Counted from the stretch's first letter, positions 1-64,000 are shown. The stretch: 64,000 bases of DNA from a virus (IMGVR_UViG_3300020432_000004); one strand, 5' to 3'. The notes: generated by a model not told the origin, from the sequence alone. Made by a program: numbers and translations.

Positions 1-2
1 CT

Positions 3-404
3 TGTGATGCTACATTTGGCACACTATCACAGGAGAAAGTAAATAAGTTATTTACAGATGGTAGAAGAGCATCAGGATTTCTTGAGATTCAATTAGAAGA
101 GTGGTTTCCTAATCTTACATTTGAAGATGGTAAGGGATATGACCACGTTGATACAGATGGAGTCAAGTATGATGCAAAATGTTTTACCAGAGGTGGAGCA
201 AAATTTTGCCCAAGTGGTATGTTAGGTATGGGTAGAAAGGTTGATGAGAAAGAGTTATGGGAACACGCAGAGAATATGATTTACATATTTACAGATGTAG
301 TAGAGTTTCCAAAAGTTCAAGTTAGATTTGTAAAAGGTTCTGACTTGACACAATATACAAAAGGTTCAATTCCATTCAAAGATAGAAATGTTTTATTTGG
401 GTGA
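3..404 (+). CDS. 5'-truncated ORF, putative PD-(D/E)XK nuclease (restriction-endonuclease-like)
   Basis: Frame of the 219..404 ORF is open back to the window start (CDATFGTLSQEK...GKGYDHVDTDGVKYDAKCFTRGG...); D..D-x-K spacing fits the PD-(D/E)XK core; overlaps the downstream MTase start. Confidence 0.55.
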   Translation, partial: CDATFGTLSQEKVNKLFTDGRRASGFLEIQLEEWFPNLTFEDGKGYDHVDTDGVKYDAKCFTRGGAKFCPSGMLGMGRKVDEKELWEHAENMIYIFTDVVEFPKVQVRFVKGSDLTQYTKGSIPFKDRNVLFG

Positions 405-1173
405 TTGCATAGAAGGTATGCAGAAACTAGATGATAAATCAGTTGATGCTATAGTTACTTCTCCACCATACAATTTGAATATCAAATACAGTAAATATAA
501 TGATACTAAACCACTAGACCAGTATCTATCGTGGTTAGGTGATGTATTTACAGAGTGTAAACGTGTACTTAAAGATGAAGGTCATCTATTTGTTAACATG
601 GGATACTCAAATGTCAATCCTACTGTAGGTATAGATGTATGCTGTAAACTAAGAGATAATTATATCTTACAGAATCATATTACATGGGTTAAAAGTATTC
701 ATACTGATAAGACACATGGACATTTTAAACCTATCAATAGTAAGAGATTCTTATGCCCTACATGGGAGCATCTATTTCATTTTACAAAAGATGGTAAGGT
801 AGAAATTGATAGACTTGCAGTTGGTGTTAAGTATGAATACTATGAAGCAAATATCAGAGGTAATAATACTAAGGACAATAAACCTAACCTTAGAGACAAA
901 GGTAATACATGGTTCATACCTTATGAGACTAGACAAAGTAAACTAGAGAAAGGTAACCACCCCGCTATTTTTCCAGTTAAGTTAGTAGAAGATTGTTTAC
1001 TATTAACTGGTATCAGTAATGGTATTGTACTTGACCCATTTATGGGAACTGGAACTACAGCAGTAGCATCAGTTAACTTAGGATGGGATTATATTGGTTA
1101 TGATATTGACCCAGAGTATGTTAAGTATTCTAAACAAAGAGTAGAAGGTGGGTTGAAAAGTTTATTAAGATGA
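388..1173 (+). CDS. DNA methyltransferase, N4-C/N6-A, beta class
   Basis: GDC start, catalytic TSPPY, HPAIFP, C-terminal SAM-binding LDPFMGTGTT. Confidence 0.93.
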   Translation: MFYLGDCIEGMQKLDDKSVDAIVTSPPYNLNIKYSKYNDTKPLDQYLSWLGDVFTECKRVLKDEGHLFVNMGYSNVNPTVGIDVCCKLRDNYILQNHITWVKSIHTDKTHGHFKPINSKRFLCPTWEHLFHFTKDGKVEIDRLAVGVKYEYYEANIRGNNTKDNKPNLRDKGNTWFIPYETRQSKLEKGNHPAIFPVKLVEDCLLLTGISNGIVLDPFMGTGTTAVASVNLGWDYIGYDIDPEYVKYSKQRVEGGLKSLLR

Positions 1174-1181
1174 TATATAAT
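1153..1181 (+). promoter_or_regulatory. sigma70-type promoter
   Basis: TTGAAA-17 nt-TATAAT upstream of ORF 1256. Confidence 0.6.
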
Positions 1182-1255
1182 AATGAACAACGCAACTTTA
1201 GTGGAGACACACCAGTCAAGCAAGGTTGCAAAACGTATAACAACGGAGAAAAGAC

Positions 1256-2368
1256 ATGACACCATTAGAGGTGGGAGTATGGTATAGTTTACCAGGTATT
1301 CCAAACGTAGTCATTAGTTTACAGAAAACTAGTGATTTTTTAGCGTACCCAGAGTGGATAACTCAACGCAATACAAAACAAAGAGCAACTAAGAAAAGTG
1401 TAATAGATCACTTAAGGAAATTATTTCCTACACATCATATAGTTGGATTAGGTAAATTAACTAAGGATGATGAGTGGGAAGATGGCACAAAATATAGTGC
1501 AGGTACTATTTGGAGACTTGATGCTAACACTAGATCATACTTGTGGGAAGCAGGGAAAACAGATAGAACACCCGAAAATGTATTATGCGTGATGTATCTT
1601 GAAGATAGTTTAATAAAACTAAGGAGAACATACTGGACATTTGATAATCCTACAGCAGCAGAGGTCGCAGCAGAAGTTGTAACAGGATGTCAGAAGTCAC
1701 TAGGTATGAACTTGAAAACTAAGAAGTTTCAAGAAGGACAATATGTCACAGCATTATCATACTTATGTCAATATGATGACCCAGATAATTATGGTGTCAA
1801 GGGATTATGGACAGAGACAAATGACGATACTATAACTCAGAGTGAGTATCGTAGAACTAAAATGCAAAATGCTATCATGCAATATAAAGATGAAATTATT
1901 GCAGTTGATAACCTATTAAATCAAACTGGTATCAATAAGCATTTCGATCAAACGTTCATCACATCATTATTTCTACTTCACACTAGGAGAGGAACATTTC
2001 ATGATAATATAGAACTTATGATGAAACTAATTAATGAGAGAGTAGAGGATGAGTATGGGGATGTTGTTCCAATCTCAATGTCAACAAAAGGAAGATTAAA
2101 TGCTACTGGATGGATACAGAGAGAGAACAAACAACCCGCATTTGGTGGAACTGTTTACATACCTGATAGAGGTAAGATGGATGGATTTGCTCAGGGAGTG
2201 CCATTTTTTACATACTGGTTAGACATAGCAGTAGAGGAAGGATTAAAGCACAAACAGAATCAAGGAGCAAAAATAGGATACCAAAAATGGTTTCAAGAAT
2301 TTCTTGCTAGACCAAGATTCAAACAAATGAAAGAACAAGTACTAACTACTGGTATCTTAAACTACTAG
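1256..2368 (+). CDS. hypothetical protein, possible ParB/DGQHR-like N-terminal domain
   Basis: 370-aa ORF; QRN...RLDANTR resembles the ParB-like QR...DGxxR signature (weak). Confidence 0.6.
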   Translation: MTPLEVGVWYSLPGIPNVVISLQKTSDFLAYPEWITQRNTKQRATKKSVIDHLRKLFPTHHIVGLGKLTKDDEWEDGTKYSAGTIWRLDANTRSYLWEAGKTDRTPENVLCVMYLEDSLIKLRRTYWTFDNPTAAEVAAEVVTGCQKSLGMNLKTKKFQEGQYVTALSYLCQYDDPDNYGVKGLWTETNDDTITQSEYRRTKMQNAIMQYKDEIIAVDNLLNQTGINKHFDQTFITSLFLLHTRRGTFHDNIELMMKLINERVEDEYGDVVPISMSTKGRLNATGWIQRENKQPAFGGTVYIPDRGKMDGFAQGVPFFTYWLDIAVEEGLKHKQNQGAKIGYQKWFQEFLARPRFKQMKEQVLTTGILNY

Positions 2369-2394
2369 ACAAAAAACCTATTTTATACTATACT
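2366..2394 (+). promoter_or_regulatory. sigma70-type promoter, probably leaderless mRNA
   Basis: TAGACA-17-TATACT; ATG at 2400 sits at the expected start site. Confidence 0.5.
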
Positions 2395-2399
2395 AAGTT

Positions 2400-2576
2400 A
2401 TGAGAAAATTCTTTAGTCCAAAAGGACAAATCAGACTCATCAAAAAAGCACTCAAATCTGATACTCACTATACTAGTGAAGAGTTGATTAAATTAAAAAC
2501 ATCACTCAGAAAACTAGAGAAGGAAGTAGAGGAAGAGAGACAATTCCAAAATGGAGGATTTGGTTATGACATTTAA
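2400..2576 (+). CDS. hypothetical 58-aa protein (MRKFFSPKGQIRLIKKALK...GGFGYDI)
   Basis: Read manually; fills the gap, promoter upstream, below ORF-track cutoff. Confidence 0.65.
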   Translation: MRKFFSPKGQIRLIKKALKSDTHYTSEELIKLKTSLRKLEKEVEEERQFQNGGFGYDI

Positions 2577-2694
2577 TGTCTATGAAATTATCGAGGACAA
2601 GAAAACTAAAGTCCAAGAGGAAGAAGAAGAGTGGGTATCTGAAATTATTGGTTCAGAGGATGATGAACTAAAACGACTAATACAGGAGTTTTAA
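2566..2694 (+). CDS. hypothetical acidic 42-aa protein
   Basis: GGAGG upstream; stop abuts the next ATG. Confidence 0.55.
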   Translation: MTFNVYEIIEDKKTKVQEEEEEWVSEIIGSEDDELKRLIQEF

Positions 2695-3048
2695 ATGAAC
2701 AGGTATCAAGTATGGTTACAACGTGATAATGGTATTCCAAAAACTGTTATTGTTGATGATTGCTATTATGAAGATGAAGCAAGACTATTAGCAGAATCAC
2801 AGTATGGATTACCAGTATCAAAAGTATTGTATCAAGGCAAATCAAATACAGGTCAATATCAACATGACTTAGAACCCCCATATCCAGACTATAATAAAAA
2901 TATATTCAGAAATGGTATATTTGATTTACAGGTTATTGGCACACTTGGAGGATTACTATTATTGTTTGTTTTTATACAATACTGGTACTTATTTGTTGGT
3001 GCTATGATAATTGGAACTGTATATTGTATCGTTAAAGACGAAAACTAA
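2695..3048 (+). CDS. hypothetical protein with C-terminal membrane anchor
   Basis: AGGAG RBS; hydrophobic C-terminus. Confidence 0.7.
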   Translation: MNRYQVWLQRDNGIPKTVIVDDCYYEDEARLLAESQYGLPVSKVLYQGKSNTGQYQHDLEPPYPDYNKNIFRNGIFDLQVIGTLGGLLLLFVFIQYWYLFVGAMIIGTVYCIVKDEN

Positions 3049-3099
3049 AATAGGCATAAATTCTTGTTACTTTTTACATTAATTTAATGATCTTATTTC

Positions 3100-3105
3100 T
3101 AAATA
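3100..3105 (+). promoter_or_regulatory. T4-type late promoter (TAAATA)
   Basis: CTAAATA in intergenic DNA upstream of the 3121-3344 unit. Confidence 0.5.
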
Positions 3106-3185
3106 ATAATGTAGAACTAAGGAGTAACAAGATGCACTAAATCTCATATATTATGAGACTATGTAAACATTACTAGGAGGTTTGT

Positions 3186-3344
3186 ATGACCAACAATTTG
3201 TCTTTCAATCAAATGGCACATTGGAAACATGATGTTAATTATAATTCTCAAGAGAATAAAATAGACGAGTACTTTGAATGTCTAATTGATTGCAAAGATA
3301 ATGATAGAATGTGTAAATCATATTGCACAGAACTACTGAATTAG
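3186..3344 (+). CDS. small Cys-rich protein, 52 aa (..DEYFECLIDC-x6-CKSYC..)
   Basis: Strong AGGAGG RBS; four-Cys pattern; terminator follows. Confidence 0.75.
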   Translation: MTNNLSFNQMAHWKHDVNYNSQENKIDEYFECLIDCKDNDRMCKSYCTELLN

Positions 3345-3366
3345 AGGGAATCAACCGAATATCTAC

Positions 3367-3391
3367 AGAGGGTTGCATAACCCTCTTTTTT
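3367..3391 (+). terminator. Rho-independent terminator overlapping a TTGCAT-17-TATAAT promoter (3373-3401)
   Basis: AGAGGGTT-gcat-AACCCTCT plus T-run. Confidence 0.8.
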
Positions 3392-3423
3392 ATTGTATAA
3401 TATTAAATGATATTATATTTAAT

Positions 3424-3507
3424 ATGAATAACATAGGTTTAGAAGTTGTATTCTGGACAGTATTAACAATTTATCTTTTAACAAAGTTAGGAGTCTTTAA
3501 AAAATGA
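3424..3507 (+). CDS. 27-aa single-TM peptide (MNNIGLEVVFWTVLTIYLLTKLGVFKK)
   Basis: Downstream of a promoter; ATGA overlap with ORF 3504. Confidence 0.6.
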   Translation: MNNIGLEVVFWTVLTIYLLTKLGVFKK

Positions 3508-3806
3508 AACTAACTCAAGAGATTATCGACCAGATACAGGAAGCAATGCTACACACCAAAAAGGATGGTAGTATTAATTGGAGTGATGATGATGAACTTG
3601 TAGTACAATTAGCAGGGACATTTGCTAACGATAGATTTATTGTAATTAAGAATAAAACTAAAGACCCAGTTATTAGTGCTAAACCTCATCCATATTATGA
3701 TTATGAGAAGAATGTATTTACAAAAGATGGTAGAGAAGAGTATATGAAGGAGCAAAAAGAGTTAGCAACTAAAAGATTACATAATGACATAAAGAAATCA
3801 CAATGA
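3504..3806 (+). CDS. hypothetical protein
   Basis: AGGAG RBS; ATGA coupling to the MTase. Confidence 0.75.
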   Translation: MKLTQEIIDQIQEAMLHTKKDGSINWSDDDELVVQLAGTFANDRFIVIKNKTKDPVISAKPHPYYDYEKNVFTKDGREEYMKEQKELATKRLHNDIKKSQ

Positions 3807-4930
3807 AAGATACAATCTTATTTGGAGACTGTCGTGAAACACTTAAGAATCTAACAAATTCAAGTGTGCGAACGTGTGTTACATCCCCCCCATATTACGG
3901 TCTTAGGGATTATGGCACAGCAACATGGATAGGGGGAGACCCTAATTGCAACCATAGGAGAGATAGTAAAGTCAAACCTGAGAATTGTAATACAGGACAT
4001 AAGAATCATGATGAAATGTATGGAGTAGGGGATGCAATATATAAAACTGTTTGCCCTAAGTGTGGTGCAATAAGACAAGATAGTCAATTAGGACTCGAAG
4101 AAACACCAGAAGAATATATTGAAAGTCTTGTAGATGTATTTCGTAGTGTCAGGGATGTTTTAACTGATGATGGAACTTTATGGGTTAATTTAGGAGATAG
4201 TTATTATAACTATAGACCAGGAAAAGGTCAATCATATCCTAAACAGTCAGTATCTAAAACTAAACAAGATTTACCTGATGAATGTAATAAACGTGGTAAC
4301 AAATTAGATGGATTAAAAGAGAAAGATTTAATCGGCATCCCTTGGATGTTTGCGTTTGCTATGCGTAAAGATGGATGGTATTTAAGACAAGATATTATCT
4401 GGCATAAACCTAATCCAATGCCAGAAAGTGTAAAAGATAGATGTACTAAATCACATGAGTATATCTTTTTATTCAGTAAAAACAGAAAGTATTTTTATGA
4501 CAATGAATCAATCAAAGAACCAGTCAAACAAGACTGGGGAACAAGAAACCGCACAAATGGTAAGTACCATAATATTGGTAGTGGGTTATCTCCTCATAGT
4601 GGTCTTACCAAGTCTTATGACAGGAAGAATAAACGATCTGTTTGGTCAGTAACAGTTAAACCATATAAGGAAGCACATTTTGCTACTTATCCACCTGACT
4701 TAATCGAACCTTGCATTAAAGCAGGGAGTGAAGAAGGAGATACAATACTTGACCCATTTATGGGTGCAGGAACTACAGCGGCAGTTGCAAAGTCACTTAA
4801 TCGTTATTATATTGGATGTGAACTCAATGAAGATTATGGTAACTTAATTCAGAAAAGAATTGATGACTACTATCAACCAGTTGAAGAAGTGTCACAAAAT
4901 GGACTGACAGAACTTATTGATACACTATAA
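3803..4930 (+). CDS. DNA methyltransferase, N4-C/N6-A, beta class, with Cys/His-rich insert
   Basis: TSPPYY, IIWHKPNPMPESVKDRCTKSHEYIF, HFATYP, LDPFMGAGTT. Confidence 0.93.
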   Translation: MKDTILFGDCRETLKNLTNSSVRTCVTSPPYYGLRDYGTATWIGGDPNCNHRRDSKVKPENCNTGHKNHDEMYGVGDAIYKTVCPKCGAIRQDSQLGLEETPEEYIESLVDVFRSVRDVLTDDGTLWVNLGDSYYNYRPGKGQSYPKQSVSKTKQDLPDECNKRGNKLDGLKEKDLIGIPWMFAFAMRKDGWYLRQDIIWHKPNPMPESVKDRCTKSHEYIFLFSKNRKYFYDNESIKEPVKQDWGTRNRTNGKYHNIGSGLSPHSGLTKSYDRKNKRSVWSVTVKPYKEAHFATYPPDLIEPCIKAGSEEGDTILDPFMGAGTTAAVAKSLNRYYIGCELNEDYGNLIQKRIDDYYQPVEEVSQNGLTELIDTL

Positions 4931-4931
4931 T
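4873..4931 (+). promoter_or_regulatory. early dyad promoter element, copy 1
   Basis: accagt-N6-agtgtcaca, 29 nt, TATAAT. Confidence 0.7.
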
Positions 4932-4957
4932 AAAGGAGTCACTCAGACTTTCCCTAA

Positions 4958-5161
4958 TTGACACAACTACAACCTAAACCAACTCGCAAGAGAAGGACAC
5001 GTACTACTTCAAAAATAAATAAAACAAAACCAACCACACAAAAAATGGAAGTAGTCATTACAGAGGATACAAGAGAGAACAAACTTGATACGTTTAGTAT
5101 TATTATTTTACCATTTCTCTATCTTGAAGCATTTGTAAAACTTATCTTGCAAGTCAAGTGA
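4958..5161 (+). CDS. hypothetical protein (basic N-terminus, hydrophobic C-terminus)
   Basis: ORF directly after dyad promoter 1; start uncertain. Confidence 0.55.
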   Translation: MTQLQPKPTRKRRTRTTSKINKTKPTTQKMEVVITEDTRENKLDTFSIIILPFLYLEAFVKLILQVK

Positions 5162-5214
5162 CACTCACATAACTGACTACCCCTCTTAACAGAGGGGTTT
5201 TTTTATGCTATACT
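5157..5214 (+). promoter_or_regulatory. early dyad promoter element, copy 2 (degenerate), enclosing a terminator
   Basis: agtgacact-N6-actgactac, 28 nt, TGcTATACT. Confidence 0.5.
5179..5204 (+). terminator. Rho-independent terminator
   Basis: ACCCCTCT-taac-AGAGGGGT plus T-run. Confidence 0.8.
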
Positions 5215-5236
5215 ACATTTATTGATATTATATTTA

Positions 5237-6505
5237 ATGACCATTTCTTTGAGACCACATCAAAAAACTTGTTTAAATGCAATGTGGAAGAATGATAAGG
5301 GACAGATCATAGTGCCTACTGGCGGTGGTAAAACTTATATTATGATCGCTGATTTCATGAAGGAATTACAAGTAAGAAAAGCACATACTACAGTTGTAGT
5401 AGCACCTCGCATATTACTTGCAAATCAATTATGTTCTGATTTCTTTGAACATAACCTAGACAATAATCATAATCTTTCAATTCAATGTATGCATGTACAT
5501 AGTGGTGAGACTGGACATTATTCGACAACAAAAGCAAAAGATATTATGATGTGGCATCTAATGTCTAATGTTAATGAAGCGAGAATAATCTTTACAACTT
5601 ATCATTCATTACACAGAATAGTTGAGAGTAATATTCCAGTTGATACAATATACTTTGATGAAGCACATAACTCAACTGGTAAGAACTTCTTTAATGCAGT
5701 TAAAACAATATCAAAACGTATTGATAATAATTGTGGTAGTGCATACTTCTTTACAGCAACACCGAGATATGGTAGAGGTAAGTCAGAAGAGAGAGGTATG
5801 CAAAATTCTGATGTGTATGGACATGAGATAGCAAAAGTAAGTGCTAAAGAGTTAATTGACAATGGTATTATATTACCACCTATGATAGTTCCCTTTGATT
5901 CTAACTTGAATAGAAATAAAGTTAATGCTCATGAAGTTGATGCTAGTAACCTTAAATCTATTCTTACTGATACAATAGAGGATGATTCTAAAGTATTAGT
6001 ATCAGCACCAAGTACTAGAGTCTTAATGAATATGCTATCAAGGACAGATATACTAGAGTGGTTTAAGGAAAATGGATTTGATGTATTACATATTACATCT
6101 AAGTATGGTGCAGTCATCAATGGTAAGAAAGTAGGTAGAGATCAATTCTTTGATACTCTCAATGAGTGGGGACATACAGATAGAAAGTTTGTTGTTTTCC
6201 ATTATTCTATATTATCTGAAGGTATCAATGTAGCAGGTTTAACTCATACAGTATTACTACGCAACTTGCCTGTTATTGAAATGGCACAAACAATAGGTAG
6301 AGTAATAAGGATACATCCTGATGATCGTAAATCAGTTGCTGATGGTATTATACCAGTAGCACAATATTCTTTATATCGCAAGTCCTATGGTAACGTAACA
6401 GTTCCCCTATGCGGTAAGCATGGACAGAAAATTGCTGATAGACTCAATAATGTAGTCAATCAAATATTTGTAGAGGGAAATCCACCAATAGCGTGGGCAT
6501 CATAG
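5237..6505 (+). CDS. SF2 DEAH-box helicase (type III restriction Res/UvsW-like)
   Basis: LRPHQ, VPTGGGKT, DEAH, TATP, SEGINV, QTIGRVIR; ATG 5237 preferred over TTG 5222. Confidence 0.9.
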   Translation: MTISLRPHQKTCLNAMWKNDKGQIIVPTGGGKTYIMIADFMKELQVRKAHTTVVVAPRILLANQLCSDFFEHNLDNNHNLSIQCMHVHSGETGHYSTTKAKDIMMWHLMSNVNEARIIFTTYHSLHRIVESNIPVDTIYFDEAHNSTGKNFFNAVKTISKRIDNNCGSAYFFTATPRYGRGKSEERGMQNSDVYGHEIAKVSAKELIDNGIILPPMIVPFDSNLNRNKVNAHEVDASNLKSILTDTIEDDSKVLVSAPSTRVLMNMLSRTDILEWFKENGFDVLHITSKYGAVINGKKVGRDQFFDTLNEWGHTDRKFVVFHYSILSEGINVAGLTHTVLLRNLPVIEMAQTIGRVIRIHPDDRKSVADGIIPVAQYSLYRKSYGNVTVPLCGKHGQKIADRLNNVVNQIFVEGNPPIAWAS

Positions 6506-6562
6506 GACAGTTCAACAAAGTGGCACACAGTACTACCATTATGGTATCAAATGCAGTATTAT
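6503..6562 (+). promoter_or_regulatory. early dyad promoter element, copy 3
   Basis: taggacagt-N7-agtggcaca, internal TACCATTATGGTA hairpin, 29 nt, TATTAT(AAT). Confidence 0.75.
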
Positions 6563-6586
6563 AATAATATCAACAGCAAAAGCAAC

Positions 6587-6811
6587 ATGATTCATTCACT
6601 TCACTTTGGCAGAGTATTCTGGTTAAACCTTGATAATGAACTCATGTCAGCACCTTGGTTGAAGGATGGCACAGTTTTAGATGGCACATTTGGAACTGAA
6701 GATCAATCTGATTATGTTAGTGAGTGGACTGATCTCGAAGGTTTAAATCTTGAGAGATTACTTGACATTCATAAAGACCTGATTATTGCATCACTAGGAG
6801 AGCAAAAATGA
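6587..6811 (+). CDS. hypothetical early protein
   Basis: Start moved to ATG 6587 because ATG 6551 lies inside the promoter. Confidence 0.7.
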   Translation: MIHSLHFGRVFWLNLDNELMSAPWLKDGTVLDGTFGTEDQSDYVSEWTDLEGLNLERLLDIHKDLIIASLGEQK

Positions 6812-6963
6812 ACCAGTCTTATACTAAAGACATTCAAGTCAATGTCACATTTGATGAAAAGTATCAATTTGACAAACTATATGATATACTAAGAGATATG
6901 GATTTTCCACTCACTAGTAAACAACATAGTGTATTTGAAAAAATCTTATTAGGAAACAACTAA
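6808..6963 (+). CDS. hypothetical 51-aa early protein
   Basis: AGGAG RBS; coupled to both neighbours. Confidence 0.65.
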   Translation: MNQSYTKDIQVNVTFDEKYQFDKLYDILRDMDFPLTSKQHSVFEKILLGNN

Positions 6964-7172
6964 TGAAAACAGCAGTATTTCAAGTAAGACTTGAAGCAAC
7001 ACCCGAAGCAGAAATCAATCCGTTTCACTTAGCAGAAGAGATACAGGCATATCTTAATGCTCATGTATGTTCAGTAAATGATACTACTGATACATTCGAG
7101 GATGTTAGAGTAATTGGATACAAATTTGATTACGATAACTTTATTCCTACTCAATTCGATTACGAGATTTAA
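6963..7172 (+). CDS. hypothetical early protein
   Basis: TAATG coupling. Confidence 0.7.
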   Translation: MKTAVFQVRLEATPEAEINPFHLAEEIQAYLNAHVCSVNDTTDTFEDVRVIGYKFDYDNFIPTQFDYEI

Positions 7173-7173
7173 A

Positions 7174-7311
7174 ATGAACATTCCAACTTACGATTTTCCC
7201 CATTCACCAATATTAATTATTGGATTCTTTGGTATATTAACAGCACTTACAGTACTATTTGTTGCTAATAGATCATACTTTGATAGTCCATTCAATGCTG
7301 ATAAAAAATGA
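7174..7311 (+). CDS. small single-TM protein, 45 aa
   Basis: Hydrophobic ILIIGFFGILTALTVLFV; start at ATG 7174. Confidence 0.6.
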   Translation: MNIPTYDFPHSPILIIGFFGILTALTVLFVANRSYFDSPFNADKK

Positions 7312-7526
7312 GAGCAACAGTAACATTTGAAATATCAGAAGAAGAAATTGAATTATTTAAGGATAATCTTAATTTCTTTACTGAAGAAGTTGACCTTAAT
7401 GGTAACAGTTGTTCAGAAGAGAGAGCAATTAATCACTTGCTAGGATGTATCAGAAATGAGAACATACGCAATATCCAATACTTAAATAAACCAATTCGCC
7501 CAGTTCACATTTATTTCAATGACTAA
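7308..7526 (+). CDS. hypothetical early protein
   Basis: ATGA coupling. Confidence 0.65.
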   Translation: MRATVTFEISEEEIELFKDNLNFFTEEVDLNGNSCSEERAINHLLGCIRNENIRNIQYLNKPIRPVHIYFND

Positions 7527-7785
7527 AAAAGTTTATCACGTTAAATGCTCAGAGACAGTAGAGTTTACTGTATCAATCGAAGCAGAGTCCGAAGAGGAAG
7601 CAAGAGAACTAGCAGTAGAGGACATTAACTCACATGAAGTTATTGCAGAGTCAACAACCGACTGGGATATTGACGAGATTATACTAGAGCAAGAAGAGTG
7701 GTATAATCAACCCGACCCAGTTGGACTAGAGTCAGTTACGGATGCTGATTATAACTCAGAAGGTGAGTTAAAAGATCAAGCATAG
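7519..7785 (+). CDS. acidic early protein (IEAESEEEA motif)
   Basis: ORF track; ends inside dyad copy 4. Confidence 0.7.
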   Translation: MTKKVYHVKCSETVEFTVSIEAESEEEARELAVEDINSHEVIAESTTDWDIDEIILEQEEWYNQPDPVGLESVTDADYNSEGELKDQA

Positions 7786-7841
7786 GACAGTACTACTAGT
7801 GGCACATTGTTTTACCATTATGGTATTATTCACAGTATTAT
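7783..7841 (+). promoter_or_regulatory. early dyad promoter element, copy 4
   Basis: taggacagt-N6-agtggcaca, TACCATTATGGTA hairpin, 29 nt, TATTAT(AAT). Confidence 0.75.
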
Positions 7842-7868
7842 AATAATATACAAATTCAATTAAAGATC

Positions 7869-8009
7869 ATGAGAACTTTAAAACTTGATGAAAAGCAGAA
7901 TGAAACACTTGAAGCAATGCTTAAGTATTTCTATGAAATCAAGATCAATCCAAAATATGAAAAAGGATTTATCGCATTATGGGATAACTTTCAAGATCAG
8001 GGAGAGTAA
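7869..8009 (+). CDS. hypothetical 46-aa early protein
   Basis: Read manually; first ORF after promoter copy 4. Confidence 0.6.
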   Translation: MRTLKLDEKQNETLEAMLKYFYEIKINPKYEKGFIALWDNFQDQGE

Positions 8010-8011
8010 TT

Positions 8012-8179
8012 ATGCCAATTATTAAGTTAACAATCGAAGAGCATCAATCACTCACTCGATTTTTAAGTCATCCTAAAGCAATGAAATATAGGAGTGACTT
8101 ATATGACACAGAAACTTTTGACTCAATGGAAGATAAAGTTTATGATGCAGTAAACAATTTAACAGTAGAGGATTTTTAA
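8012..8179 (+). CDS. hypothetical 55-aa early protein
   Basis: GGAG RBS; stop abuts the next ATG. Confidence 0.65.
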   Translation: MPIIKLTIEEHQSLTRFLSHPKAMKYRSDLYDTETFDSMEDKVYDAVNNLTVEDF

Positions 8180-8407
8180 ATGGATTTAAAACTATCAGAT
8201 AAAGAGTTTAACATACTAAAAGAGTTTTATGTTGAGCGATTAGTTGATAATATGTCAACAAAAGATTTAGTACAATATGTAAGTGATGACCTAACAAAAT
8301 GGGTGGATTCATTAACATATAATGAAGCAATAGTTGAATTTCAAGAATACTGGGATGAGTATTTTACTGACACTATTGAAGAAGTAAGGGAGTGCATCAA
8401 TGAGTAA
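8180..8407 (+). CDS. acidic early protein
   Basis: GAGG RBS; ORF track. Confidence 0.75.
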   Translation: MDLKLSDKEFNILKEFYVERLVDNMSTKDLVQYVSDDLTKWVDSLTYNEAIVEFQEYWDEYFTDTIEEVRECINE

Positions 8408-8672
8408 TATTGAAAACAAGTATTCAGATTATGACTGTTACAAAAAAGAGGAAGATTTAAACAGAAAACATAATCTAACATTAACAGAAGGTCAAATCTC
8501 AACTATCCTATACACAATGGAAGGATATATGCAGGGAAGTGATGATGCAGAAGATAGCGACTTTCATAAGGATGTTGATTCTATATTTGAAGTATTAGAA
8601 ACAACTATTGATAAGTTTTATGATAAACTTGCTAAACTTAAAGCATCAAAACCAAAACCAGAGTGGGATTAA
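8400..8672 (+). CDS. acidic early protein
   Basis: GGAG RBS; ORF track. Confidence 0.75.
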   Translation: MSNIENKYSDYDCYKKEEDLNRKHNLTLTEGQISTILYTMEGYMQGSDDAEDSDFHKDVDSIFEVLETTIDKFYDKLAKLKASKPKPEWD

Positions 8673-8828
8673 ATGATGACTGTTAAAGAAGAACTATTCG
8701 ATCAAATCGAAGAATTAAATACAAGTCTAAGAGAACTAACCGATTATGAGTTAGTTGACTGTAGAAATGCTCTCATCAATAGAACTAACATATTAATGGG
8801 ACTATTGGATGAGTTAGAGGACAGTTAA
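8673..8828 (+). CDS. hypothetical 51-aa early protein
   Basis: Abuts previous stop; ends inside dyad copy 5. Confidence 0.6.
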   Translation: MMTVKEELFDQIEELNTSLRELTDYELVDCRNALINRTNILMGLLDELEDS

Positions 8829-8875
8829 TTATGTGTCACAATGTACCACGCATAGGTTACAAAATACCTTATAAT
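8817..8875 (+). promoter_or_regulatory. early dyad promoter element, copy 5
   Basis: gaggacagt-N6-tgtgtcaca, 29 nt, TATAAT. Confidence 0.75.
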
Positions 8876-8902
8876 AAGAGTATTCAAACATCATTAAACA
8901 AA

Positions 8903-9097
8903 ATGGACACAAGAAAAGGATTATCAATCGAAGTTTCCGACAGTCAGTATGATTTCTTATATGAAGTCTTAATGGAAGCGTACTCAAATGATGTAGCAGA
9001 GCAAAAAGGATGGGATGTTCAAACATTCGATAATCTTATTGATAACGTATGCAATGCTAAAGTGACCTACCTATCCAACTCAGTCAAAGGAGTGTAG
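8903..9097 (+). CDS. hypothetical early protein
   Basis: Start moved to ATG 8903, downstream of the promoter. Confidence 0.7.
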   Translation: MDTRKGLSIEVSDSQYDFLYEVLMEAYSNDVAEQKGWDVQTFDNLIDNVCNAKVTYLSNSVKGV

Positions 9098-9100
9098 GTC

Positions 9101-9271
9101 ATGAGCAACAAAACATCCGCAGATTTAGTTAAAGAATACGTTTTAGACCATTATAGACATTTTGGTTTTTTACCTCATGATGTAGAGGTTAATGGGACAG
9201 TATTCGATTATGGAACATACAACTTAATGCTAGATTTATTTTTCCCTAAACTAACAGATTATTTAAAATGA
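9101..9271 (+). CDS. hypothetical 56-aa early protein
   Basis: AAGGAG RBS. Confidence 0.65.
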   Translation: MSNKTSADLVKEYVLDHYRHFGFLPHDVEVNGTVFDYGTYNLMLDLFFPKLTDYLK

Positions 9272-9414
9272 AAACATTATTAGAAGAGATACATGACATT
9301 ATCGAAGAAGGCGATAATGGAACATCACATGATATAGTTGATATAATGTTCAACTTATTAGATGTTAACCAACTTGCTCAATTACAAGACATTGTTATTA
9401 ATCAAAACTATTAA
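9268..9414 (+). CDS. hypothetical 48-aa acidic early protein
   Basis: ATGA coupling; similar to ORF 9771. Confidence 0.6.
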   Translation: MKTLLEEIHDIIEEGDNGTSHDIVDIMFNLLDVNQLAQLQDIVINQNY

Positions 9415-9415
9415 A

Positions 9416-9592
9416 ATGAAAACATTTATTATTCAAGAGAAATTCATAGGTTATAACGATATAACTATTGAAGCATCTACAGAAGAGGAAGCGATCTCAC
9501 TTTATAATAAAGGTTATTATAAAGATAGTGATGTTGATAGGGATGATATGTTTTATGATTTTCAATTCGATTCAATTAGAGAGGACAACTAA
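9416..9592 (+). CDS. acidic early protein (IEASTEEEA motif)
   Basis: Start at ATG 9416; similar to ORF 7519. Confidence 0.65.
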   Translation: MKTFIIQEKFIGYNDITIEASTEEEAISLYNKGYYKDSDVDRDDMFYDFQFDSIREDN

Positions 9593-9774
9593 TGAAAACT
9601 ATTAAATTAACTGATAAACAATTCCAGGAACTTCACACTTATGTTATTGACACTTGCGAAGATATTATGGATAGATCGCTAGAGTGGGCAGATTCAGATT
9701 TGAGTAATGAAATAATTGATGATAATGAAATAGTATTTACACTTAGATCAATTTTAGATGGAGTATCAAAATGA
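9592..9774 (+). CDS. acidic early protein
   Basis: GAGG RBS; TAATG coupling. Confidence 0.7.
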   Translation: MKTIKLTDKQFQELHTYVIDTCEDIMDRSLEWADSDLSNEIIDDNEIVFTLRSILDGVSK

Positions 9775-9938
9775 AAACATACGATAAGAAAACAAGTGTT
9801 TTTGTTAACCTATCTCGACTATATGAAGATAGCGAAAATATGATGTTTTATGACATACTTGACCATATAGTAGAAATTTGTAATGATAAACAATTAGATA
9901 GCATTTTAAACACTATACAAGAGAATTACAACAAGTGA
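9771..9938 (+). CDS. hypothetical 55-aa early protein
   Basis: GGAG RBS; ATGA coupling; stop abuts dyad copy 6. Confidence 0.65.
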   Translation: MKTYDKKTSVFVNLSRLYEDSENMMFYDILDHIVEICNDKQLDSILNTIQENYNK

Positions 9939-9999
9939 TGTACCAGTTCAACAAAGTGGCACAATACCTATTGTGTTTTTCTATAATTTCGATTATTAT
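9939..9999 (+). promoter_or_regulatory. early dyad promoter element, copy 6
   Basis: tgtaccagt-N7-agtggcaca (20 bp identical to copy 3), 30 nt, TATTAT. Confidence 0.7.
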
Positions 10000-10025
10000 T
10001 AGTTCATAGTTAATTAATCAAGTTT

Positions 10026-10178
10026 ATGACTAACCAAAAACGTTATGAATCATTCCTTAGATGGGAAGCAATGATCGCTAGACAACAGGCAAGAAAAGCA
10101 GGAAAGTCAGTTGATGAACTTTACAATTTACAGAATCGTTCAGAGTGGTTCGATTCCAACTTTAAACTTATTAAATAG
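10026..10178 (+). CDS. hypothetical 50-aa early protein
   Basis: First ORF after promoter copy 6. Confidence 0.6.
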   Translation: MTNQKRYESFLRWEAMIARQQARKAGKSVDELYNLQNRSEWFDSNFKLIK

Positions 10179-10190
10179 GAGTCTTTTATT

Positions 10191-10361
10191 ATGATGCAAT
10201 ACTTTATAGAAATCCCAAATACACAAATTAGAGAACCAGTAAGCGGTTTTTGTTATGATATATTATATGATATGGCACAGCAGTATGGTCATGCAGAATT
10301 AGTATGGTATGCCAATAATGGCACTAGGATGATACAGGGAGTATATACAGACAAAGATTAA
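10191..10361 (+). CDS. hypothetical 56-aa early protein
   Basis: AGGAG RBS. Confidence 0.65.
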   Translation: MMQYFIEIPNTQIREPVSGFCYDILYDMAQQYGHAELVWYANNGTRMIQGVYTDKD

Positions 10362-10375
10362 AAAGTCAACCAGTA

Positions 10376-10435
10376 GTGTGACGGTAATAGTACTGTCACA
10401 CAATTTTACCATACTGGTATTATTACCTTTATAAT
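10376..10435 (+). promoter_or_regulatory. early dyad promoter element, copy 7
   Basis: gtgtgacggt-N6-actgtcacac, TACCATACTGGTA hairpin, 29 nt, TATAAT. Confidence 0.8.
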
Positions 10436-10456
10436 AATAGTAATTAAACAAACAAA

Positions 10457-10753
10457 ATGCACCCACTTCAAATTGTGAACACTTTAAGACAGATTAATGA
10501 ATTTGTTGATTATGTAGATTCATTCTATGGTCAAAATGACCCATTATACCCATTATACTTAAATGGAGTAGCATTATCTAAAGAGCATATTCGCCACGCT
10601 ATTATAGTATATTTGGATAGATGCCATAATGATGATTTTGAAAATTGCTCTTGGGGTGATGGTGATTCACTTGATCGTGAGAGAGTGAGAGATATTCTAA
10701 CAGATAAATTTGGATATGGCGAGAGCAAATTTTATAGAAGTGTGACAGTTTAA
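10457..10753 (+). CDS. hypothetical early protein
   Basis: ORF track; FVDYVDSFYG...GDSLDRERVRDI; ends inside dyad copy 8. Confidence 0.8.
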   Translation: MHPLQIVNTLRQINEFVDYVDSFYGQNDPLYPLYLNGVALSKEHIRHAIIVYLDRCHNDDFENCSWGDGDSLDRERVRDILTDKFGYGESKFYRSVTV

Positions 10754-10799
10754 TTACTGTCATACTATTCTACACAATAGTCAAAAATTACACTATACT
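10740..10799 (+). promoter_or_regulatory. early dyad promoter element, copy 8
   Basis: gtgtgacagt-N6-actgtcatac, 29 nt, TATACT. Confidence 0.8.
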
Positions 10800-10830
10800 T
10801 AGTATATACAAATCAAAGGAGCATTTTTAA

Positions 10831-11307
10831 ATGACTACTACACTTCCAAACATTAACACTTCACTAAGAGTTAGAGAATGGACAGAGCAACTTTGCAGAA
10901 GTCTAGAGGATAATTACAGAAATTATAAAGTCAGGATGCTAACTAGCAATTCTATCAGATATTCAAAAGGTGATAATATCCTAGGCAAGAGACAAGACTT
11001 ATCTGACTATGCTATTCAGCAATTAAAAGAGATAAATGACGGAGTTGAAGGTAGTTTAATGAAGTTTAGAATAATCGAAGGTAAAAAGTACTTTAAAGTT
11101 GTAAATCAGGAATTTAGATACGGAGAGTGGTCAGACAGTTCAGTAAATTGTTTTGTTAACAAATTAACTGGTGAAGTGCATAAAGCAGCAAGTTGGAAGT
11201 CCCCAGTTAAGGGAGCAAGATTTGACATGAGAATTATAAGACACAGAGAATTGATGCATAACCCAGATTTTACTGACTGGGCAGGTGGTTATCTTTATCT
11301 AAGATAA
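10831..11307 (+). CDS. conserved T4-like cyanophage early protein (GKKYFK...TGEVHKAASWKSP...DWAGGYLY)
   Basis: AAGGAG RBS; motif recognised from cyanomyovirus early regions; function unknown. Confidence 0.85.
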   Translation: MTTTLPNINTSLRVREWTEQLCRSLEDNYRNYKVRMLTSNSIRYSKGDNILGKRQDLSDYAIQQLKEINDGVEGSLMKFRIIEGKKYFKVVNQEFRYGEWSDSSVNCFVNKLTGEVHKAASWKSPVKGARFDMRIIRHRELMHNPDFTDWAGGYLYLR

Positions 11308-11329
11308 CCCAATTCTCCAGGAATTTATT

Positions 11330-11527
11330 ATGTTTATCGTTACACATATAGATGTTCATGAATCACTAGACGAGGACATTCAGTTTAAAATTGATAATGG
11401 TCTCGGTCTATGGTCATCTAAAGAGCATGAAATTTGGGATGATGTAGAAAAATACATTCAACCCTATACTCTCAAAAGACTAGAGTATGAAAAAAACAGA
11501 CCTCACGCATTAACTTCTTTTAAATAA
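11330..11527 (+). CDS. hypothetical early protein
   Basis: AGGA RBS; ORF track. Confidence 0.7.
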   Translation: MFIVTHIDVHESLDEDIQFKIDNGLGLWSSKEHEIWDDVEKYIQPYTLKRLEYEKNRPHALTSFK

Positions 11528-11528
11528 A

Positions 11529-11696
11529 ATGACAACTAAAAAACCATTTAAAAAAACAACTGAATACTTCACAGTTAACTTTGAAAGTAAGACCGACTAC
11601 AACAAAGTTATCAAACATTTAAAACTAGAGGGACTAACCTTAGATTATTACCTATTAGAATTTGATTTGGAAGGGGTGCTAGGACAGTCTAATTAG
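11529..11696 (+). CDS. hypothetical 55-aa early protein
   Basis: Read manually; ends inside dyad copy 9. Confidence 0.6.
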   Translation: MTTKKPFKKTTEYFTVNFESKTDYNKVIKHLKLEGLTLDYYLLEFDLEGVLGQSN

Positions 11697-11738
11697 TGTC
11701 ACATAGTACTGGTATTTGTTACCAGTATGCACTATAAT
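11680..11738 (+). promoter_or_regulatory. early dyad promoter element, copy 9
   Basis: taggacagt-N6-agtgtcaca, TACTGGTA..TACCAGTA hairpin, 29 nt, TATAAT. Confidence 0.8.
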
Positions 11739-11769
11739 AAGAGTAATCAAACAAAAGGAGTATTTCAAA

Positions 11770-12168
11770 ATGCCACTAACAGCAGTTGTTTCAAAAAAGA
11801 ACTATAAGACAGTCAAAATTGACACATATCAGAAATTGCTACTTAATGCTATTGATACCTATGGGAGTGGAGACTGGAAGAATAATATGTCAATTCACCA
11901 TAAGCACGATCAGAGTATGTTCAGCAATATTTTAATCGGTTCACAAGTTGTTGCTAAGGTAGTTTATGATGTTGCCCATGATGATATTTCTTGTGATGAC
12001 TATAGAGCAATTCATATTGATAAAACAAAATTCGCTCAGGTTAGTTATATCGCATTTGTAAATGATGTTGACCAGTTTAGAGACTCTCATCAAATCGTTA
12101 GATACAGAAATATGCTCAGTAAATTTTACACAGTTATACAAGTAGCAAATAAGTGCATCAAATACTAG
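11770..12168 (+). CDS. hypothetical early protein
   Basis: AAGGAG RBS places the start at ATG 11770. Confidence 0.8.
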   Translation: MPLTAVVSKKNYKTVKIDTYQKLLLNAIDTYGSGDWKNNMSIHHKHDQSMFSNILIGSQVVAKVVYDVAHDDISCDDYRAIHIDKTKFAQVSYIAFVNDVDQFRDSHQIVRYRNMLSKFYTVIQVANKCIKY

Positions 12169-12174
12169 TAACAG

Positions 12175-12233
12175 TATGACAGTACGATTAGTGGCACATT
12201 AACCCACTAATCGACTGTAAAATACACTATAAT
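12175..12233 (+). promoter_or_regulatory. early dyad promoter element, copy 10
   Basis: tatgacagt-N6-agtggcaca, 29 nt, TATAAT. Confidence 0.8.
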
Positions 12234-12264
12234 TAAGATAACAAAACAAAAGGAGCATTTCAAA

Positions 12265-12525
12265 ATGTTATTCACACATGAGACAAAAGAATTTGGAACT
12301 ATCCATACTCAAGCAATGATTAACTCTTTTATTCCCTTTGAAGTCATCATGAGAGAGACTACAGAAGGCGGTGATGCATTATCTGACTTTGAAGGATATG
12401 ACCCTAGTATGGGTGCATCATGTCAAGAGTTAACAGAAGTGTGTGATGACATTTATGACACATTACTATTACACGCTCTTAAAACATATCCAGACAAAGC
12501 AATTAGAGGTATTAAAACAAAATGA
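12265..12525 (+). CDS. hypothetical early protein
   Basis: AAGGAG RBS. Confidence 0.8.
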   Translation: MLFTHETKEFGTIHTQAMINSFIPFEVIMRETTEGGDALSDFEGYDPSMGASCQELTEVCDDIYDTLLLHALKTYPDKAIRGIKTK

Positions 12526-12650
12526 GTTGCCTACAGAATGAAATCATCCTCGAAAATCTATTCGAGGAGGTTCAAACCGAATTTCCAGACTTATCCGAGG
12601 ATGAGCAAATTAAAAAAACTTACGAATTATTCGAGGACTTAATTCAATGA
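12522..12650 (+). CDS. acidic 42-aa early protein (MSCLQNEIILENLFEEV...)
   Basis: GAGG RBS; ATGA coupling on both sides. Confidence 0.65.
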   Translation: MSCLQNEIILENLFEEVQTEFPDLSEDEQIKKTYELFEDLIQ

Positions 12651-12817
12651 ACAAAATAGAAGGATTCACACCTAATCGTACAGAATACGATTTAATCTAT
12701 TCAGCATTTAGACATTTTAGATGTTTAATGACTGATGAGCAGGAGGTCATGAGCGAGCAGATACTTGATAAACTATTTTATCCTAGTTTTGATAATTTGA
12801 CTCAAAATGACCTATAA
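12647..12817 (+). CDS. hypothetical 56-aa early protein
   Basis: GAGG RBS; ATGA coupling. Confidence 0.6.
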   Translation: MNKIEGFTPNRTEYDLIYSAFRHFRCLMTDEQEVMSEQILDKLFYPSFDNLTQNDL

Positions 12818-13025
12818 ACCAGTATGGTATGACTCTACCAAACAAAAAGAGTCTTTTTACAAAAAGTTCCAGGAAATCCAAATCGGGGACTATGTAAGGT
12901 ATTATAAAGAGTATGGTCAGATCATACTACGTTTTGATGATACCGAACAAGTTTATCTAACTAACGATAAACATTATATGCTTCCAATTAACTGGAAAAA
13001 AACTAAAATCATTGCTAAATTTTAA
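12807..13025 (+). CDS. hypothetical protein (small beta-barrel-like, IQIGDYVRY)
   Basis: ORF track. Confidence 0.65.
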   Translation: MTYKPVWYDSTKQKESFYKKFQEIQIGDYVRYYKEYGQIILRFDDTEQVYLTNDKHYMLPINWKKTKIIAKF

Positions 13026-13026
13026 A

Positions 13027-13254
13027 ATGACTCAACTTGAATTTCTAACCGAAGTATTAAGCGATTATTGCTATAATGAGCAATTACCGTTTATGTCAGC
13101 ATCCGATATACTTCACACATATAAAGCGACTCTTTCAGTATCTCAACGAGAGTGGTTAAGAAATTATATCATAGTATGGGATATTATACAAGAAAATGAT
13201 AGTCTTGTGGATATGCCCGCCCGATTTTTTGGTATAGATAATATAATGGTCTAA
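13027..13254 (+). CDS. hypothetical early protein
   Basis: ATG 13027 preferred over TTG 13012. Confidence 0.65.
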   Translation: MTQLEFLTEVLSDYCYNEQLPFMSASDILHTYKATLSVSQREWLRNYIIVWDIIQENDSLVDMPARFFGIDNIMV

Positions 13255-13260
13255 TCCCCC

Positions 13261-13289
13261 ATTCTAGTATAATTTCCGAAAAATGTCAA
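13261..13289 (-). promoter_or_regulatory. antisense sigma70-type promoter
   Basis: Reverse complement reads TTGACA-17-TAGAAT. Confidence 0.6.
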
Positions 13290-13369
13290 CCCATTTTCAA
13301 TTAATTCCTTGGTGCGAAGTAGTCCACGCTATTGAAGTATTAAGGTATGAAGAGTTAACAAAAGACACT

Positions 13370-13522
13370 ATGACATATAAGCAACTAATCGAAGAGTTAA
13401 AAAAACTTACTGATGAGCAACTTAATATGGAGGTAGTCATATATGATAAGGATTGCGAGGATTCAATAAAAGCAGACTCGCACATAATCATCAAAAATGG
13501 ACAGGTTTACATAGGCATTTAA
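13370..13522 (+). CDS. hypothetical protein (MTYKQLIEELKKLTDEQLNMEV)
   Basis: Internal ATG of track ORF 13283. Confidence 0.65.
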   Translation: MTYKQLIEELKKLTDEQLNMEVVIYDKDCEDSIKADSHIIIKNGQVYIGI

Positions 13523-13524
13523 TT

Positions 13525-13764
13525 ATGGGTGATGAACTTTTAAAAAAATACAATTTCATGAAAGGTGAATTAATCGAAGTTAAAAACGATATAGGGAGGA
13601 TTAACTTTATAAGTGATGAGTACATTACCATAACAACAAAGCACGAAGATAATCAAAATTTCAAAAGTGGATATAAACAAACTAACGTAGTAATAAGCAA
13701 TGCATATTGGAAAGAAATAAAATTCATAACAAGAGAGGAATTAATCAGAGTAACCCATGACTAA
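13525..13764 (+). CDS. hypothetical protein
   Basis: Internal ATG of track ORF 13453. Confidence 0.65.
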   Translation: MGDELLKKYNFMKGELIEVKNDIGRINFISDEYITITTKHEDNQNFKSGYKQTNVVISNAYWKEIKFITREELIRVTHD

Positions 13765-13912
13765 GGACAGTAATAAAGATAATAAACTGATTCTAAAAAG
13801 GACATCCGCAGGTATGATAACATACTGTTTTATAGTATGTAAAGAGATCATCATAGGGTTATGGGAGATAGTCAGAAATAAGAAATATTATAGGAGGGAT
13901 ATAGAGAAATAA
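13757..13912 (+). CDS. hypothetical 51-aa protein
   Basis: Read manually; overlaps the previous stop. Confidence 0.45.
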   Translation: MTKDSNKDNKLILKRTSAGMITYCFIVCKEIIIGLWEIVRNKKYYRRDIEK

Positions 13913-14058
13913 ATCAATATCCGTATAATTTACTGATAATAATAAATATCAAAATAAATCTATTAGTGTTTATCTTATCGTTATTAATATGCGATCTTAA
14001 TACGGTCTTAGCATACATCCTACCGACTTGCAAGGAATATCACAGAATCGTCACAAAC

Positions 14059-14087
14059 TTGACAGGCACAGAGATTTATGGGATAAT
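14059..14087 (+). promoter_or_regulatory. sigma70-type promoter
   Basis: TTGACA-17-GATAAT with TG extension. Confidence 0.65.
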
Positions 14088-14118
14088 ATTACATAACCAA
14101 TAGTATGCCCAGTTGCCT

Positions 14119-14295
14119 ATGATAGTTCCAGGAAAGTATAAAACACTTGCCGAGAAATTTCCCCTTATCAGTAATGAGCAGACTATAGAATTATGTCAGT
14201 TTTTACTTGATACGGAACAGGTTACGGAGAGATATAAACAGACAGTAACCAGACTATTAGAGGAGGGATTTTTGTACCACGTGCCAATCACATAA
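14119..14295 (+). CDS. hypothetical protein
   Basis: ORF track (start uncertain); ends inside dyad copy 11. Confidence 0.65.
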   Translation: MIVPGKYKTLAEKFPLISNEQTIELCQFLLDTEQVTERYKQTVTRLLEEGFLYHVPIT

Positions 14296-14338
14296 GTGGC
14301 ACATTAGAGGGTGCACACAGGTAACCATATACTATAAT
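14280..14338 (+). promoter_or_regulatory. early dyad promoter element, copy 11
   Basis: cgtgccaat-N6-agtggcaca, 29 nt, TATAAT. Confidence 0.8.
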
Positions 14339-14369
14339 AGATGTATACCAAACAAAGGAGCATTTAAAA

Positions 14370-14588
14370 ATGAATCTTACACCAATCGCATCTAACATGA
14401 CTGAGGTAGAGACAAAAACACACCGTATTTTATTCAGTTATAGAACACCAGTTGCTGCTTTTGAATTTGGTAGAGGTTACATCAAAACAGAACAATTTTG
14501 GTCAGTAACTACTAGCAGACACATAAACAAGTGGGGTGCTAAGGGTGGCGAAGAGGTTCCCCAATCTTACTTAGACAACCTAGTGTAA
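14370..14588 (+). CDS. conserved phage early protein (LFSYRTPVAA...WSVTTSRHINKW)
   Basis: AAGGAG RBS; recognisable phage family of unknown function. Confidence 0.85.
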   Translation: MNLTPIASNMTEVETKTHRILFSYRTPVAAFEFGRGYIKTEQFWSVTTSRHINKWGAKGGEEVPQSYLDNLV

Positions 14589-14617
14589 TTGACACACAGG
14601 TAAAAAACGATTATAAT
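14589..14617 (+). promoter_or_regulatory. perfect-consensus sigma70 promoter
   Basis: TTGACA-17-TATAAT. Confidence 0.75.
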
Positions 14618-14647
14618 AGGGTTAACTCACACTAACCCTATTTTTTT
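14615..14647 (+). terminator. Rho-independent terminator closing the early cluster
   Basis: AATAGGGTTA-8 nt-TAACCCTATT plus T-run. Confidence 0.8.
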
Positions 14648-14852
14648 ATGCTTTAATATTTGACAGTTATTATGAAACGATAATCATTTTCATTTAGCCC
14701 TTATGGCAGTTATGGGGGTTATCTTTGGATGGTGGGTGGCCGATATATTAAAAAAGATAGAGACCCTAACCTACAAAGGTTCCCAAACGCATGTTAAATA
14801 TTAATCGAAAATAAAAAAATCCCCAGTACAAAAAATTTCCCAGAGGTAAAAA

Positions 14853-15056
14853 ATGACTTCACAAGATGATCGTGTATGGTGCATAGAGCAACTTATAAGG
14901 AAAGAAGGTTTCCTAGACAATCGAATGTATGAGTGTGCACAACAATGTGCTATATCTGGTAGACCTGAGACTAAGGAAGAACTATATACATCATGGGAGT
15001 TATGGAAGAGTACACATCCAGACAAAAATCCCTTCAATCAGAGAAATAAACTATGA
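14853..15056 (+). CDS. hypothetical protein
   Basis: GAGGT RBS. Confidence 0.75.
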   Translation: MTSQDDRVWCIEQLIRKEGFLDNRMYECAQQCAISGRPETKEELYTSWELWKSTHPDKNPFNQRNKL

Positions 15057-15214
15057 GCACAAGATTCACTACGAGGTTAGACGAAGACGATTACGGTGAC
15101 CTTATACTTACGATACCGTATGAAGTATGTGAAGAACTTGGATGGAATACTGACTCTGAACTAGTGTATGATGCAGTAGATGGTAAATTTACACTGAAAA
15201 AATTAAATGACTAA
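15053..15214 (+). CDS. AbrB/MazE/SpoVT-like DNA-binding protein, 53 aa
   Basis: Not in the track; GDLILTIPYEVCEELGWNTDSELVYDAVDGKFTLKK fits the swapped-hairpin signature. Confidence 0.7.
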   Translation: MSTRFTTRLDEDDYGDLILTIPYEVCEELGWNTDSELVYDAVDGKFTLKKLND

Positions 15215-15217
15215 ATA
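15212..15217 (+). promoter_or_regulatory. T4-type late promoter (TAAATA)
   Basis: CTAAATA 25 nt upstream of ORF 15243. Confidence 0.55.
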
Positions 15218-15242
15218 GCCGTGAGGCATTTCTGAACTTACT

Positions 15243-15497
15243 ATGACATTTTTTAAAGGACAAGTAAAAAGATTCTTCACTACAGGTAAGTGGGCATTGA
15301 AGTTGATCTTCATTGTAGTGCTTGCAGAATTAACCTTTGTTGGTGGTGCACTTATTGGTCTTGCTGGTCCTCTTGATGAGAATGATAGCAATAACATCAA
15401 ACATATCTTGTCGTTAGTTGCTACAAAGTCCTTTGCATTATATGCAGCAGAGAAAGGTAATAATGATCCTTATAAGAAATTGAAAGAGGAATCGTAA
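15243..15497 (+). CDS. small membrane protein
   Basis: Hydrophobic LIFIVVLAELTFVGGALIGL. Confidence 0.7.
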   Translation: MTFFKGQVKRFFTTGKWALKLIFIVVLAELTFVGGALIGLAGPLDENDSNNIKHILSLVATKSFALYAAEKGNNDPYKKLKEES

Positions 15498-15522
15498 CCC
15501 TCCACCCCTCGCGATCCACATT

Positions 15523-16131
15523 ATGCCGAGAATATTTGAATTATTTCCTACTCCCCTATTTGAAAGCGGGATTACTCCGAGGGAAGAGTGGGTGCGTTTC
15601 GCTGTCGATGAACCCTATGGGCGAAGTCCCGAAGATCCGAACTCGATTTCGTGTGATAGGAACGTATTAGATCTACTGCCTGACTTAAAAGAAGAGATTA
15701 CAAACGCTTGTAAGGTATACGCACACGAGTACTTGGGTGTCATGGAGCATAATGATGTCTATATTAGTCGTTCATGGTGTGTAAAGCATAAGAAAGGTGA
15801 CTGGGCGGGTCTACATGCTCATATAAACTCGATATGGAGTGGAATATATTACCTTAAGTGTGATGATAGGAGTGGTTCTGTAGTATTTGAGAAAGGTTGG
15901 AACTATAATAATTGCTTTACTAGTACATTACAACCAGATCACTTCCAAAATCATCTAAATCAGGATGCATTTTCGTTTACTCCTGTAGATGGCACTCTAT
16001 TAATCTTCCCTTCTCAGCTTCAACACCGTGTATTACGTAGCGAAAGTGACAGTTTACGATATTGTATAGCGTTCGATGTTTTCATTTCTGGTAAAACAGG
16101 TTATAATGGTGGTAATGGTATAGAACTATGA
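15523..16131 (+). CDS. 2OG-Fe(II) oxygenase (TIGR02466-like)
   Basis: LFPTP, HAH...WSGIYYL, LLIFPSQLQHRV, RYCIAFD. Confidence 0.88.
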   Translation: MPRIFELFPTPLFESGITPREEWVRFAVDEPYGRSPEDPNSISCDRNVLDLLPDLKEEITNACKVYAHEYLGVMEHNDVYISRSWCVKHKKGDWAGLHAHINSIWSGIYYLKCDDRSGSVVFEKGWNYNNCFTSTLQPDHFQNHLNQDAFSFTPVDGTLLIFPSQLQHRVLRSESDSLRYCIAFDVFISGKTGYNGGNGIEL

Positions 16132-16343
16132 TTAAAGAATGCTCTAAGTGTAGTGCTCGTTGGTTAGATGGTCAATTATACTGGGCTGATGGCAAGATGG
16201 GATGTCCGCATGACCTTGCAGGACTCGTTTGTAACCTTCCTGACCTTAAAGAGGAGGGTATTTGTATTAATCCATGCAAAGGATCCACAAGTGGCATGAC
16301 TTGGCAACATAGAAATATTATGCTAGACTATTGGGATATATAA
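16128..16343 (+). CDS. Cys-rich hypothetical protein (possible Zn-binding)
   Basis: CxxC...C..DLAGLVCN...CINPC. Confidence 0.75.
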   Translation: MIKECSKCSARWLDGQLYWADGKMGCPHDLAGLVCNLPDLKEEGICINPCKGSTSGMTWQHRNIMLDYWDI

Positions 16344-16353
16344 AATAAAAACT

Positions 16354-16569
16354 ATGGTCAACTTACGAGAGAAAATTCTGAGGGCACAAATCAATTACTA
16401 TCAGGGTTTGATCTGTAAACATCAGCAGAATGTAGAAATCTACCTCAATCAACCTGTAGGTATAGGTGAGCATCCTGATGTCATGGGAGCGATTGATCAA
16501 GAGATCAATTCGATTGCTCAAAATCATGAAAAGATTGACATTATCAATCACTACTTCTTAAATGCCTAA
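16354..16569 (+). CDS. conserved T4-like hypothetical protein (NVEIYLNQPVGIGEHPDV)
   Basis: ORF track; motif recognised from marine T4-like phages. Confidence 0.8.
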   Translation: MVNLREKILRAQINYYQGLICKHQQNVEIYLNQPVGIGEHPDVMGAIDQEINSIAQNHEKIDIINHYFLNA

Positions 16570-16828
16570 GTACGAACTCGAAGGAGCATATGATGAACAC
16601 TGGATGGAACAATGGAAGTTCAACCAGACTGTTAACAAAGCTTTGGAGCAGATAGTAAATAGACTCACAGAATTAGAGAAAAAGGTCTCAGAACAGCCTA
16701 CAAGTGACAAAACTTTCTATAAACCGTATGGTTATGACGATTATTTGTCATTATATGACTCTTTAGACGCTATTTTTAAGCGTTTGGACGATTTAGAGGG
16801 CAAAAAACGCACTTTTGGTAAAATTTAA
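16562..16828 (+). CDS. hypothetical coiled-coil protein
   Basis: ORF track. Confidence 0.75.
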   Translation: MPKYELEGAYDEHWMEQWKFNQTVNKALEQIVNRLTELEKKVSEQPTSDKTFYKPYGYDDYLSLYDSLDAIFKRLDDLEGKKRTFGKI

Positions 16829-16838
16829 CACTATTTTT

Positions 16839-16943
16839 ATGAAAAAACCTAAAAAAACACGTCAAGGAAGCAGTATTTGCACAAAATACGCTGCATCTTC
16901 ACGGAATGGTAAAAAGAAGAAATATCGTGGTCAAGGCAAATGA
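16839..16943 (+). CDS. 34-aa highly basic peptide (KKTRQG...RKYRGQGK)
   Basis: Read manually; ATGA coupling to ORF 16940. Confidence 0.65.
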   Translation: MKKPKKTRQGSSICTKYAASSRNGKKKKYRGQGK

Positions 16944-17134
16944 TGGATGAAGTTGAAGAGTCTTGGAGTGAATCTAGACTCAACAAACCGAAGAAATATC
17001 CAATGCCTTTATGGTTGACTGATGAAGAATTTGACAAAATGGTGGAGTCATTATGGATTCGTAGGAAGTCTGATACATTATGTAATGCATTATATAATAG
17101 AATGAGTGCAATAAAAGGTATACAACCTCGATAA
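16940..17134 (+). CDS. hypothetical protein
   Basis: ORF track. Confidence 0.65.
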   Translation: MMDEVEESWSESRLNKPKKYPMPLWLTDEEFDKMVESLWIRRKSDTLCNALYNRMSAIKGIQPR

Positions 17135-17137
17135 ATA
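17132..17137 (+). promoter_or_regulatory. T4-type late promoter (TAAATA)
   Basis: ATAAATA upstream of the SET-gp25-gp6 unit. Confidence 0.65.
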
Positions 17138-17159
17138 ATAATTAGTTAGATTATGAATC

Positions 17160-17489
17160 GTGACTTATAGAGCACTTCCTGACGGATTGTACATTTCGAC
17201 CTCACCTGTGGCAGGTCAAGGAGTATTTACTAGTAAATCTCTTCCAGTTGGCACAGAATTAGGTATGAGTCACATAATTATCGCAGATGAGATCATTAGA
17301 ACCCCTTTAGGAGGGTTTATTAACCATAGTGACACTCCAAATTGCGAGAAATTATGTCCAAGAGTCGAAAAAATGTATAATTTGACTAAAACGCACTATA
17401 AATCAATAAAGAAATATTATGTAAAGGTAATAAGACCTATTGCTGAAGGTGAAGAATTATTCTTGAGTTACACTTTCTATAAGGTATAA
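17160..17489 (+). CDS. minimal SET-domain protein (protein-lysine methyltransferase fold)
   Basis: S..AGQGVF, FINHSDTPNC, RPIAEGEELFLSY. Confidence 0.85.
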   Translation: MTYRALPDGLYISTSPVAGQGVFTSKSLPVGTELGMSHIIIADEIIRTPLGGFINHSDTPNCEKLCPRVEKMYNLTKTHYKSIKKYYVKVIRPIAEGEELFLSYTFYKV

Positions 17490-17908
17490 TGGCAATTAAA
17501 GAGGTAAGAGGTACAAAAGACAACCTCTCTCGTGGTTTCAAAGACATAGGTGTAGGTTTTCTATTAAATGCCTTCACTAAGGATGCTGCTGTGGTAAAAA
17601 ATGAGAATGCCATTAAACAATCAATCAAAAATTTAGTACTTACACAGAAGGGGGAAAAGTTGTTCCAACCTGAGATAGGTTCTGGTGTGTATGAATTGCT
17701 CTTTGAACCAATGGATCCGTTTACAGCAGATTCTATTAGGGATGAGATAATAAATACTCTAGGACAGTATGAACCTAGAATTACTATTCAAGGTGTTAGG
17801 GTTATGCCTAACGAAGAAACTAATCAATTTGATGTAACGGTTGAGTATAGAATTGTAGGTCAACCTATTGTGGAAACAGTCAATTTCATCTTGCAGAGAC
17901 CTGAGTAA
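17489..17908 (+). CDS. gp25: baseplate wedge subunit gp25
   Basis: AIKQSIKNLVLT..GEKLFQPEIGS..LLFE...YEPRI; located before gp6. Confidence 0.92.
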   Translation: MAIKEVRGTKDNLSRGFKDIGVGFLLNAFTKDAAVVKNENAIKQSIKNLVLTQKGEKLFQPEIGSGVYELLFEPMDPFTADSIRDEIINTLGQYEPRITIQGVRVMPNEETNQFDVTVEYRIVGQPIVETVNFILQRPE

Positions 17909-19929
17909 TGCAACCAAATAATTTAACAGCATTAGATTTTGGTGATATCAAAGCCTCAATCAAATCATATCTAAGAACTAGACCTGAGTTTACCGATTAT
18001 GACTTTGAAGGTGCTGCTCTGTCGTATCTTATAGACACTTTAGCATATAATACCTATTATACATCATTCAACGCTAATATGGCAATGAATGAGGCATTCC
18101 TACCGTCTGCTACAGTAAGAGATAACGTTGTTAATATAGCAAAACTACTAAACTATGTTCCTACCTCTATAGTTGCTTCTAGAGCGACTGTATCGTTCAC
18201 TATTCAGTGTCAACAAACAAGTGATGCATTTCCTAGTACAGTTACCTTGAAGAAAGGTTCTATATTACAGGGTGGATCATATATGTGGAATATCATGGCA
18301 GATACTACACAATCTGTCGATCCTACTACTGGAGTTGCAACATTTAGTAACATAGTTGTCAAACAAGGAACTATTCTTAACTTTTCATACACTGTTAATA
18401 CCTTCGCTTCTCAAATTTACAAGATTCCTTCAGAGAACTGTGATATTTCTACTTTATCAGTGCAAGTAAGAGCATCAGAGACATCCACAACTTCTGACTT
18501 ATATAATAGAGTAGACACTATAAGTAATCTTTCTGCTACATCTCGTGTATTCTTCATCCATGAAGGTGAGGATATGCGTTATGAGATAAAGTTTGGAGAT
18601 GATAGTATTGGTAGAGCATTAAGTGATGGTGAGGTTGTTACTCTAGAATACCTTGTTACTGACGGTGAAGTTGCTAATGATGTTAATATATTCAATTTTA
18701 TTGGTAGATTAGAAGATAGTCTAGGTAGAACTTATACTGGATCACATGTAACTATGACTTTAGATGAGAAGTCTGGTTATGGTGAGAATGCTGAATCTAT
18801 AGAATCTATCAAATATAACGCTCCGAGGTACTATTCCTCTCAATATAGAGCAGTTACTGCACAAGATTATGCAATCATCACTAAAAAAGTGTATGATAAC
18901 GCACATTCCGTAGTTGCATATGGTGGAGATTCACTAAATCCCCCAATTTACGGTAAAGTTTACATTGCTATTAAGACAAAGACAGGATCTTTGCTCAATG
19001 ATCAGACTAAAAAGAGTATTGCTGCGGATTTACGCGGTTATGCGATGGCATCTATTGATCCTGTGGTCATTGATCCCGAAAATGTATACATTTATCCGAA
19101 AGTATTCGTTCAGTATGACACAGGTTGCGGAAGTGATACATCAACTATCAAAACAAATGTATCTCAAGCAATAGAAGACTGGGCAACACAGACTGAGATT
19201 AATAACTTCAACTCTACATTTAGATCATCTCAATTTGAGAAGGCAATTACTCTAGCAGACAAGTGTGTTAGTGACGTATCACTACAAACTACAATACTAC
19301 GATACATACGACCTACTACCAATCAAACTAATACTTACACTATCTCAACTGGTTCTGCACTCTATAATAGTGCTCCATCTAAAGATGGCGGTGACGGAAG
19401 TAATCCTAAAGAACCTATTCTACTCTCTGGATCTTTTAGAACAGCAGATAGACCTGGTGTTGATCAACAATTTGAAGATGACGGATACGGAAATCTAAGA
19501 ACCTACTACAATACAGGAACAAGAAAAATTTATACTAACAATGCTGCAGGTACATGTAACTATGATACAGGTGAAATCGCTTTTGGTCCTGTATCAATTA
19601 TTGGTGCGGGTGCAAATATTGCAACAGCAGGTATAAATGTTACTAATAATACAACAGGTGCGGGTTCTGTAACTGATTCTACTCTACTTCCAGTAGATTT
19701 ACAAATTCCAGTTCAATTCATTCCTGCTAACTCAAATAGTATTCCTGCTTCTACTCCAGGCACAATTATTAACATTGTGTTGCCAGAAATAACTGTAGCA
19801 CCTGTAGGAACAGCACCACCTCCAACTATCCCACTAAATAGTTTGACACCAAGAGTTTTTGACCAAACACCATCAACTATTGAGGTATCAACAACAAGTA
19901 CAACCAACCTAACCACCGCCTCTTACTAG
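17908..19929 (+). CDS. gp6: baseplate wedge subunit gp6
   Basis: LDFGDIK...DYDFEG...LAYNTYY, ESIESIKYNAP..Y..Q.RAVTAQDY. Confidence 0.92.
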   Translation: MQPNNLTALDFGDIKASIKSYLRTRPEFTDYDFEGAALSYLIDTLAYNTYYTSFNANMAMNEAFLPSATVRDNVVNIAKLLNYVPTSIVASRATVSFTIQCQQTSDAFPSTVTLKKGSILQGGSYMWNIMADTTQSVDPTTGVATFSNIVVKQGTILNFSYTVNTFASQIYKIPSENCDISTLSVQVRASETSTTSDLYNRVDTISNLSATSRVFFIHEGEDMRYEIKFGDDSIGRALSDGEVVTLEYLVTDGEVANDVNIFNFIGRLEDSLGRTYTGSHVTMTLDEKSGYGENAESIESIKYNAPRYYSSQYRAVTAQDYAIITKKVYDNAHSVVAYGGDSLNPPIYGKVYIAIKTKTGSLLNDQTKKSIAADLRGYAMASIDPVVIDPENVYIYPKVFVQYDTGCGSDTSTIKTNVSQAIEDWATQTEINNFNSTFRSSQFEKAITLADKCVSDVSLQTTILRYIRPTTNQTNTYTISTGSALYNSAPSKDGGDGSNPKEPILLSGSFRTADRPGVDQQFEDDGYGNLRTYYNTGTRKIYTNNAAGTCNYDTGEIAFGPVSIIGAGANIATAGINVTNNTTGAGSVTDSTLLPVDLQIPVQFIPANSNSIPASTPGTIINIVLPEITVAPVGTAPPPTIPLNSLTPRVFDQTPSTIEVSTTSTTNLTTASY

Positions 19930-19934
19930 AGTAG

Positions 19935-22900
19935 ATGACGAATATTAACAAGGTATCACAAGCGGTTGTCTCACAGACACCAGATTTCGTAGAGTCAGAT
20001 TATCCCCTCTTCAACAGATTTCTTGAGTACTATTATGCTTCTCAGGAAAAAACAGGTCTTGGTCAGAATATTTTAAACAATTTTCTAGGATATCTTGACA
20101 TTGATAAACTAGACATCAGTATTTTAGATGGTTCTACGAAAGTTAGAGAAGGAATTACTGCTACTAGTGATAAGATTGTTGTAGAGAGTGTAGATAGTTT
20201 CCTAGAGAAGAATGGAACAATATTAGTAGATAATGAAGTAATATTCTATGAGACCACCACACCTGCTCCTAACATTGCACTAACACCTGGTATTAACTAT
20301 GATCAGGTAAAATTAAAGTGGTCTGAACTAGCAAGTCCTTTAACTAGTTTTGATGGTACTACATCAAGATTCCCATTACTATCACAATCTAATCCTGTAG
20401 GACCTCCATCTGCACAACACATGATTGTAAGGGTGTATGGTGATTGGTTACTTCCTAATGTTGATTATACTGTTGATGGTGATCATATTGTATTCACTAA
20501 TCCTCCAAGAGCGAGAGTTGTAGCAGATGACGCAGCATATACTTACATTACTTACTTAAATGGTTTTACTGAGAACGATATTGTTGCTATGGACAATATC
20601 TCTGGTGCATTTGGTGAGAATAAGAGACAGTTTACTATTACACGGAACGGAGTAAGATATGAACCTACTGTAGATGAATATGTTATTGCAATCTATGATA
20701 ACAAGTTGATGATTCCTAAAATTGACTTTTTCATTGATGGTGATCAGTTTATATTCAAAGAAGCTCCATTAAACGGAAGAATACTTAATTTCTACGCTAT
20801 TGAAGCACCTATACCTTCATTTGGTAAGGATGCTGTTGGATATGCTCAAATTAGTGATGCGGGTACTCTTACTGGAATTAGTGTTAATAATTCAGGTACT
20901 CAATATAGATTCCAATATCCTCCTCAAGTTTCTATTAATTCTGAAACTGGAACAGGTGCATCTGCAACTGCTCTTGTAAATGGTGTTAAAACTCTTTCTC
21001 TATTGAATGGTGGTTTTGGATATAGTGAAACTAACCCTCCAGTAGTTCAAGTTGAATCTCCAACATTAGATGGTTCTCAGCAAGCAACTTTAAAGGCAAC
21101 TGTTACTAATGGTGCTGTATCTGGTCTTGAGGTGGTCAATTCTGGGTCAGGGTATACATTTACCCCTAGAATCACTTTCAGACAGCCAGGAGGTTGTACA
21201 CTAGGCACAGGACAGATCTTAAATGGATCTATTAGTATGGTTCCTCCAATTACCTATGGTGGTTTTGGATATACCACTGCTCCTCATGTTTATGTTGATG
21301 AACCTACAGGTGAATCACCTATTAGAGCAAATATTAAAGCACATTTAGTTGACGGTGCTGTATCACAACTTGAAATCTTAAATGCGGGACAAGGATACAC
21401 TACTACACCTAGAATAGCGATTGTTGATCCAGTTGGTGCACAAGTTTTAGAAACTGTTGTTGATACTGACGGAAGAGTTACTTCTATTGAACTTTTAGAC
21501 GGTGGTGGCGGTTATGAAGATATACCTTCCGTTTATATTGTTGATAACAGAATAGATGATAGAGGAACATTCATTGGTGGAACTGGTGCTAAAGCGGTAG
21601 CATCTATTTTCAATGGTAGAATCACTGATATTAACGTTACTGAGTTTGGAAGAGGATATAGTCAGACTACTCCTCCTATTGTTGTAATTCAAGCACCTCC
21701 CGAAGCGGAAGCATCTGCAACTATAGGTGTTAACGAGGTTACTGGTTTTAATATTAACCAAAGTGGAACAGGATATACAAAAGCACAGTTTGTTGGATGT
21801 GCTAGAGCTGCAAGTGCTATTACTGCATACACTCAGACTGGTAATGCTGTATTTACTAATGAAACTACTGCTAGTGCACATAGTATAGATGCTCCTGTTA
21901 AGTGTCTTGACGCTCTATTTGTTAAAAGATTACTTGACAAGTACACGGAACAGTTCTTACCAGATGTTCCCGCATTAGACTACAATACAATCGACGTAAG
22001 GACTGCAATCAAGACTATTAAAGACTTTTACAGTTGTAAAGGAACTTCTTATAGTATTGCATACCTTTTCAAACTTCTTTACGGTGAGCAAGTCAATATA
22101 TCATATCCTAAAGATCAAATCATTAAACCATCTGCTGCAACATGGTCTATTGATACAATTCTCCGTGCAACTATAGTAAGTGGTGATCCTGCTAATATTA
22201 GAGATGGTCTTTTAACTCAAGATGCTGATATTGCTGATGAAAACATCAGACAAGCAAGTGCACTCGTAGAAAACTTTATTTCAATTAAAACATCAGAAGT
22301 TGAGATATATGAATTAATTCTGTCAGAAGAAACTATTGATGGAACTTTTGTTGTTCCTTATAAGACAAAACTAGCAGAACCTCTTGATCAAACAGAAGGT
22401 ATTATAACTGTTGACTCTACAATCGGTTGGCCAGAAAGAAACGGTGAGTTTTTAATTGGTGGTTCATCTGATGTTGCAGAACTAATTCAATACAAGGAAA
22501 AATCACTAAACCAGTTCATTGAGTGTACTAGATCAGTAAATGGTGTAGTTGAGGACTGGGATTCTGCTACTGAAGTAAAATCTAACTTTAAAGTCTATGT
22601 TAACAAAGGAACTGCTCAAGAAGTAGTCATGAACGTTGTTGGTATCGTTGATGCTCAACAAACTACTCTTACTGACACTGGTTCTTACTACTTACCTGGT
22701 GATAAACTAGCAATTTCTAAGTTAGGTGGAACCGACATCAGTTCAGAACTTACAACTTGGTTGTATAACGTTAAAAAGTTAATTTCAGTTACTGGAATTA
22801 CATTTGGTGGTATTAATGATCAAGCTGCTACTGTAACCTGTGCAAACCCACACGGTCTACTAGTTGGAGATCAGGTTACCATCTATGGTGCTAACCCAAT

Positions 22901-25900
22901 CATCTATAATGGAACATTCTTAGTTACATCAAGAGATTCACCTACTGTATTCCAATATCAACTTCCTCAACCAGGTGGAGTTATACCTCAAGGTAATATT
23001 CTTGTTTCTATTGACCTTAATAAAGGTAAATCAGCAAGTGAACAGATTCTAACTGCTATTGGTTCGTACACCACTAACGTTCAGAATACATTCTTCAATG
23101 ATAATTACGTTTACGTTGCTTCTACAGGTATTCCTAACTATGAGATAGGTCCTTTTCCTGGTTCTGCGTTATTACCTGGCAACCAAAGAAAATTAAACAG
23201 ATTCCCAAGAACTGCTCAAACTATATCTACAAAGAACTTAATTAATCCTGGTCCTGTTGGAACTTGGGTTAATGGTGTTTCTATATGGTCATACAAGTCA
23301 GCTTTCTTCAAAACATTTGGTGCTGTAACTGATATTTCTATTACTAACGTTGGTCAAGACTATGACGCTGCATCTCCTCCTAATATTACTATTGCAGGTG
23401 GTGGAGGATCAGGTGCAACAGGTTCTGTTGTTGTTAACGGTTCTCTTAGTGAAGTAGAAGTTCTTACAGGTGGATCTGGTTATACATCCTCACCATTGGT
23501 CTCTATAGTCGGTGGAGGCGGTTCTGGTGCTGCTGCAACTGCTATTATCACTAAAGGTGTTGTTTCACGTATTCTGATCAATTCTGGAGGAACAGGATAT
23601 ACTTCACAACCTTCAATTACTATTGTTGGAGGTGGTGGAACTGGTGCAACTGCAACTGCAAACGTCAGAGGTCCTATTCAATCTATTGCTGTAACAAGTG
23701 GTGGTGCTTCATATACATCAAATCCTGATGTGACATTGAGTTCTGGATCAGGTGCTGTTGCTCAAGCAATTGTACAGAATGGTCGTATTATATCAATCGC
23801 TATTATTTCTGCAGGATCTGGTTATACAACTGCTCCTATAGTAAGTATTCAAGGTGATGGTTTTGGTGCTGTTGCAAGAGCAGGTATTGATATTGATGGA
23901 GAAAACGCAGGTAGAGTAACAAGTGTTGAGATTCTCAACAGAGGTATTGGATATATTCAAGGAACTACACTTATTAACTTGACTTCTGTTGGTCAAGGTG
24001 CATTATTTACAGCAAATGTATTCCAGTGGACATATAACTTACAAGCAACTAGTTCATTAGATACTGCAAAGGGTGGAGTATTTGAAGGATATAATAATCA
24101 GTATGGTGGTGAATATGCTCACTTATCAAACCCACAGAGACTAAGATATGTTCTTGGTGATAATTTACAAGAACCAACTGTAGGAAACGTAGTTGAACAG
24201 GCAGAACAGTTAAATCACTCTCCTATTGTTGGATGGGCATTTGATGGTAACCCAATATACGGTCCTTACGGTTATGCTGATCCTACAGATCAAGCATCTG
24301 CTATCAATAGATTAAACACTTCATATCGTCTTAAAACAGAACTCGTATATGATCCAGTTACTAATCCTTATCCTGCTAGAATTGCAGGTCCTCTACTTAA
24401 TGATGAGACAGCAGGTAACTTTGTAGAAGATTATGAGTATGTGTTTGGTTTAGGTGATCTTGATCAGTACAATGGTCGTTTCTGTAAGACACCTGAGTTT
24501 CCTGGTGGTAGATATTGTTACTTCGTTACTATTGACACTACTGAACAAGGTAATCCAGTATTCCCTTATGTTTTAGGTCCTAGTTTCAACTCAGTTGTTG
24601 ATACTTGGAACTTAAGTGATGGTGCAACACAACAGAATATTCCTACAGGTGTTGTTAGATATCGTGATCCATATGAGAACGTTGATATTGACGTTGAGAG
24701 GGCACCAAATGCCTCTACAAACGCTCTAACTACTGAAGACGGTGAATTACTCCTATTTGAGGTAGAAGACGAGAATAGGGACGCTGTGATCTCTCAGGAT
24801 GAATTAGATGATCCAGATCAAATCTTTGAAGAATCTCCTCTACAGTTATTTGATTACTTCCCTAAAGTTAAGTTTGACTCTAAGGTTGATATTGAAGTTG
24901 AGACAATTACTAAGTTTGAGGATGCTTCTGTAACTGGATTTACAGTAGAGAATCCTGGTGCATCTTATCAGGTTAATGACCGTTTAGTATTTGATAACAC
25001 AGATACTGATGGTACAGGTGTTTCTGCACGTGTTTCACATATTCAAGGTGAACCAGTATCTACATATGGTTTTGAGAGTATTGGTGGTCTCAACTATGGT
25101 GTTTTAAAAACTCAAAATCCACACAATTTGACAGTAGGAGATAATGTTGTAGTTGACTACACACCTATAATGAACAACACTAACAAAACTTTTGTTGTTA
25201 AACAGATTAAAGGTGTTGAAGAGATTGTTATTGATCAGCAGGGTTCTGGATATAATAGCGAATTACCTCCTACAATAATTCTTGATGGAGATGGAACTGG
25301 TGCTGCATTAGAAGCGGTTGTATCTTCTGTAGGATCTATTTCTTCAGTTAATGTAACTAACTCTGGTCAAAATTATACTACAAACCCAAGAGTTATACTA
25401 TCACACCCACAAATATACAAAAAAGCAGATTATTATATTTCTAAGATTGAAAGTAATGATTATGTTAAGGTTAATGATGTATTTGTAAATGATGCTAAGG
25501 AAATATACATTTGTGGTAAAACAAAAGATTCTTTTGGATATACTATAGCATTTGTATCAAAACTATCTGCTACTGGTGTTAAAGACTGGGAAAAGACAAT
25601 TAAGAGTACTGATGGTCAACAAGAAGTAGAATTTGAGAGAATATTAGTAGACGGTATGGATGTTTATTGTGTTGGTCATAATAGACCTAACTCAAACATT
25701 CTAGAAGCATATAACCCTGATGTTGTTCTTTGCAAGTATACACAGGCAGCTAACGGATTAAGTGCTAGTTTACAGTATCAGAAAGCGTATGCAGGTATAT
25801 CTGGTTCTACTCGTTCTGATAATGTTAGTGCTATTGCAAAATATTCAGATACTAGATTTGTTATTGGTGGACATACTAATACAAACTCTGGTAATCCATT

Positions 25901-28900
25901 TGATGCTTATATTGCTGTTGTAGATACACTTGGTAACTTTGCTGTTAAGAGAAAGATTACTTCTGTAAATGTTTCTGAAAAAATTACAGATTTACTTGTA
26001 AATGGAACTGACATATACTATACATTTGAAATTGCTACAAGTCCTAATGCATCATCAGTTGATACAGGTATTGGTAAAGCAAATGTAGGTACTAGTGCAA
26101 TTAGTCTTCTATGGAATAAGCAATTAACTAATACCTTGTATTCCTTTATGGATACAAGTCTTACAATAGATGAGTTTAGTGAACTTTATATTACTGCTAC
26201 AACTAGACTTAAGGCAGATAATACAACTAAAGATGGATTCTGGGTTGGTAAATTCAATGTTGATGGTGATACTCTTTGGAATTATCGTTATGGAGTTCTT
26301 GGTGGATACAGTATTAATGTTGCTAAGAGAAGTCATATTGATATATTTGGTGATCTTAACGTTGCAATTAACAAGTATCAGAATACAGACGGTGAATTAA
26401 CTGTTGACGTAGTTAAACTTGGATACAATGGTATTATTAAGAGTCATACTAATAATAAGTTTGATGTTAATAACATTGAAGGATTGACTGCACATACATT
26501 ATTCCCTGACAGTTCTGGTGATGTTCATGTATATGGTCAAACTTCTTGGAATAGAAATGAGTTATTACTACCATTTACAAGTGGTGAAACTACAGATACT
26601 ACAGGTCATTACACTCCAACATTCATAGGTGAGGGTAATTCATTAAAATTTGATAGTACTAATGGATATGCACAGATACTAGGAAAAGATACTGTTACTC
26701 CTACTACATGGGTAAATTCAGCAATACAAGTTAATGGTTCTGATTTAGGAACTAAACTAACTAACAACTGGACTATTGAGTTCATGTTGTATAAAGATGC
26801 TGTTGGTAATAACAATACACATAGTCAAACACAACAAACATTAATAGCAATCGGTGATGCTACCTTGAGTACAGGTGGTCTATGGTTGTATTATGATATT
26901 TCTAGTGGAGAATTACAATTAGTTGTTACTGCAAATGGAACAGCACTTAACTCTGCATCTGGTGCTCTTCAATCTGCAGTTACTACAATGTTTGCCGATA
27001 ATACTTGGCAATTCATTTCACTGACTAAATCTGCAGGTCAATACACTGCATACGTCAATGGTATACAAGTTCTTCAAGGAACTATTGATAATACTGCATT
27101 CCAGAATCAAAACCTATACATTGGTAATATTCCTGGTAGAAGTGGAACAACAGGTCAATTCCGTTCTAATGAGCAAGGTCAATATCATGTAGATAATCTT
27201 CGTATTAGAAACAGAGCAGTTACTCCTACAGTTCCTAATGATGTAACTAACTATCCTATTGCAGGTGAATTTAACGAAGGATTTAACTGGCAAGATACAT
27301 CATGGTTCTCTACTTACACAAACAAGTATGATTACATTGATTATGTCGGTTGGGGTCTTAAGATTGATAAAAATGCTGATGCAGCAAGATTAGGTACACA
27401 AACAGCACAAACTAATACACAGATTGGATTCACTAGAACTGCCATAGCAGTTGTGGAGGGAGGAGAACTAACTGTTAATAATACAGGATTTGCTTTAGCA
27501 GAGGCAGGATTCCAGAACTTAGACTTTGATGATGCTGATACATCAATGTCTCAGGATTCTAGCACATTGACATATCTTCAAGATGTTTGGAGTTCTAGAA
27601 CTGCTACTGTTCCTTCACCAGGTTCTCAGAAATTAAGAGTTACTGCTAATGTTAAGGACAGATACTACTTTAAGGTTACACCTACAGTCAAGATTGATAA
27701 TATTCAAGAACTTACTCTTAACCAAGAGTTTAGATTTACCACAGGAACAAAATTAAGACTTAACAATGATGCAGGAGTATTCCAAAATAGTGGATATATT
27801 ATTAGACAAGATGTTACTAATAGAAAGATATATCTTGCAGTTAATAATAATGCTTGGTCTGATAATCTCAATGCAGGTTATATTGTTACAGAACAGTTTA
27901 ATGAGCAAAGCACTTATGGAATTGTAGGACCTATACCTAATGATATTAATGAACTTACATTTACATTTGCACAATTAAACAATACTACACCAGGTGTATT
28001 TGATATTGATCTTAACAATTTCAATCATCCAGAGGGCGGTACAAACAATATGGATGAATTGACTAGATTCAAACCATATACTGATGATGATTACTCTATT
28101 AGAATTGATGAAGTTTCTGGTGGTTCACCTTATATTGTCGGATCTGTTATTAATATTGACTCTGGTGATATTAGTTACAATGCTGAATATACAACTGCAC
28201 AAATTCAAAATCTAACTGGTGTTCTTAAGATTACTCTAATAGCAACTCTTAGAAGAATTATACAAGCAACTGCAGTTGCTAATAGTGATGAAGTTTATAT
28301 TGTTACTGGAAGCAGTCACTACCTCACTGAGGGTGAGATGGTTAATATTGATGGTAACCCATCACAAACTTACAATAGTCTTGTATATGATGAATATGAT
28401 GGTGCTTTCCCAGTTCATACTGTTGTAAGTCCTGTTGAATTTACTTACAAATTACCTAATGCTGCTCTAACATCACCAGCTACAAACTCAGGTCAAGTTA
28501 ATATTTACGTTAAATCTCCTGTTCTTAAGATGTATTATGGACATCAATATCTGTTTGATGTCAGTCATTCTTCAATGGCAGGTGGTAACTTATCATTCTC
28601 TAAAGATAATCTCTACAAACTAGAATACTCATTTAACTCTATTGAAAGAGTAGGTACACCTGGTATTACTGGTCAAGGTGTTCCTAATCCCACTGTTAAG
28701 TTAAAAGTTGATACTGATATTGTTACTAACATTTCTTACTACTTTGACCCATCTAGAACAGGTGATGATTCTCCTGTTATCAAATCTAGTTACTTAGATG
28801 TTGTCAATTCTCCTTACGTAGGAAACTTTACTATTAGTTCTATATCTGGTGCAACTATTACTCGTGGTGCTGATACATTCAAATTCCCACTTGCTAATGA

Positions 28901-31900
28901 ACCAGAAGGAAATGCTGACGTTATCAATACATCTTATAGCACAAGTTCATTAAAGGCAGTTGGTTCTATCAGTGATATACGTATTGTTAATCCTGGTGGT
29001 TTCTATACTAGATTACCTGTTGTCACAACAATTCAATCATCTAGACAGATTGAGAGAGTTCAAATTGATGCACCAGGTACTGAATATGCTGTAGGTGTTT
29101 ATAATAGTGTTCCTATTGCAGGTGATGGAGAAGGTGGATTTGTTTCTATTACTGTTGCTGATGGAACTGATGATGAGGGTGTAACAATTCCTGGTCAAAT
29201 ACAAGAAGTTGTAGTTACATCACCAGGTAAAGGATATACTGTCGCAAGTATTGATGTTGAATCAATATCAGGTATTCTTGGAGCAGGTTTAACAGGTTCT
29301 GGTGTTGATCTGAATGTTGTTATACCTCCTGCAGGAACTGGTGCTTCTATCTTTACTAAAGGAACTAAAGTTGGTAAGATTAAGAAATTACAGAACAATA
29401 ACTTTGGATATGATTATCCTCATGACTATACTTTACGTCCTGAGATTTCATTCCCAATTAACGCACAGTTAACATCCACAAGTATACTTGATAGTATTAC
29501 AGTTACAGATCCAGGTTCTGGATATTCACAAGCACCTGCTGTTGTTATTACAGGTGGTGGTGGAGCAAATGCGACTGCTGAAGCATCTATTAAGAATGGT
29601 CGTTTAGATGATGTTATTGTTAAAGATCCTGGCTCAGGTTATTCATCTGCTCCTACTGTATCTTTAAGATCATCCTTTAACTATGTTGTTAACCTTGACT
29701 TAGGATTACTACAGTTTGCTTTCCCACATGGTATTCAAAATGGTGCTGAAGTTTCTCTAACTGTTACTGATACTGGAGATGGTGCTGACTTCCCATTAGC
29801 AGCAGGTGCTATTGGTCGTTTGAACTCTACTAACACATATTATGCTATTGCAGGTACTGCTAATTCTCTAGAAGAAAACCAGTTAAAGATTGCTATTACT
29901 GCTGCTAACGCTGCATTAGGTGACTCTATTCAGTTTGTTAACGCAGGAACTGGTCGTCAAACAATATTAACTGAATCATTTGGTGGTGCTGCTGAAGCAA
30001 ACGTTGTTACTTCTACATTCTTAGAAGGTGAACTTGTATATCAAGGTGATACATTAGAAACTGCAACTGCACAAGGTTATGTTTCTACTAACCAAGGTTG
30101 GCAGGTAGGACCTAGAGTTATTAAGATTGTTGATTATACTGGTGAATTTAATGCTAACGAAAGAATAACAGGTGTTATTTCTAAATCATCTGGTATCATT
30201 AGTGATCTTAAGATTGCTCGTGGTGTTCTTGAAATTGGTTCTATCACTAAAACAACAGGTCAATTTATTGATGATATTGGTAAACCATCTGAAATTATTC
30301 AGAAGATTCAAGATAGTTACTATTATCAAGACTTCTCATATGCTGTTAAGTCTGCTGTTTCTATCGGAGAGTGGAAAGAGATATTACTTAAGAACGTTCA
30401 CCCTGCATCATTTAAAGTATTTGGTGAGTTAAATCTATCTGATTATGGTCAAATTCCTAACAAGGAAACTGATTTCCAGATTACTAAGTCTGTTGAATTA
30501 GCAAGAGAAGCGATTGTACCTAATATTCAAAGTTTCTCTCTAGTTGAACCAGTATACTCACAGTTCAATAATTCAGAAGTATTATTCAGACAAAAAAGAT
30601 TAACGTCTTCAGAAAACATTTTAACATCTGTTGTACAAAGACTTGATGATATATCCAATTTATTTGATGGTGTTAAGACTCAGTTCCCATTATCAGTTAA
30701 TGGTGAAAACGTAGTTGCTAATGCTAATCAGTTAATGATCATCTTAAATGGTGTTGCTCAAACTCCTGAGACATCATTCTCAATTCTAGGTGATTCTATT
30801 GTATTCAGTCAACCACCACAACCACCTGCTAGTGTTAAGTATGTAAACGTTACTATTGAAGAAATTGATATATCTGAACTTACATTTAGTAATATTAGTG
30901 GTATTTTCCCACTTATAGGTAACTCAATGGGTGGACAGACATCTGGATCTAGATTTACTGTCACAAGTGTTGTTGGTAATAATATTAGAGGATTCTTTAC
31001 AGAAGGAACAGCATTTATTGTAGGTGAATTGGTAAGTAACTCTGCTACTGGATTTATTGCTAATTATGATTCTGTATCATCTATTTCTAATCTTGGATTA
31101 TTTGTATTTGGTGAGCAAGTAACTAACCTTACTGGACAAACTGCTAAAGTTGAAGCAATCAACTTGGCAGGTGGTGCAGAAGATCCACTTGGTCAACTTC
31201 GTTATGGTGTAGGACCTTCAACTGCTGCTATTGAAGTAGTTGCAGATAAAGCACAATCTACTGATCCTGATACTCCACCTCCTAGTGGAACATTTGTTGT
31301 TGGTGGTAATTATCAAGTTGGTTCTGAAATTGTAAATGTCACTCAAATTACTGAGAATAATGATTCTACTATATTAGAGGTAACTAGAGGACAATTAGGT
31401 ACTACTGCAGCAACACAGGCAGAAGATGGTCCTGTATATTCAACTGTAGTTAATGTTAATGACAAATTAACTTTAAGTAAGACTACTGGAACTTACCAGT
31501 CTACACCTGGTTTATTTGACCTTGAACTTAATGATGTTATTATTGGTGCTCAGTCTAATGTAGTTGCAAGATTGACTGCTACATCTACATATCAAGATCC
31601 TGCTACTCAAGAGTTTATTGGACAGGTTAATATTTCAGAGGGATCTTCATTCTTTGGTCTATTATTCAACAGAGTTACATCTATTACATATCCAAATATT
31701 GTTTTAGATGACATTTCAATATCAACAATTAGTGTCGTTGATTTTGAAACATTTACTACTGATATTGACTCTCAATTCCCTGCTAACGAATTTATTAGTC
31801 AAATTGTAATTCCTTATGATAACGCATCAGGTGCATTATCTGTAGGTGAGATGATTAGAAACTACAAACTAGATTATGGTAATAATGTAGGTACATTTAC

Positions 31901-34900
31901 TGCAGGTGAGTCTGGTAAGTCTAGAAAACTAACATTTAAAGAGAAGCAAGGAACTGGTTTATTCTCTGTAGGTCAAACAGTTAGAACTAGAGATACTAAG
32001 GCAGAAGTTATTGGATTTGACTTTGCAGGTAATACAATATATCTTGGTAAAATTGGTAGATCACTAAGAGGTGGTGCTGATTATCATCAGTTTAACTTCT
32101 CTAACGCTGCTCAATTAGATACTGCACAGAAGAAATTTGGAGATTCATCATTACTACTTGATGCTGCAACAAATGACTATATTCAAATTCCTGCATCATC
32201 TGAATTTACTCGTGGTACAGGTGATTATACTATTGAGTTCCAAGTTCGTTTAGATGCAACATCATTAGTAGATACTAAAACTCTACTTGATATGAGAACA
32301 AGTGCTACTGAAGTTGCACTTAGAATTTACTTACAGGCAGCACAAGTTAGAGTTAATGTTAATGGATCAGATATAGCAACATCTGGTGGAAATGCTTTAA
32401 ACAATGATGTTTGGTATCATCTTGTAATTCAGAGAACTGGAACTTCTCTTAAGATCTACTCTAATGGAGTTGAGATAGGAACTGGAACTGATAGTAGTAA
32501 CTATACACTAGACAGACCTATAAGAATTGGATCTGATTTGTCTGGTCTTAACAGTATGACTGGTCATATTGACGAGTTTAGATATTCTGTTGTTTCACGT
32601 TATGCTACAGCACCATTCAATGCTCCTAGTGGAATATTCCAAGGTGATGCTGATACAAAGGTACTATGTCACTTTGATGGTGCTGATGGTCAAACTTCTA
32701 CTGAAGATTGGTCTGGTGGTGAATCATTTACTAAGACTGAATACATTAATAATGATGCTATCTTAAAGACACATCAAGCATCTAACGCTGCACCTGCAGG
32801 ATTTACTACTAAGAGTCACAGATATCTTAACGCTGCAGATTTAATGTTAATGAACAAGGAATACCTTGCTCAAGAAACAGTTTATATTATGAAAGAAGTA
32901 TTCCCTGCTCATAGCGTTAAGGGAAGCGAAGTTGACTGTGAAGATGATGTAAGAGATGTTATTGATTCTCTTGTAGATGACTTACGTAATGGTAGTAACC
33001 ATCATATGTGGAAAGCATCTTCATACTATGTCAATAGAGAAGTAAATCCAATTCAAATTGTAAACGTAGAAGATGATGTCTCTATGACAGTCTTTGTTTA
33101 TAAGATTTTAGATAAACTTGCTAAGTATATTGTTAATAATGTTCCTTGGAGTACTCAAGGTGATCATGGTTTAATTCAGAAATATGATACTTCTATTACA
33201 TTTGATGGTTATACATCTCAGACATTAACTAAGTTTACTCCAACTGCAATCGACTATCATCCATCAATGGGTGACATGGAGATAACAGCTGCAAGTCATG
33301 GACTCGCGGCCCCTAGAACTATTACAGCAACAGACTCAGGATACACTGCTACCACTGGTGTTTTGACGATTCAATCTGTTGGGCACAACTTAGAAACTGG
33401 AGACAGAATTAAGTTTGAACCTAATTCTATTACCATGACTTGTACTTGTGATGGTAATGTAGTATCACAGAGTTATCCTCGAACAGACGATCCAGCAAAC
33501 CAAGGTTGGTTAGAAGTAGCGAAGATTGATAATGATAACTTTAGTGTAAATGTTGGAACATCTCCTACAGTAAATTATACTGCAACATCTGCAGATTATG
33601 ATTCTAATACTGGTTTCTTAACTATGGACATTGGTGACAATGATCTAAGACCAGGTAGTAAGTATACTGTTTCTAACGCTGCATATAATCCTACTACTGG
33701 TGTAATGACAGTCAGTGTTGGTAATGATCAATATGATGTTCATGATGCTGATTATAGTCCTACAAGTGGTGATTTAGAAATCTATACTGGAACACATAAC
33801 TTAAAGACTGGACAAAGAGTTAAGATTGCTAATGATGGTATTACATTTAGATGTTCTCAAGATGACTATGCAACAGATCATGCATATCCAAGAGCAACCG
33901 ATCCTGCACGTGATACAGCATTAGAAGTTACTCATGTAACTGATACATCATTTACTGTAAACGTTGGTAAGTCTCCTATCGTTACTTACGATGTTTCTAA
34001 TGCAACATTCAATCCCAACAATGGTGATATGGAGTTGACTATTGGAAGTCATACTTTGGCACAAGGTACTTCTATTAGAATAGCAACTCAAAGTATTGGA
34101 TTTACATGCACATATGGTGCAGGTGTTCATTACTATCCAAGACCTCTAATTGATGAGCATGTTCCTAGCGATGCAGCATATAATCCAACAACAGGTGTAG
34201 TAACATTTACTGTTGCTCAAGGACATGGAATGAAGAATGGTGATAAGGTTAAGATCCCTGATTATGCACTTTCATTTACATGTGATAAAGATAATAATGT
34301 AACTACTCACAGATATCCTAGACCTTATGATCCTGTTAGTGATAGATGGATTGAAATAAGTAATGTTCAAACAACATCATTTGATGTTCAAGTATTAGAT
34401 ACTGCTCCATCTACAAATACATCTACTCATACTTTTGTAAGTTTTGCAGGTGTAATTCAACAGAAACGTGATAAGTCATTTGAACAGTCTATTGAAATAA
34501 CTGGAACAACTCCAACAACTATTACTATTAATGTTGGTATTTCAAGTAATACAACAACTCATACATATTCAACTTCTAAAGCAGGTGCTGTAATTACTGG
34601 TGGTAATTATAAGCATAAGTTCAGATCTGCACTTGACAATGCTATTACAGTTGAGCATGGATTATATGTTGGTGATAGAGTCATGTTTGATAGAGACTCA
34701 CTAACATTTACATGTCTCGAAGATAGTAATGCTACTGAGCACACATATCCAAGAATTACAGATCCTTACTATAATAAGTGGTTACCTATTTCTAATGTAA
34801 CTCATACATCATTTGATGTTCAAGTACTAAGTTCTACACCTTCTACTAACCAAACTGCTCATACATTTGTTCGTTCTAAAGTTAATGGTTTAACAAGATC

Positions 34901-37900
34901 TGGTGAGACACTAAAACTTGCTAAAGATGCATTATCATTTACATGCTCACAAGATAATGATGCTACTGTTCATTCTTATCCTAGAGTTGATGATAGTGTT
35001 TATAATACTGCTATTCCAATTTGGAGTAATGGTAGCACTAGAATGACTGCTCAAAGTGCAACTTATAACACTGCAGAAGGATTATTAATTATTACTATAT
35101 TAAATCATGGTTTAACAGTTGGAACTGAACTAAGATTAGAGAATAACTCATTAGTCTTTACATGTTCTAAAGATGGTAATAAGACTGAGCATTCTTATCC
35201 TAGACCTAAAGATCCATTTGCTGCTAGATGGTTAAGAATTAAGGCAGTTACAGATCATACATTTACATTATTTGTTGGTGCTGCGAGTCCTACAGGTCAA
35301 TATGCTCATACATTTGTACGAGCTATTAAGGATGGTATTGTAAAACGTGATAACACTGTTACCATAAACGTTGGTGCAACTCCAACTAAGGCGTATACTC
35401 CATCAGCTGCAACTTATAATGCTGGTACTGGTGCTTTAGAATTAAATGTTGGAAATCATAGTTATCCTGCTCCAACACAACATACACCAACAGATGTAGC
35501 ATATAATCCTGTTAGTGGTGTAATGACTTTGACTATTGCAGGTCATAACTTCTCTAATGGTGAGAAAATTAAGATTGATGATAATGGTATTACATTAAGT
35601 TGTCCTTATGGTGGTGCGACTGGATCTGCTGCACAGAAAACTTATCCACGTCCAACTGATCCAGTTAGCAACAAATGGATTCCAATATTCAACGTAACTA
35701 CAGATACTTTTGATGTTCAAGTATTAGATAAGGTTCCATCAACTAACGTTGATACACATACCTTTGTAAGTGCAGTTAATAACTGTGTTAAGAAAGCAAA
35801 TTACACTGTTAAACTTGCTCCTGATTCATTAGTAATGACTTGTGATATGGATAGTAATGCTACTAAGCATCTATATCCTAGATCTAATGTTGCTCAACAT
35901 ACTGCAAGCACAGGAACTACTTACAATCCAGTATCAGGTGTACTTAAAGTTTCTATTCCAACTGAATCATTTACTGCAAGTGCTGCAAACTATAATGTAA
36001 CAACAGGTGATTGTGTATTAACAATATCTCAGAATGCAGGATCTTATAATGTTACTGGTGCAACTTATGCACCTACAACTGGTGTTCTAGTTCTTACAAT
36101 CGGAACTCATAGTTTAACAACTAGCGATAGAATTAAGATTACTCCAGAATCACTTAAGTTTACTTGTGATTACAACAACGATAATAATGAAACAATTCAT
36201 CCTTATCCTAGAGCATCAGGTGCTTATAATTCAACAAATTCAAAAGCAGACTATGCATATGATACATGGTTAGATATTACTGCTGTAAGTCCTAACACTA
36301 TCACTGTTAATGTTAACGGTGGACAGGGTGCTATTACTGATATTAGTAACCATACATTTGTTGGTGCACTTGATGGTGCAGTTCAAGTTGGTCACGGTAT
36401 CGTACCTGGCAACAAAGTTAAACTTGCTCCTAACTCACTAACATTTACTTGCACATTAGATGGTAATACTGCACAAAAATCTTATCCTAGATCAACAGGT
36501 GCTAATACAACAAGTGGTGCTGACTATGCTTATGATAAGTGGCTCAGAGTTATGGCAGTTGGTGAAAATACAATTACTATTAACTTGAATGGTGGTCAAG
36601 GTGCTATCTCAGATACATCAGCACATACATTCGTTTCTGCAACTACAGATGGTATTACTCTTGGACATGGTATGGTTGCAGGTACACCAATCAAGATTAA
36701 AGATAATTCAATTAAGTTTAGATGTGGATTTGATAATTATGAAACTCTACATCCATATCCAAGACCTAGTGATCCTGCAAGTGATAAGTGGTTGTTTATC
36801 AGTAATGTAGATGATAGTAGTTTTGAGGTTAACGTTCTACAAGGAACAACTCCTACAAATACTACAACTCATACCTATGCAGGTTCTGATGATTTAGGTA
36901 TCATTCAAGGAGATCCACTTGTTGCCCAAGCAATTCCTATTGATTCAGTTACAAGTAATACTATTACTATCAATGCTTTAGATGGATATACACCTTCATT
37001 TACACCAAATCATACATTAGACAGTATATCTACAAATCAATTTACACCAACTAATGCTGTATACAACGGTGAAACTGGTGTAATGACAATTACAGTAGCA
37101 ACTACTCTATTCCAACCATCAATGATTGCTTATAATGCAATTACTGGTGAAATGCAAATGACTATAGGTTCTCATAGTCTATCAATAGGACAAGAGATAT
37201 TAATTGCACCTAATTCACTAACATTTACTTGTGATTATAATGGAGATGGAAACACTACAAACAAAACTTATCCTAGAGCATCAGGTGCTGCAACTCCTAG
37301 CGGTGCTGACTTTGCATACAACAATCATTTACAAATTACCGATACAACAGCAACTTCGATCACTGTTAACGTAAATGGTGGTGGAGGATCAATTACTGAT
37401 ACAACAAGTCATCAGTTTGTTTCTGCTACAGCAGGTGCAATCAGTGTAGGTCATGGTATACAAAATGGTGAAAAAATTAAGATTGCTGATGGTGGAATAA
37501 CATTCACTTGCACTCATGATAGCAATGCTACAAATCATCCTTATCCTCGTGCAACTGACCCTGCTAGTGGTAGATGGTTAGACGTTATGAACGTCACCAA
37601 TACAACATTCGATGTTCAAGTACTTGACGAAATTCCTTCAACAAATACTACAGCACATACATTTGTTTCTGCTACAACTAATGCTATTACAAGAGCAATA
37701 GTTTCAACTGGTGGTAATTACAAACATAAGTTTGTATCTGGTCTTACAAATGGTGTTAGAACAGGTGGAGATTACACTCATACATTTGTTTCTGCAACTA
37801 CAAACGGTATTCATGTTGCAGGTGACTGTGTATACATTGATGATAACTCACTAAGATTTACTTGTTCTCAAGATAATCATCTAACACAACATGATTATCC

Positions 37901-40900
37901 AAGATCAACTGATCCTGCAAGTCATCAGGTGATGGAAGTTAAGACTGTAGATAATGATAGATTTGTTATTAACGTTGGTAAGTCACCACAAGACAAACGT
38001 TATGATCACTTATTTGTTAGTGGAGATGCTAATTCTATTACTAAGTCTAAGTATTTCGTTACAAATTGTTCTGATGTTTATACAACTACAAACAACTTAA
38101 TTTCTATACTAACAGATACAATAGAACAGGCTGCTTTAGCATCTCCTGTAGATCATCTTGCAACTGTTACTGATCTAAATCCAGTACAAGAATTTATTGG
38201 TGGTAGAGTTCATTCATATCTTGAAGTTCCATTTAAGATCACTTATGAAGATGATGCTAGTGAATTAATATACACAGATAGAATTGATGTATTCAGTCGT
38301 TACAGATTCCGTGATGCTGCTGAATTAATTCGTCAGAATCGTGGTGCTATTGTAGATAAAGCATCATTTGATATGTTGCAGCGTTATCCAGATCTTAATC
38401 AGGATATGCCTAGAAACCAGAATGGTGCATCCACAGATGGAACTGAACGTTGTAAGACTGACTTAGGATTAGTTGTTGATGGTCTTGCTAATGATGTAGA
38501 AAATGGTGGTAATAAAAACGTTGTTACTGCTGCAGGATTCTATATCGGTGCTAATAATGAAATACAACATATTAGATTACAATTACCACAATCTATCTAC
38601 GTTCACGAACGTTTAATATACTACTTAAAGCAAGCAATAGATGGAACTCTAACAACTGATAATACAGAAAATCTCATTGTTGGAGACTGGGGTATTACAA
38701 ATAATGACTATACAACATCGTACGATGTATATGATGCTGCATATACTCCTTCAACTGGTGATCTAACATTAACTCTTGCTTCAAATACTGGATCTTATAG
38801 TGTTAGTGGTGCTGTTTATAATCCAACATCAGGTGATTTAACACTTACAATCGGAACTCATACATTAACAACTACTGATAAAGTTGGAATTGCTGAGGAG
38901 TCATTAGTCTTTACTTGTGATTACAATGGAAATGGTAATCAAACTCAAAAGAGATATCCTAGATCATTTGGTGCTAACACTACAAATGGTGCTGACTATG
39001 CATATAATCAGTTCCTTGATATCACAGCAGTAAATCAATCTGGTGGAACAATCACTGTTAACGTCAATGGTGGTCAAGGTGCAATTACAGATACAACAAC
39101 TCATAACTTTGTTGTTACTCCATCTGCCACAAATGCAGTTACTGTTGGTCATGGATTTGGTGTAGGTGATAGTTTACAGATCAATAACGAAGCATTAACA
39201 TTTACATGTTCAATGGATGGAAATGTTTCTAATAAAACATATCCTCGTGCAACTGATCCTGCATATGGTAAGGCACTTACAATTAATTCTAGAACTGCAA
39301 CAACTGTAACTGTAAATGTAGGACCTAGTCCGTTAGTTAGGTACACACCAACAATGGCAACATACACTGCCTCAACTGGTGTAATGGTTCTTACTATTGG
39401 TAACCATAACTTACAAGTTGGTCAACCAATTAAGATTAGTGGAGGTGCATTGAAGTTTACATGCTCAATGGATCAAAATGAATCTATTAAATCATATCCA
39501 AGAACTACAGATCCATTCTACGACAAACCTATTGATATTACTGCAACTACAGCAGATACTATTCAGATAAACGTTGGTCAAAGTCCTATTGTAATGCACA
39601 ATGTTTCTAATGCTACTTACGATCCTAATACAGGTGTAATGGTATTAACAATCGGTATAAACCACGGATTAACTGCTAATACTAGCATTAAACTTGCTAC
39701 TGAATCATTAGTCTTTACTTGCACATTAGATGGTAATACAGTTGAGAAATCTTATCCTCGTGCTACAACTGCTAACACAGGAACAGGTGCTGACTATGCA
39801 TATGATACTGCAATCAATATTGATTCTGTAGATCAAAATGCAGGAACAATTACTATCAATGTAAATGGTGGACAAGGTGCTATTTCTGATACATCAGCAC
39901 ATACATTTGTTTCTGCTAATTCTGGTGCTGTAAGATCTGGTGGAGATTATGTTCATACATTCCATTCAGCAGATACTGAATCTGTAATAGCAGGTGGAGA
40001 TTATACTCATGTATGGGCAGGTGGTACTGCTACAGATGCAGTCTTTACTGTTGGTGATTGTGCAGATGTTAAGACTAACATTGAATCATTAATAGAAACT
40101 GTTAATGATATTATTGCACCTACTGGAAAGGATTATGATGTTGCAGGTAATAGACTTTACTTTAACAGAGAACTTATTGCAGAAGATGTAACATCTAATA
40201 TGTTAACTGGATTTACATATCAAGCAGGTCCTACAACATACTTTGCATTCCAATTCGGAGGATCTAATTTAGAAGCAACCGAGTTCCAAGCTGATGTAGA
40301 GTTCCTTGTTAAGTCATTAATATCCGATTTACAGACTGGTGGTAATAGTAGTTCTATCAGAGCACTTGAAGAAACATATCTCAACGCAGATGGAACACTT
40401 CATAGAATTGAAGATATGGTTATGGCAACTGTCTATGGTATGGAAGTACTTAAGGAAGTTGGTCGTGAAGTAATTAGAAATAATGTATATAACTCATTTG
40501 AGAGTCAACCATTTGGTGCATATTCAACACCATCAGGTAAAGCTGCTTATAGAGATGGTGAAGAAACAGTTGATATTGATCAGGTTGTTGGAGACTGGAA
40601 TAATCTTCTTGATCATGTGATTGAGTTCTTCTCACCTGGCAAGAAGATTGCTAGAAGTGGTATGAAGCAAATTCTTTATAATGCAAACTACTATAAGAAT
40701 GAATTAAACAATCTTGTTAATACTCAGTTTGGAACTGGATCATGGGTATACAATGATTTTGTTGATCAGTTACTTGGAAATATGATCCAAGACTCTATTA
40801 CAACTGACGTAGATCATGTTATAGATGCTTACAGACTTACTGTTGACAATGTGAGTGGTGAGTTTAAGGTTGATGAGGTTGTTACAGCATCAGGTGGTGG

Positions 40901-43900
40901 ATATGCTAAGATTCTTGAATGGGATAGTAAAGATAGACATCTTTATATTGGATCATTCTTAGAAGGTACAATCTCTGGTGGTGAAACAATTACAGGTCAA
41001 ACAGCAGGTGCAGCAACCATTATTACTGGTGGTGTTAGCAAGAAATTTGATTGGTATACACATCCTGCAAACGTTGAGATTCTTAGAAATGCAAGGTTAA
41101 TTAGTTCTAGTGTTCAAGATCAATTAATAGGTCAAAACGTTGGATATAATTTCCCAGAAGATTTGACTGGAGGCGGTAATGTTCTTACTAATGTAACAAT
41201 ATCAACAGACGTAACTGCTGCTCCTGATAATGCAGTTACTGCTGATAAGATTGTAGCAACATCAACTGTAGGTACTCATATATTACATAACAATTACAGT
41301 TTGAATGCGTTTGAAACATTTGACTCTGGTAACGTCACCTTTGATACTAGTGGAGAAACATTTGATACTGGACAAGTAGGTACAGCAGAAAGTCAGCAGT
41401 TTACATACTCCATATTCTTGAAGCAAGGTGAATATACTAAGGCACGTTTCCAAGTATCTCTAGATGAAGATACTCCTCAGAGACAGCAAGCATTCTATGA
41501 TATTGATTTAACAAATGGAACTACAGGTAGTATATTCCAACCTCAAGGTGGTTTACAGATAGATGCATCTGGTGTTATACCTTATGGTGGAGGATGGTAT
41601 AGAGCATTTATTACAGTTACATGTTCATTCGGTTTCCAACAACTCCGTCAAATGGTTCAAATTAAAAATGCTACTGGTCAAACTAGTTTTGGTGGTAATG
41701 GAACTGATGGTTTATTTGCATGGGGACAGAAATTAACTAAGGGATTAATTGATCCTTATGCTGCTACATCTGGTGAAGTATTCTATGCTGATACAGAATA
41801 CAACATTAAGACATATACTATCAATAAATTAGAAGGATGGATATATGATGCATTGAAGGATCAGTTAATTAATCCTTCTCCTGAGTCAGGATTCGTACCT
41901 TACTTTAGTGATGCTGATGCAGCAAATTATCATCCAGATTCAGTTCATAGATTAGTAAGATATAGTTTAGATATTATCCGTAATCAATTATTGAATAGCA
42001 CTTACTACACTGATATTATTGTTCAAAATGGTATAGTAAGTCCAACTAAAGATTATGGAACATTTGATATTCCTGTTGGATTAGCAGGTGGTCTAAACAA
42101 TGCTGATTACTTATATGGTCTAGCATCTGGTTCATACGCTGAACTAGAGAAAGTAACCATGAATGAAGGTGAAGTTGTTCAGATTTATCAGAGATTCCGT
42201 ATTGATGGTAATATTGTTGATGGTCCTTTCTTCATGAATGAAGTAGTTGAGAAACAAGGTGATAACACAGTTACTGGTGTTGTATATGGATTCTTTGAAG
42301 ATGATAACTTTAAGTATCTTGATGTTGCTGTAACTGGTGGAACATTCTCAGTATTAGATTATGTTGTTGGTGCAACTAACACAACAACTGCTCAGATCAA
42401 TGCTATTGAAGATAGAATACAGATTACTGATCTTCTAGGAGAATTTACAGATAATATTCCATTCAAAGGATATGACACAGGTGAAACTGCAATCCCAACT
42501 GGATTCTTAAAAGCACAAGCTGCTGTTACAGATAATAGTGGTGGTAAATTAACTGTTGACACTGAAACACTCATAGGTACATTTGAAACCACTGCTACAA
42601 TATTCCCAGAACAATCTAAATTATTCCTTGATGTTGCCAGATATGATGGATTAGATACCTTAATAGGTTACAGAATATCATCTGCAGGACATACAAGAAT
42701 TGGTATTTCAATTCAAAATAACAAGAACGTATTTACAGTTGGTAATAGACTTAATAAGATTACTAATGGTGTTATTGATCCTAATAACTATGGTATTATT
42801 ACAGAACTTGATCTTGACAATAACATCATATACTACATTCTTGCAGCAGGTAATATTACTAATGGTGATCAAGTTGGTGACTTTGGACCTGCACCAGATC
42901 CACTCAATCCATTAGGACACGCAGTAATTAACACTAAGTTAGATGTTGCAGGTGCTGCTACTGCATTGATTCAAGATATTAAAGAGGTTGGTGTTAATAA
43001 GAGATTCTATCTAACAGATGTTCGTGGAACATTTAGTGGTAGAGATGGAATCTTCAGTAAAGATGGTTACAAGGCAGCGATCATAACTAAGACTGATCTT
43101 AAGGGACGTGTAGAACGTGCATTTAGAGGATTTGATGGAGTTCAAACTAACTTTAAGTTAACTATTGAGAATGGAACTAAGTACTTCCCTGATCCTGCAG
43201 GACATATGTTGATCTTTATCAATGGTGTTCTACAACCACCAGGTTCAGCAAATGCTTATACAGCATTCTCAGATAACATCCAGTTTACTGAAGCACCTGA
43301 TCTTGGAGCATCATTTACAGGATTCTATGTTGGTAAACTAAGACAGTTAGATGATATATCATTTGAGTTTGATTCATTACGTCAGTCATTCAACTTGAAA
43401 CGTGACGATGTGTTCTACTCATTGACACTGACTGATGGTGTTCAATCTTCTACAATCTTACCAGAAAATAATATCATTGTTTCACTCAATGGTGTTATAC
43501 AGGAACCAGGCGTTGGTTTTGAATTGGTTGGTTCTAGAATTATATTCTCTGAAATTCCTCGTGTTGGATCAACCTTCGTTGCCTTCTCCTACGTTGGTTC
43601 TGAAGCGGACGTAGACGCTGCTGAGGTTGTACCTCCAATCGAAGTTGGTGACTTTATTGATATACAAGGTGAGACTGAAGATAGACAGGTTGCTGTTATC
43701 GAATCTTCTAACTCCTTGATTACATTCGACTATCTTGGATCTGTATTTGGACAGAATGCAAAAGCATCTGCCACACTAACATCTGGAACTATTGATAGAG
43801 TTCAAGTTACAGCAGGTGGATCTGGTTACACAACTAGACCAAATGTAAGGGTTGACTCTATATCTGGATTTGATGGAAACATTCGTGCACTCGTCGGGGT

Positions 43901-44039
43901 TGCAGGTGTTGAAGTCAGTAACGTTGGTTCTGGATATCAAAACCCTGTAGTTTCTGTTGAAACTGTAGTCCCCGATGACTGGACTCCTCCTGACTTAAGT
44001 CTATACGGAGAAGAACCAGTTGACCCCGAAACCCCATAA
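19935..44039 (+). CDS. gp7: giant (8034 aa) baseplate wedge initiator/gp7-like virion protein with YHYH, beta-propeller, LamG-like, phycobiliprotein-like and beta-repeat domains
   Basis: Between gp6 and gp8; PDFV...FLEYYY, IKDFYSCKGT...LFKLLYG, IQDSYYYQDFSY..KS...HPA are gp7-type motifs. Confidence 0.8.
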   Translation: MTNINKVSQAVVSQTPDFVESDYPLFNRFLEYYYASQEKTGLGQNILNNFLGYLDIDKLDISILDGSTKVREGITATSDKIVVESVDSFLEKNGTILVDNEVIFYETTTPAPNIALTPGINYDQVKLKWSELASPLTSFDGTTSRFPLLSQSNPVGPPSAQHMIVRVYGDWLLPNVDYTVDGDHIVFTNPPRARVVADDAAYTYITYLNGFTENDIVAMDNISGAFGENKRQFTITRNGVRYEPTVDEYVIAIYDNKLMIPKIDFFIDGDQFIFKEAPLNGRILNFYAIEAPIPSFGKDAVGYAQISDAGTLTGISVNNSGTQYRFQYPPQVSINSETGTGASATALVNGVKTLSLLNGGFGYSETNPPVVQVESPTLDGSQQATLKATVTNGAVSGLEVVNSGSGYTFTPRITFRQPGGCTLGTGQILNGSISMVPPITYGGFGYTTAPHVYVDEPTGESPIRANIKAHLVDGAVSQLEILNAGQGYTTTPRIAIVDPVGAQVLETVVDTDGRVTSIELLDGGGGYEDIPSVYIVDNRIDDRGTFIGGTGAKAVASIFNGRITDINVTEFGRGYSQTTPPIVVIQAPPEAEASATIGVNEVTGFNINQSGTGYTKAQFVGCARAASAITAYTQTGNAVFTNETTASAHSIDAPVKCLDALFVKRLLDKYTEQFLPDVPALDYNTIDVRTAIKTIKDFYSCKGTSYSIAYLFKLLYGEQVNISYPKDQIIKPSAATWSIDTILRATIVSGDPANIRDGLLTQDADIADENIRQASALVENFISIKTSEVEIYELILSEETIDGTFVVPYKTKLAEPLDQTEGIITVDSTIGWPERNGEFLIGGSSDVAELIQYKEKSLNQFIECTRSVNGVVEDWDSATEVKSNFKVYVNKGTAQEVVMNVVGIVDAQQTTLTDTGSYYLPGDKLAISKLGGTDISSELTTWLYNVKKLISVTGITFGGINDQAATVTCANPHGLLVGDQVTIYGANPIIYNGTFLVTSRDSPTVFQYQLPQPGGVIPQGNILVSIDLNKGKSASEQILTAIGSYTTNVQNTFFNDNYVYVASTGIPNYEIGPFPGSALLPGNQRKLNRFPRTAQTISTKNLINPGPVGTWVNGVSIWSYKSAFFKTFGAVTDISITNVGQDYDAASPPNITIAGGGGSGATGSVVVNGSLSEVEVLTGGSGYTSSPLVSIVGGGGSGAAATAIITKGVVSRILINSGGTGYTSQPSITIVGGGGTGATATANVRGPIQSIAVTSGGASYTSNPDVTLSSGSGAVAQAIVQNGRIISIAIISAGSGYTTAPIVSIQGDGFGAVARAGIDIDGENAGRVTSVEILNRGIGYIQGTTLINLTSVGQGALFTANVFQWTYNLQATSSLDTAKGGVFEGYNNQYGGEYAHLSNPQRLRYVLGDNLQEPTVGNVVEQAEQLNHSPIVGWAFDGNPIYGPYGYADPTDQASAINRLNTSYRLKTELVYDPVTNPYPARIAGPLLNDETAGNFVEDYEYVFGLGDLDQYNGRFCKTPEFPGGRYCYFVTIDTTEQGNPVFPYVLGPSFNSVVDTWNLSDGATQQNIPTGVVRYRDPYENVDIDVERAPNASTNALTTEDGELLLFEVEDENRDAVISQDELDDPDQIFEESPLQLFDYFPKVKFDSKVDIEVETITKFEDASVTGFTVENPGASYQVNDRLVFDNTDTDGTGVSARVSHIQGEPVSTYGFESIGGLNYGVLKTQNPHNLTVGDNVVVDYTPIMNNTNKTFVVKQIKGVEEIVIDQQGSGYNSELPPTIILDGDGTGAALEAVVSSVGSISSVNVTNSGQNYTTNPRVILSHPQIYKKADYYISKIESNDYVKVNDVFVNDAKEIYICGKTKDSFGYTIAFVSKLSATGVKDWEKTIKSTDGQQEVEFERILVDGMDVYCVGHNRPNSNILEAYNPDVVLCKYTQAANGLSASLQYQKAYAGISGSTRSDNVSAIAKYSDTRFVIGGHTNTNSGNPFDAYIAVVDTLGNFAVKRKITSVNVSEKITDLLVNGTDIYYTFEIATSPNASSVDTGIGKANVGTSAISLLWNKQLTNTLYSFMDTSLTIDEFSELYITATTRLKADNTTKDGFWVGKFNVDGDTLWNYRYGVLGGYSINVAKRSHIDIFGDLNVAINKYQNTDGELTVDVVKLGYNGIIKSHTNNKFDVNNIEGLTAHTLFPDSSGDVHVYGQTSWNRNELLLPFTSGETTDTTGHYTPTFIGEGNSLKFDSTNGYAQILGKDTVTPTTWVNSAIQVNGSDLGTKLTNNWTIEFMLYKDAVGNNNTHSQTQQTLIAIGDATLSTGGLWLYYDISSGELQLVVTANGTALNSASGALQSAVTTMFADNTWQFISLTKSAGQYTAYVNGIQVLQGTIDNTAFQNQNLYIGNIPGRSGTTGQFRSNEQGQYHVDNLRIRNRAVTPTVPNDVTNYPIAGEFNEGFNWQDTSWFSTYTNKYDYIDYVGWGLKIDKNADAARLGTQTAQTNTQIGFTRTAIAVVEGGELTVNNTGFALAEAGFQNLDFDDADTSMSQDSSTLTYLQDVWSSRTATVPSPGSQKLRVTANVKDRYYFKVTPTVKIDNIQELTLNQEFRFTTGTKLRLNNDAGVFQNSGYIIRQDVTNRKIYLAVNNNAWSDNLNAGYIVTEQFNEQSTYGIVGPIPNDINELTFTFAQLNNTTPGVFDIDLNNFNHPEGGTNNMDELTRFKPYTDDDYSIRIDEVSGGSPYIVGSVINIDSGDISYNAEYTTAQIQNLTGVLKITLIATLRRIIQATAVANSDEVYIVTGSSHYLTEGEMVNIDGNPSQTYNSLVYDEYDGAFPVHTVVSPVEFTYKLPNAALTSPATNSGQVNIYVKSPVLKMYYGHQYLFDVSHSSMAGGNLSFSKDNLYKLEYSFNSIERVGTPGITGQGVPNPTVKLKVDTDIVTNISYYFDPSRTGDDSPVIKSSYLDVVNSPYVGNFTISSISGATITRGADTFKFPLANEPEGNADVINTSYSTSSLKAVGSISDIRIVNPGGFYTRLPVVTTIQSSRQIERVQIDAPGTEYAVGVYNSVPIAGDGEGGFVSITVADGTDDEGVTIPGQIQEVVVTSPGKGYTVASIDVESISGILGAGLTGSGVDLNVVIPPAGTGASIFTKGTKVGKIKKLQNNNFGYDYPHDYTLRPEISFPINAQLTSTSILDSITVTDPGSGYSQAPAVVITGGGGANATAEASIKNGRLDDVIVKDPGSGYSSAPTVSLRSSFNYVVNLDLGLLQFAFPHGIQNGAEVSLTVTDTGDGADFPLAAGAIGRLNSTNTYYAIAGTANSLEENQLKIAITAANAALGDSIQFVNAGTGRQTILTESFGGAAEANVVTSTFLEGELVYQGDTLETATAQGYVSTNQGWQVGPRVIKIVDYTGEFNANERITGVISKSSGIISDLKIARGVLEIGSITKTTGQFIDDIGKPSEIIQKIQDSYYYQDFSYAVKSAVSIGEWKEILLKNVHPASFKVFGELNLSDYGQIPNKETDFQITKSVELAREAIVPNIQSFSLVEPVYSQFNNSEVLFRQKRLTSSENILTSVVQRLDDISNLFDGVKTQFPLSVNGENVVANANQLMIILNGVAQTPETSFSILGDSIVFSQPPQPPASVKYVNVTIEEIDISELTFSNISGIFPLIGNSMGGQTSGSRFTVTSVVGNNIRGFFTEGTAFIVGELVSNSATGFIANYDSVSSISNLGLFVFGEQVTNLTGQTAKVEAINLAGGAEDPLGQLRYGVGPSTAAIEVVADKAQSTDPDTPPPSGTFVVGGNYQVGSEIVNVTQITENNDSTILEVTRGQLGTTAATQAEDGPVYSTVVNVNDKLTLSKTTGTYQSTPGLFDLELNDVIIGAQSNVVARLTATSTYQDPATQEFIGQVNISEGSSFFGLLFNRVTSITYPNIVLDDISISTISVVDFETFTTDIDSQFPANEFISQIVIPYDNASGALSVGEMIRNYKLDYGNNVGTFTAGESGKSRKLTFKEKQGTGLFSVGQTVRTRDTKAEVIGFDFAGNTIYLGKIGRSLRGGADYHQFNFSNAAQLDTAQKKFGDSSLLLDAATNDYIQIPASSEFTRGTGDYTIEFQVRLDATSLVDTKTLLDMRTSATEVALRIYLQAAQVRVNVNGSDIATSGGNALNNDVWYHLVIQRTGTSLKIYSNGVEIGTGTDSSNYTLDRPIRIGSDLSGLNSMTGHIDEFRYSVVSRYATAPFNAPSGIFQGDADTKVLCHFDGADGQTSTEDWSGGESFTKTEYINNDAILKTHQASNAAPAGFTTKSHRYLNAADLMLMNKEYLAQETVYIMKEVFPAHSVKGSEVDCEDDVRDVIDSLVDDLRNGSNHHMWKASSYYVNREVNPIQIVNVEDDVSMTVFVYKILDKLAKYIVNNVPWSTQGDHGLIQKYDTSITFDGYTSQTLTKFTPTAIDYHPSMGDMEITAASHGLAAPRTITATDSGYTATTGVLTIQSVGHNLETGDRIKFEPNSITMTCTCDGNVVSQSYPRTDDPANQGWLEVAKIDNDNFSVNVGTSPTVNYTATSADYDSNTGFLTMDIGDNDLRPGSKYTVSNAAYNPTTGVMTVSVGNDQYDVHDADYSPTSGDLEIYTGTHNLKTGQRVKIANDGITFRCSQDDYATDHAYPRATDPARDTALEVTHVTDTSFTVNVGKSPIVTYDVSNATFNPNNGDMELTIGSHTLAQGTSIRIATQSIGFTCTYGAGVHYYPRPLIDEHVPSDAAYNPTTGVVTFTVAQGHGMKNGDKVKIPDYALSFTCDKDNNVTTHRYPRPYDPVSDRWIEISNVQTTSFDVQVLDTAPSTNTSTHTFVSFAGVIQQKRDKSFEQSIEITGTTPTTITINVGISSNTTTHTYSTSKAGAVITGGNYKHKFRSALDNAITVEHGLYVGDRVMFDRDSLTFTCLEDSNATEHTYPRITDPYYNKWLPISNVTHTSFDVQVLSSTPSTNQTAHTFVRSKVNGLTRSGETLKLAKDALSFTCSQDNDATVHSYPRVDDSVYNTAIPIWSNGSTRMTAQSATYNTAEGLLIITILNHGLTVGTELRLENNSLVFTCSKDGNKTEHSYPRPKDPFAARWLRIKAVTDHTFTLFVGAASPTGQYAHTFVRAIKDGIVKRDNTVTINVGATPTKAYTPSAATYNAGTGALELNVGNHSYPAPTQHTPTDVAYNPVSGVMTLTIAGHNFSNGEKIKIDDNGITLSCPYGGATGSAAQKTYPRPTDPVSNKWIPIFNVTTDTFDVQVLDKVPSTNVDTHTFVSAVNNCVKKANYTVKLAPDSLVMTCDMDSNATKHLYPRSNVAQHTASTGTTYNPVSGVLKVSIPTESFTASAANYNVTTGDCVLTISQNAGSYNVTGATYAPTTGVLVLTIGTHSLTTSDRIKITPESLKFTCDYNNDNNETIHPYPRASGAYNSTNSKADYAYDTWLDITAVSPNTITVNVNGGQGAITDISNHTFVGALDGAVQVGHGIVPGNKVKLAPNSLTFTCTLDGNTAQKSYPRSTGANTTSGADYAYDKWLRVMAVGENTITINLNGGQGAISDTSAHTFVSATTDGITLGHGMVAGTPIKIKDNSIKFRCGFDNYETLHPYPRPSDPASDKWLFISNVDDSSFEVNVLQGTTPTNTTTHTYAGSDDLGIIQGDPLVAQAIPIDSVTSNTITINALDGYTPSFTPNHTLDSISTNQFTPTNAVYNGETGVMTITVATTLFQPSMIAYNAITGEMQMTIGSHSLSIGQEILIAPNSLTFTCDYNGDGNTTNKTYPRASGAATPSGADFAYNNHLQITDTTATSITVNVNGGGGSITDTTSHQFVSATAGAISVGHGIQNGEKIKIADGGITFTCTHDSNATNHPYPRATDPASGRWLDVMNVTNTTFDVQVLDEIPSTNTTAHTFVSATTNAITRAIVSTGGNYKHKFVSGLTNGVRTGGDYTHTFVSATTNGIHVAGDCVYIDDNSLRFTCSQDNHLTQHDYPRSTDPASHQVMEVKTVDNDRFVINVGKSPQDKRYDHLFVSGDANSITKSKYFVTNCSDVYTTTNNLISILTDTIEQAALASPVDHLATVTDLNPVQEFIGGRVHSYLEVPFKITYEDDASELIYTDRIDVFSRYRFRDAAELIRQNRGAIVDKASFDMLQRYPDLNQDMPRNQNGASTDGTERCKTDLGLVVDGLANDVENGGNKNVVTAAGFYIGANNEIQHIRLQLPQSIYVHERLIYYLKQAIDGTLTTDNTENLIVGDWGITNNDYTTSYDVYDAAYTPSTGDLTLTLASNTGSYSVSGAVYNPTSGDLTLTIGTHTLTTTDKVGIAEESLVFTCDYNGNGNQTQKRYPRSFGANTTNGADYAYNQFLDITAVNQSGGTITVNVNGGQGAITDTTTHNFVVTPSATNAVTVGHGFGVGDSLQINNEALTFTCSMDGNVSNKTYPRATDPAYGKALTINSRTATTVTVNVGPSPLVRYTPTMATYTASTGVMVLTIGNHNLQVGQPIKISGGALKFTCSMDQNESIKSYPRTTDPFYDKPIDITATTADTIQINVGQSPIVMHNVSNATYDPNTGVMVLTIGINHGLTANTSIKLATESLVFTCTLDGNTVEKSYPRATTANTGTGADYAYDTAINIDSVDQNAGTITINVNGGQGAISDTSAHTFVSANSGAVRSGGDYVHTFHSADTESVIAGGDYTHVWAGGTATDAVFTVGDCADVKTNIESLIETVNDIIAPTGKDYDVAGNRLYFNRELIAEDVTSNMLTGFTYQAGPTTYFAFQFGGSNLEATEFQADVEFLVKSLISDLQTGGNSSSIRALEETYLNADGTLHRIEDMVMATVYGMEVLKEVGREVIRNNVYNSFESQPFGAYSTPSGKAAYRDGEETVDIDQVVGDWNNLLDHVIEFFSPGKKIARSGMKQILYNANYYKNELNNLVNTQFGTGSWVYNDFVDQLLGNMIQDSITTDVDHVIDAYRLTVDNVSGEFKVDEVVTASGGGYAKILEWDSKDRHLYIGSFLEGTISGGETITGQTAGAATIITGGVSKKFDWYTHPANVEILRNARLISSSVQDQLIGQNVGYNFPEDLTGGGNVLTNVTISTDVTAAPDNAVTADKIVATSTVGTHILHNNYSLNAFETFDSGNVTFDTSGETFDTGQVGTAESQQFTYSIFLKQGEYTKARFQVSLDEDTPQRQQAFYDIDLTNGTTGSIFQPQGGLQIDASGVIPYGGGWYRAFITVTCSFGFQQLRQMVQIKNATGQTSFGGNGTDGLFAWGQKLTKGLIDPYAATSGEVFYADTEYNIKTYTINKLEGWIYDALKDQLINPSPESGFVPYFSDADAANYHPDSVHRLVRYSLDIIRNQLLNSTYYTDIIVQNGIVSPTKDYGTFDIPVGLAGGLNNADYLYGLASGSYAELEKVTMNEGEVVQIYQRFRIDGNIVDGPFFMNEVVEKQGDNTVTGVVYGFFEDDNFKYLDVAVTGGTFSVLDYVVGATNTTTAQINAIEDRIQITDLLGEFTDNIPFKGYDTGETAIPTGFLKAQAAVTDNSGGKLTVDTETLIGTFETTATIFPEQSKLFLDVARYDGLDTLIGYRISSAGHTRIGISIQNNKNVFTVGNRLNKITNGVIDPNNYGIITELDLDNNIIYYILAAGNITNGDQVGDFGPAPDPLNPLGHAVINTKLDVAGAATALIQDIKEVGVNKRFYLTDVRGTFSGRDGIFSKDGYKAAIITKTDLKGRVERAFRGFDGVQTNFKLTIENGTKYFPDPAGHMLIFINGVLQPPGSANAYTAFSDNIQFTEAPDLGASFTGFYVGKLRQLDDISFEFDSLRQSFNLKRDDVFYSLTLTDGVQSSTILPENNIIVSLNGVIQEPGVGFELVGSRIIFSEIPRVGSTFVAFSYVGSEADVDAAEVVPPIEVGDFIDIQGETEDRQVAVIESSNSLITFDYLGSVFGQNAKASATLTSGTIDRVQVTAGGSGYTTRPNVRVDSISGFDGNIRALVGVAGVEVSNVGSGYQNPVVSVETVVPDDWTPPDLSLYGEEPVDPETP
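33230..40050 (+). repeat. intragenic array of ~20 beta-rich repeats (YNPTTG..LTIG.H...FTC..D...YPR..DP...HTFVSA)
   Basis: Visible in the translation; recurrent FTCxxD and YPR motifs. Confidence 0.85.
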
Positions 44040-44042
44040 ATA
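44037..44042 (+). promoter_or_regulatory. T4-type late promoter (TAAATA)
   Basis: ATAAATA overlapping the gp7 stop, 18 nt before the next ATG. Confidence 0.7.
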
Positions 44043-44060
44043 ACTAAAAAATAGCGAACA

Positions 44061-45287
44061 ATGGCTAAACAAGTAATCGGTCTTGGATCTGCTGCTAATG
44101 ATAACACAGGTGATACTCTTCGTGCAGGTGGTGATAAGGTTAACGACAATTTCAGTGAAGTTTATACTGCTTTAGGTAATGGAACAGACCTAACGATAAC
44201 TCTTGCCAATCCTGGCGTTAATCAGGTGTTACGTTATAATGGATCTACTTTTACTCCTTCAGATTATAGTACTCTGACTTCTTCATTAGATGTAAATGGT
44301 AATACAATAATTTCTACATCAAACGGTAATATCCCTATTGCTCCAAATGGAACTGGTAATGTTACCATTGCTGCAGGTGGTGTAACCAATACTTTTAACG
44401 GAACTACTGGTAATGTTGATTTCCCAACTTCTATTGCATATAAGAATGAGTATACAGCAATAGGATCAGCACCTTCTGCCTCATCATATACAGGTTATTT
44501 CTTTACAGTTGATGGTGATGATAATCCATATGTAAATATCAATATTACTGCAGGTGGTGTTGGAGATACAAGAGCAAAAATTTTAACAGAGTACTCTAGT
44601 CTTGGACAAGTTGGAGATGTAGATACAACAACAAATGCTCCTACTAATGGACAATTATTAAAGTGGAATACATCAGATGGTAAATGGGCACCTGCTGATG
44701 ATCTAGCTGGTGCAGGATCTCAGAATTTATGGGAATCTATTGTTGCCGATACAGGAACAGCAACTGCTGATTCTGCAACTGATTCATTAACAATAGCAGG
44801 TGGAACTGATATAGGAACTAGCATAACTGGTGATACAGTAACTATCAATTATACTGGAACTCCTGTAACTTCATTTGCTGCATTGACTGATACAGACCTT
44901 TCTGGAATAGTAAAGGGTGACTCAGTTTATTGGAATAATACTGATTGGGTTGTAGCTAGAAGTCCTGTTATTTGGTGGAACTTAAACTCTGTTGGTGGAT
45001 CTGATTATACTTTCTCTGGTCCTGGTTTTACTGGTGCTGTGAATGACCCAACTCTTTATGTTTATAGAGGGTTTACTTATATCTTTGATAACTCAGTTCA
45101 AGGTGGTGCTCATCCATTTAGGATTCAAAGCACACAGGGTTTAACTGGAACTCCATATACTGCAGGTCAGTCAGGTAGTGGATCTAATATTTTATATTGG
45201 ACAGTTCCGTTGGATGCTCCTGCGGTTTTATATTATCAGTGTACACTTCATTCTGCCATGCAAGGCACAATTAACGTAGCGGTATAG
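44061..45287 (+). CDS. baseplate tail-fibre connector/short fibre (gp9/gp10-type N-terminus) with C-terminal cupredoxin-like domain
   Basis: KQVIGLGSAANDNTGDTLRAGGDKVNDNFSEVY; C-terminal HPF...YYQCTLHSAMQG. Confidence 0.8.
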   Translation: MAKQVIGLGSAANDNTGDTLRAGGDKVNDNFSEVYTALGNGTDLTITLANPGVNQVLRYNGSTFTPSDYSTLTSSLDVNGNTIISTSNGNIPIAPNGTGNVTIAAGGVTNTFNGTTGNVDFPTSIAYKNEYTAIGSAPSASSYTGYFFTVDGDDNPYVNINITAGGVGDTRAKILTEYSSLGQVGDVDTTTNAPTNGQLLKWNTSDGKWAPADDLAGAGSQNLWESIVADTGTATADSATDSLTIAGGTDIGTSITGDTVTINYTGTPVTSFAALTDTDLSGIVKGDSVYWNNTDWVVARSPVIWWNLNSVGGSDYTFSGPGFTGAVNDPTLYVYRGFTYIFDNSVQGGAHPFRIQSTQGLTGTPYTAGQSGSGSNILYWTVPLDAPAVLYYQCTLHSAMQGTINVAV

Positions 45288-45290
45288 TAA

Positions 45291-48200
45291 ATGACAAGAA
45301 CAGTTCCTGGTTCTGGTGCCGTCATTGAACCAATATTTGATGAGATTTTTGGAGTTCGTGCGGTAGAAGTTTTAGATGGTGGTAGTGGATACACAACATC
45401 CGATCCCCCTCGTCTTACTATAACTGGTTGTGGAACTCCAGATGTAGAAGCATTGTTGTATCCAATTATTGATAATGAGTCAGGAAGAATTATACACGTT
45501 AGAGTTCTTAGTAGAGGTAGAGGATATGATCCATTAAGATTACAGATCATTCCAGAACAAGAAACTCCTAATGTTGTAACGTCATTTGATATAAAAAGAA
45601 TATTTCAATCACATCCTAATAGTCCTACTACAGCAGCATTTACAGATGATAGACTCAGAATAGTATCTGATAATCATCCTAAACCATCTCAACATTTCTT
45701 GACTGAAAGAGAACCAGGTGGTTCTGATACAATAGTTGATAGATCCTTTGATCAGACTTTTATCTATAGAGGTGGTAAAGATGTTCCTCATCCAGACGCT
45801 GCTAATAGACAATATCAAGGTGATAAAGCCATGGGTATCATGGCAAATGGTGTTTTACTTCATACACCTGAGTGGGGACAAGATGGAAATCCACCACCAG
45901 GATTTACTATTGATGCTGTAAAATATCCTTACATAAAAAATAATAATGCTTATGATGCTGTACTAGATAATCAAGTTTATTATTATAAAACAAATAAACT
46001 TATAAACGAATGGAATTTAGATAATGGTGTATTTGATTGGGGTAGAATAAGACAGTTTGTTTGGCAAGTTAAAACAGAACATGATAATGTTTTAATAGAC
46101 TTAACGAGTTTAGATCAGACTATAGGTTCAGTTGAAGTAGGTAGAGTTGTTGATTGTATTACTTCTACTGCAAAAGGTGAAGTAGCAAAAATTGTTAAAG
46201 ATAATTTAGGTAATCCTACAAAAATATATTTAAGAAATCTTACTGGTGTTCCTTTCCAAGAAAATGATGTATGTTTAGGTGCTAATGGATTCCAGTTTAG
46301 AGTATCAGGTATTCCTAGAACATTTGAGACTGGTATATTCTATATTGAGTTTGGAGAAGAAGCACATGAATTTGGTCCTTTCTCACCTGGCACATTTTAT
46401 TTTGCTCCAGAAGGAATCAAAGTTCAAAGAAATTATTTAATTATTTGGGATCAAAGTCATCCATCTAACGGTGGACAAGGTGGAATGCCACACCCAATGA
46501 GATTCAGTACAACTGCTGATGGAACTCTTAATGGTGGAACTTTATATTATAACAGCACTGGTGTTACACAAGCACCTGCTGCTGATTACGAGGATGAATA
46601 TAAAGCATTATTCTTAATGAATGCTGATGAGAATAATAAAATTTATTATCATTGTGCATTCCATCGTTATATGTCTGGATATCTTGGTGATGAAGGTTAC
46701 ATGGAACTTGCATCAGATGTAGATCCTGACCCAATGGTTAATACTTATTATTTTAAAGAGTATTATCAAAGTAATACAAGTGATCCTAATACCATTGATT
46801 ATAGTAGACATCCTGATGGACACTCTAAAATATTGGGTATGTCTTTTGATGGATATCCCATCTATGGTGCTTGGGGTTATAATTCAACTGGAGCTACTGC
46901 TAGAGAAGTCTCAGGATATAGATTAAAAACAACTGCTGAGTTACCAGGTAATCGTCCTGATGTTAATACAGTTTCTACTGTAACATATACTGTAACTGTA
47001 TCAAACGGAAAATTTCAATTTGATGGAAGTAGACCTTCATTTTTAACATTAGAAAGAGGTAAGACATATATCTTTAATCAAAATGATGCATCAAACGATA
47101 GTAGTCATATATTTGTCGGTACATCTGATGATGGATGGCATGTAGGTGCACCTCCTATTATTGGAGATACATCATATCTTTTACCAGGCACTCATGTAAC
47201 TTACTGGATTGATGGTGCTCAAACTACTTACAATACTTACATCTCTGCTTTTAATACTGCAACAACAAGAGAAACTAGATTCCATGTTCCTGTTGATGCA
47301 CCTATAGCATTATATTTGTTTGGATACTCTGTAGCAGATACAGGAATAAGATGTGTTATTGAGGGTTATGTACTTGGTGATTTAACTGAAGATTATATAC
47401 ATGATTCAAGTGTTGGAACTCTTGATGCTTATAATGGTAAGTTCGGTCCTACTCCAGAATATCCTAACGGAACCTATGCATATTATATGACAGAAGATAG
47501 TTCTTCTGTTCCTACGTATCCTTATGCTATAGGTAATAGATTTTATGGAACTCCATTATTTGAAGGTGATAATGTTCCTGCACAAGTAGATACATTCCCT
47601 GCAGGTGCTGCAGGTGATGTTGTTCTAAACGCTAGTGGACAAATAGCATACATTAGAATGACAAAGTTTGGTGATAATTATTTCGGTCCTGCACAAGCAA
47701 AAATATTAGGTGGAGAAGGAACTGGTGCATTGGCAAGTCCTATTGTACAAACAGTTACTGGTTTATCATTATTAAATTCTGGTAGAGAGTATGCTACACC
47801 TCCAACACTTATATTTGAAGGAGGTGGAGGTGGTGTTGGTGCTGAAGGTGCTGCTGAGATTGATACCTTCGGTAAAGTTACTTCTATTAATATTGTTGAT
47901 GAAGGTGAGTTCTATCAGGAACCTCCTTATGTGTTAATTACAGGTGGTGGAGGTATTGGTGCTAAAGCGGTTGCTAGAATTGATCAGGGTGTAATTGTAG
48001 GAATTGATGTTACAGATTCTGGTTCTGGATATATCAATCCACCAAATATTGTATTTACTAAACTTGTTAATTTAAAACGTAAGACAAGAGCAAGACAGTC
48101 TTATAACTCTCAAGCAATTTACTTAACTGGTCTCGTAAAAGATTTAGCTGCATCAGATACAGAAATATTTGTTGATACTACTACAGGTTTTCCTGGTTCT

Positions 48201-49463
48201 GGAGAACTGATTGTAAACACTGAAACGATTACTTATACTGGTAAAGCAACTGGTAAGTTCTTTGGTTTGACAAGAGGTGTAAACTTTAACTATGACCAGA
48301 GAATTATATTAGATGCAACTCAGAACAACCAACAGGATATATCAACATACCAGTTTAATGTTGGTGATAGAGTTATTCGTAGAATTGATAATGCAAATAA
48401 TAAAGTTGCAAAGGTATATGACTGGAATCCTCAAACTAGAGAACTATTAGTAACATTTGAAGTTGATGAATTGGCATTCATTGATGGTGGTATTCCATCA
48501 ACTTTAGATGCTATTGTACAGTTTGATGCAGGTGTTGCTGCTAGTGCAAGTAATGCTTTTGATCCTCATCAAATTACTTTTGCTGCAAATGAAGATATTA
48601 TAACTTTGACTGATCCTATAGGTAGAATTTTAGATACTAAATTTGTTGATGTTGCAGAAAATGCAGGAGCTGGTGACGGTATTCCAGATTTATTTAATAC
48701 AGGTACTGATTATGAAAACCAGATAGCACTAGATGGTGGTATTTACAATTCATTATATGGTATTGAAGAAACTCAAGGTGGAACTAATACTACTCTATTT
48801 GCAGTTGCTGATCAGGTCAAAGATGGTTCTATACCATTTAAGTATGCAACTGTAGAAACTGCAGGAACACTAACTGATGGTGTAGATCATTCTGCAAGAT
48901 TAAATGTATATGTAGATCTAAATCAAGGTAATGGACAAAATTATGTTGTCAATGATCTAGTGACAGGTGATATATCTGGTGTAAGAGGAACTGTTCTTGG
49001 ATGGGATCCTACTACTGGATTACTAGAAGTTGGTAATGTAACTCCATTCAATACTGGTAATATCAATATAGGTATTGCAGGTTACTTCTATGAGTTCTCT
49101 GCTAGAGAAACAGTGATTGATTTCATTGTTCAAAATCCAGGTACTAACTATACTGCACCTCCTTCGGTAACAGTAGAGAACATTGGTGATATACAAGCAA
49201 CAGCAAGTGTTAACATGACTGCTGCAGGTGACCAAGTTGCTTCACTAACAATCACAAATGGTGGTTATGGTATTGCACAAAATATTGATGAAAGTTTTGT
49301 AACACATCCGACAGTTACATTTACTAATAATGCTAGTGATAGCACAGGATCTGGTGCTGTTGCTCAAGCAGTTCTTGGTGGAGAACGCATTGCAGGTAAT
49401 ACTGGTGCGAGTTATAGGATCAAGAGAATTGAATATCAAGCACAACTCCAGTCTAAGGAGTAG
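45291..49463 (+). CDS. YHYH-domain virion structural protein
   Basis: GHSKILGMSFDGYPIYG, LDAYNGKFGPTPEYPNGTYAYY; GSGY..P repeats. Confidence 0.8.
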   Translation: MTRTVPGSGAVIEPIFDEIFGVRAVEVLDGGSGYTTSDPPRLTITGCGTPDVEALLYPIIDNESGRIIHVRVLSRGRGYDPLRLQIIPEQETPNVVTSFDIKRIFQSHPNSPTTAAFTDDRLRIVSDNHPKPSQHFLTEREPGGSDTIVDRSFDQTFIYRGGKDVPHPDAANRQYQGDKAMGIMANGVLLHTPEWGQDGNPPPGFTIDAVKYPYIKNNNAYDAVLDNQVYYYKTNKLINEWNLDNGVFDWGRIRQFVWQVKTEHDNVLIDLTSLDQTIGSVEVGRVVDCITSTAKGEVAKIVKDNLGNPTKIYLRNLTGVPFQENDVCLGANGFQFRVSGIPRTFETGIFYIEFGEEAHEFGPFSPGTFYFAPEGIKVQRNYLIIWDQSHPSNGGQGGMPHPMRFSTTADGTLNGGTLYYNSTGVTQAPAADYEDEYKALFLMNADENNKIYYHCAFHRYMSGYLGDEGYMELASDVDPDPMVNTYYFKEYYQSNTSDPNTIDYSRHPDGHSKILGMSFDGYPIYGAWGYNSTGATAREVSGYRLKTTAELPGNRPDVNTVSTVTYTVTVSNGKFQFDGSRPSFLTLERGKTYIFNQNDASNDSSHIFVGTSDDGWHVGAPPIIGDTSYLLPGTHVTYWIDGAQTTYNTYISAFNTATTRETRFHVPVDAPIALYLFGYSVADTGIRCVIEGYVLGDLTEDYIHDSSVGTLDAYNGKFGPTPEYPNGTYAYYMTEDSSSVPTYPYAIGNRFYGTPLFEGDNVPAQVDTFPAGAAGDVVLNASGQIAYIRMTKFGDNYFGPAQAKILGGEGTGALASPIVQTVTGLSLLNSGREYATPPTLIFEGGGGGVGAEGAAEIDTFGKVTSINIVDEGEFYQEPPYVLITGGGGIGAKAVARIDQGVIVGIDVTDSGSGYINPPNIVFTKLVNLKRKTRARQSYNSQAIYLTGLVKDLAASDTEIFVDTTTGFPGSGELIVNTETITYTGKATGKFFGLTRGVNFNYDQRIILDATQNNQQDISTYQFNVGDRVIRRIDNANNKVAKVYDWNPQTRELLVTFEVDELAFIDGGIPSTLDAIVQFDAGVAASASNAFDPHQITFAANEDIITLTDPIGRILDTKFVDVAENAGAGDGIPDLFNTGTDYENQIALDGGIYNSLYGIEETQGGTNTTLFAVADQVKDGSIPFKYATVETAGTLTDGVDHSARLNVYVDLNQGNGQNYVVNDLVTGDISGVRGTVLGWDPTTGLLEVGNVTPFNTGNINIGIAGYFYEFSARETVIDFIVQNPGTNYTAPPSVTVENIGDIQATASVNMTAAGDQVASLTITNGGYGIAQNIDESFVTHPTVTFTNNASDSTGSGAVAQAVLGGERIAGNTGASYRIKRIEYQAQLQSKE

Positions 49464-49475
49464 TCGGAATCCGCA

Positions 49476-49481
49476 TAAATA
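49476..49481 (+). promoter_or_regulatory. T4-type late promoter (TAAATA)
   Basis: ATAAATA then AGGAGG upstream of gp8. Confidence 0.7.
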
Positions 49482-49506
49482 AACAGGAGGACAATAGTCT
49501 TAGAAA

Positions 49507-51039
49507 ATGGCAGCTCTATTAACTGATCAATTTAGAATTTTTTCAGCACAAAAATTTATTAAGGCTCTTGAAGGTCCCGTTGCAACTCAAAGTGATGATG
49601 ATGCAGGGGCTACGAGGGACAGGTTATATCTTTTCATAGGTAGACCACAAAGTTGGGATAATGAAAACTCACCACCACAGGCAGTGGATTCATTTGCCGA
49701 ATTTTCTGGTGCATATGATGATATGGTTTCAATGAAGCGTGTGCTGGCTTCCGATACTGTGCAGGTTGTTCGTAGAATTGACTGGGTTTCCCCAGAACAA
49801 ACTACTGGTGGATTAGGTTTTACCTATGACATGTATCGTCACGACTATTCTCCAAGTAAAACTGCTGCCTCTGGTGCTACTAAATTATATGATTCTGATT
49901 TTTACGTTGTAAACTCTCAGTATCAAGTATATAAGTGCATCTATAATGGAACTTCACCCTCAGATCCAAATGGAAAACCTTCTACAGTGGAACCTACAGG
50001 TACTTCTACTTCAATTATCACTACTGGTGATTCTTATCGTTGGAAATACATGTATACCATCCCAGTAGCATCGGTTCTTAAGTTCTTCTCGAACGATTAT
50101 ATGCCTGTATTCACAAATGCTGCTGTAAAAACAAACGCAGTTGCAGGTGAAATTGATACTGTTGTTATCAATGCTGCAGGTTCTGGTTATAACAATGGAA
50201 CTTATGATAACGTTGCTATTAATGGTGATGGAACTGGTGGTCGTGTTTCACTAGTTGTAGATGGTGGTAAAATTATTTCTGCTACTGTTACATCTGGAGG
50301 AACAGGATATACCTTTGGTAAAATTTCTGTTGATAACGTTACTGGTATTGGAACAGGAACTGGTGCTCAAGTGGATGTCATAATTCCACCACCAGGCGGT
50401 CACGGTGCTGATTCTGTTGTAGAACTTGGTGCTTTCCGAGTTATGATTAATGCTAAACTTTCATACGATGAAGGTGCAGGTGACTTCCCAGTTGACAACG
50501 ACTATCGTCGTATTGGTTTAATAACAAACCCTTTAAAATTTGGAACCGAGGAATTAATTTCAGACTTGACTGTATCTGCTACTAAGGCAGTTATATTCTC
50601 ACCTACATTCCAAGGTAACTACGTTCCTGATGAAATTATTACACAAACAAGAGTTGTTGGAGGATCTAACGTTACTGCTCGTGCTCGTGTTATTTCATGG
50701 AATGCAACTACAAAACTATTAAAGTACTATCAGAATGCTGTAGATGGTATCTTCCCAGAAGTTACAGGAACACAGAATGAATTTGATGGTTCAAACGTGA
50801 TTAATGGTGCTACATCTGGTGCTGCAGGGCAACCCGATGTTAACTTCCCCGCCATCCCAAACTCTTCTTCTAGAACAATTAACAATACTGAGTATGACTT
50901 AGGTATGAAGTTTAACAATGGTTATGCTAAACCCGAAGTTTCCTCAAGTAGCGGTGACGTTGTTTACATAGATAATAGAAGATCCATCAGTCGTGCAAAC
51001 GACCAAGTAGAAGATATTAAAATCGTAATCGAGTTCTAA
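49507..51039 (+). CDS. gp8: baseplate wedge subunit gp8
   Basis: YLFIGRPQSW, VYKCIYN, YRWKYMY, YIDNRRSISRANDQVEDIKIVIEF. Confidence 0.9.
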   Translation: MAALLTDQFRIFSAQKFIKALEGPVATQSDDDAGATRDRLYLFIGRPQSWDNENSPPQAVDSFAEFSGAYDDMVSMKRVLASDTVQVVRRIDWVSPEQTTGGLGFTYDMYRHDYSPSKTAASGATKLYDSDFYVVNSQYQVYKCIYNGTSPSDPNGKPSTVEPTGTSTSIITTGDSYRWKYMYTIPVASVLKFFSNDYMPVFTNAAVKTNAVAGEIDTVVINAAGSGYNNGTYDNVAINGDGTGGRVSLVVDGGKIISATVTSGGTGYTFGKISVDNVTGIGTGTGAQVDVIIPPPGGHGADSVVELGAFRVMINAKLSYDEGAGDFPVDNDYRRIGLITNPLKFGTEELISDLTVSATKAVIFSPTFQGNYVPDEIITQTRVVGGSNVTARARVISWNATTKLLKYYQNAVDGIFPEVTGTQNEFDGSNVINGATSGAAGQPDVNFPAIPNSSSRTINNTEYDLGMKFNNGYAKPEVSSSSGDVVYIDNRRSISRANDQVEDIKIVIEF

Positions 51040-54000
51040 TGGCACAAAATACTAATCTAAACGTAACACCGTATTACGACGACTTTGATAAAGCAAAGAA
51101 CTTTTATCGAGTATTGTTTCGTCCTGGTTTTCCAATACAGGCAAGAGAACTAACACAGTCTCAATCAATTCTACAAAATCAAATTGAGAATATGGGAACC
51201 CATCTATTTAAAGATGGTTCTATGGTTATACCTGGTCAAGTTGGTTATGACTTGAATGTAGATGCCATAATGGTTCAAGAGTCTTTCTTAGGTGCAGACG
51301 TAGAGAGTTATAGAAATCAGATTACAGGAAAAATTATTACAGGTTTGACATCAGGTGTTAAAGCAAAAGTGCTTTATAGTATTTCATCTGCTCAGTCAGA
51401 CAAAGGATATATTACACTGTATATTAAGTACATTGAATCAGGTGGAGAAGAAAATAATCAAACTACATTTACTAATAATGAACAGTTAATTACAGATACA
51501 GAAATAACTTTTGGAACCACTCTTATTGAAGTAGGATCACCATTTGCACAATTACTACCTACAGCAGCAACACAAGTTGGATCTGTAGCATATGTGCAGG
51601 AAGGTGTTTACTTTATTAGAGGTTTCTTTGTAGACGTTCCTTATCAGTACATTCTCCTTGATCAATATGGAAGTAACCCCAAATACAGAATCGGACTTGA
51701 GATCCTTGAATCAATCATCACCCCAGAAGATGACTTATCACTCAATGATAACGCTGCAGGAACATCTAATTATGCTGCTCCTGGTTCTCACAGGTTCAGA
51801 ATAACAACTAACCTTGTCAAGAAATTACTTACAGACGAGGCAGATAAAGACTTTATTGAATTACTACGTATCAATGGTAATAAAATTGAGAAATTAGTTG
51901 ATCGTAGTGCATATGATGAACTAGAAAAATCTCTTGCAACTAGAACTTACGAAGAATCTGGTGACTATGTTGTTAGTGATTTCCAAATTAATATGAGAGA
52001 GAACCTAAATGATGGGTTCAATAATGGTGTTTATGAATCAGGTGATACAACTGCTCAAGGTAATAGTGCTGCAGAAAGCATGTATGCTATTGAGTTTGGT
52101 CCTGGTACTGCATATGTTAGAGGATATAGACTTAAAACTTTATCTCCAACTTATGTTGACTTAGCAAAACCAAGAGATACAGAAGCTGCTCAGAACACAA
52201 TTATACCATTTACATTAGGTAACTACTCTAAGATTCAAAATCTATATGGATTTGTTAATACAGCAGGTTCTACTATTGGTAATGCATATCAGACAGTAGA
52301 ATTACATGATAGATTTACAGCAACACCAGGTGATGCTGTTGGTAATTTAATTGGATATGCACGTGTAGCATCTCTAGAATTTTTACAAGATCCTGATAGT
52401 AATTTTGGTGATGCTGATGACAAATATAATATGCATTTGTTTGATGTTCAAATGTTCACTGTATTACATTTGGCAAGTGCACAAACAATTAGTACTGGTG
52501 CTGCTGATCAAAGAGGAACTTTAGTTGTTGGTAAATCATCAGGTGCAAGAGGATATCTAATTGATAACGTTGCTTCTGCTACTCACTTAAATCTTTATCA
52601 AGTTGAAGGAAACTTCCAGAAAGGTGAGATGGTAACTGTAGATGGTTTGAACTTAGATACTATCACTAACATGCACCAATATGTGTATTCAGATACTAGA
52701 CAGGTTCTTGCTAGAGATGAAAATACACAAGCTGTTGAATTTACTGCAGATATTATATTAGAAGATCTTAAGTTTGTTCAAGGTGCTACATTCACTTATG
52801 ATGCTACAAGTAGTAATGAAAAAATTACTGGTTTAAATTCAAACTTTGCTGCTGATTTAAGACCTGGCGATAGATTATATTTCTCTGAAACAAAATATGT
52901 TGATGTAGATTTTGTTGATCCTACAAACTTAGCATCATCTAATAATTCAACAATCTTTACTTACTCTACTCAAGTAGTAAACGTTACACCTGGTGCAGGT
53001 TCTGCAGGTCCTACTGGAGGAACTTATAATACAATCCTACGTTATAGAGCAAAACTTTGGGAAACAGAGAAGGCAACACTTCTTAAGCAAATGCCTAAAC
53101 CATATGTTAAGAGCATCTCTGATGAATCTATGGTTGTTAGAAGAACTTTTGATAACCAAACTGTTGCTGCAAACGCTATATCAATTACTCTACCTGAGAA
53201 TGAACAGTTCCAAGCAATTACAAACTCTGCATATTCATTCACAGTTATGGGTAGTACATCATCTGCATATCCTGTAGGTGCACAAATTCCTATTGACACT
53301 GTAAATACTGGTGCTATTGGTTATACAACATTTACATCTGCTGATAGAACTACAATTCAGATAACAAACTTAGATGTAACAGGTGATGCAGGTGCAATTA
53401 CATCTGTTAAAGTTACAGCATCTGTTTCTAAGAACGTTACTGCTAAGAAAACAAAATCACCTTATAACATGTTTGTATTGAAGGTGAATCAAACTGTTTC
53501 TAATTTAGATAAGCAAAATTATGGTCTTACATATTCTGGAGTATACGGAACTAGAATTGAAGATGTAGATCTATCATTAGGTATAACAGACGTATTTAAT
53601 ATACATGCTGTATATGAGTCACTAGATGACGCTGATCCTATTCTTCCATCTATTACTTTAGTTGAACCAACATTCTTTGAAACTAAGAGTATTGTTACAG
53701 GTAAAACATCTGGTGCGAGAGCAAGAGTTGTTGACTTTAACTCAAGTACTTTAAAACTATCCATAGTTTATTTGAGTGGACAATTCATATCTGGTGAAAC
53801 AGTTGATGGATTTAATAGTAGTAATATTGCTATTCAAGGTATTATTAATGACTCTGTAGGATCTATTGTTGCAGGATCTAAAGTTATTACAGATCGTTAT
53901 GAATTAGAAACTGGTCAAACAGGATTTATCTATGGTATATCTAAACTTGTAAGAAAGAAAGGTGTTGCAAAACCAATTAGAAAACTAAAAATTGTTTTAG

Positions 54001-57000
54001 ATTACTATTCTCACGCTGCAACTGGAGATTACTTTGCAGGTCAATCATATTTGGATACACCATATGCAGACGTTCCTTATTATCAAGAGAAATTCCTACC
54101 TGATTTCTTAGACTTTAGACCAGGTGTTAAAAACTTATTTACAGGAACTGGAACAGTTTCATCTCCTGCATATGTTAATGCTGCTACACTAGACTTTAAG
54201 CATAGAACATTCCCAACTGCAGGTAGTCCTGCTGCTACATTGTTTGACGTACCTAAAGTCAATAGTGATTTCAGATGTGACTTTGATTGGTATCTTCCTA
54301 GAGTTGATAAGTTATACTTACTACCTACTGGAGAGTTCCAAGTTGTTAAAGGTAAGTCAGAACAAAGACCTTCTCCTCCAGACGATCTACAAGATGGTAT
54401 GTTACTAGCAACGTTGCTACACGCACCATATGGTTTTGATCCTGCATCTGATGTTGTTATACAGAAATCTGATAATAGACGTTACACAATGCGTGACATT
54501 GGTAAGATAGAAAAACGTCTTGATCAAGTTGAATACTATACATCTCTTAATATGTTAGAGAGTGATACATTCAACGTTGAAATTACTGATGCATCTGGTA
54601 AGAATCGTTTAAAGAATGGATTTATTGTAGATGATTTTACAGATCATTCTAAGTCAAGTACAACTAACCCAGATTTTGCTGCTGCATTAAGTTACTCTGA
54701 TGGAACAGCACAACCTTCACACTATACTACAAATACAGCATTATTAATAAATGAGTCTTTATCTCAAGGTTATAGAAAAACAGGACCTCTGATTACATTA
54801 CCATATGAAGAAATACCATTAATTACACAATCATATGCATCTCGTGTTGAGAACGTTAACCCATTCAACGTATTTACATACATTGGACGTATTGACCTAA
54901 CACCTGCTAGTGATGACTGGGTAGATACAAATCGTCTTCCTGTTAATGTCATTGACGTTGAAGGTGATTTTGAAGCAACTAGCAGAGCGATGAATGTAGA
55001 TCAATCTGGTTTTGCTCCTATTCAATGGGGTTCATGGAATACTAACTGGAGTGGAGAATCCACAGGTGCATGGAGTAGATGGAGAGAACATACATTTGCT
55101 AACTTTGTTCGTGGTAGAGGTCGTCGTGTTATGGGATCAAGAACCATTACGACTACAACTAACCAGACTAGAAGAGGTATTAGAAGTAGAGTAGTTCCTA
55201 GGATTGATCGTCAATCTATGGGTGATAGAACTGTATCTTCAACTTCTATTCCTTGGATACGTTCTAGAAATATTGATGTAACTGTTGCTAGAATGAAACC
55301 AAGAACTACATTCTATTCATTCTTTGATGGAACTAAGATTGGTGATTATATGATGCCAAAAGTTCTTGAAGTTATTAAAGATCCTTCTACAGATAGTAGA
55401 ACAAACTCAACACCATTTGTGATTGGTGAAACAGTTAGAGGTCTAACAAGTGGTGCTAGATTTAGAGTTTCTGCACCTAACGACTTCTTTACATGGAATC
55501 CATATGATGATACTGATATGCCTTCATCATATTCTTCAACTACAAACTTTATTAATGTTGATACAGACTCTCTTGCTGCACAGGCAGTTGGACAATATTA
55601 CGGTAATATTCAAGTAGGTGAAGTACTAGTTGGAACATCAGGTGCACGAGCAGTTGTGCGTGATCGTAGATTAATGACTGATAGATTAGGACAATGGAAA
55701 GGTTCACTATTCATTCCTCCTCCTCAAATTAGTACAAATCCACGTTGGCAAACTGGTAGTAGATTATTAAGGTTAACAACACATCCAGAAGATGCTAGAA
55801 CTGGTGGAGCAGTTGCTTCTGCTGCACAAACAGAATACGCTGCAAAAGGAACTTTAAATACATTACAAGAAAACGTTCTTGCTATTAGAAACGCAGACAT
55901 TGTTCAAGATACAGTAACACAAGATAGAACAGTACAAACAACTAGAACTGAGACACGTCAGGTTGGTTGGTGGGATCCACTTGCTCAATCATTCTTGGTT
56001 GATGAAGAAGGTGGTGTATTCTTAACTTCTGTTGATGTTTACTTTAACTCTAAAGATGGCAACATTCCTATCTCAATGCAGATTAGAACAATGTCAAATG
56101 GTTATCCAACAACATCTATTCTTCCTTTCTCTGATGTTACAGTAACTCCTGATACTATCCAGACATCTGAAACTGGTGCTATAGCAACTAAGTTTACGTT
56201 CCAAGCACCTGTTTATATTCCACAGTCTATTGAGCATTGCTTTGTTCTATTCTCAGACTCTAATGAATATCAGGTTTGGATTTCTAGAATGGGTGAATTA
56301 GATATTACTGGAGACAGAACTATATCTGAGCAACCATATGCAGGTGTGTTATTCAAATCACAAAACGCATCTACTTGGACTGCTGACCAGTATGAAGATC
56401 TTAAATTTATTATTTACAAAGCGGTATTCGATACTAATACTGTAAGTCAATTAACGTTGAACAATGCTCCTCTAGACTTAGGTAATGGTGGTAAGATTGT
56501 ATTAAGAACTGATCCAGTACAAACATATCAACCAGAGTTACAACTAGTAATGAATGCTGTAAACAGTGTTTTACCTTATACAGTTGGTGCTCGTGTGTAT
56601 CAGAAAACAACTCTTGCACAAGGAACAGTTAAGGAAGTTACAGACAGTAATGCAGGTGTTCTTCTAACTATCAATGATATATCAGGAACATGGCAAGCAG
56701 GTTCATCAACTGGTGGAACAATTATTAATAGATTAGTATCTTCCAAGACTACTGCTACTATGACAGTAAGTAGTGCATCTGGTGACTTTACAGTTGGAGA
56801 AACTATTACAGGTAACAGTGCTGCTGCTCCAACTGCAGAGGTTGTTAGTTGGACAGATAATGGTGGAGGAAATGGATCGTTAACACTTAAGTATGTGTCA
56901 ACAACCTTTACTACAACTACAGAACAAATTAGTGGTGGAACATCTGGTAAAACTGCTACTGTTGCAAGTATCAGTTATGCAGGTGATAACGTATCTTCTT

Positions 57001-58268
57001 CAACTGTTCAAGATGCTTTCCCAAGTAGCACACCAACATACACAACATCACAAAGAAGAGTAACAGTACAACATTCACATCATGGTATGCATGATACTGA
57101 TAACAATGTTGTTATTGAGGGTGTTAAATCTGAAGTATCACCAACATACTTGACATCATCTATATCTGATTCAGATACAACTATACAAGTTAATGATGCT
57201 ACTGCGTTCCACACTGTTATTAATGGTGCAAACGTAGGTTCTCTAAACTTAGGTTATATTAAGATTGAAGATGAGATTATGTCTTACACAGGAATTAGTG
57301 GAACTGGTAAAACTATTACTATTAATGAAAGAGGATTAGCAGGAACTACTGCTGTAAGTCACGCTGATGAAACAGATGTAGAATGCTATAACTTAGATGG
57401 TATTCCTCTAATTGAAATTAATAAGACTCATAATAATATTATGAATCCTACCTTAGATAGTTACGATCTTGCAACTTCATCTATTGCTAGGTTGGGTATT
57501 AGGTCAGGTGATAACCATGTTATTGCATCACAAAATATTCAGTATGAGATCATTTCTCCTCAGATTCAGAGAATGACTCTACCTAAGACACAGATTACTG
57601 CAAGAGTTAACACTATTACAGGTACATCTATTAATGATGGAAATGCATTATCACAAAATTCATTCAGTAATACTGGTGAGTTCTATGATGTAAACCTAGG
57701 TGAGGACAACTACTTTGTTGCTCCACAGTTGATATGTTCTGCTATCAATGAGTCTGCTGAATTAAGTGGTGCCAAGTCATTTAGACTTGACTTAACAATG
57801 TTCAGTGAAATGGATAACGTAACTCCTGTTGTTGATACTGACAGAATGTCTATCACTACAATCAGTAATAGAATCAATGCTCCTAGTGATACTACCACCG
57901 CTACATTACCAGTTGGTGATGAACATAACGGTGTTTATATTACTAAGGTTGCTGATCTAACTAATCCATCATCCTCTATTAAATTAATGTTTGCGGGTTA
58001 TCGTCCATCTAACACTCACATTAAACCTCTATATAGAGTATTACCCTCTGGATCTACTGATCCAATCGAAAGTTTAGGATGGCAGTATTTTGATACTCAA
58101 GATGCTAAGATTCCAGATACTACTGAGGAAGTAGAATTTTTCGATTATGAGTATGAAGTCACTGGTTTAGACTTCTCACAATATCAAATTAAGATAGTGT
58201 TCGTATCTCCAAACCAAGCATACTCACCAGTCATTAGAGATCTAAGAGCAATCGCCCTTGCTGTATAA
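51039..58268 (+). CDS. VrlC-like (DUF4815-type) large virion structural protein
   Basis: NLNVTPYYDDFD..KNFYRVLFRPG.PIQARELTQ, RYTMRDIG, DPLAQSF. Confidence 0.85.
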   Translation: MAQNTNLNVTPYYDDFDKAKNFYRVLFRPGFPIQARELTQSQSILQNQIENMGTHLFKDGSMVIPGQVGYDLNVDAIMVQESFLGADVESYRNQITGKIITGLTSGVKAKVLYSISSAQSDKGYITLYIKYIESGGEENNQTTFTNNEQLITDTEITFGTTLIEVGSPFAQLLPTAATQVGSVAYVQEGVYFIRGFFVDVPYQYILLDQYGSNPKYRIGLEILESIITPEDDLSLNDNAAGTSNYAAPGSHRFRITTNLVKKLLTDEADKDFIELLRINGNKIEKLVDRSAYDELEKSLATRTYEESGDYVVSDFQINMRENLNDGFNNGVYESGDTTAQGNSAAESMYAIEFGPGTAYVRGYRLKTLSPTYVDLAKPRDTEAAQNTIIPFTLGNYSKIQNLYGFVNTAGSTIGNAYQTVELHDRFTATPGDAVGNLIGYARVASLEFLQDPDSNFGDADDKYNMHLFDVQMFTVLHLASAQTISTGAADQRGTLVVGKSSGARGYLIDNVASATHLNLYQVEGNFQKGEMVTVDGLNLDTITNMHQYVYSDTRQVLARDENTQAVEFTADIILEDLKFVQGATFTYDATSSNEKITGLNSNFAADLRPGDRLYFSETKYVDVDFVDPTNLASSNNSTIFTYSTQVVNVTPGAGSAGPTGGTYNTILRYRAKLWETEKATLLKQMPKPYVKSISDESMVVRRTFDNQTVAANAISITLPENEQFQAITNSAYSFTVMGSTSSAYPVGAQIPIDTVNTGAIGYTTFTSADRTTIQITNLDVTGDAGAITSVKVTASVSKNVTAKKTKSPYNMFVLKVNQTVSNLDKQNYGLTYSGVYGTRIEDVDLSLGITDVFNIHAVYESLDDADPILPSITLVEPTFFETKSIVTGKTSGARARVVDFNSSTLKLSIVYLSGQFISGETVDGFNSSNIAIQGIINDSVGSIVAGSKVITDRYELETGQTGFIYGISKLVRKKGVAKPIRKLKIVLDYYSHAATGDYFAGQSYLDTPYADVPYYQEKFLPDFLDFRPGVKNLFTGTGTVSSPAYVNAATLDFKHRTFPTAGSPAATLFDVPKVNSDFRCDFDWYLPRVDKLYLLPTGEFQVVKGKSEQRPSPPDDLQDGMLLATLLHAPYGFDPASDVVIQKSDNRRYTMRDIGKIEKRLDQVEYYTSLNMLESDTFNVEITDASGKNRLKNGFIVDDFTDHSKSSTTNPDFAAALSYSDGTAQPSHYTTNTALLINESLSQGYRKTGPLITLPYEEIPLITQSYASRVENVNPFNVFTYIGRIDLTPASDDWVDTNRLPVNVIDVEGDFEATSRAMNVDQSGFAPIQWGSWNTNWSGESTGAWSRWREHTFANFVRGRGRRVMGSRTITTTTNQTRRGIRSRVVPRIDRQSMGDRTVSSTSIPWIRSRNIDVTVARMKPRTTFYSFFDGTKIGDYMMPKVLEVIKDPSTDSRTNSTPFVIGETVRGLTSGARFRVSAPNDFFTWNPYDDTDMPSSYSSTTNFINVDTDSLAAQAVGQYYGNIQVGEVLVGTSGARAVVRDRRLMTDRLGQWKGSLFIPPPQISTNPRWQTGSRLLRLTTHPEDARTGGAVASAAQTEYAAKGTLNTLQENVLAIRNADIVQDTVTQDRTVQTTRTETRQVGWWDPLAQSFLVDEEGGVFLTSVDVYFNSKDGNIPISMQIRTMSNGYPTTSILPFSDVTVTPDTIQTSETGAIATKFTFQAPVYIPQSIEHCFVLFSDSNEYQVWISRMGELDITGDRTISEQPYAGVLFKSQNASTWTADQYEDLKFIIYKAVFDTNTVSQLTLNNAPLDLGNGGKIVLRTDPVQTYQPELQLVMNAVNSVLPYTVGARVYQKTTLAQGTVKEVTDSNAGVLLTINDISGTWQAGSSTGGTIINRLVSSKTTATMTVSSASGDFTVGETITGNSAAAPTAEVVSWTDNGGGNGSLTLKYVSTTFTTTTEQISGGTSGKTATVASISYAGDNVSSSTVQDAFPSSTPTYTTSQRRVTVQHSHHGMHDTDNNVVIEGVKSEVSPTYLTSSISDSDTTIQVNDATAFHTVINGANVGSLNLGYIKIEDEIMSYTGISGTGKTITINERGLAGTTAVSHADETDVECYNLDGIPLIEINKTHNNIMNPTLDSYDLATSSIARLGIRSGDNHVIASQNIQYEIISPQIQRMTLPKTQITARVNTITGTSINDGNALSQNSFSNTGEFYDVNLGEDNYFVAPQLICSAINESAELSGAKSFRLDLTMFSEMDNVTPVVDTDRMSITTISNRINAPSDTTTATLPVGDEHNGVYITKVADLTNPSSSIKLMFAGYRPSNTHIKPLYRVLPSGSTDPIESLGWQYFDTQDAKIPDTTEEVEFFDYEYEVTGLDFSQYQIKIVFVSPNQAYSPVIRDLRAIALAV

Positions 58269-58501
58269 TGAAAATCCCGATTAAAGACGGAGAGAAAAGA
58301 CTCGAAGGATGGTACAAGGATGATAGAACTGGAGCAATCCAGTGTTCTGACAAAGCGAAGTATGAACAATACATGAAGCAATATAGAGCAGAACAAAAGA
58401 AAGAACTTGATTTAGCCACTTTACAAAATGATGTTTCTGGTCTAAAATCAGAGTTAGATGAGATTAAATCTCTTCTGTTAACGTTAACAAAACAATCCTG
58501 A
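58268..58501 (+). CDS. small coiled-coil protein
   Basis: TAATG coupling to the VrlC-like gene. Confidence 0.75.
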   Translation: MKIPIKDGEKRLEGWYKDDRTGAIQCSDKAKYEQYMKQYRAEQKKELDLATLQNDVSGLKSELDEIKSLLLTLTKQS

Positions 58502-58503
58502 TT

Positions 58504-58740
58504 ATGGAAAAAATAGGTCAAGACCAAATGTTGTCTCAATTTAAAGAGAGATATACAGGTCTGATAAATGAAAATCAGCAACTTGCTGAAAAAATTAAAC
58601 AAAATGAAGTGCAAGCACTAAAGCTTCAAGGTGCTATCGAAGCATTGGAGTATTACAATCCTCCCGAAGAGACTCCAGAATCACCCCCAGAAATACCTGC
58701 GGATGATATAGCTGATGAGTCTCCTGGTTTAACTGATTAA
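58504..58740 (+). CDS. small coiled-coil protein (KLQGAIEALE)
   Basis: ORF track; terminator follows. Confidence 0.75.
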   Translation: MEKIGQDQMLSQFKERYTGLINENQQLAEKIKQNEVQALKLQGAIEALEYYNPPEETPESPPEIPADDIADESPGLTD

Positions 58741-58749
58741 TGATTTTTT

Positions 58750-58775
58750 AAGGGGGACACGAGTTCCCCTTTTTT
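58750..58775 (+). terminator. Rho-independent terminator
   Basis: AAGGGGGAC-acga-GTTCCCCTT plus T-run. Confidence 0.8.
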
Positions 58776-58782
58776 AGTGACA

Positions 58783-58788
58783 TAAATA
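58783..58788 (+). promoter_or_regulatory. T4-type late promoter (TAAATA)
   Basis: ATAAATA upstream of the tail-fibre ATG. Confidence 0.7.
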
Positions 58789-58827
58789 ACTTGGAAGCAT
58801 GTTCTCATAAGGTTGTCCTAAAATAAA

Positions 58828-61800
58828 ATGGCAAATAGAATACAATTAAGAAGGGGTGGTGCTCAGGAATGGGCAAACGCAAACCCTACTCTTGCTCAAG
58901 GTGAATTGGGTATTGAGTTAGATACTGGTCGATTTAAGATAGGTGATGGTGTATCAGCATGGAATACCTTGCGATATGAAAGACCTGTTGAATCTATATC
59001 TAACACTGCAAACACTCTTGTACAAAGGGATGCTGATGGTAATTTTGCTGCAGGTGTTATAACTGCAACGTTGATTGGTAACGCTTCTACTGCTGCAAGA
59101 CTTTCATCAACTAGACAGATAACTTTATCTGACGACCTAAGTGCTACAGGAACATTTGACGGATCACAAAACTTAAACCTTGCTGCAGAACTTTCTTTAG
59201 TTTCAACACTCCCTCATTATGATGGAACATCTTCTTCATCTGGAACTTATAACAAAGTAACTGTAGACGCAAAAGGTAGAATTACTGCTGCACAAGACTT
59301 TACTACAAGTAACAATGGAACCCTTGCTGATTACGGTCTAGATGGGACTGTAGAGGGTGCTTCTGCTCAACCTTATGATTTAGACCTAGTTGCTGTTGCA
59401 GGTCTTACAACGACTGGTATTATCGCTAGAACTAGTGGTGGTGCTATGTCAACCAGAACCGTTACTGGAACTGCAGGAAAGATACAAATTAATAATGGTG
59501 CAGGTGTAAACGGTAACCCAACAATTAATTTAATTACTACAACTGTAGTACCTGGTGATTATAATACAGAGTCTTTGACATCTGTAAGTGCTGTAGGAAG
59601 TAATAGCGAACCATTTGGAACTGAGACTGTAAACGCAGTTAAGTTTACTGTTGACGAAGATGGTAGATTACAGTCATCTACAAACGTTCCTATTGCAACT
59701 GCTACAGAAGGTAGTAAGTATGGTGCATTTAATGGTGCTACCAATTATGTAAGATATAATATAATTGAAACAGGAGGTAAGGTATATCAAGCAATTCAAG
59801 ATATTAGTTCTGGAGGAGTTGCACCAACTCATGTAGATAGTTCTGATGCTAATGGTTGGAGATATCTCGCTGCTGCTGCAGTAGAACAAAAAGGATTAGC
59901 ATCATTTGCTCAAGAAGATTTTGATGTAGATTCAAATGGTCATGTTACTATTGCTCCTGCAGGTGTAGATAATACACAGATGCAAAATAATAGAATAGGT
60001 TTTGCAGATGGTAATACAGTAGAGAATTTTGAATTAGATCAAGAATTAACTGCAACAACTGGTTATAGAGGATTTAACTATCTTAATTATGTTAAGGTAA
60101 ACAATACTTCTGGTAGTCTATTATTTGGTGCAAACAATACAGGAGATAGTGGAAACGGAGAAGTTGATATTAATGTAAGAACTGTATTCAGTGATCCTGA
60201 TTTCATGTTCGATGGTGCAGGTACACAACAGATTGATAAAACTGGTGATGGTGATTTCAACATAGAACTCACACAAAACACTGCAGTAGATAGAAACCTA
60301 ACTGTATCTTCTACTAACGCAGGTTCTGGAACTAGCACATTAACATTATCTGCAGAAGATGTAGTAGATATTGATGCCACTGCTGCAACTGGAAAGGTAC
60401 ATATAGAAACAATGAGATTCCAAGCAGACCATATTGGTGCTGTTGGAGACATTTTAATTGACCCTAATGACGACAGAGATGTTAGTGGTCTAGTAACAAT
60501 TAGAGGAAACTTACAAGTAGATGGAACGACTACAACAGTTAATTCAACAGTCACAACGTTGGATGATCCAATCATTACTCTTGGCGGTGACACTGCTCCT
60601 GCTAGTGATGATGGTAAGGATAGGGGAGTTGAGTTCAGATATTATGACTCTCAAGCAAGACTTGGATTCTTCGGTTACGACGATTCGTATGCAGATCTCG
60701 GAGGACACTCAGGGGGATTCCGTTTTCTATATGATGCCACAAATATTGGAGAGGTATTTACAGGAACAGATGCAGGGGTCATTGCAGGAAATCTAAAACT
60801 TACAACTAATACTAATTCAACATCTAATACTACAGGAGATTTGGTAGTAGCAGGTGGTGTAGGTATAGGTGATGATGTTAATATTGGTGGAACAGTTGAT
60901 ATTGATACTAACTTAAGAACTCGTGGAACTACTAGATTTGATGACGAGGTAGTTATTCAAGGTGCTTCTAAGAACTTCATTATGAAGAACGGAAGTGGAA
61001 CTGCAAAAATTACTGCAGGATCTACAACTGGTAACATTACTATGGAAGGCATCCTTGCTGTTACAGGCAATGTAGATGTAAACACTGACAAGTTTAATAT
61101 AACAGCATCCTCTGGTAATACTGCTATTGCAGGTACTCTAGTAGTAAGTGATGCAACTACTATAAAGGCAGACAATAAGTTCTTCAAGATTCAAACTGCT
61201 GCAGCTGCAGATAAATTTACAGTTGATACAGACAACGGTAATACAGTTATATCTGGTGAGTTGAATGTTAACTCAGCTGTTGATCTTGATACAACATTAA
61301 ACGTAGATGGTGGTGCTACATTCCAAGACAATGTAACTATCAACGCTGATAACAAGATGTTTAAGATCCAGACAAATGGATCTGTTGATAAGTTTACAGT
61401 AGATAGTGATAATGGTAATACAGTTATTGCAGGTCAGTTAAATGTAAACTCAGCTGTTGATTTAGATAGCACTTTAAATGTTGATAACGCTTCTACATTC
61501 CAACACAATGTAACTATCAATGCTGACAATAAGATGTTCAAGATACAGAACAACTCAAACAGCGATAAGTTTACAGTAGATACTGACAACGGAAATACAA
61601 CTATACAAGGAACCGTTGATATTGTTGGTAACACAACTCTCACAAATAACTTTACAGTTAATGGTTCTCAAACAACTATTGGTAATGCTAATAGCGATGT
61701 TCTAACTGTTAATGCAGACGCAACATTTACAGATGATCTTACAGTAAATGCAACCGTTGACTTTGATTCAACTCTAAATGTTGATGGTCAAGCAACCTTC

Positions 61801-64000
61801 CAAGACAATATCATCTTGAACGCTGACAATAAGATGTTCAAGATACAGACTAATGGTTCTGTAGATAAATTTACAGTTGATTCTGATAATGGTAATACAG
61901 ATATACAAGGAACATTAATAGTACAGGGTCAAACTAGTATTATTGATTCACTTGTAATCAATGCTTCTAATGAGAACTTCTTAATTCAGAATGGTTCTGG
62001 TGTTAATAAGTTTACAGTTGATACAGACAATGGTAATACTAACATTGTTGGAACAATAACTGTTGGAAGTGCATCACAAATTAATTCTACTCTTGGTGTT
62101 ACTGGAGTTACAAGTCTAACAAATGCTGCAGACCAAACAATTACAGGAACATATGGTGCAGATGGTGGTGTAAGAATTAGCGGTGGTGTTGGAATTACTA
62201 AGAGACTTGCTGTAGGATCTGATGCAAGAGTATATGGTAATACCACATTATCAGGAACTGTAGATATTGATAATAATACTGATGTATCTGGTAAGTTTAA
62301 TATTAGTAATACTCAAGATGCCACAAGTTTTGCAGATAATTCTGTAGCATTTACTAATGATGGTGGTGCAAGAATTACTAAGAACACTTACATTGGTGGT
62401 GATCTTGTTGTTTATGACAACACTAACACAAGAGCTGCATTTACTGTTACTAATTTAACAGGAGATGGCGAGTTCCATAATGATCTTACAGTTGGAGGTA
62501 ACTTAATAGTCAATGGAGCAACAACTACTGTCAACAGCACGGTCACAACTCTCGATGACCCTGTTATTACTTTGGGTGGTGACACAGCACCAGTCTCTAA
62601 CGATGCTAAGGATCGTGGTGTTGAGTTCCGTTACTACGACGGCTCTGCTAAAGTTGGGTACTTCGGATTAGATAGATCATCCTTAGAATTTGCATTCTTA
62701 ACAGACGCTACTAATAATTCAGAGATATTTACAGGAACTGACGGTGCATTAAGAGTTGGTTCTATTCATGTTACAGGTGCAGGACAATCTGTTGACATTG
62801 ATTCAAATGCAAACATAGATGGAACTCTAACTGTAGATGGTCAAATTACATCTCAGGTATCATCAGGACCTGCTCTTGTTATTCCAACAACTGATAAGAT
62901 TAATAATCTAAACGCAGACCTATTGGATAGCATGACAACTGCGACTGCAAACACTGCATCTACAGTTGTTAATCGTGACTCATCTGGTGACTTTGCTGCT
63001 AATATTATCACTGTTGCATCTGGAACTGGATCAGGTGCAGGTATTCAAGGTAACGCAATTACTGCTGACGAATGGAAGACTGCTAGAACATTAACAGTTA
63101 ATGGTGTTGTAAACGGAAGTATAAGCATTAATGGTGGTTCAGATATTACACTTACAACAACATTTGATGATCCTGATATAACTGGATTATCTGGAATGAC
63201 TGGTACTGGTTATGTTGTAAGAACTGCTGCTAATACTTTTGCACAAAGAACCTTACAAGTTACAGGAAGCTCAGGTATAACACTTACCAATGCTGATGGT
63301 GTTCAAGGAGACACAACTATTAACGTTGCTTCTACACCTAACAATGCATCTGACAACTTAGTCTTACGTGATGGATCTGGTAACTTCTCTGCAGGAGAAA
63401 TAACTGCAGATCTAAGTGGTAACTTAATTGCTAATTCCAGTACAGCAAAAACAATAATTCCTGTTACTGATTCTGCTTGGAATCTAGGATCTAACTCTGC
63501 TAGATGGTTACACATTTATGGTGATAATATTACTGCAACTGATGCAACTATTACTAATATTAGTGGTGATTTAACTGGTAACTTAGTTGCATCATCTTCC
63601 ACAACTAAAACTATAGTTCCTTCACAGGCTTCTCAATGGTCTATAGGACATACTACTAACAGATACTCATACGTTTATTCAGATAACTTTATTGGAACTA
63701 CAGCACAAGTAGATGTAAATGGTGATCTAACTGGTAATTTAGTTGCATCTTCTAGTACTGCAAAAACAGTAGTTCCTGCTGCTAATTCTACTTGGAATCT
63801 AGGAGCAACTGCAAACAGATGGGCATATGTGTATGCAGATACTTTCACAGGAACTACTGGAAATATTGATCAGGTAAATGGTAATCTAAGTGGTAACTTA
63901 GTTGCATCAAATTCCTCAACTAAAAATATAATTCCTGCTACTGATAGCACTTGGAATATAGGATCTTCCACAAACAGATATGCATACATTTATGGAGATA
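58828..64000 (+). CDS. long tail fibre, 3'-truncated (>1700 aa), Mtd-N/hyaluronidase-type N-terminus
   Basis: Missing from the track (no stop in window); MANRIQLRRG...WANANPTLAQGELGIELDTGRFKIGDG; same frame reads sensibly at the window end; Gly/Thr/Asn-rich repeats. Confidence 0.88.
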   Translation, partial: MANRIQLRRGGAQEWANANPTLAQGELGIELDTGRFKIGDGVSAWNTLRYERPVESISNTANTLVQRDADGNFAAGVITATLIGNASTAARLSSTRQITLSDDLSATGTFDGSQNLNLAAELSLVSTLPHYDGTSSSSGTYNKVTVDAKGRITAAQDFTTSNNGTLADYGLDGTVEGASAQPYDLDLVAVAGLTTTGIIARTSGGAMSTRTVTGTAGKIQINNGAGVNGNPTINLITTTVVPGDYNTESLTSVSAVGSNSEPFGTETVNAVKFTVDEDGRLQSSTNVPIATATEGSKYGAFNGATNYVRYNIIETGGKVYQAIQDISSGGVAPTHVDSSDANGWRYLAAAAVEQKGLASFAQEDFDVDSNGHVTIAPAGVDNTQMQNNRIGFADGNTVENFELDQELTATTGYRGFNYLNYVKVNNTSGSLLFGANNTGDSGNGEVDINVRTVFSDPDFMFDGAGTQQIDKTGDGDFNIELTQNTAVDRNLTVSSTNAGSGTSTLTLSAEDVVDIDATAATGKVHIETMRFQADHIGAVGDILIDPNDDRDVSGLVTIRGNLQVDGTTTTVNSTVTTLDDPIITLGGDTAPASDDGKDRGVEFRYYDSQARLGFFGYDDSYADLGGHSGGFRFLYDATNIGEVFTGTDAGVIAGNLKLTTNTNSTSNTTGDLVVAGGVGIGDDVNIGGTVDIDTNLRTRGTTRFDDEVVIQGASKNFIMKNGSGTAKITAGSTTGNITMEGILAVTGNVDVNTDKFNITASSGNTAIAGTLVVSDATTIKADNKFFKIQTAAAADKFTVDTDNGNTVISGELNVNSAVDLDTTLNVDGGATFQDNVTINADNKMFKIQTNGSVDKFTVDSDNGNTVIAGQLNVNSAVDLDSTLNVDNASTFQHNVTINADNKMFKIQNNSNSDKFTVDTDNGNTTIQGTVDIVGNTTLTNNFTVNGSQTTIGNANSDVLTVNADATFTDDLTVNATVDFDSTLNVDGQATFQDNIILNADNKMFKIQTNGSVDKFTVDSDNGNTDIQGTLIVQGQTSIIDSLVINASNENFLIQNGSGVNKFTVDTDNGNTNIVGTITVGSASQINSTLGVTGVTSLTNAADQTITGTYGADGGVRISGGVGITKRLAVGSDARVYGNTTLSGTVDIDNNTDVSGKFNISNTQDATSFADNSVAFTNDGGARITKNTYIGGDLVVYDNTNTRAAFTVTNLTGDGEFHNDLTVGGNLIVNGATTTVNSTVTTLDDPVITLGGDTAPVSNDAKDRGVEFRYYDGSAKVGYFGLDRSSLEFAFLTDATNNSEIFTGTDGALRVGSIHVTGAGQSVDIDSNANIDGTLTVDGQITSQVSSGPALVIPTTDKINNLNADLLDSMTTATANTASTVVNRDSSGDFAANIITVASGTGSGAGIQGNAITADEWKTARTLTVNGVVNGSISINGGSDITLTTTFDDPDITGLSGMTGTGYVVRTAANTFAQRTLQVTGSSGITLTNADGVQGDTTINVASTPNNASDNLVLRDGSGNFSAGEITADLSGNLIANSSTAKTIIPVTDSAWNLGSNSARWLHIYGDNITATDATITNISGDLTGNLVASSSTTKTIVPSQASQWSIGHTTNRYSYVYSDNFIGTTAQVDVNGDLTGNLVASSSTAKTVVPAANSTWNLGATANRWAYVYADTFTGTTGNIDQVNGNLSGNLVASNSSTKNIIPATDSTWNIGSSTNRYAYIYGD

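What the first reader, a model, noticed from the sequence alone, without database searches (positions are those of the whole stretch)
32817..40640. Phycobiliprotein-like domains with both bilin-attachment cysteines inside a giant baseplate protein
Seen: three (perhaps four) related helical segments in the 8034-aa ORF. Copy 1 starts ~32817 (RYLNAADLMLMNKEYLAQETV..FP..VDCEDDVRDVIDSLVDDLRNGSN). Copy 2 starts ~38301 (RFRDAAELIRQNRGAIVDKASFDMLQRYPDL..DGTERCKTDLGLVVDGLANDVENGGN). Copy 3 spans ~40130-40640 (NRELIAEDV..FQADVEFLV..DLQTGGN..ALEETY..ATVYGMEVLKEV). Recalled from memory, phycobiliprotein subunits read roughly RLRIAQILTENRERIVKQA..LFQKRPD (ApcA), GKDKCARDIGYYLR..GG (CpcA, Cys84/Asp87), GLKETY..ATVQAIQAMKEV (ApcB) and, at the end of CpcB, GDCSAL (beta-Cys153/155). 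Copies 1 and 2 keep C-x2-D at the Cys84-equivalent site (codons 32937 and 38451). After long insertions each closes with a helix starting NCSDV (38067) or GDCADV (40059), matching the beta-155 site. Copy 3 has lost the Cys. Inference: the virion may carry globin-fold, possibly bilin-chromophorylated domains. That would offer a substrate for the bilin enzymes (Ho1, PebS, PcyA) and CpeT/T-type lyases that T4-like cyanophages are known to encode; T-type lyases act on beta-155. Possible roles are light-sensitive adsorption or baseplate triggering, photoprotection, or a purely structural reuse of the fold.
Basis: partly seen in the sequence, partly recalled or inferred. Interest (0 to 1): 0.92.

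Follow-up and report, generated by a model that had tools for sequence, protein, structure and literature searches.

The report
Phycobiliprotein-fold domains in cyanophage baseplate protein
The 8,034-residue baseplate protein of this marine cyanobacterial virus contains three (plus one decayed) true relatives of the host's light-harvesting pigment proteins, two of them still carrying the pigment-attachment cysteine, so one can now test whether the virus particle carries pigment and why some such viruses need light to attach; pigment binding has not been shown.

Summary
Observation confirmed.

The segments are homologous ~165-190-aa units. Unit 1 and unit 2 are each split by a beta-repeat insert (~1,600 and ~450 aa) placed just before the closing helix. 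Relatives without the insert prove this.

Fold and ancestry are supported:
- AlphaFold models match phycoerythrin beta at Z 16.6 (unsplit relative) and Z 15.6 (the window's split unit 2).
- All top matches are phycobiliproteins.
- Profile-profile tests against real phycobiliproteins give P 5e-8 to 6e-6 for each unit, with Cys on Cys82.

The units lack the X-Y helices. In this window they also lack the Arg of C-x-R-D.

Pigment attachment is untested, but four comparisons support it:
- In 149 diverse relatives, Cys, Arg and Asp are kept in 97, 92 and 99% of ~1,390 units.
- Cys and Asp are lost together.
- All three near-complete uncultured phage genomes carrying a haem oxygenase/bilin reductase pair carry such units.
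- Among 15 isolates, cpeT occurs only with the units. P-SSM2, which adsorbs in the dark, has neither.

This scan noted the same domains earlier in at least 49 other genomes. I found no paper describing them.

The parts
19935..44039 (+). Giant baseplate protein, 8034 aa, at the gp7 (baseplate wedge initiator) position
   Evidence: ORF. PF23786 Baseplate_wedge 39.4 bits, YHYH and Laminin_G_3 domains, phrog_701/2885. Flanked by a gp6-like gene (phrog_219) and further baseplate wedge genes.
32820..33209 (+). Unit 1, N part (helices A to G of the phycobiliprotein core), aa 4296-4425
   Evidence: hhalign against real phycobiliproteins: Prob 91.9, P 6.9e-7, unit 3-107 = PBP 38-144.
32937..32939 (+). 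Unit 1 Cys at the Cys82/84-equivalent site (C-E-D-D, Asp at +3)
   Evidence: Cys present in 117 of 121 homologues, always together with Asp at +3.
33210..38024 (+). Insert 1 in the G-H loop of unit 1: about 1,600 aa of beta repeats (F-T-C ... Y-P-R motif)
   Evidence: Split hit of unit 1. 13 of the 17 motif copies in the protein lie here.
38025..38144 (+). Closing helix (H) of unit 1, aa 6031-6070, with second Cys at codon 38067 (N-C-S-D-V)
   Evidence: Matches unit positions 130-169.
38298..38705 (+). Unit 2, N part, aa 6122-6257
   Evidence: PF00502 at 16.5 bits, E 0.0085, below the cut-off. hhalign against phycobiliproteins: Prob 94.9, P 4.6e-8. AlphaFold model and searches.
38451..38453 (+). 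Unit 2 Cys at the Cys82/84-equivalent site (C-K-T-D)
   Evidence: Cys and Asp(+3) present in 121 of 121 homologues.
38706..40049 (+). Insert 2 in the G-H loop of unit 2: about 450 aa of the same beta repeats
   Evidence: Alignment A4 shows size classes of 0, ~130 and ~450 aa at this one point. The model is all-beta over its residues 141-584.
40050..40127 (+). Closing helix (H) of unit 2, aa 6706-6731, with second Cys at codon 40059 (G-D-C-A-D-V)
   Evidence: In the model it packs back onto the N part: phycoerythrin beta aligns over model 1..607 with 148 residues, Z 15.6.
40131..40697 (+). Unit 3, contiguous, aa 6733-6921; Cys replaced by Phe (F-Q-A-D), second site G-D-W
   Evidence: hhalign against phycobiliproteins: Prob 85.3, P 5.9e-6, 133 columns reaching the C terminus. 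Unit 3 keeps the Cys in 73 of 121 homologues, mostly as C-x-R-D.
40641..40820 (+). Probable unit 4, N part (decayed, no Cys), aa 6903-6962
   Evidence: hhalign against the unit profile: Prob 82.6, P 1e-5, unit positions 5-69.
41787..42059 (+). Possible C part of unit 4 after a third insert, aa 7285-7375
   Evidence: hhalign against the unit profile: Prob 58, P 1e-4, unit positions 100-157. Weak.

Best explanation
Shown: the segments are three tandem copies, plus a decayed fourth, of the globin-like core (helices A to H) of the phycobiliprotein / bilin-binding-globin family, built into the gp7-type baseplate protein of a T4-like cyanomyovirus. Long arrays of beta repeats loop out of the G-H loop of units 1 and 2 and return to a closing helix. 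Inferred: units 1 and 2 keep the Cys-x-x-Asp pair because they bind a host-made bilin (phycoerythrobilin or phycocyanobilin) in the pocket equivalent to Cys82/84. Attachment would happen during assembly in the infected cell, either on its own, as in the self-attaching BBAG globins and ApcE, or with help from the phage CpeT-like protein, which may serve the beta-155-like second Cys. The baseplate periphery would then carry a few dozen bilins per virion at most. The most likely use is light-responsive tuning of adsorption or baseplate triggering. Unit 3 and unit 4 of this phage would be pigment-free structural remnants.
For: Fold: an AlphaFold2 model made without templates of an unsplit unit 2 (pLDDT 84, pTM 0.83). 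Foldseek against the PDB: every row shown (ranks 1 to 50) is a phycobiliprotein, best TM 0.78, about 160 of 163 columns. VIA-align: phycoerythrin beta Z 16.6, rmsd 2.5, 149 residues aligned; the top 8 are all phycobiliproteins or ApcE; other globins reach Z 11.7 at most. The window's own split unit 2 gives Z 15.6 over model 1..607. Sequence: PF00502 is the only Pfam hit and appears in 9 of 10 unsplit units. 12 of the top 20 PDB sequence hits are phycobiliproteins or fluorescent proteins that I take, from memory, to be engineered from them. hhalign against 27 real phycobiliproteins gives P 4e-6 for the unit profile and 7e-7, 5e-8 and 6e-6 for units 1 to 3; a reversed control gives P about 0.3. 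Three relatives pass the Pfam cut-off (28.5, 42.2 and 44.8 bits). Constraint on the site: Cys is kept in 117/121 (unit 1) and 121/121 (unit 2). All 311 units with Cys have Asp at +3, against 8 of 52 without Cys. In 149 representatives clustered at 50% identity, Cys is kept in 96.8%, Arg(+2) in 92.3% and Asp(+3) in 98.8% of about 1,390 units, and these are among the most conserved columns of the domain. Context: cpeT is present in the nearest record and in 4 complete relatives. Among 15 isolate cyanomyoviruses the counts are units+/cpeT+ 10, units+/cpeT- 2, units-/cpeT+ 0, units-/cpeT- 3; my one-sided Fisher test, worked by hand, gives p = 0.022 without correction for relatedness. All 3 uncultured phage records at 85-100% completeness that carry a haem oxygenase/bilin reductase pair hold such units, 11 of 13 of them C-x-R-D. 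Among 50,697 isolate phage records the family is almost confined to cyanophages. P-HM2, P-HM1 and S-PM2 need light to adsorb (PMC6628666) and have 5, 5 and 9 units. P-SSM2 adsorbs in the dark and has none. BBAG globins with C-x-R-D attach bilins without lyases (PMC10151467).
Against: No chromophore has been measured. In this window the Arg of C-x-R-D is missing from all units (C-E-D-D, C-K-T-D, F-Q-A-D). Other invariant phycobiliprotein residues (Arg91, Tyr95) are not kept. The X-Y helices, and with them the usual alpha-beta assembly, are absent. No haem oxygenase or bilin reductase was found in the nearest record or in 4 complete relatives. The second Cys is kept in only 43% of units in the wider family. 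The co-occurrence and adsorption correlations rest on few, related genomes; the three unit-free phages may, from memory, form one clade. Several many-unit proteins sit on 27-72% complete contigs where no psbA, cpeT or bilin gene was found. I know of no report of coloured cyanophage preparations (own knowledge).
Confidence: 0.5

Rival explanations
1. True phycobiliprotein homologues, but pigment-free in the virion. The helical cores would serve only as rigid hubs that anchor and space the looping beta-repeat arrays of the baseplate periphery. The Cys-Asp pair would be inherited and kept for folding or packing.
For: The Arg of C-x-R-D, Arg91 and Tyr95 are not kept in this window. The X-Y helices are absent. 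Unit 3 loses Cys in 48 of 121 homologues without losing the domain. Inserts of 0 to 1,600 aa are tolerated at one loop, as expected of a scaffold. No bilin synthesis genes were found in the closest genomes.
Against: A purely structural role does not explain why Cys, Arg and Asp are among the most conserved columns over about 1,390 divergent units. It does not explain why Cys and Asp disappear together. It does not explain the co-occurrence with cpeT and with haem oxygenase/bilin reductase pairs.
Confidence: 0.33
2. The conserved Cys serves another chemistry: a disulfide or thioether that stabilises an extracellular protein, metal binding, or binding of a different tetrapyrrole such as haem or biliverdin, as in other globin-fold sensors.
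For: Two conserved Cys per unit in a protein exposed to oxic sea water. Globin-coupled sensors and the biliverdin-binding photocobilin globins are the next-best structural matches (Z 10 to 11.7). BBAG-2 binds biliverdin without C-x-R-D (PMC10151467).
Against: By homology the two Cys lie at the beta-82 and beta-155 positions, which in solved phycobiliproteins are far apart (own knowledge; model coordinates could not be read here). The second Cys is absent from 57% of units in the wider family while the first is kept in 97%, so the two do not behave as a pair. No His is conserved at a haem-ligand position among the top conserved columns.
Confidence: 0.12
3. The likeness to phycobiliproteins is convergent or an artefact of the predictor, and the units are an unrelated helical bundle.
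For: The Pfam score of the window's own unit is below the cut-off (16.5 against 22.2 bits). Identity to phycobiliproteins is only 12-20%. Helical models often reach middling Z scores.
Against: Independent lines agree in register: Pfam, PDB sequence profile, hhalign for each of three units with a flat reversed control, and two structure searches in which phycobiliproteins stand 3 to 5 Z units above all other globins. The catalytic-site motif falls on the same columns. Three relatives pass the Pfam cut-off.
Confidence: 0.04

Closest known systems
Phycobiliprotein beta subunits (CpeB, CpcB, cryptophyte beta chains; Pfam PF00502)
   Same: Same helix A-to-H core (Z 16.6, rmsd 2.5 over 149 residues). 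Cys on Cys82/84 and Asp on Asp85/87. A second Cys in a G-D-C motif just before helix H. Extra length in the G-H loop, which is the beta-specific insertion point.
   Different: No X-Y helices, so no canonical alpha-beta protomer. The Arg of C-x-R-D is missing in this window. The units are covalently chained in an 8,034-aa virion protein. The G-H loop holds 450 to 1,600 aa of beta repeats. The Pfam score is below the cut-off. No pigment has been shown.
BBAGs, bilin biosynthesis-associated globins (Rockwell et al. 2023, PMC10151467)
   Same: They are phycobiliprotein paralogues outside the light-harvesting antenna. Many carry C-x-R-D and attach bilins without lyases. They are genomically tied to haem oxygenase and bilin reductase, as are the units of three near-complete uncultured phage genomes.
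   Different: BBAGs are single-domain bacterial proteins of unknown role. Here the units are arrays inside phage tail and baseplate proteins. No BBAG sequence was at hand, so I could not test whether the phage units branch with BBAGs or with phycobiliproteins.
ApcE (core-membrane linker) bilin-binding domain
   Same: A phycobiliprotein-type domain embedded in a large multidomain protein and interrupted by a loop insertion. It attaches its bilin autocatalytically (own knowledge). Structural match Z 14.6 / 13.8.
   Different: The ApcE loop lies between helices B and E and is short. The protein sits in the phycobilisome, not in a virion.
T4 gp7, baseplate wedge initiator
   Same: Same gene position after gp6. 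PF23786 match at aa 678-729. Homologues are annotated as gp7 in P-SSM2 and P-HM2.
   Different: T4 gp7 has about 1,000 aa and no globin-fold domains (own knowledge). P-SSM2 gp7 (5,195 aa) shares the N part and the beta repeats but has no such unit.

Membership tests
Phycobiliprotein family, Pfam PF00502 | Score at or above the curated Pfam cut-off (22.2 bits) | tested here: not met
   The window's unit 2 scores 16.5 bits, E 0.0085; units 1 and 3 give no hit. Relatives P0229, P0131 and P0254 pass with 28.5, 42.2 and 44.8 bits. Profile-profile P is 5e-8 to 6e-6 for each unit. So membership holds at superfamily level only.
Phycobiliprotein family, Pfam PF00502 | Globin-like core of helices A, B, E, F', G, H in phycobiliprotein geometry | tested here: met
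   VIA-align Z 16.6 (unsplit unit) and 15.6 (window unit 2 with its insert) to phycoerythrin beta 5aqd_M. The top 8 matches are all phycobiliproteins or ApcE. In Foldseek every row shown (ranks 1 to 50) is a phycobiliprotein.
Phycobiliprotein family, Pfam PF00502 | N-terminal X-Y helix pair that builds the alpha-beta protomer | tested here: not met
   Models align from phycobiliprotein residue 32-34 onward. hhalign starts at residue 38-42. The stretch before unit 2 is a beta-like linker.
Phycobiliprotein family, Pfam PF00502 | Cys82/84 with Asp85/87 at +3 on helix E | tested here: met
   Unit 1 C-E-D-D and unit 2 C-K-T-D align on PBP C-x-R-D. Unit 3 has F-Q-A-D: Cys lost, Asp kept.
Phycobiliprotein family, Pfam PF00502 | Arg84/86 at +2 (propionate partner) completing C-x-R-D | tested here: not met
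   The residue is Asp, Thr and Ala in units 1 to 3 of the window. Arg is present in 58 of 73 Cys-bearing unit 3 copies of homologues and in 92.3% of units of the wider family.
Phycobiliprotein family, Pfam PF00502 | Beta-type second attachment site (G-D-C before helix H, Cys153/155) | tested here: met
   N-C-S-D-V (unit 1) and G-D-C-A-D-V (unit 2). Real beta subunits read G-D-C-[NST]-[AS]-L. Unit 3's G-D-W aligns on that G-D-C. Cys is kept in 33 of 35 unit 2 copies.
Phycobiliprotein family, Pfam PF00502 | Covalently bound bilin chromophore | not testable with these tools
   This needs expression with bilin synthesis genes, or analysis of purified virions.
BBAG (bilin biosynthesis-associated globins) | Encoded together with haem oxygenase and a ferredoxin-dependent bilin reductase | tested here: inconclusive
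   No haem oxygenase or bilin reductase in the nearest record (62% complete) or in 4 complete relatives. Among relatives elsewhere, the 3 near-complete uncultured phage records with an overlapping HO-FDBR pair all hold units. These genes lie far from the unit-bearing gene, not beside it.
BBAG (bilin biosynthesis-associated globins) | Closer in sequence to BBAG-1/3 than to light-harvesting phycobiliproteins | not tested
   No BBAG sequence could be obtained.
T4-type gp7 baseplate wedge initiator | Baseplate_wedge domain, and a gene position between gp6 and the later wedge genes | tested here: met
   PF23786 scores 39.4 bits against a cut-off of 27, at aa 678-729. Neighbours are phrog_219 (gp6-like), phrog_677, phrog_708 and phrog_438.

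The most novel reading that the evidence does not exclude
The virion is itself a photoreceptor. Bilins bound to the phycobiliprotein-type units of baseplate and tail-fibre proteins change conformation or energy state in light and gate adsorption or baseplate triggering. This would explain three things: the light-dependent adsorption of cyanomyoviruses such as S-PM2, P-HM1 and P-HM2; the unexplained phage cpeT; and the haem oxygenase/bilin reductase cassettes of phages, including phages that lack psbA.
Probability: 0.2. Interest if true: 0.97.

Novelty: new variant of a known kind. Interest (0 to 1): 0.86.

Why it matters
Three open questions become directly testable with one protein.

1. Why some cyanomyoviruses adsorb only in the light, independently of host photosynthesis. 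[quoted passage not shown]
2. What the widespread phage cpeT is for. Its role was called unresolved in PMC3037559.
3. What acceptor the bilins made by phage haem oxygenase, PebS, PcyA and PcyX serve. PMC11480375 names a phytochrome or a BBAG as mere possibilities.

A pigment-bearing virus particle would be a new kind of virion component. Even without pigment, this is a clear case of a cellular light-harvesting or bilin-binding fold recruited as a building block of phage tails. It is repeated up to 31 times in one protein and used as a socket for very large loop inserts.

Tried and rejected
- The ESM Atlas look-up of the unit gave only weak phage-connector clusters (score 0.81, below the useful range), so I did not use it.
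- Megablast of the region against isolate phages found only a 97-base match in P-SSM7.
- The window's own assembly is not held. The nearest record, G001 (76% of the window's sampled 31-letter words shared, 62% complete), was used instead.
Genomic context of the wider family therefore came from IMG/VR contigs through the search for related loci.
- I looked for further units upstream of aa 4296 with the unit profile at E up to 10 and found none. The count of seven units reported by earlier notes for other genomes therefore does not hold for this protein, which has 3 plus 1 decayed.
- A disulfide between the two Cys of a unit could not be checked directly, because model coordinates are not readable. 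I argue against it only from homologous positions and from the unequal conservation of the two Cys.
- I considered capture of a host cpeB/cpcB gene by this phage lineage. I did not adopt it as shown, because the family also occurs on large psbA-free viral contigs, and at 12-20% identity no tree was attempted.
- Complex prediction was not used, because no bilin ligand is offered.
- Bilin reductase and haem oxygenase were sought and not found in G001 and 4 complete relatives.

Full report
**1. What is in the sequence**

The window holds one ORF of 8,034 codons, 19935..44039 on the + strand. It lies in the baseplate module of a T4-like cyanomyovirus. A gp6-like wedge gene precedes it and further wedge genes follow. 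The protein carries a Baseplate_wedge match above the Pfam cut-off, plus YHYH and Laminin_G_3 domains. Homologues are annotated gp7 or 'baseplate wedge initiator' in P-SSM2, P-HM2 and S-RIM50.

G+C is about 35%. The only close DNA match among isolates is a short stretch of Prochlorococcus phage P-SSM7.

**2. The segments are homologous units, and two of them are split**

I found 173 giant homologues. In many of them the three helical segments lie directly one after another as units of 162-196 aa. In the S-RIM4 protein the three units hit each other end to end at 15-46 bits.

Mapped back to the window:
- Unit 1 is aa 4296-4425 plus aa 6031-6070.
- Unit 2 is aa 6122-6257 plus aa 6706-6731.
- Unit 3 is contiguous, aa 6733-6921.

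An alignment of 35 unit 2 copies shows three states at a single point, directly before the second Cys: no insert, about 130 aa, or about 450 aa. The inserts are beta repeats with an F-T-C ... Y-P-R motif, 17 copies in all.

A fourth, decayed unit is likely. Residues 6903-6962 match unit positions 5-69 (Prob 82.6, P 1e-5). Residues 7285-7375 match positions 100-157 more weakly. No further unit was found upstream.

**3. Fold**

An AlphaFold2 model of an unsplit unit 2 was made without templates from a 75-row alignment of units 1 to 3. It reached pLDDT 84 and pTM 0.83.
- Foldseek against the PDB: every row shown (ranks 1 to 50) is a phycobiliprotein, with about 160 of 163 columns aligned and TM up to 0.78.
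- A Foldseek-independent scan of 48,161 chains put phycoerythrin beta first (Z 16.6, rmsd 2.5 A, 149 residues).
- Next came allophycocyanins and the ApcE bilin domain (Z 13.2-14.7).
- Other globin-fold sensors start at Z 11.7.

The model aligns from phycobiliprotein residue 32-34 onward. The unit is therefore the globin-like core without the X-Y helices.

The window's own unit 2, folded with its 450-aa insert (pLDDT 72), gives the same ranking. Phycoerythrin beta aligns over model residues 1..607 with 148 residues (Z 15.6). The helix after the insert therefore packs back and completes the fold.

**4. Sequence-level homology**

- PF00502 is the only Pfam family hit by unit 2 (16.5 bits, below the 22.2 cut-off). 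It recurs in 9 of 10 unsplit units.
- A unit profile searched against PDB sequences lists phycobiliproteins, or fluorescent proteins that I take from memory to be engineered from them, in 12 of its 20 best rows, in one register.
- I fetched 27 real phycobiliproteins from five cyanobacterial genomes. hhalign then gave:

| Query profile | Prob | P |
|---|---|---|
| Mixed unit profile | 86.9 | 4.2e-6 |
| Window-seeded unit 1 | 91.9 | 6.9e-7 |
| Window-seeded unit 2 | 94.9 | 4.6e-8 |
| Window-seeded unit 3 | 85.3 | 5.9e-6 |
| Reversed control | - | about 0.3 |

- In all alignments the unit Cys falls on Cys82 and the Asp on Asp85.
- The unit 3 alignment runs to the C terminus and puts its G-D-W on the G-D-C of beta subunits.
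- Three distant relatives pass the Pfam cut-off.

**5. Constraint on the attachment site**

In the 121 sampled homologues, counting the window's own protein:
- The first Cys is kept in 117 (unit 1), 121 (unit 2) and 73 (unit 3).
- All 311 Cys-bearing units have Asp at +3. Of the 52 units without Cys, only 8 keep the Asp, the window's unit 3 among them.

A profile search of 1.84 billion representative proteins found 1,056 proteins, many with 15-31 units each. Over 149 of them (one representative per 50%-identity cluster) about 1,390 units cover the site:
- Cys 96.8%, Arg(+2) 92.3%, Asp(+3) 98.8%.
- The consensus is K-C-x-R-D, and these are among the most conserved columns of the domain.
- The second Cys is kept in only 43%.

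The window's units read C-E-D-D, C-K-T-D and F-Q-A-D. They are atypical in lacking the Arg.

**6. Context and distribution**

Among 50,697 isolate phage records, a many-unit query finds 353 records, nearly all of them Synechococcus or Prochlorococcus phages. The family also sits on large uncultured viral contigs without psbA or cpeT.

The one nearly complete contig of that kind (330 kb) carries overlapping haem oxygenase and bilin reductase genes. I then started from that reductase. All three carrier records at 85-100% completeness hold the units, 11 of 13 of them reading C-x-R-D.

cpeT is present in the nearest record and in four complete relatives. Bilin reductase and haem oxygenase are not.

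Over 15 isolate cyanomyoviruses:

| | cpeT present | cpeT not found |
|---|---|---|
| Units present | 10 | 2 |
| Units absent | 0 | 3 |

A one-sided Fisher test, which I worked by hand, gives p = 0.022, not corrected for relatedness.

**7. Link to adsorption**

Published work states that P-HM1, P-HM2 and S-PM2 adsorb only in the light, independently of host photosynthesis, and that the mechanism is unknown. P-SSM2 adsorbs in the dark (PMC6628666).
- P-HM1 and P-HM2 each have 5 units at E up to 1e-5, and S-PM2 has 9.
- P-HM2's five read two C-x-R-D and three C-x-D-D. S-PM2's nine read eight C-x-R-D and one C-x-D-D.
- P-SSM2 has none anywhere in its genome. Its 5,195-aa gp7 shares the N part and the beta repeats only.

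This is four phages, two of them close kin. It is a lead, not a test.

**8. Comparison with what is known**

The nearest families are the beta-type phycobiliproteins and the BBAG globins. BBAGs are phycobiliprotein paralogues with C-x-R-D that attach bilins without lyases and sit beside haem oxygenase and reductase genes (PMC10151467). ApcE is a precedent for such a domain inside a large protein with a loop insert.

A 2024 paper on phage tetrapyrrole genes leaves the purpose of the phage hemO-pcyX/pcyA cassette open and names BBAGs as one possible acceptor (PMC11480375). Four full-text searches found no paper describing these domains in phage structural proteins. Earlier notes of this scan report the same domains in at least 49 other genomes.

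**9. Verdict**

Pigment attachment is unproven.

The family-wide conservation of the site and the gene co-occurrences make attachment the single most likely reading for the family. The missing Arg in this window's units and the lack of any measurement keep it near even odds here.

Noticed in passing
window 33210-38024 and 38706-40049: Seventeen beta repeats of about 85-95 aa with an F-T-C ... Y-P-R ... D-P motif fill the two inserts. In the model they are all-beta and weakly resemble a beta domain of phage phi92 endosialidase (Z 7.9). P-SSM2 gp7 has the same repeats without any phycobiliprotein-type unit.
   Followed up: partly
L335:7197-8397 (G016, 330-kb uncultured viral contig): Overlapping haem oxygenase and bilin reductase genes sit next to ClpS, HSP20 and IMPDH genes. 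Directly downstream lie curli export genes (CsgF, CsgG) and proteins with curlin repeats. This is unusual cargo for a phage and hints at a Gram-negative, possibly non-cyanobacterial host.
   Followed up: partly
L336 (G006:C1:44000-52000): In a psbA-lineage phage whose tail protein has about 14 units, cpeT (47194-47694) lies directly beside haem oxygenase (47787-48392). A bilin reductase lies at 7312-7965 of the same contig.
   Followed up: partly
window 23991-24539 (aa 1353-1535) and about 32169-32582: The same giant protein carries a YHYH domain (PF14240, E 5e-32). It also carries a Laminin_G_3 / concanavalin-like domain just upstream of unit 1.
   Followed up: no
window 51039-58268: A 2,409-aa ORF matches only a PHROG family of unknown function (phrog_358). 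It is followed by another structural ORF of more than 1,724 aa that runs off the window.
   Followed up: no
phage collection: One Pelagibacter phage record and ten 'Marine virus' single-cell records matched the many-unit query. I did not check whether the match falls on the phycobiliprotein-type units or on another part of the query.
   Followed up: no
S-ShM2 (GU071096) and P-SSM7 (GU071103): Both have the units but no cpeT match at E up to 0.001, although candidates were scored. If I guess the column order of Table 3 in PMC3037559 correctly, it lists a CpeT-like gene for P-SSM7. A divergent cpeT may have been missed.
   Followed up: no
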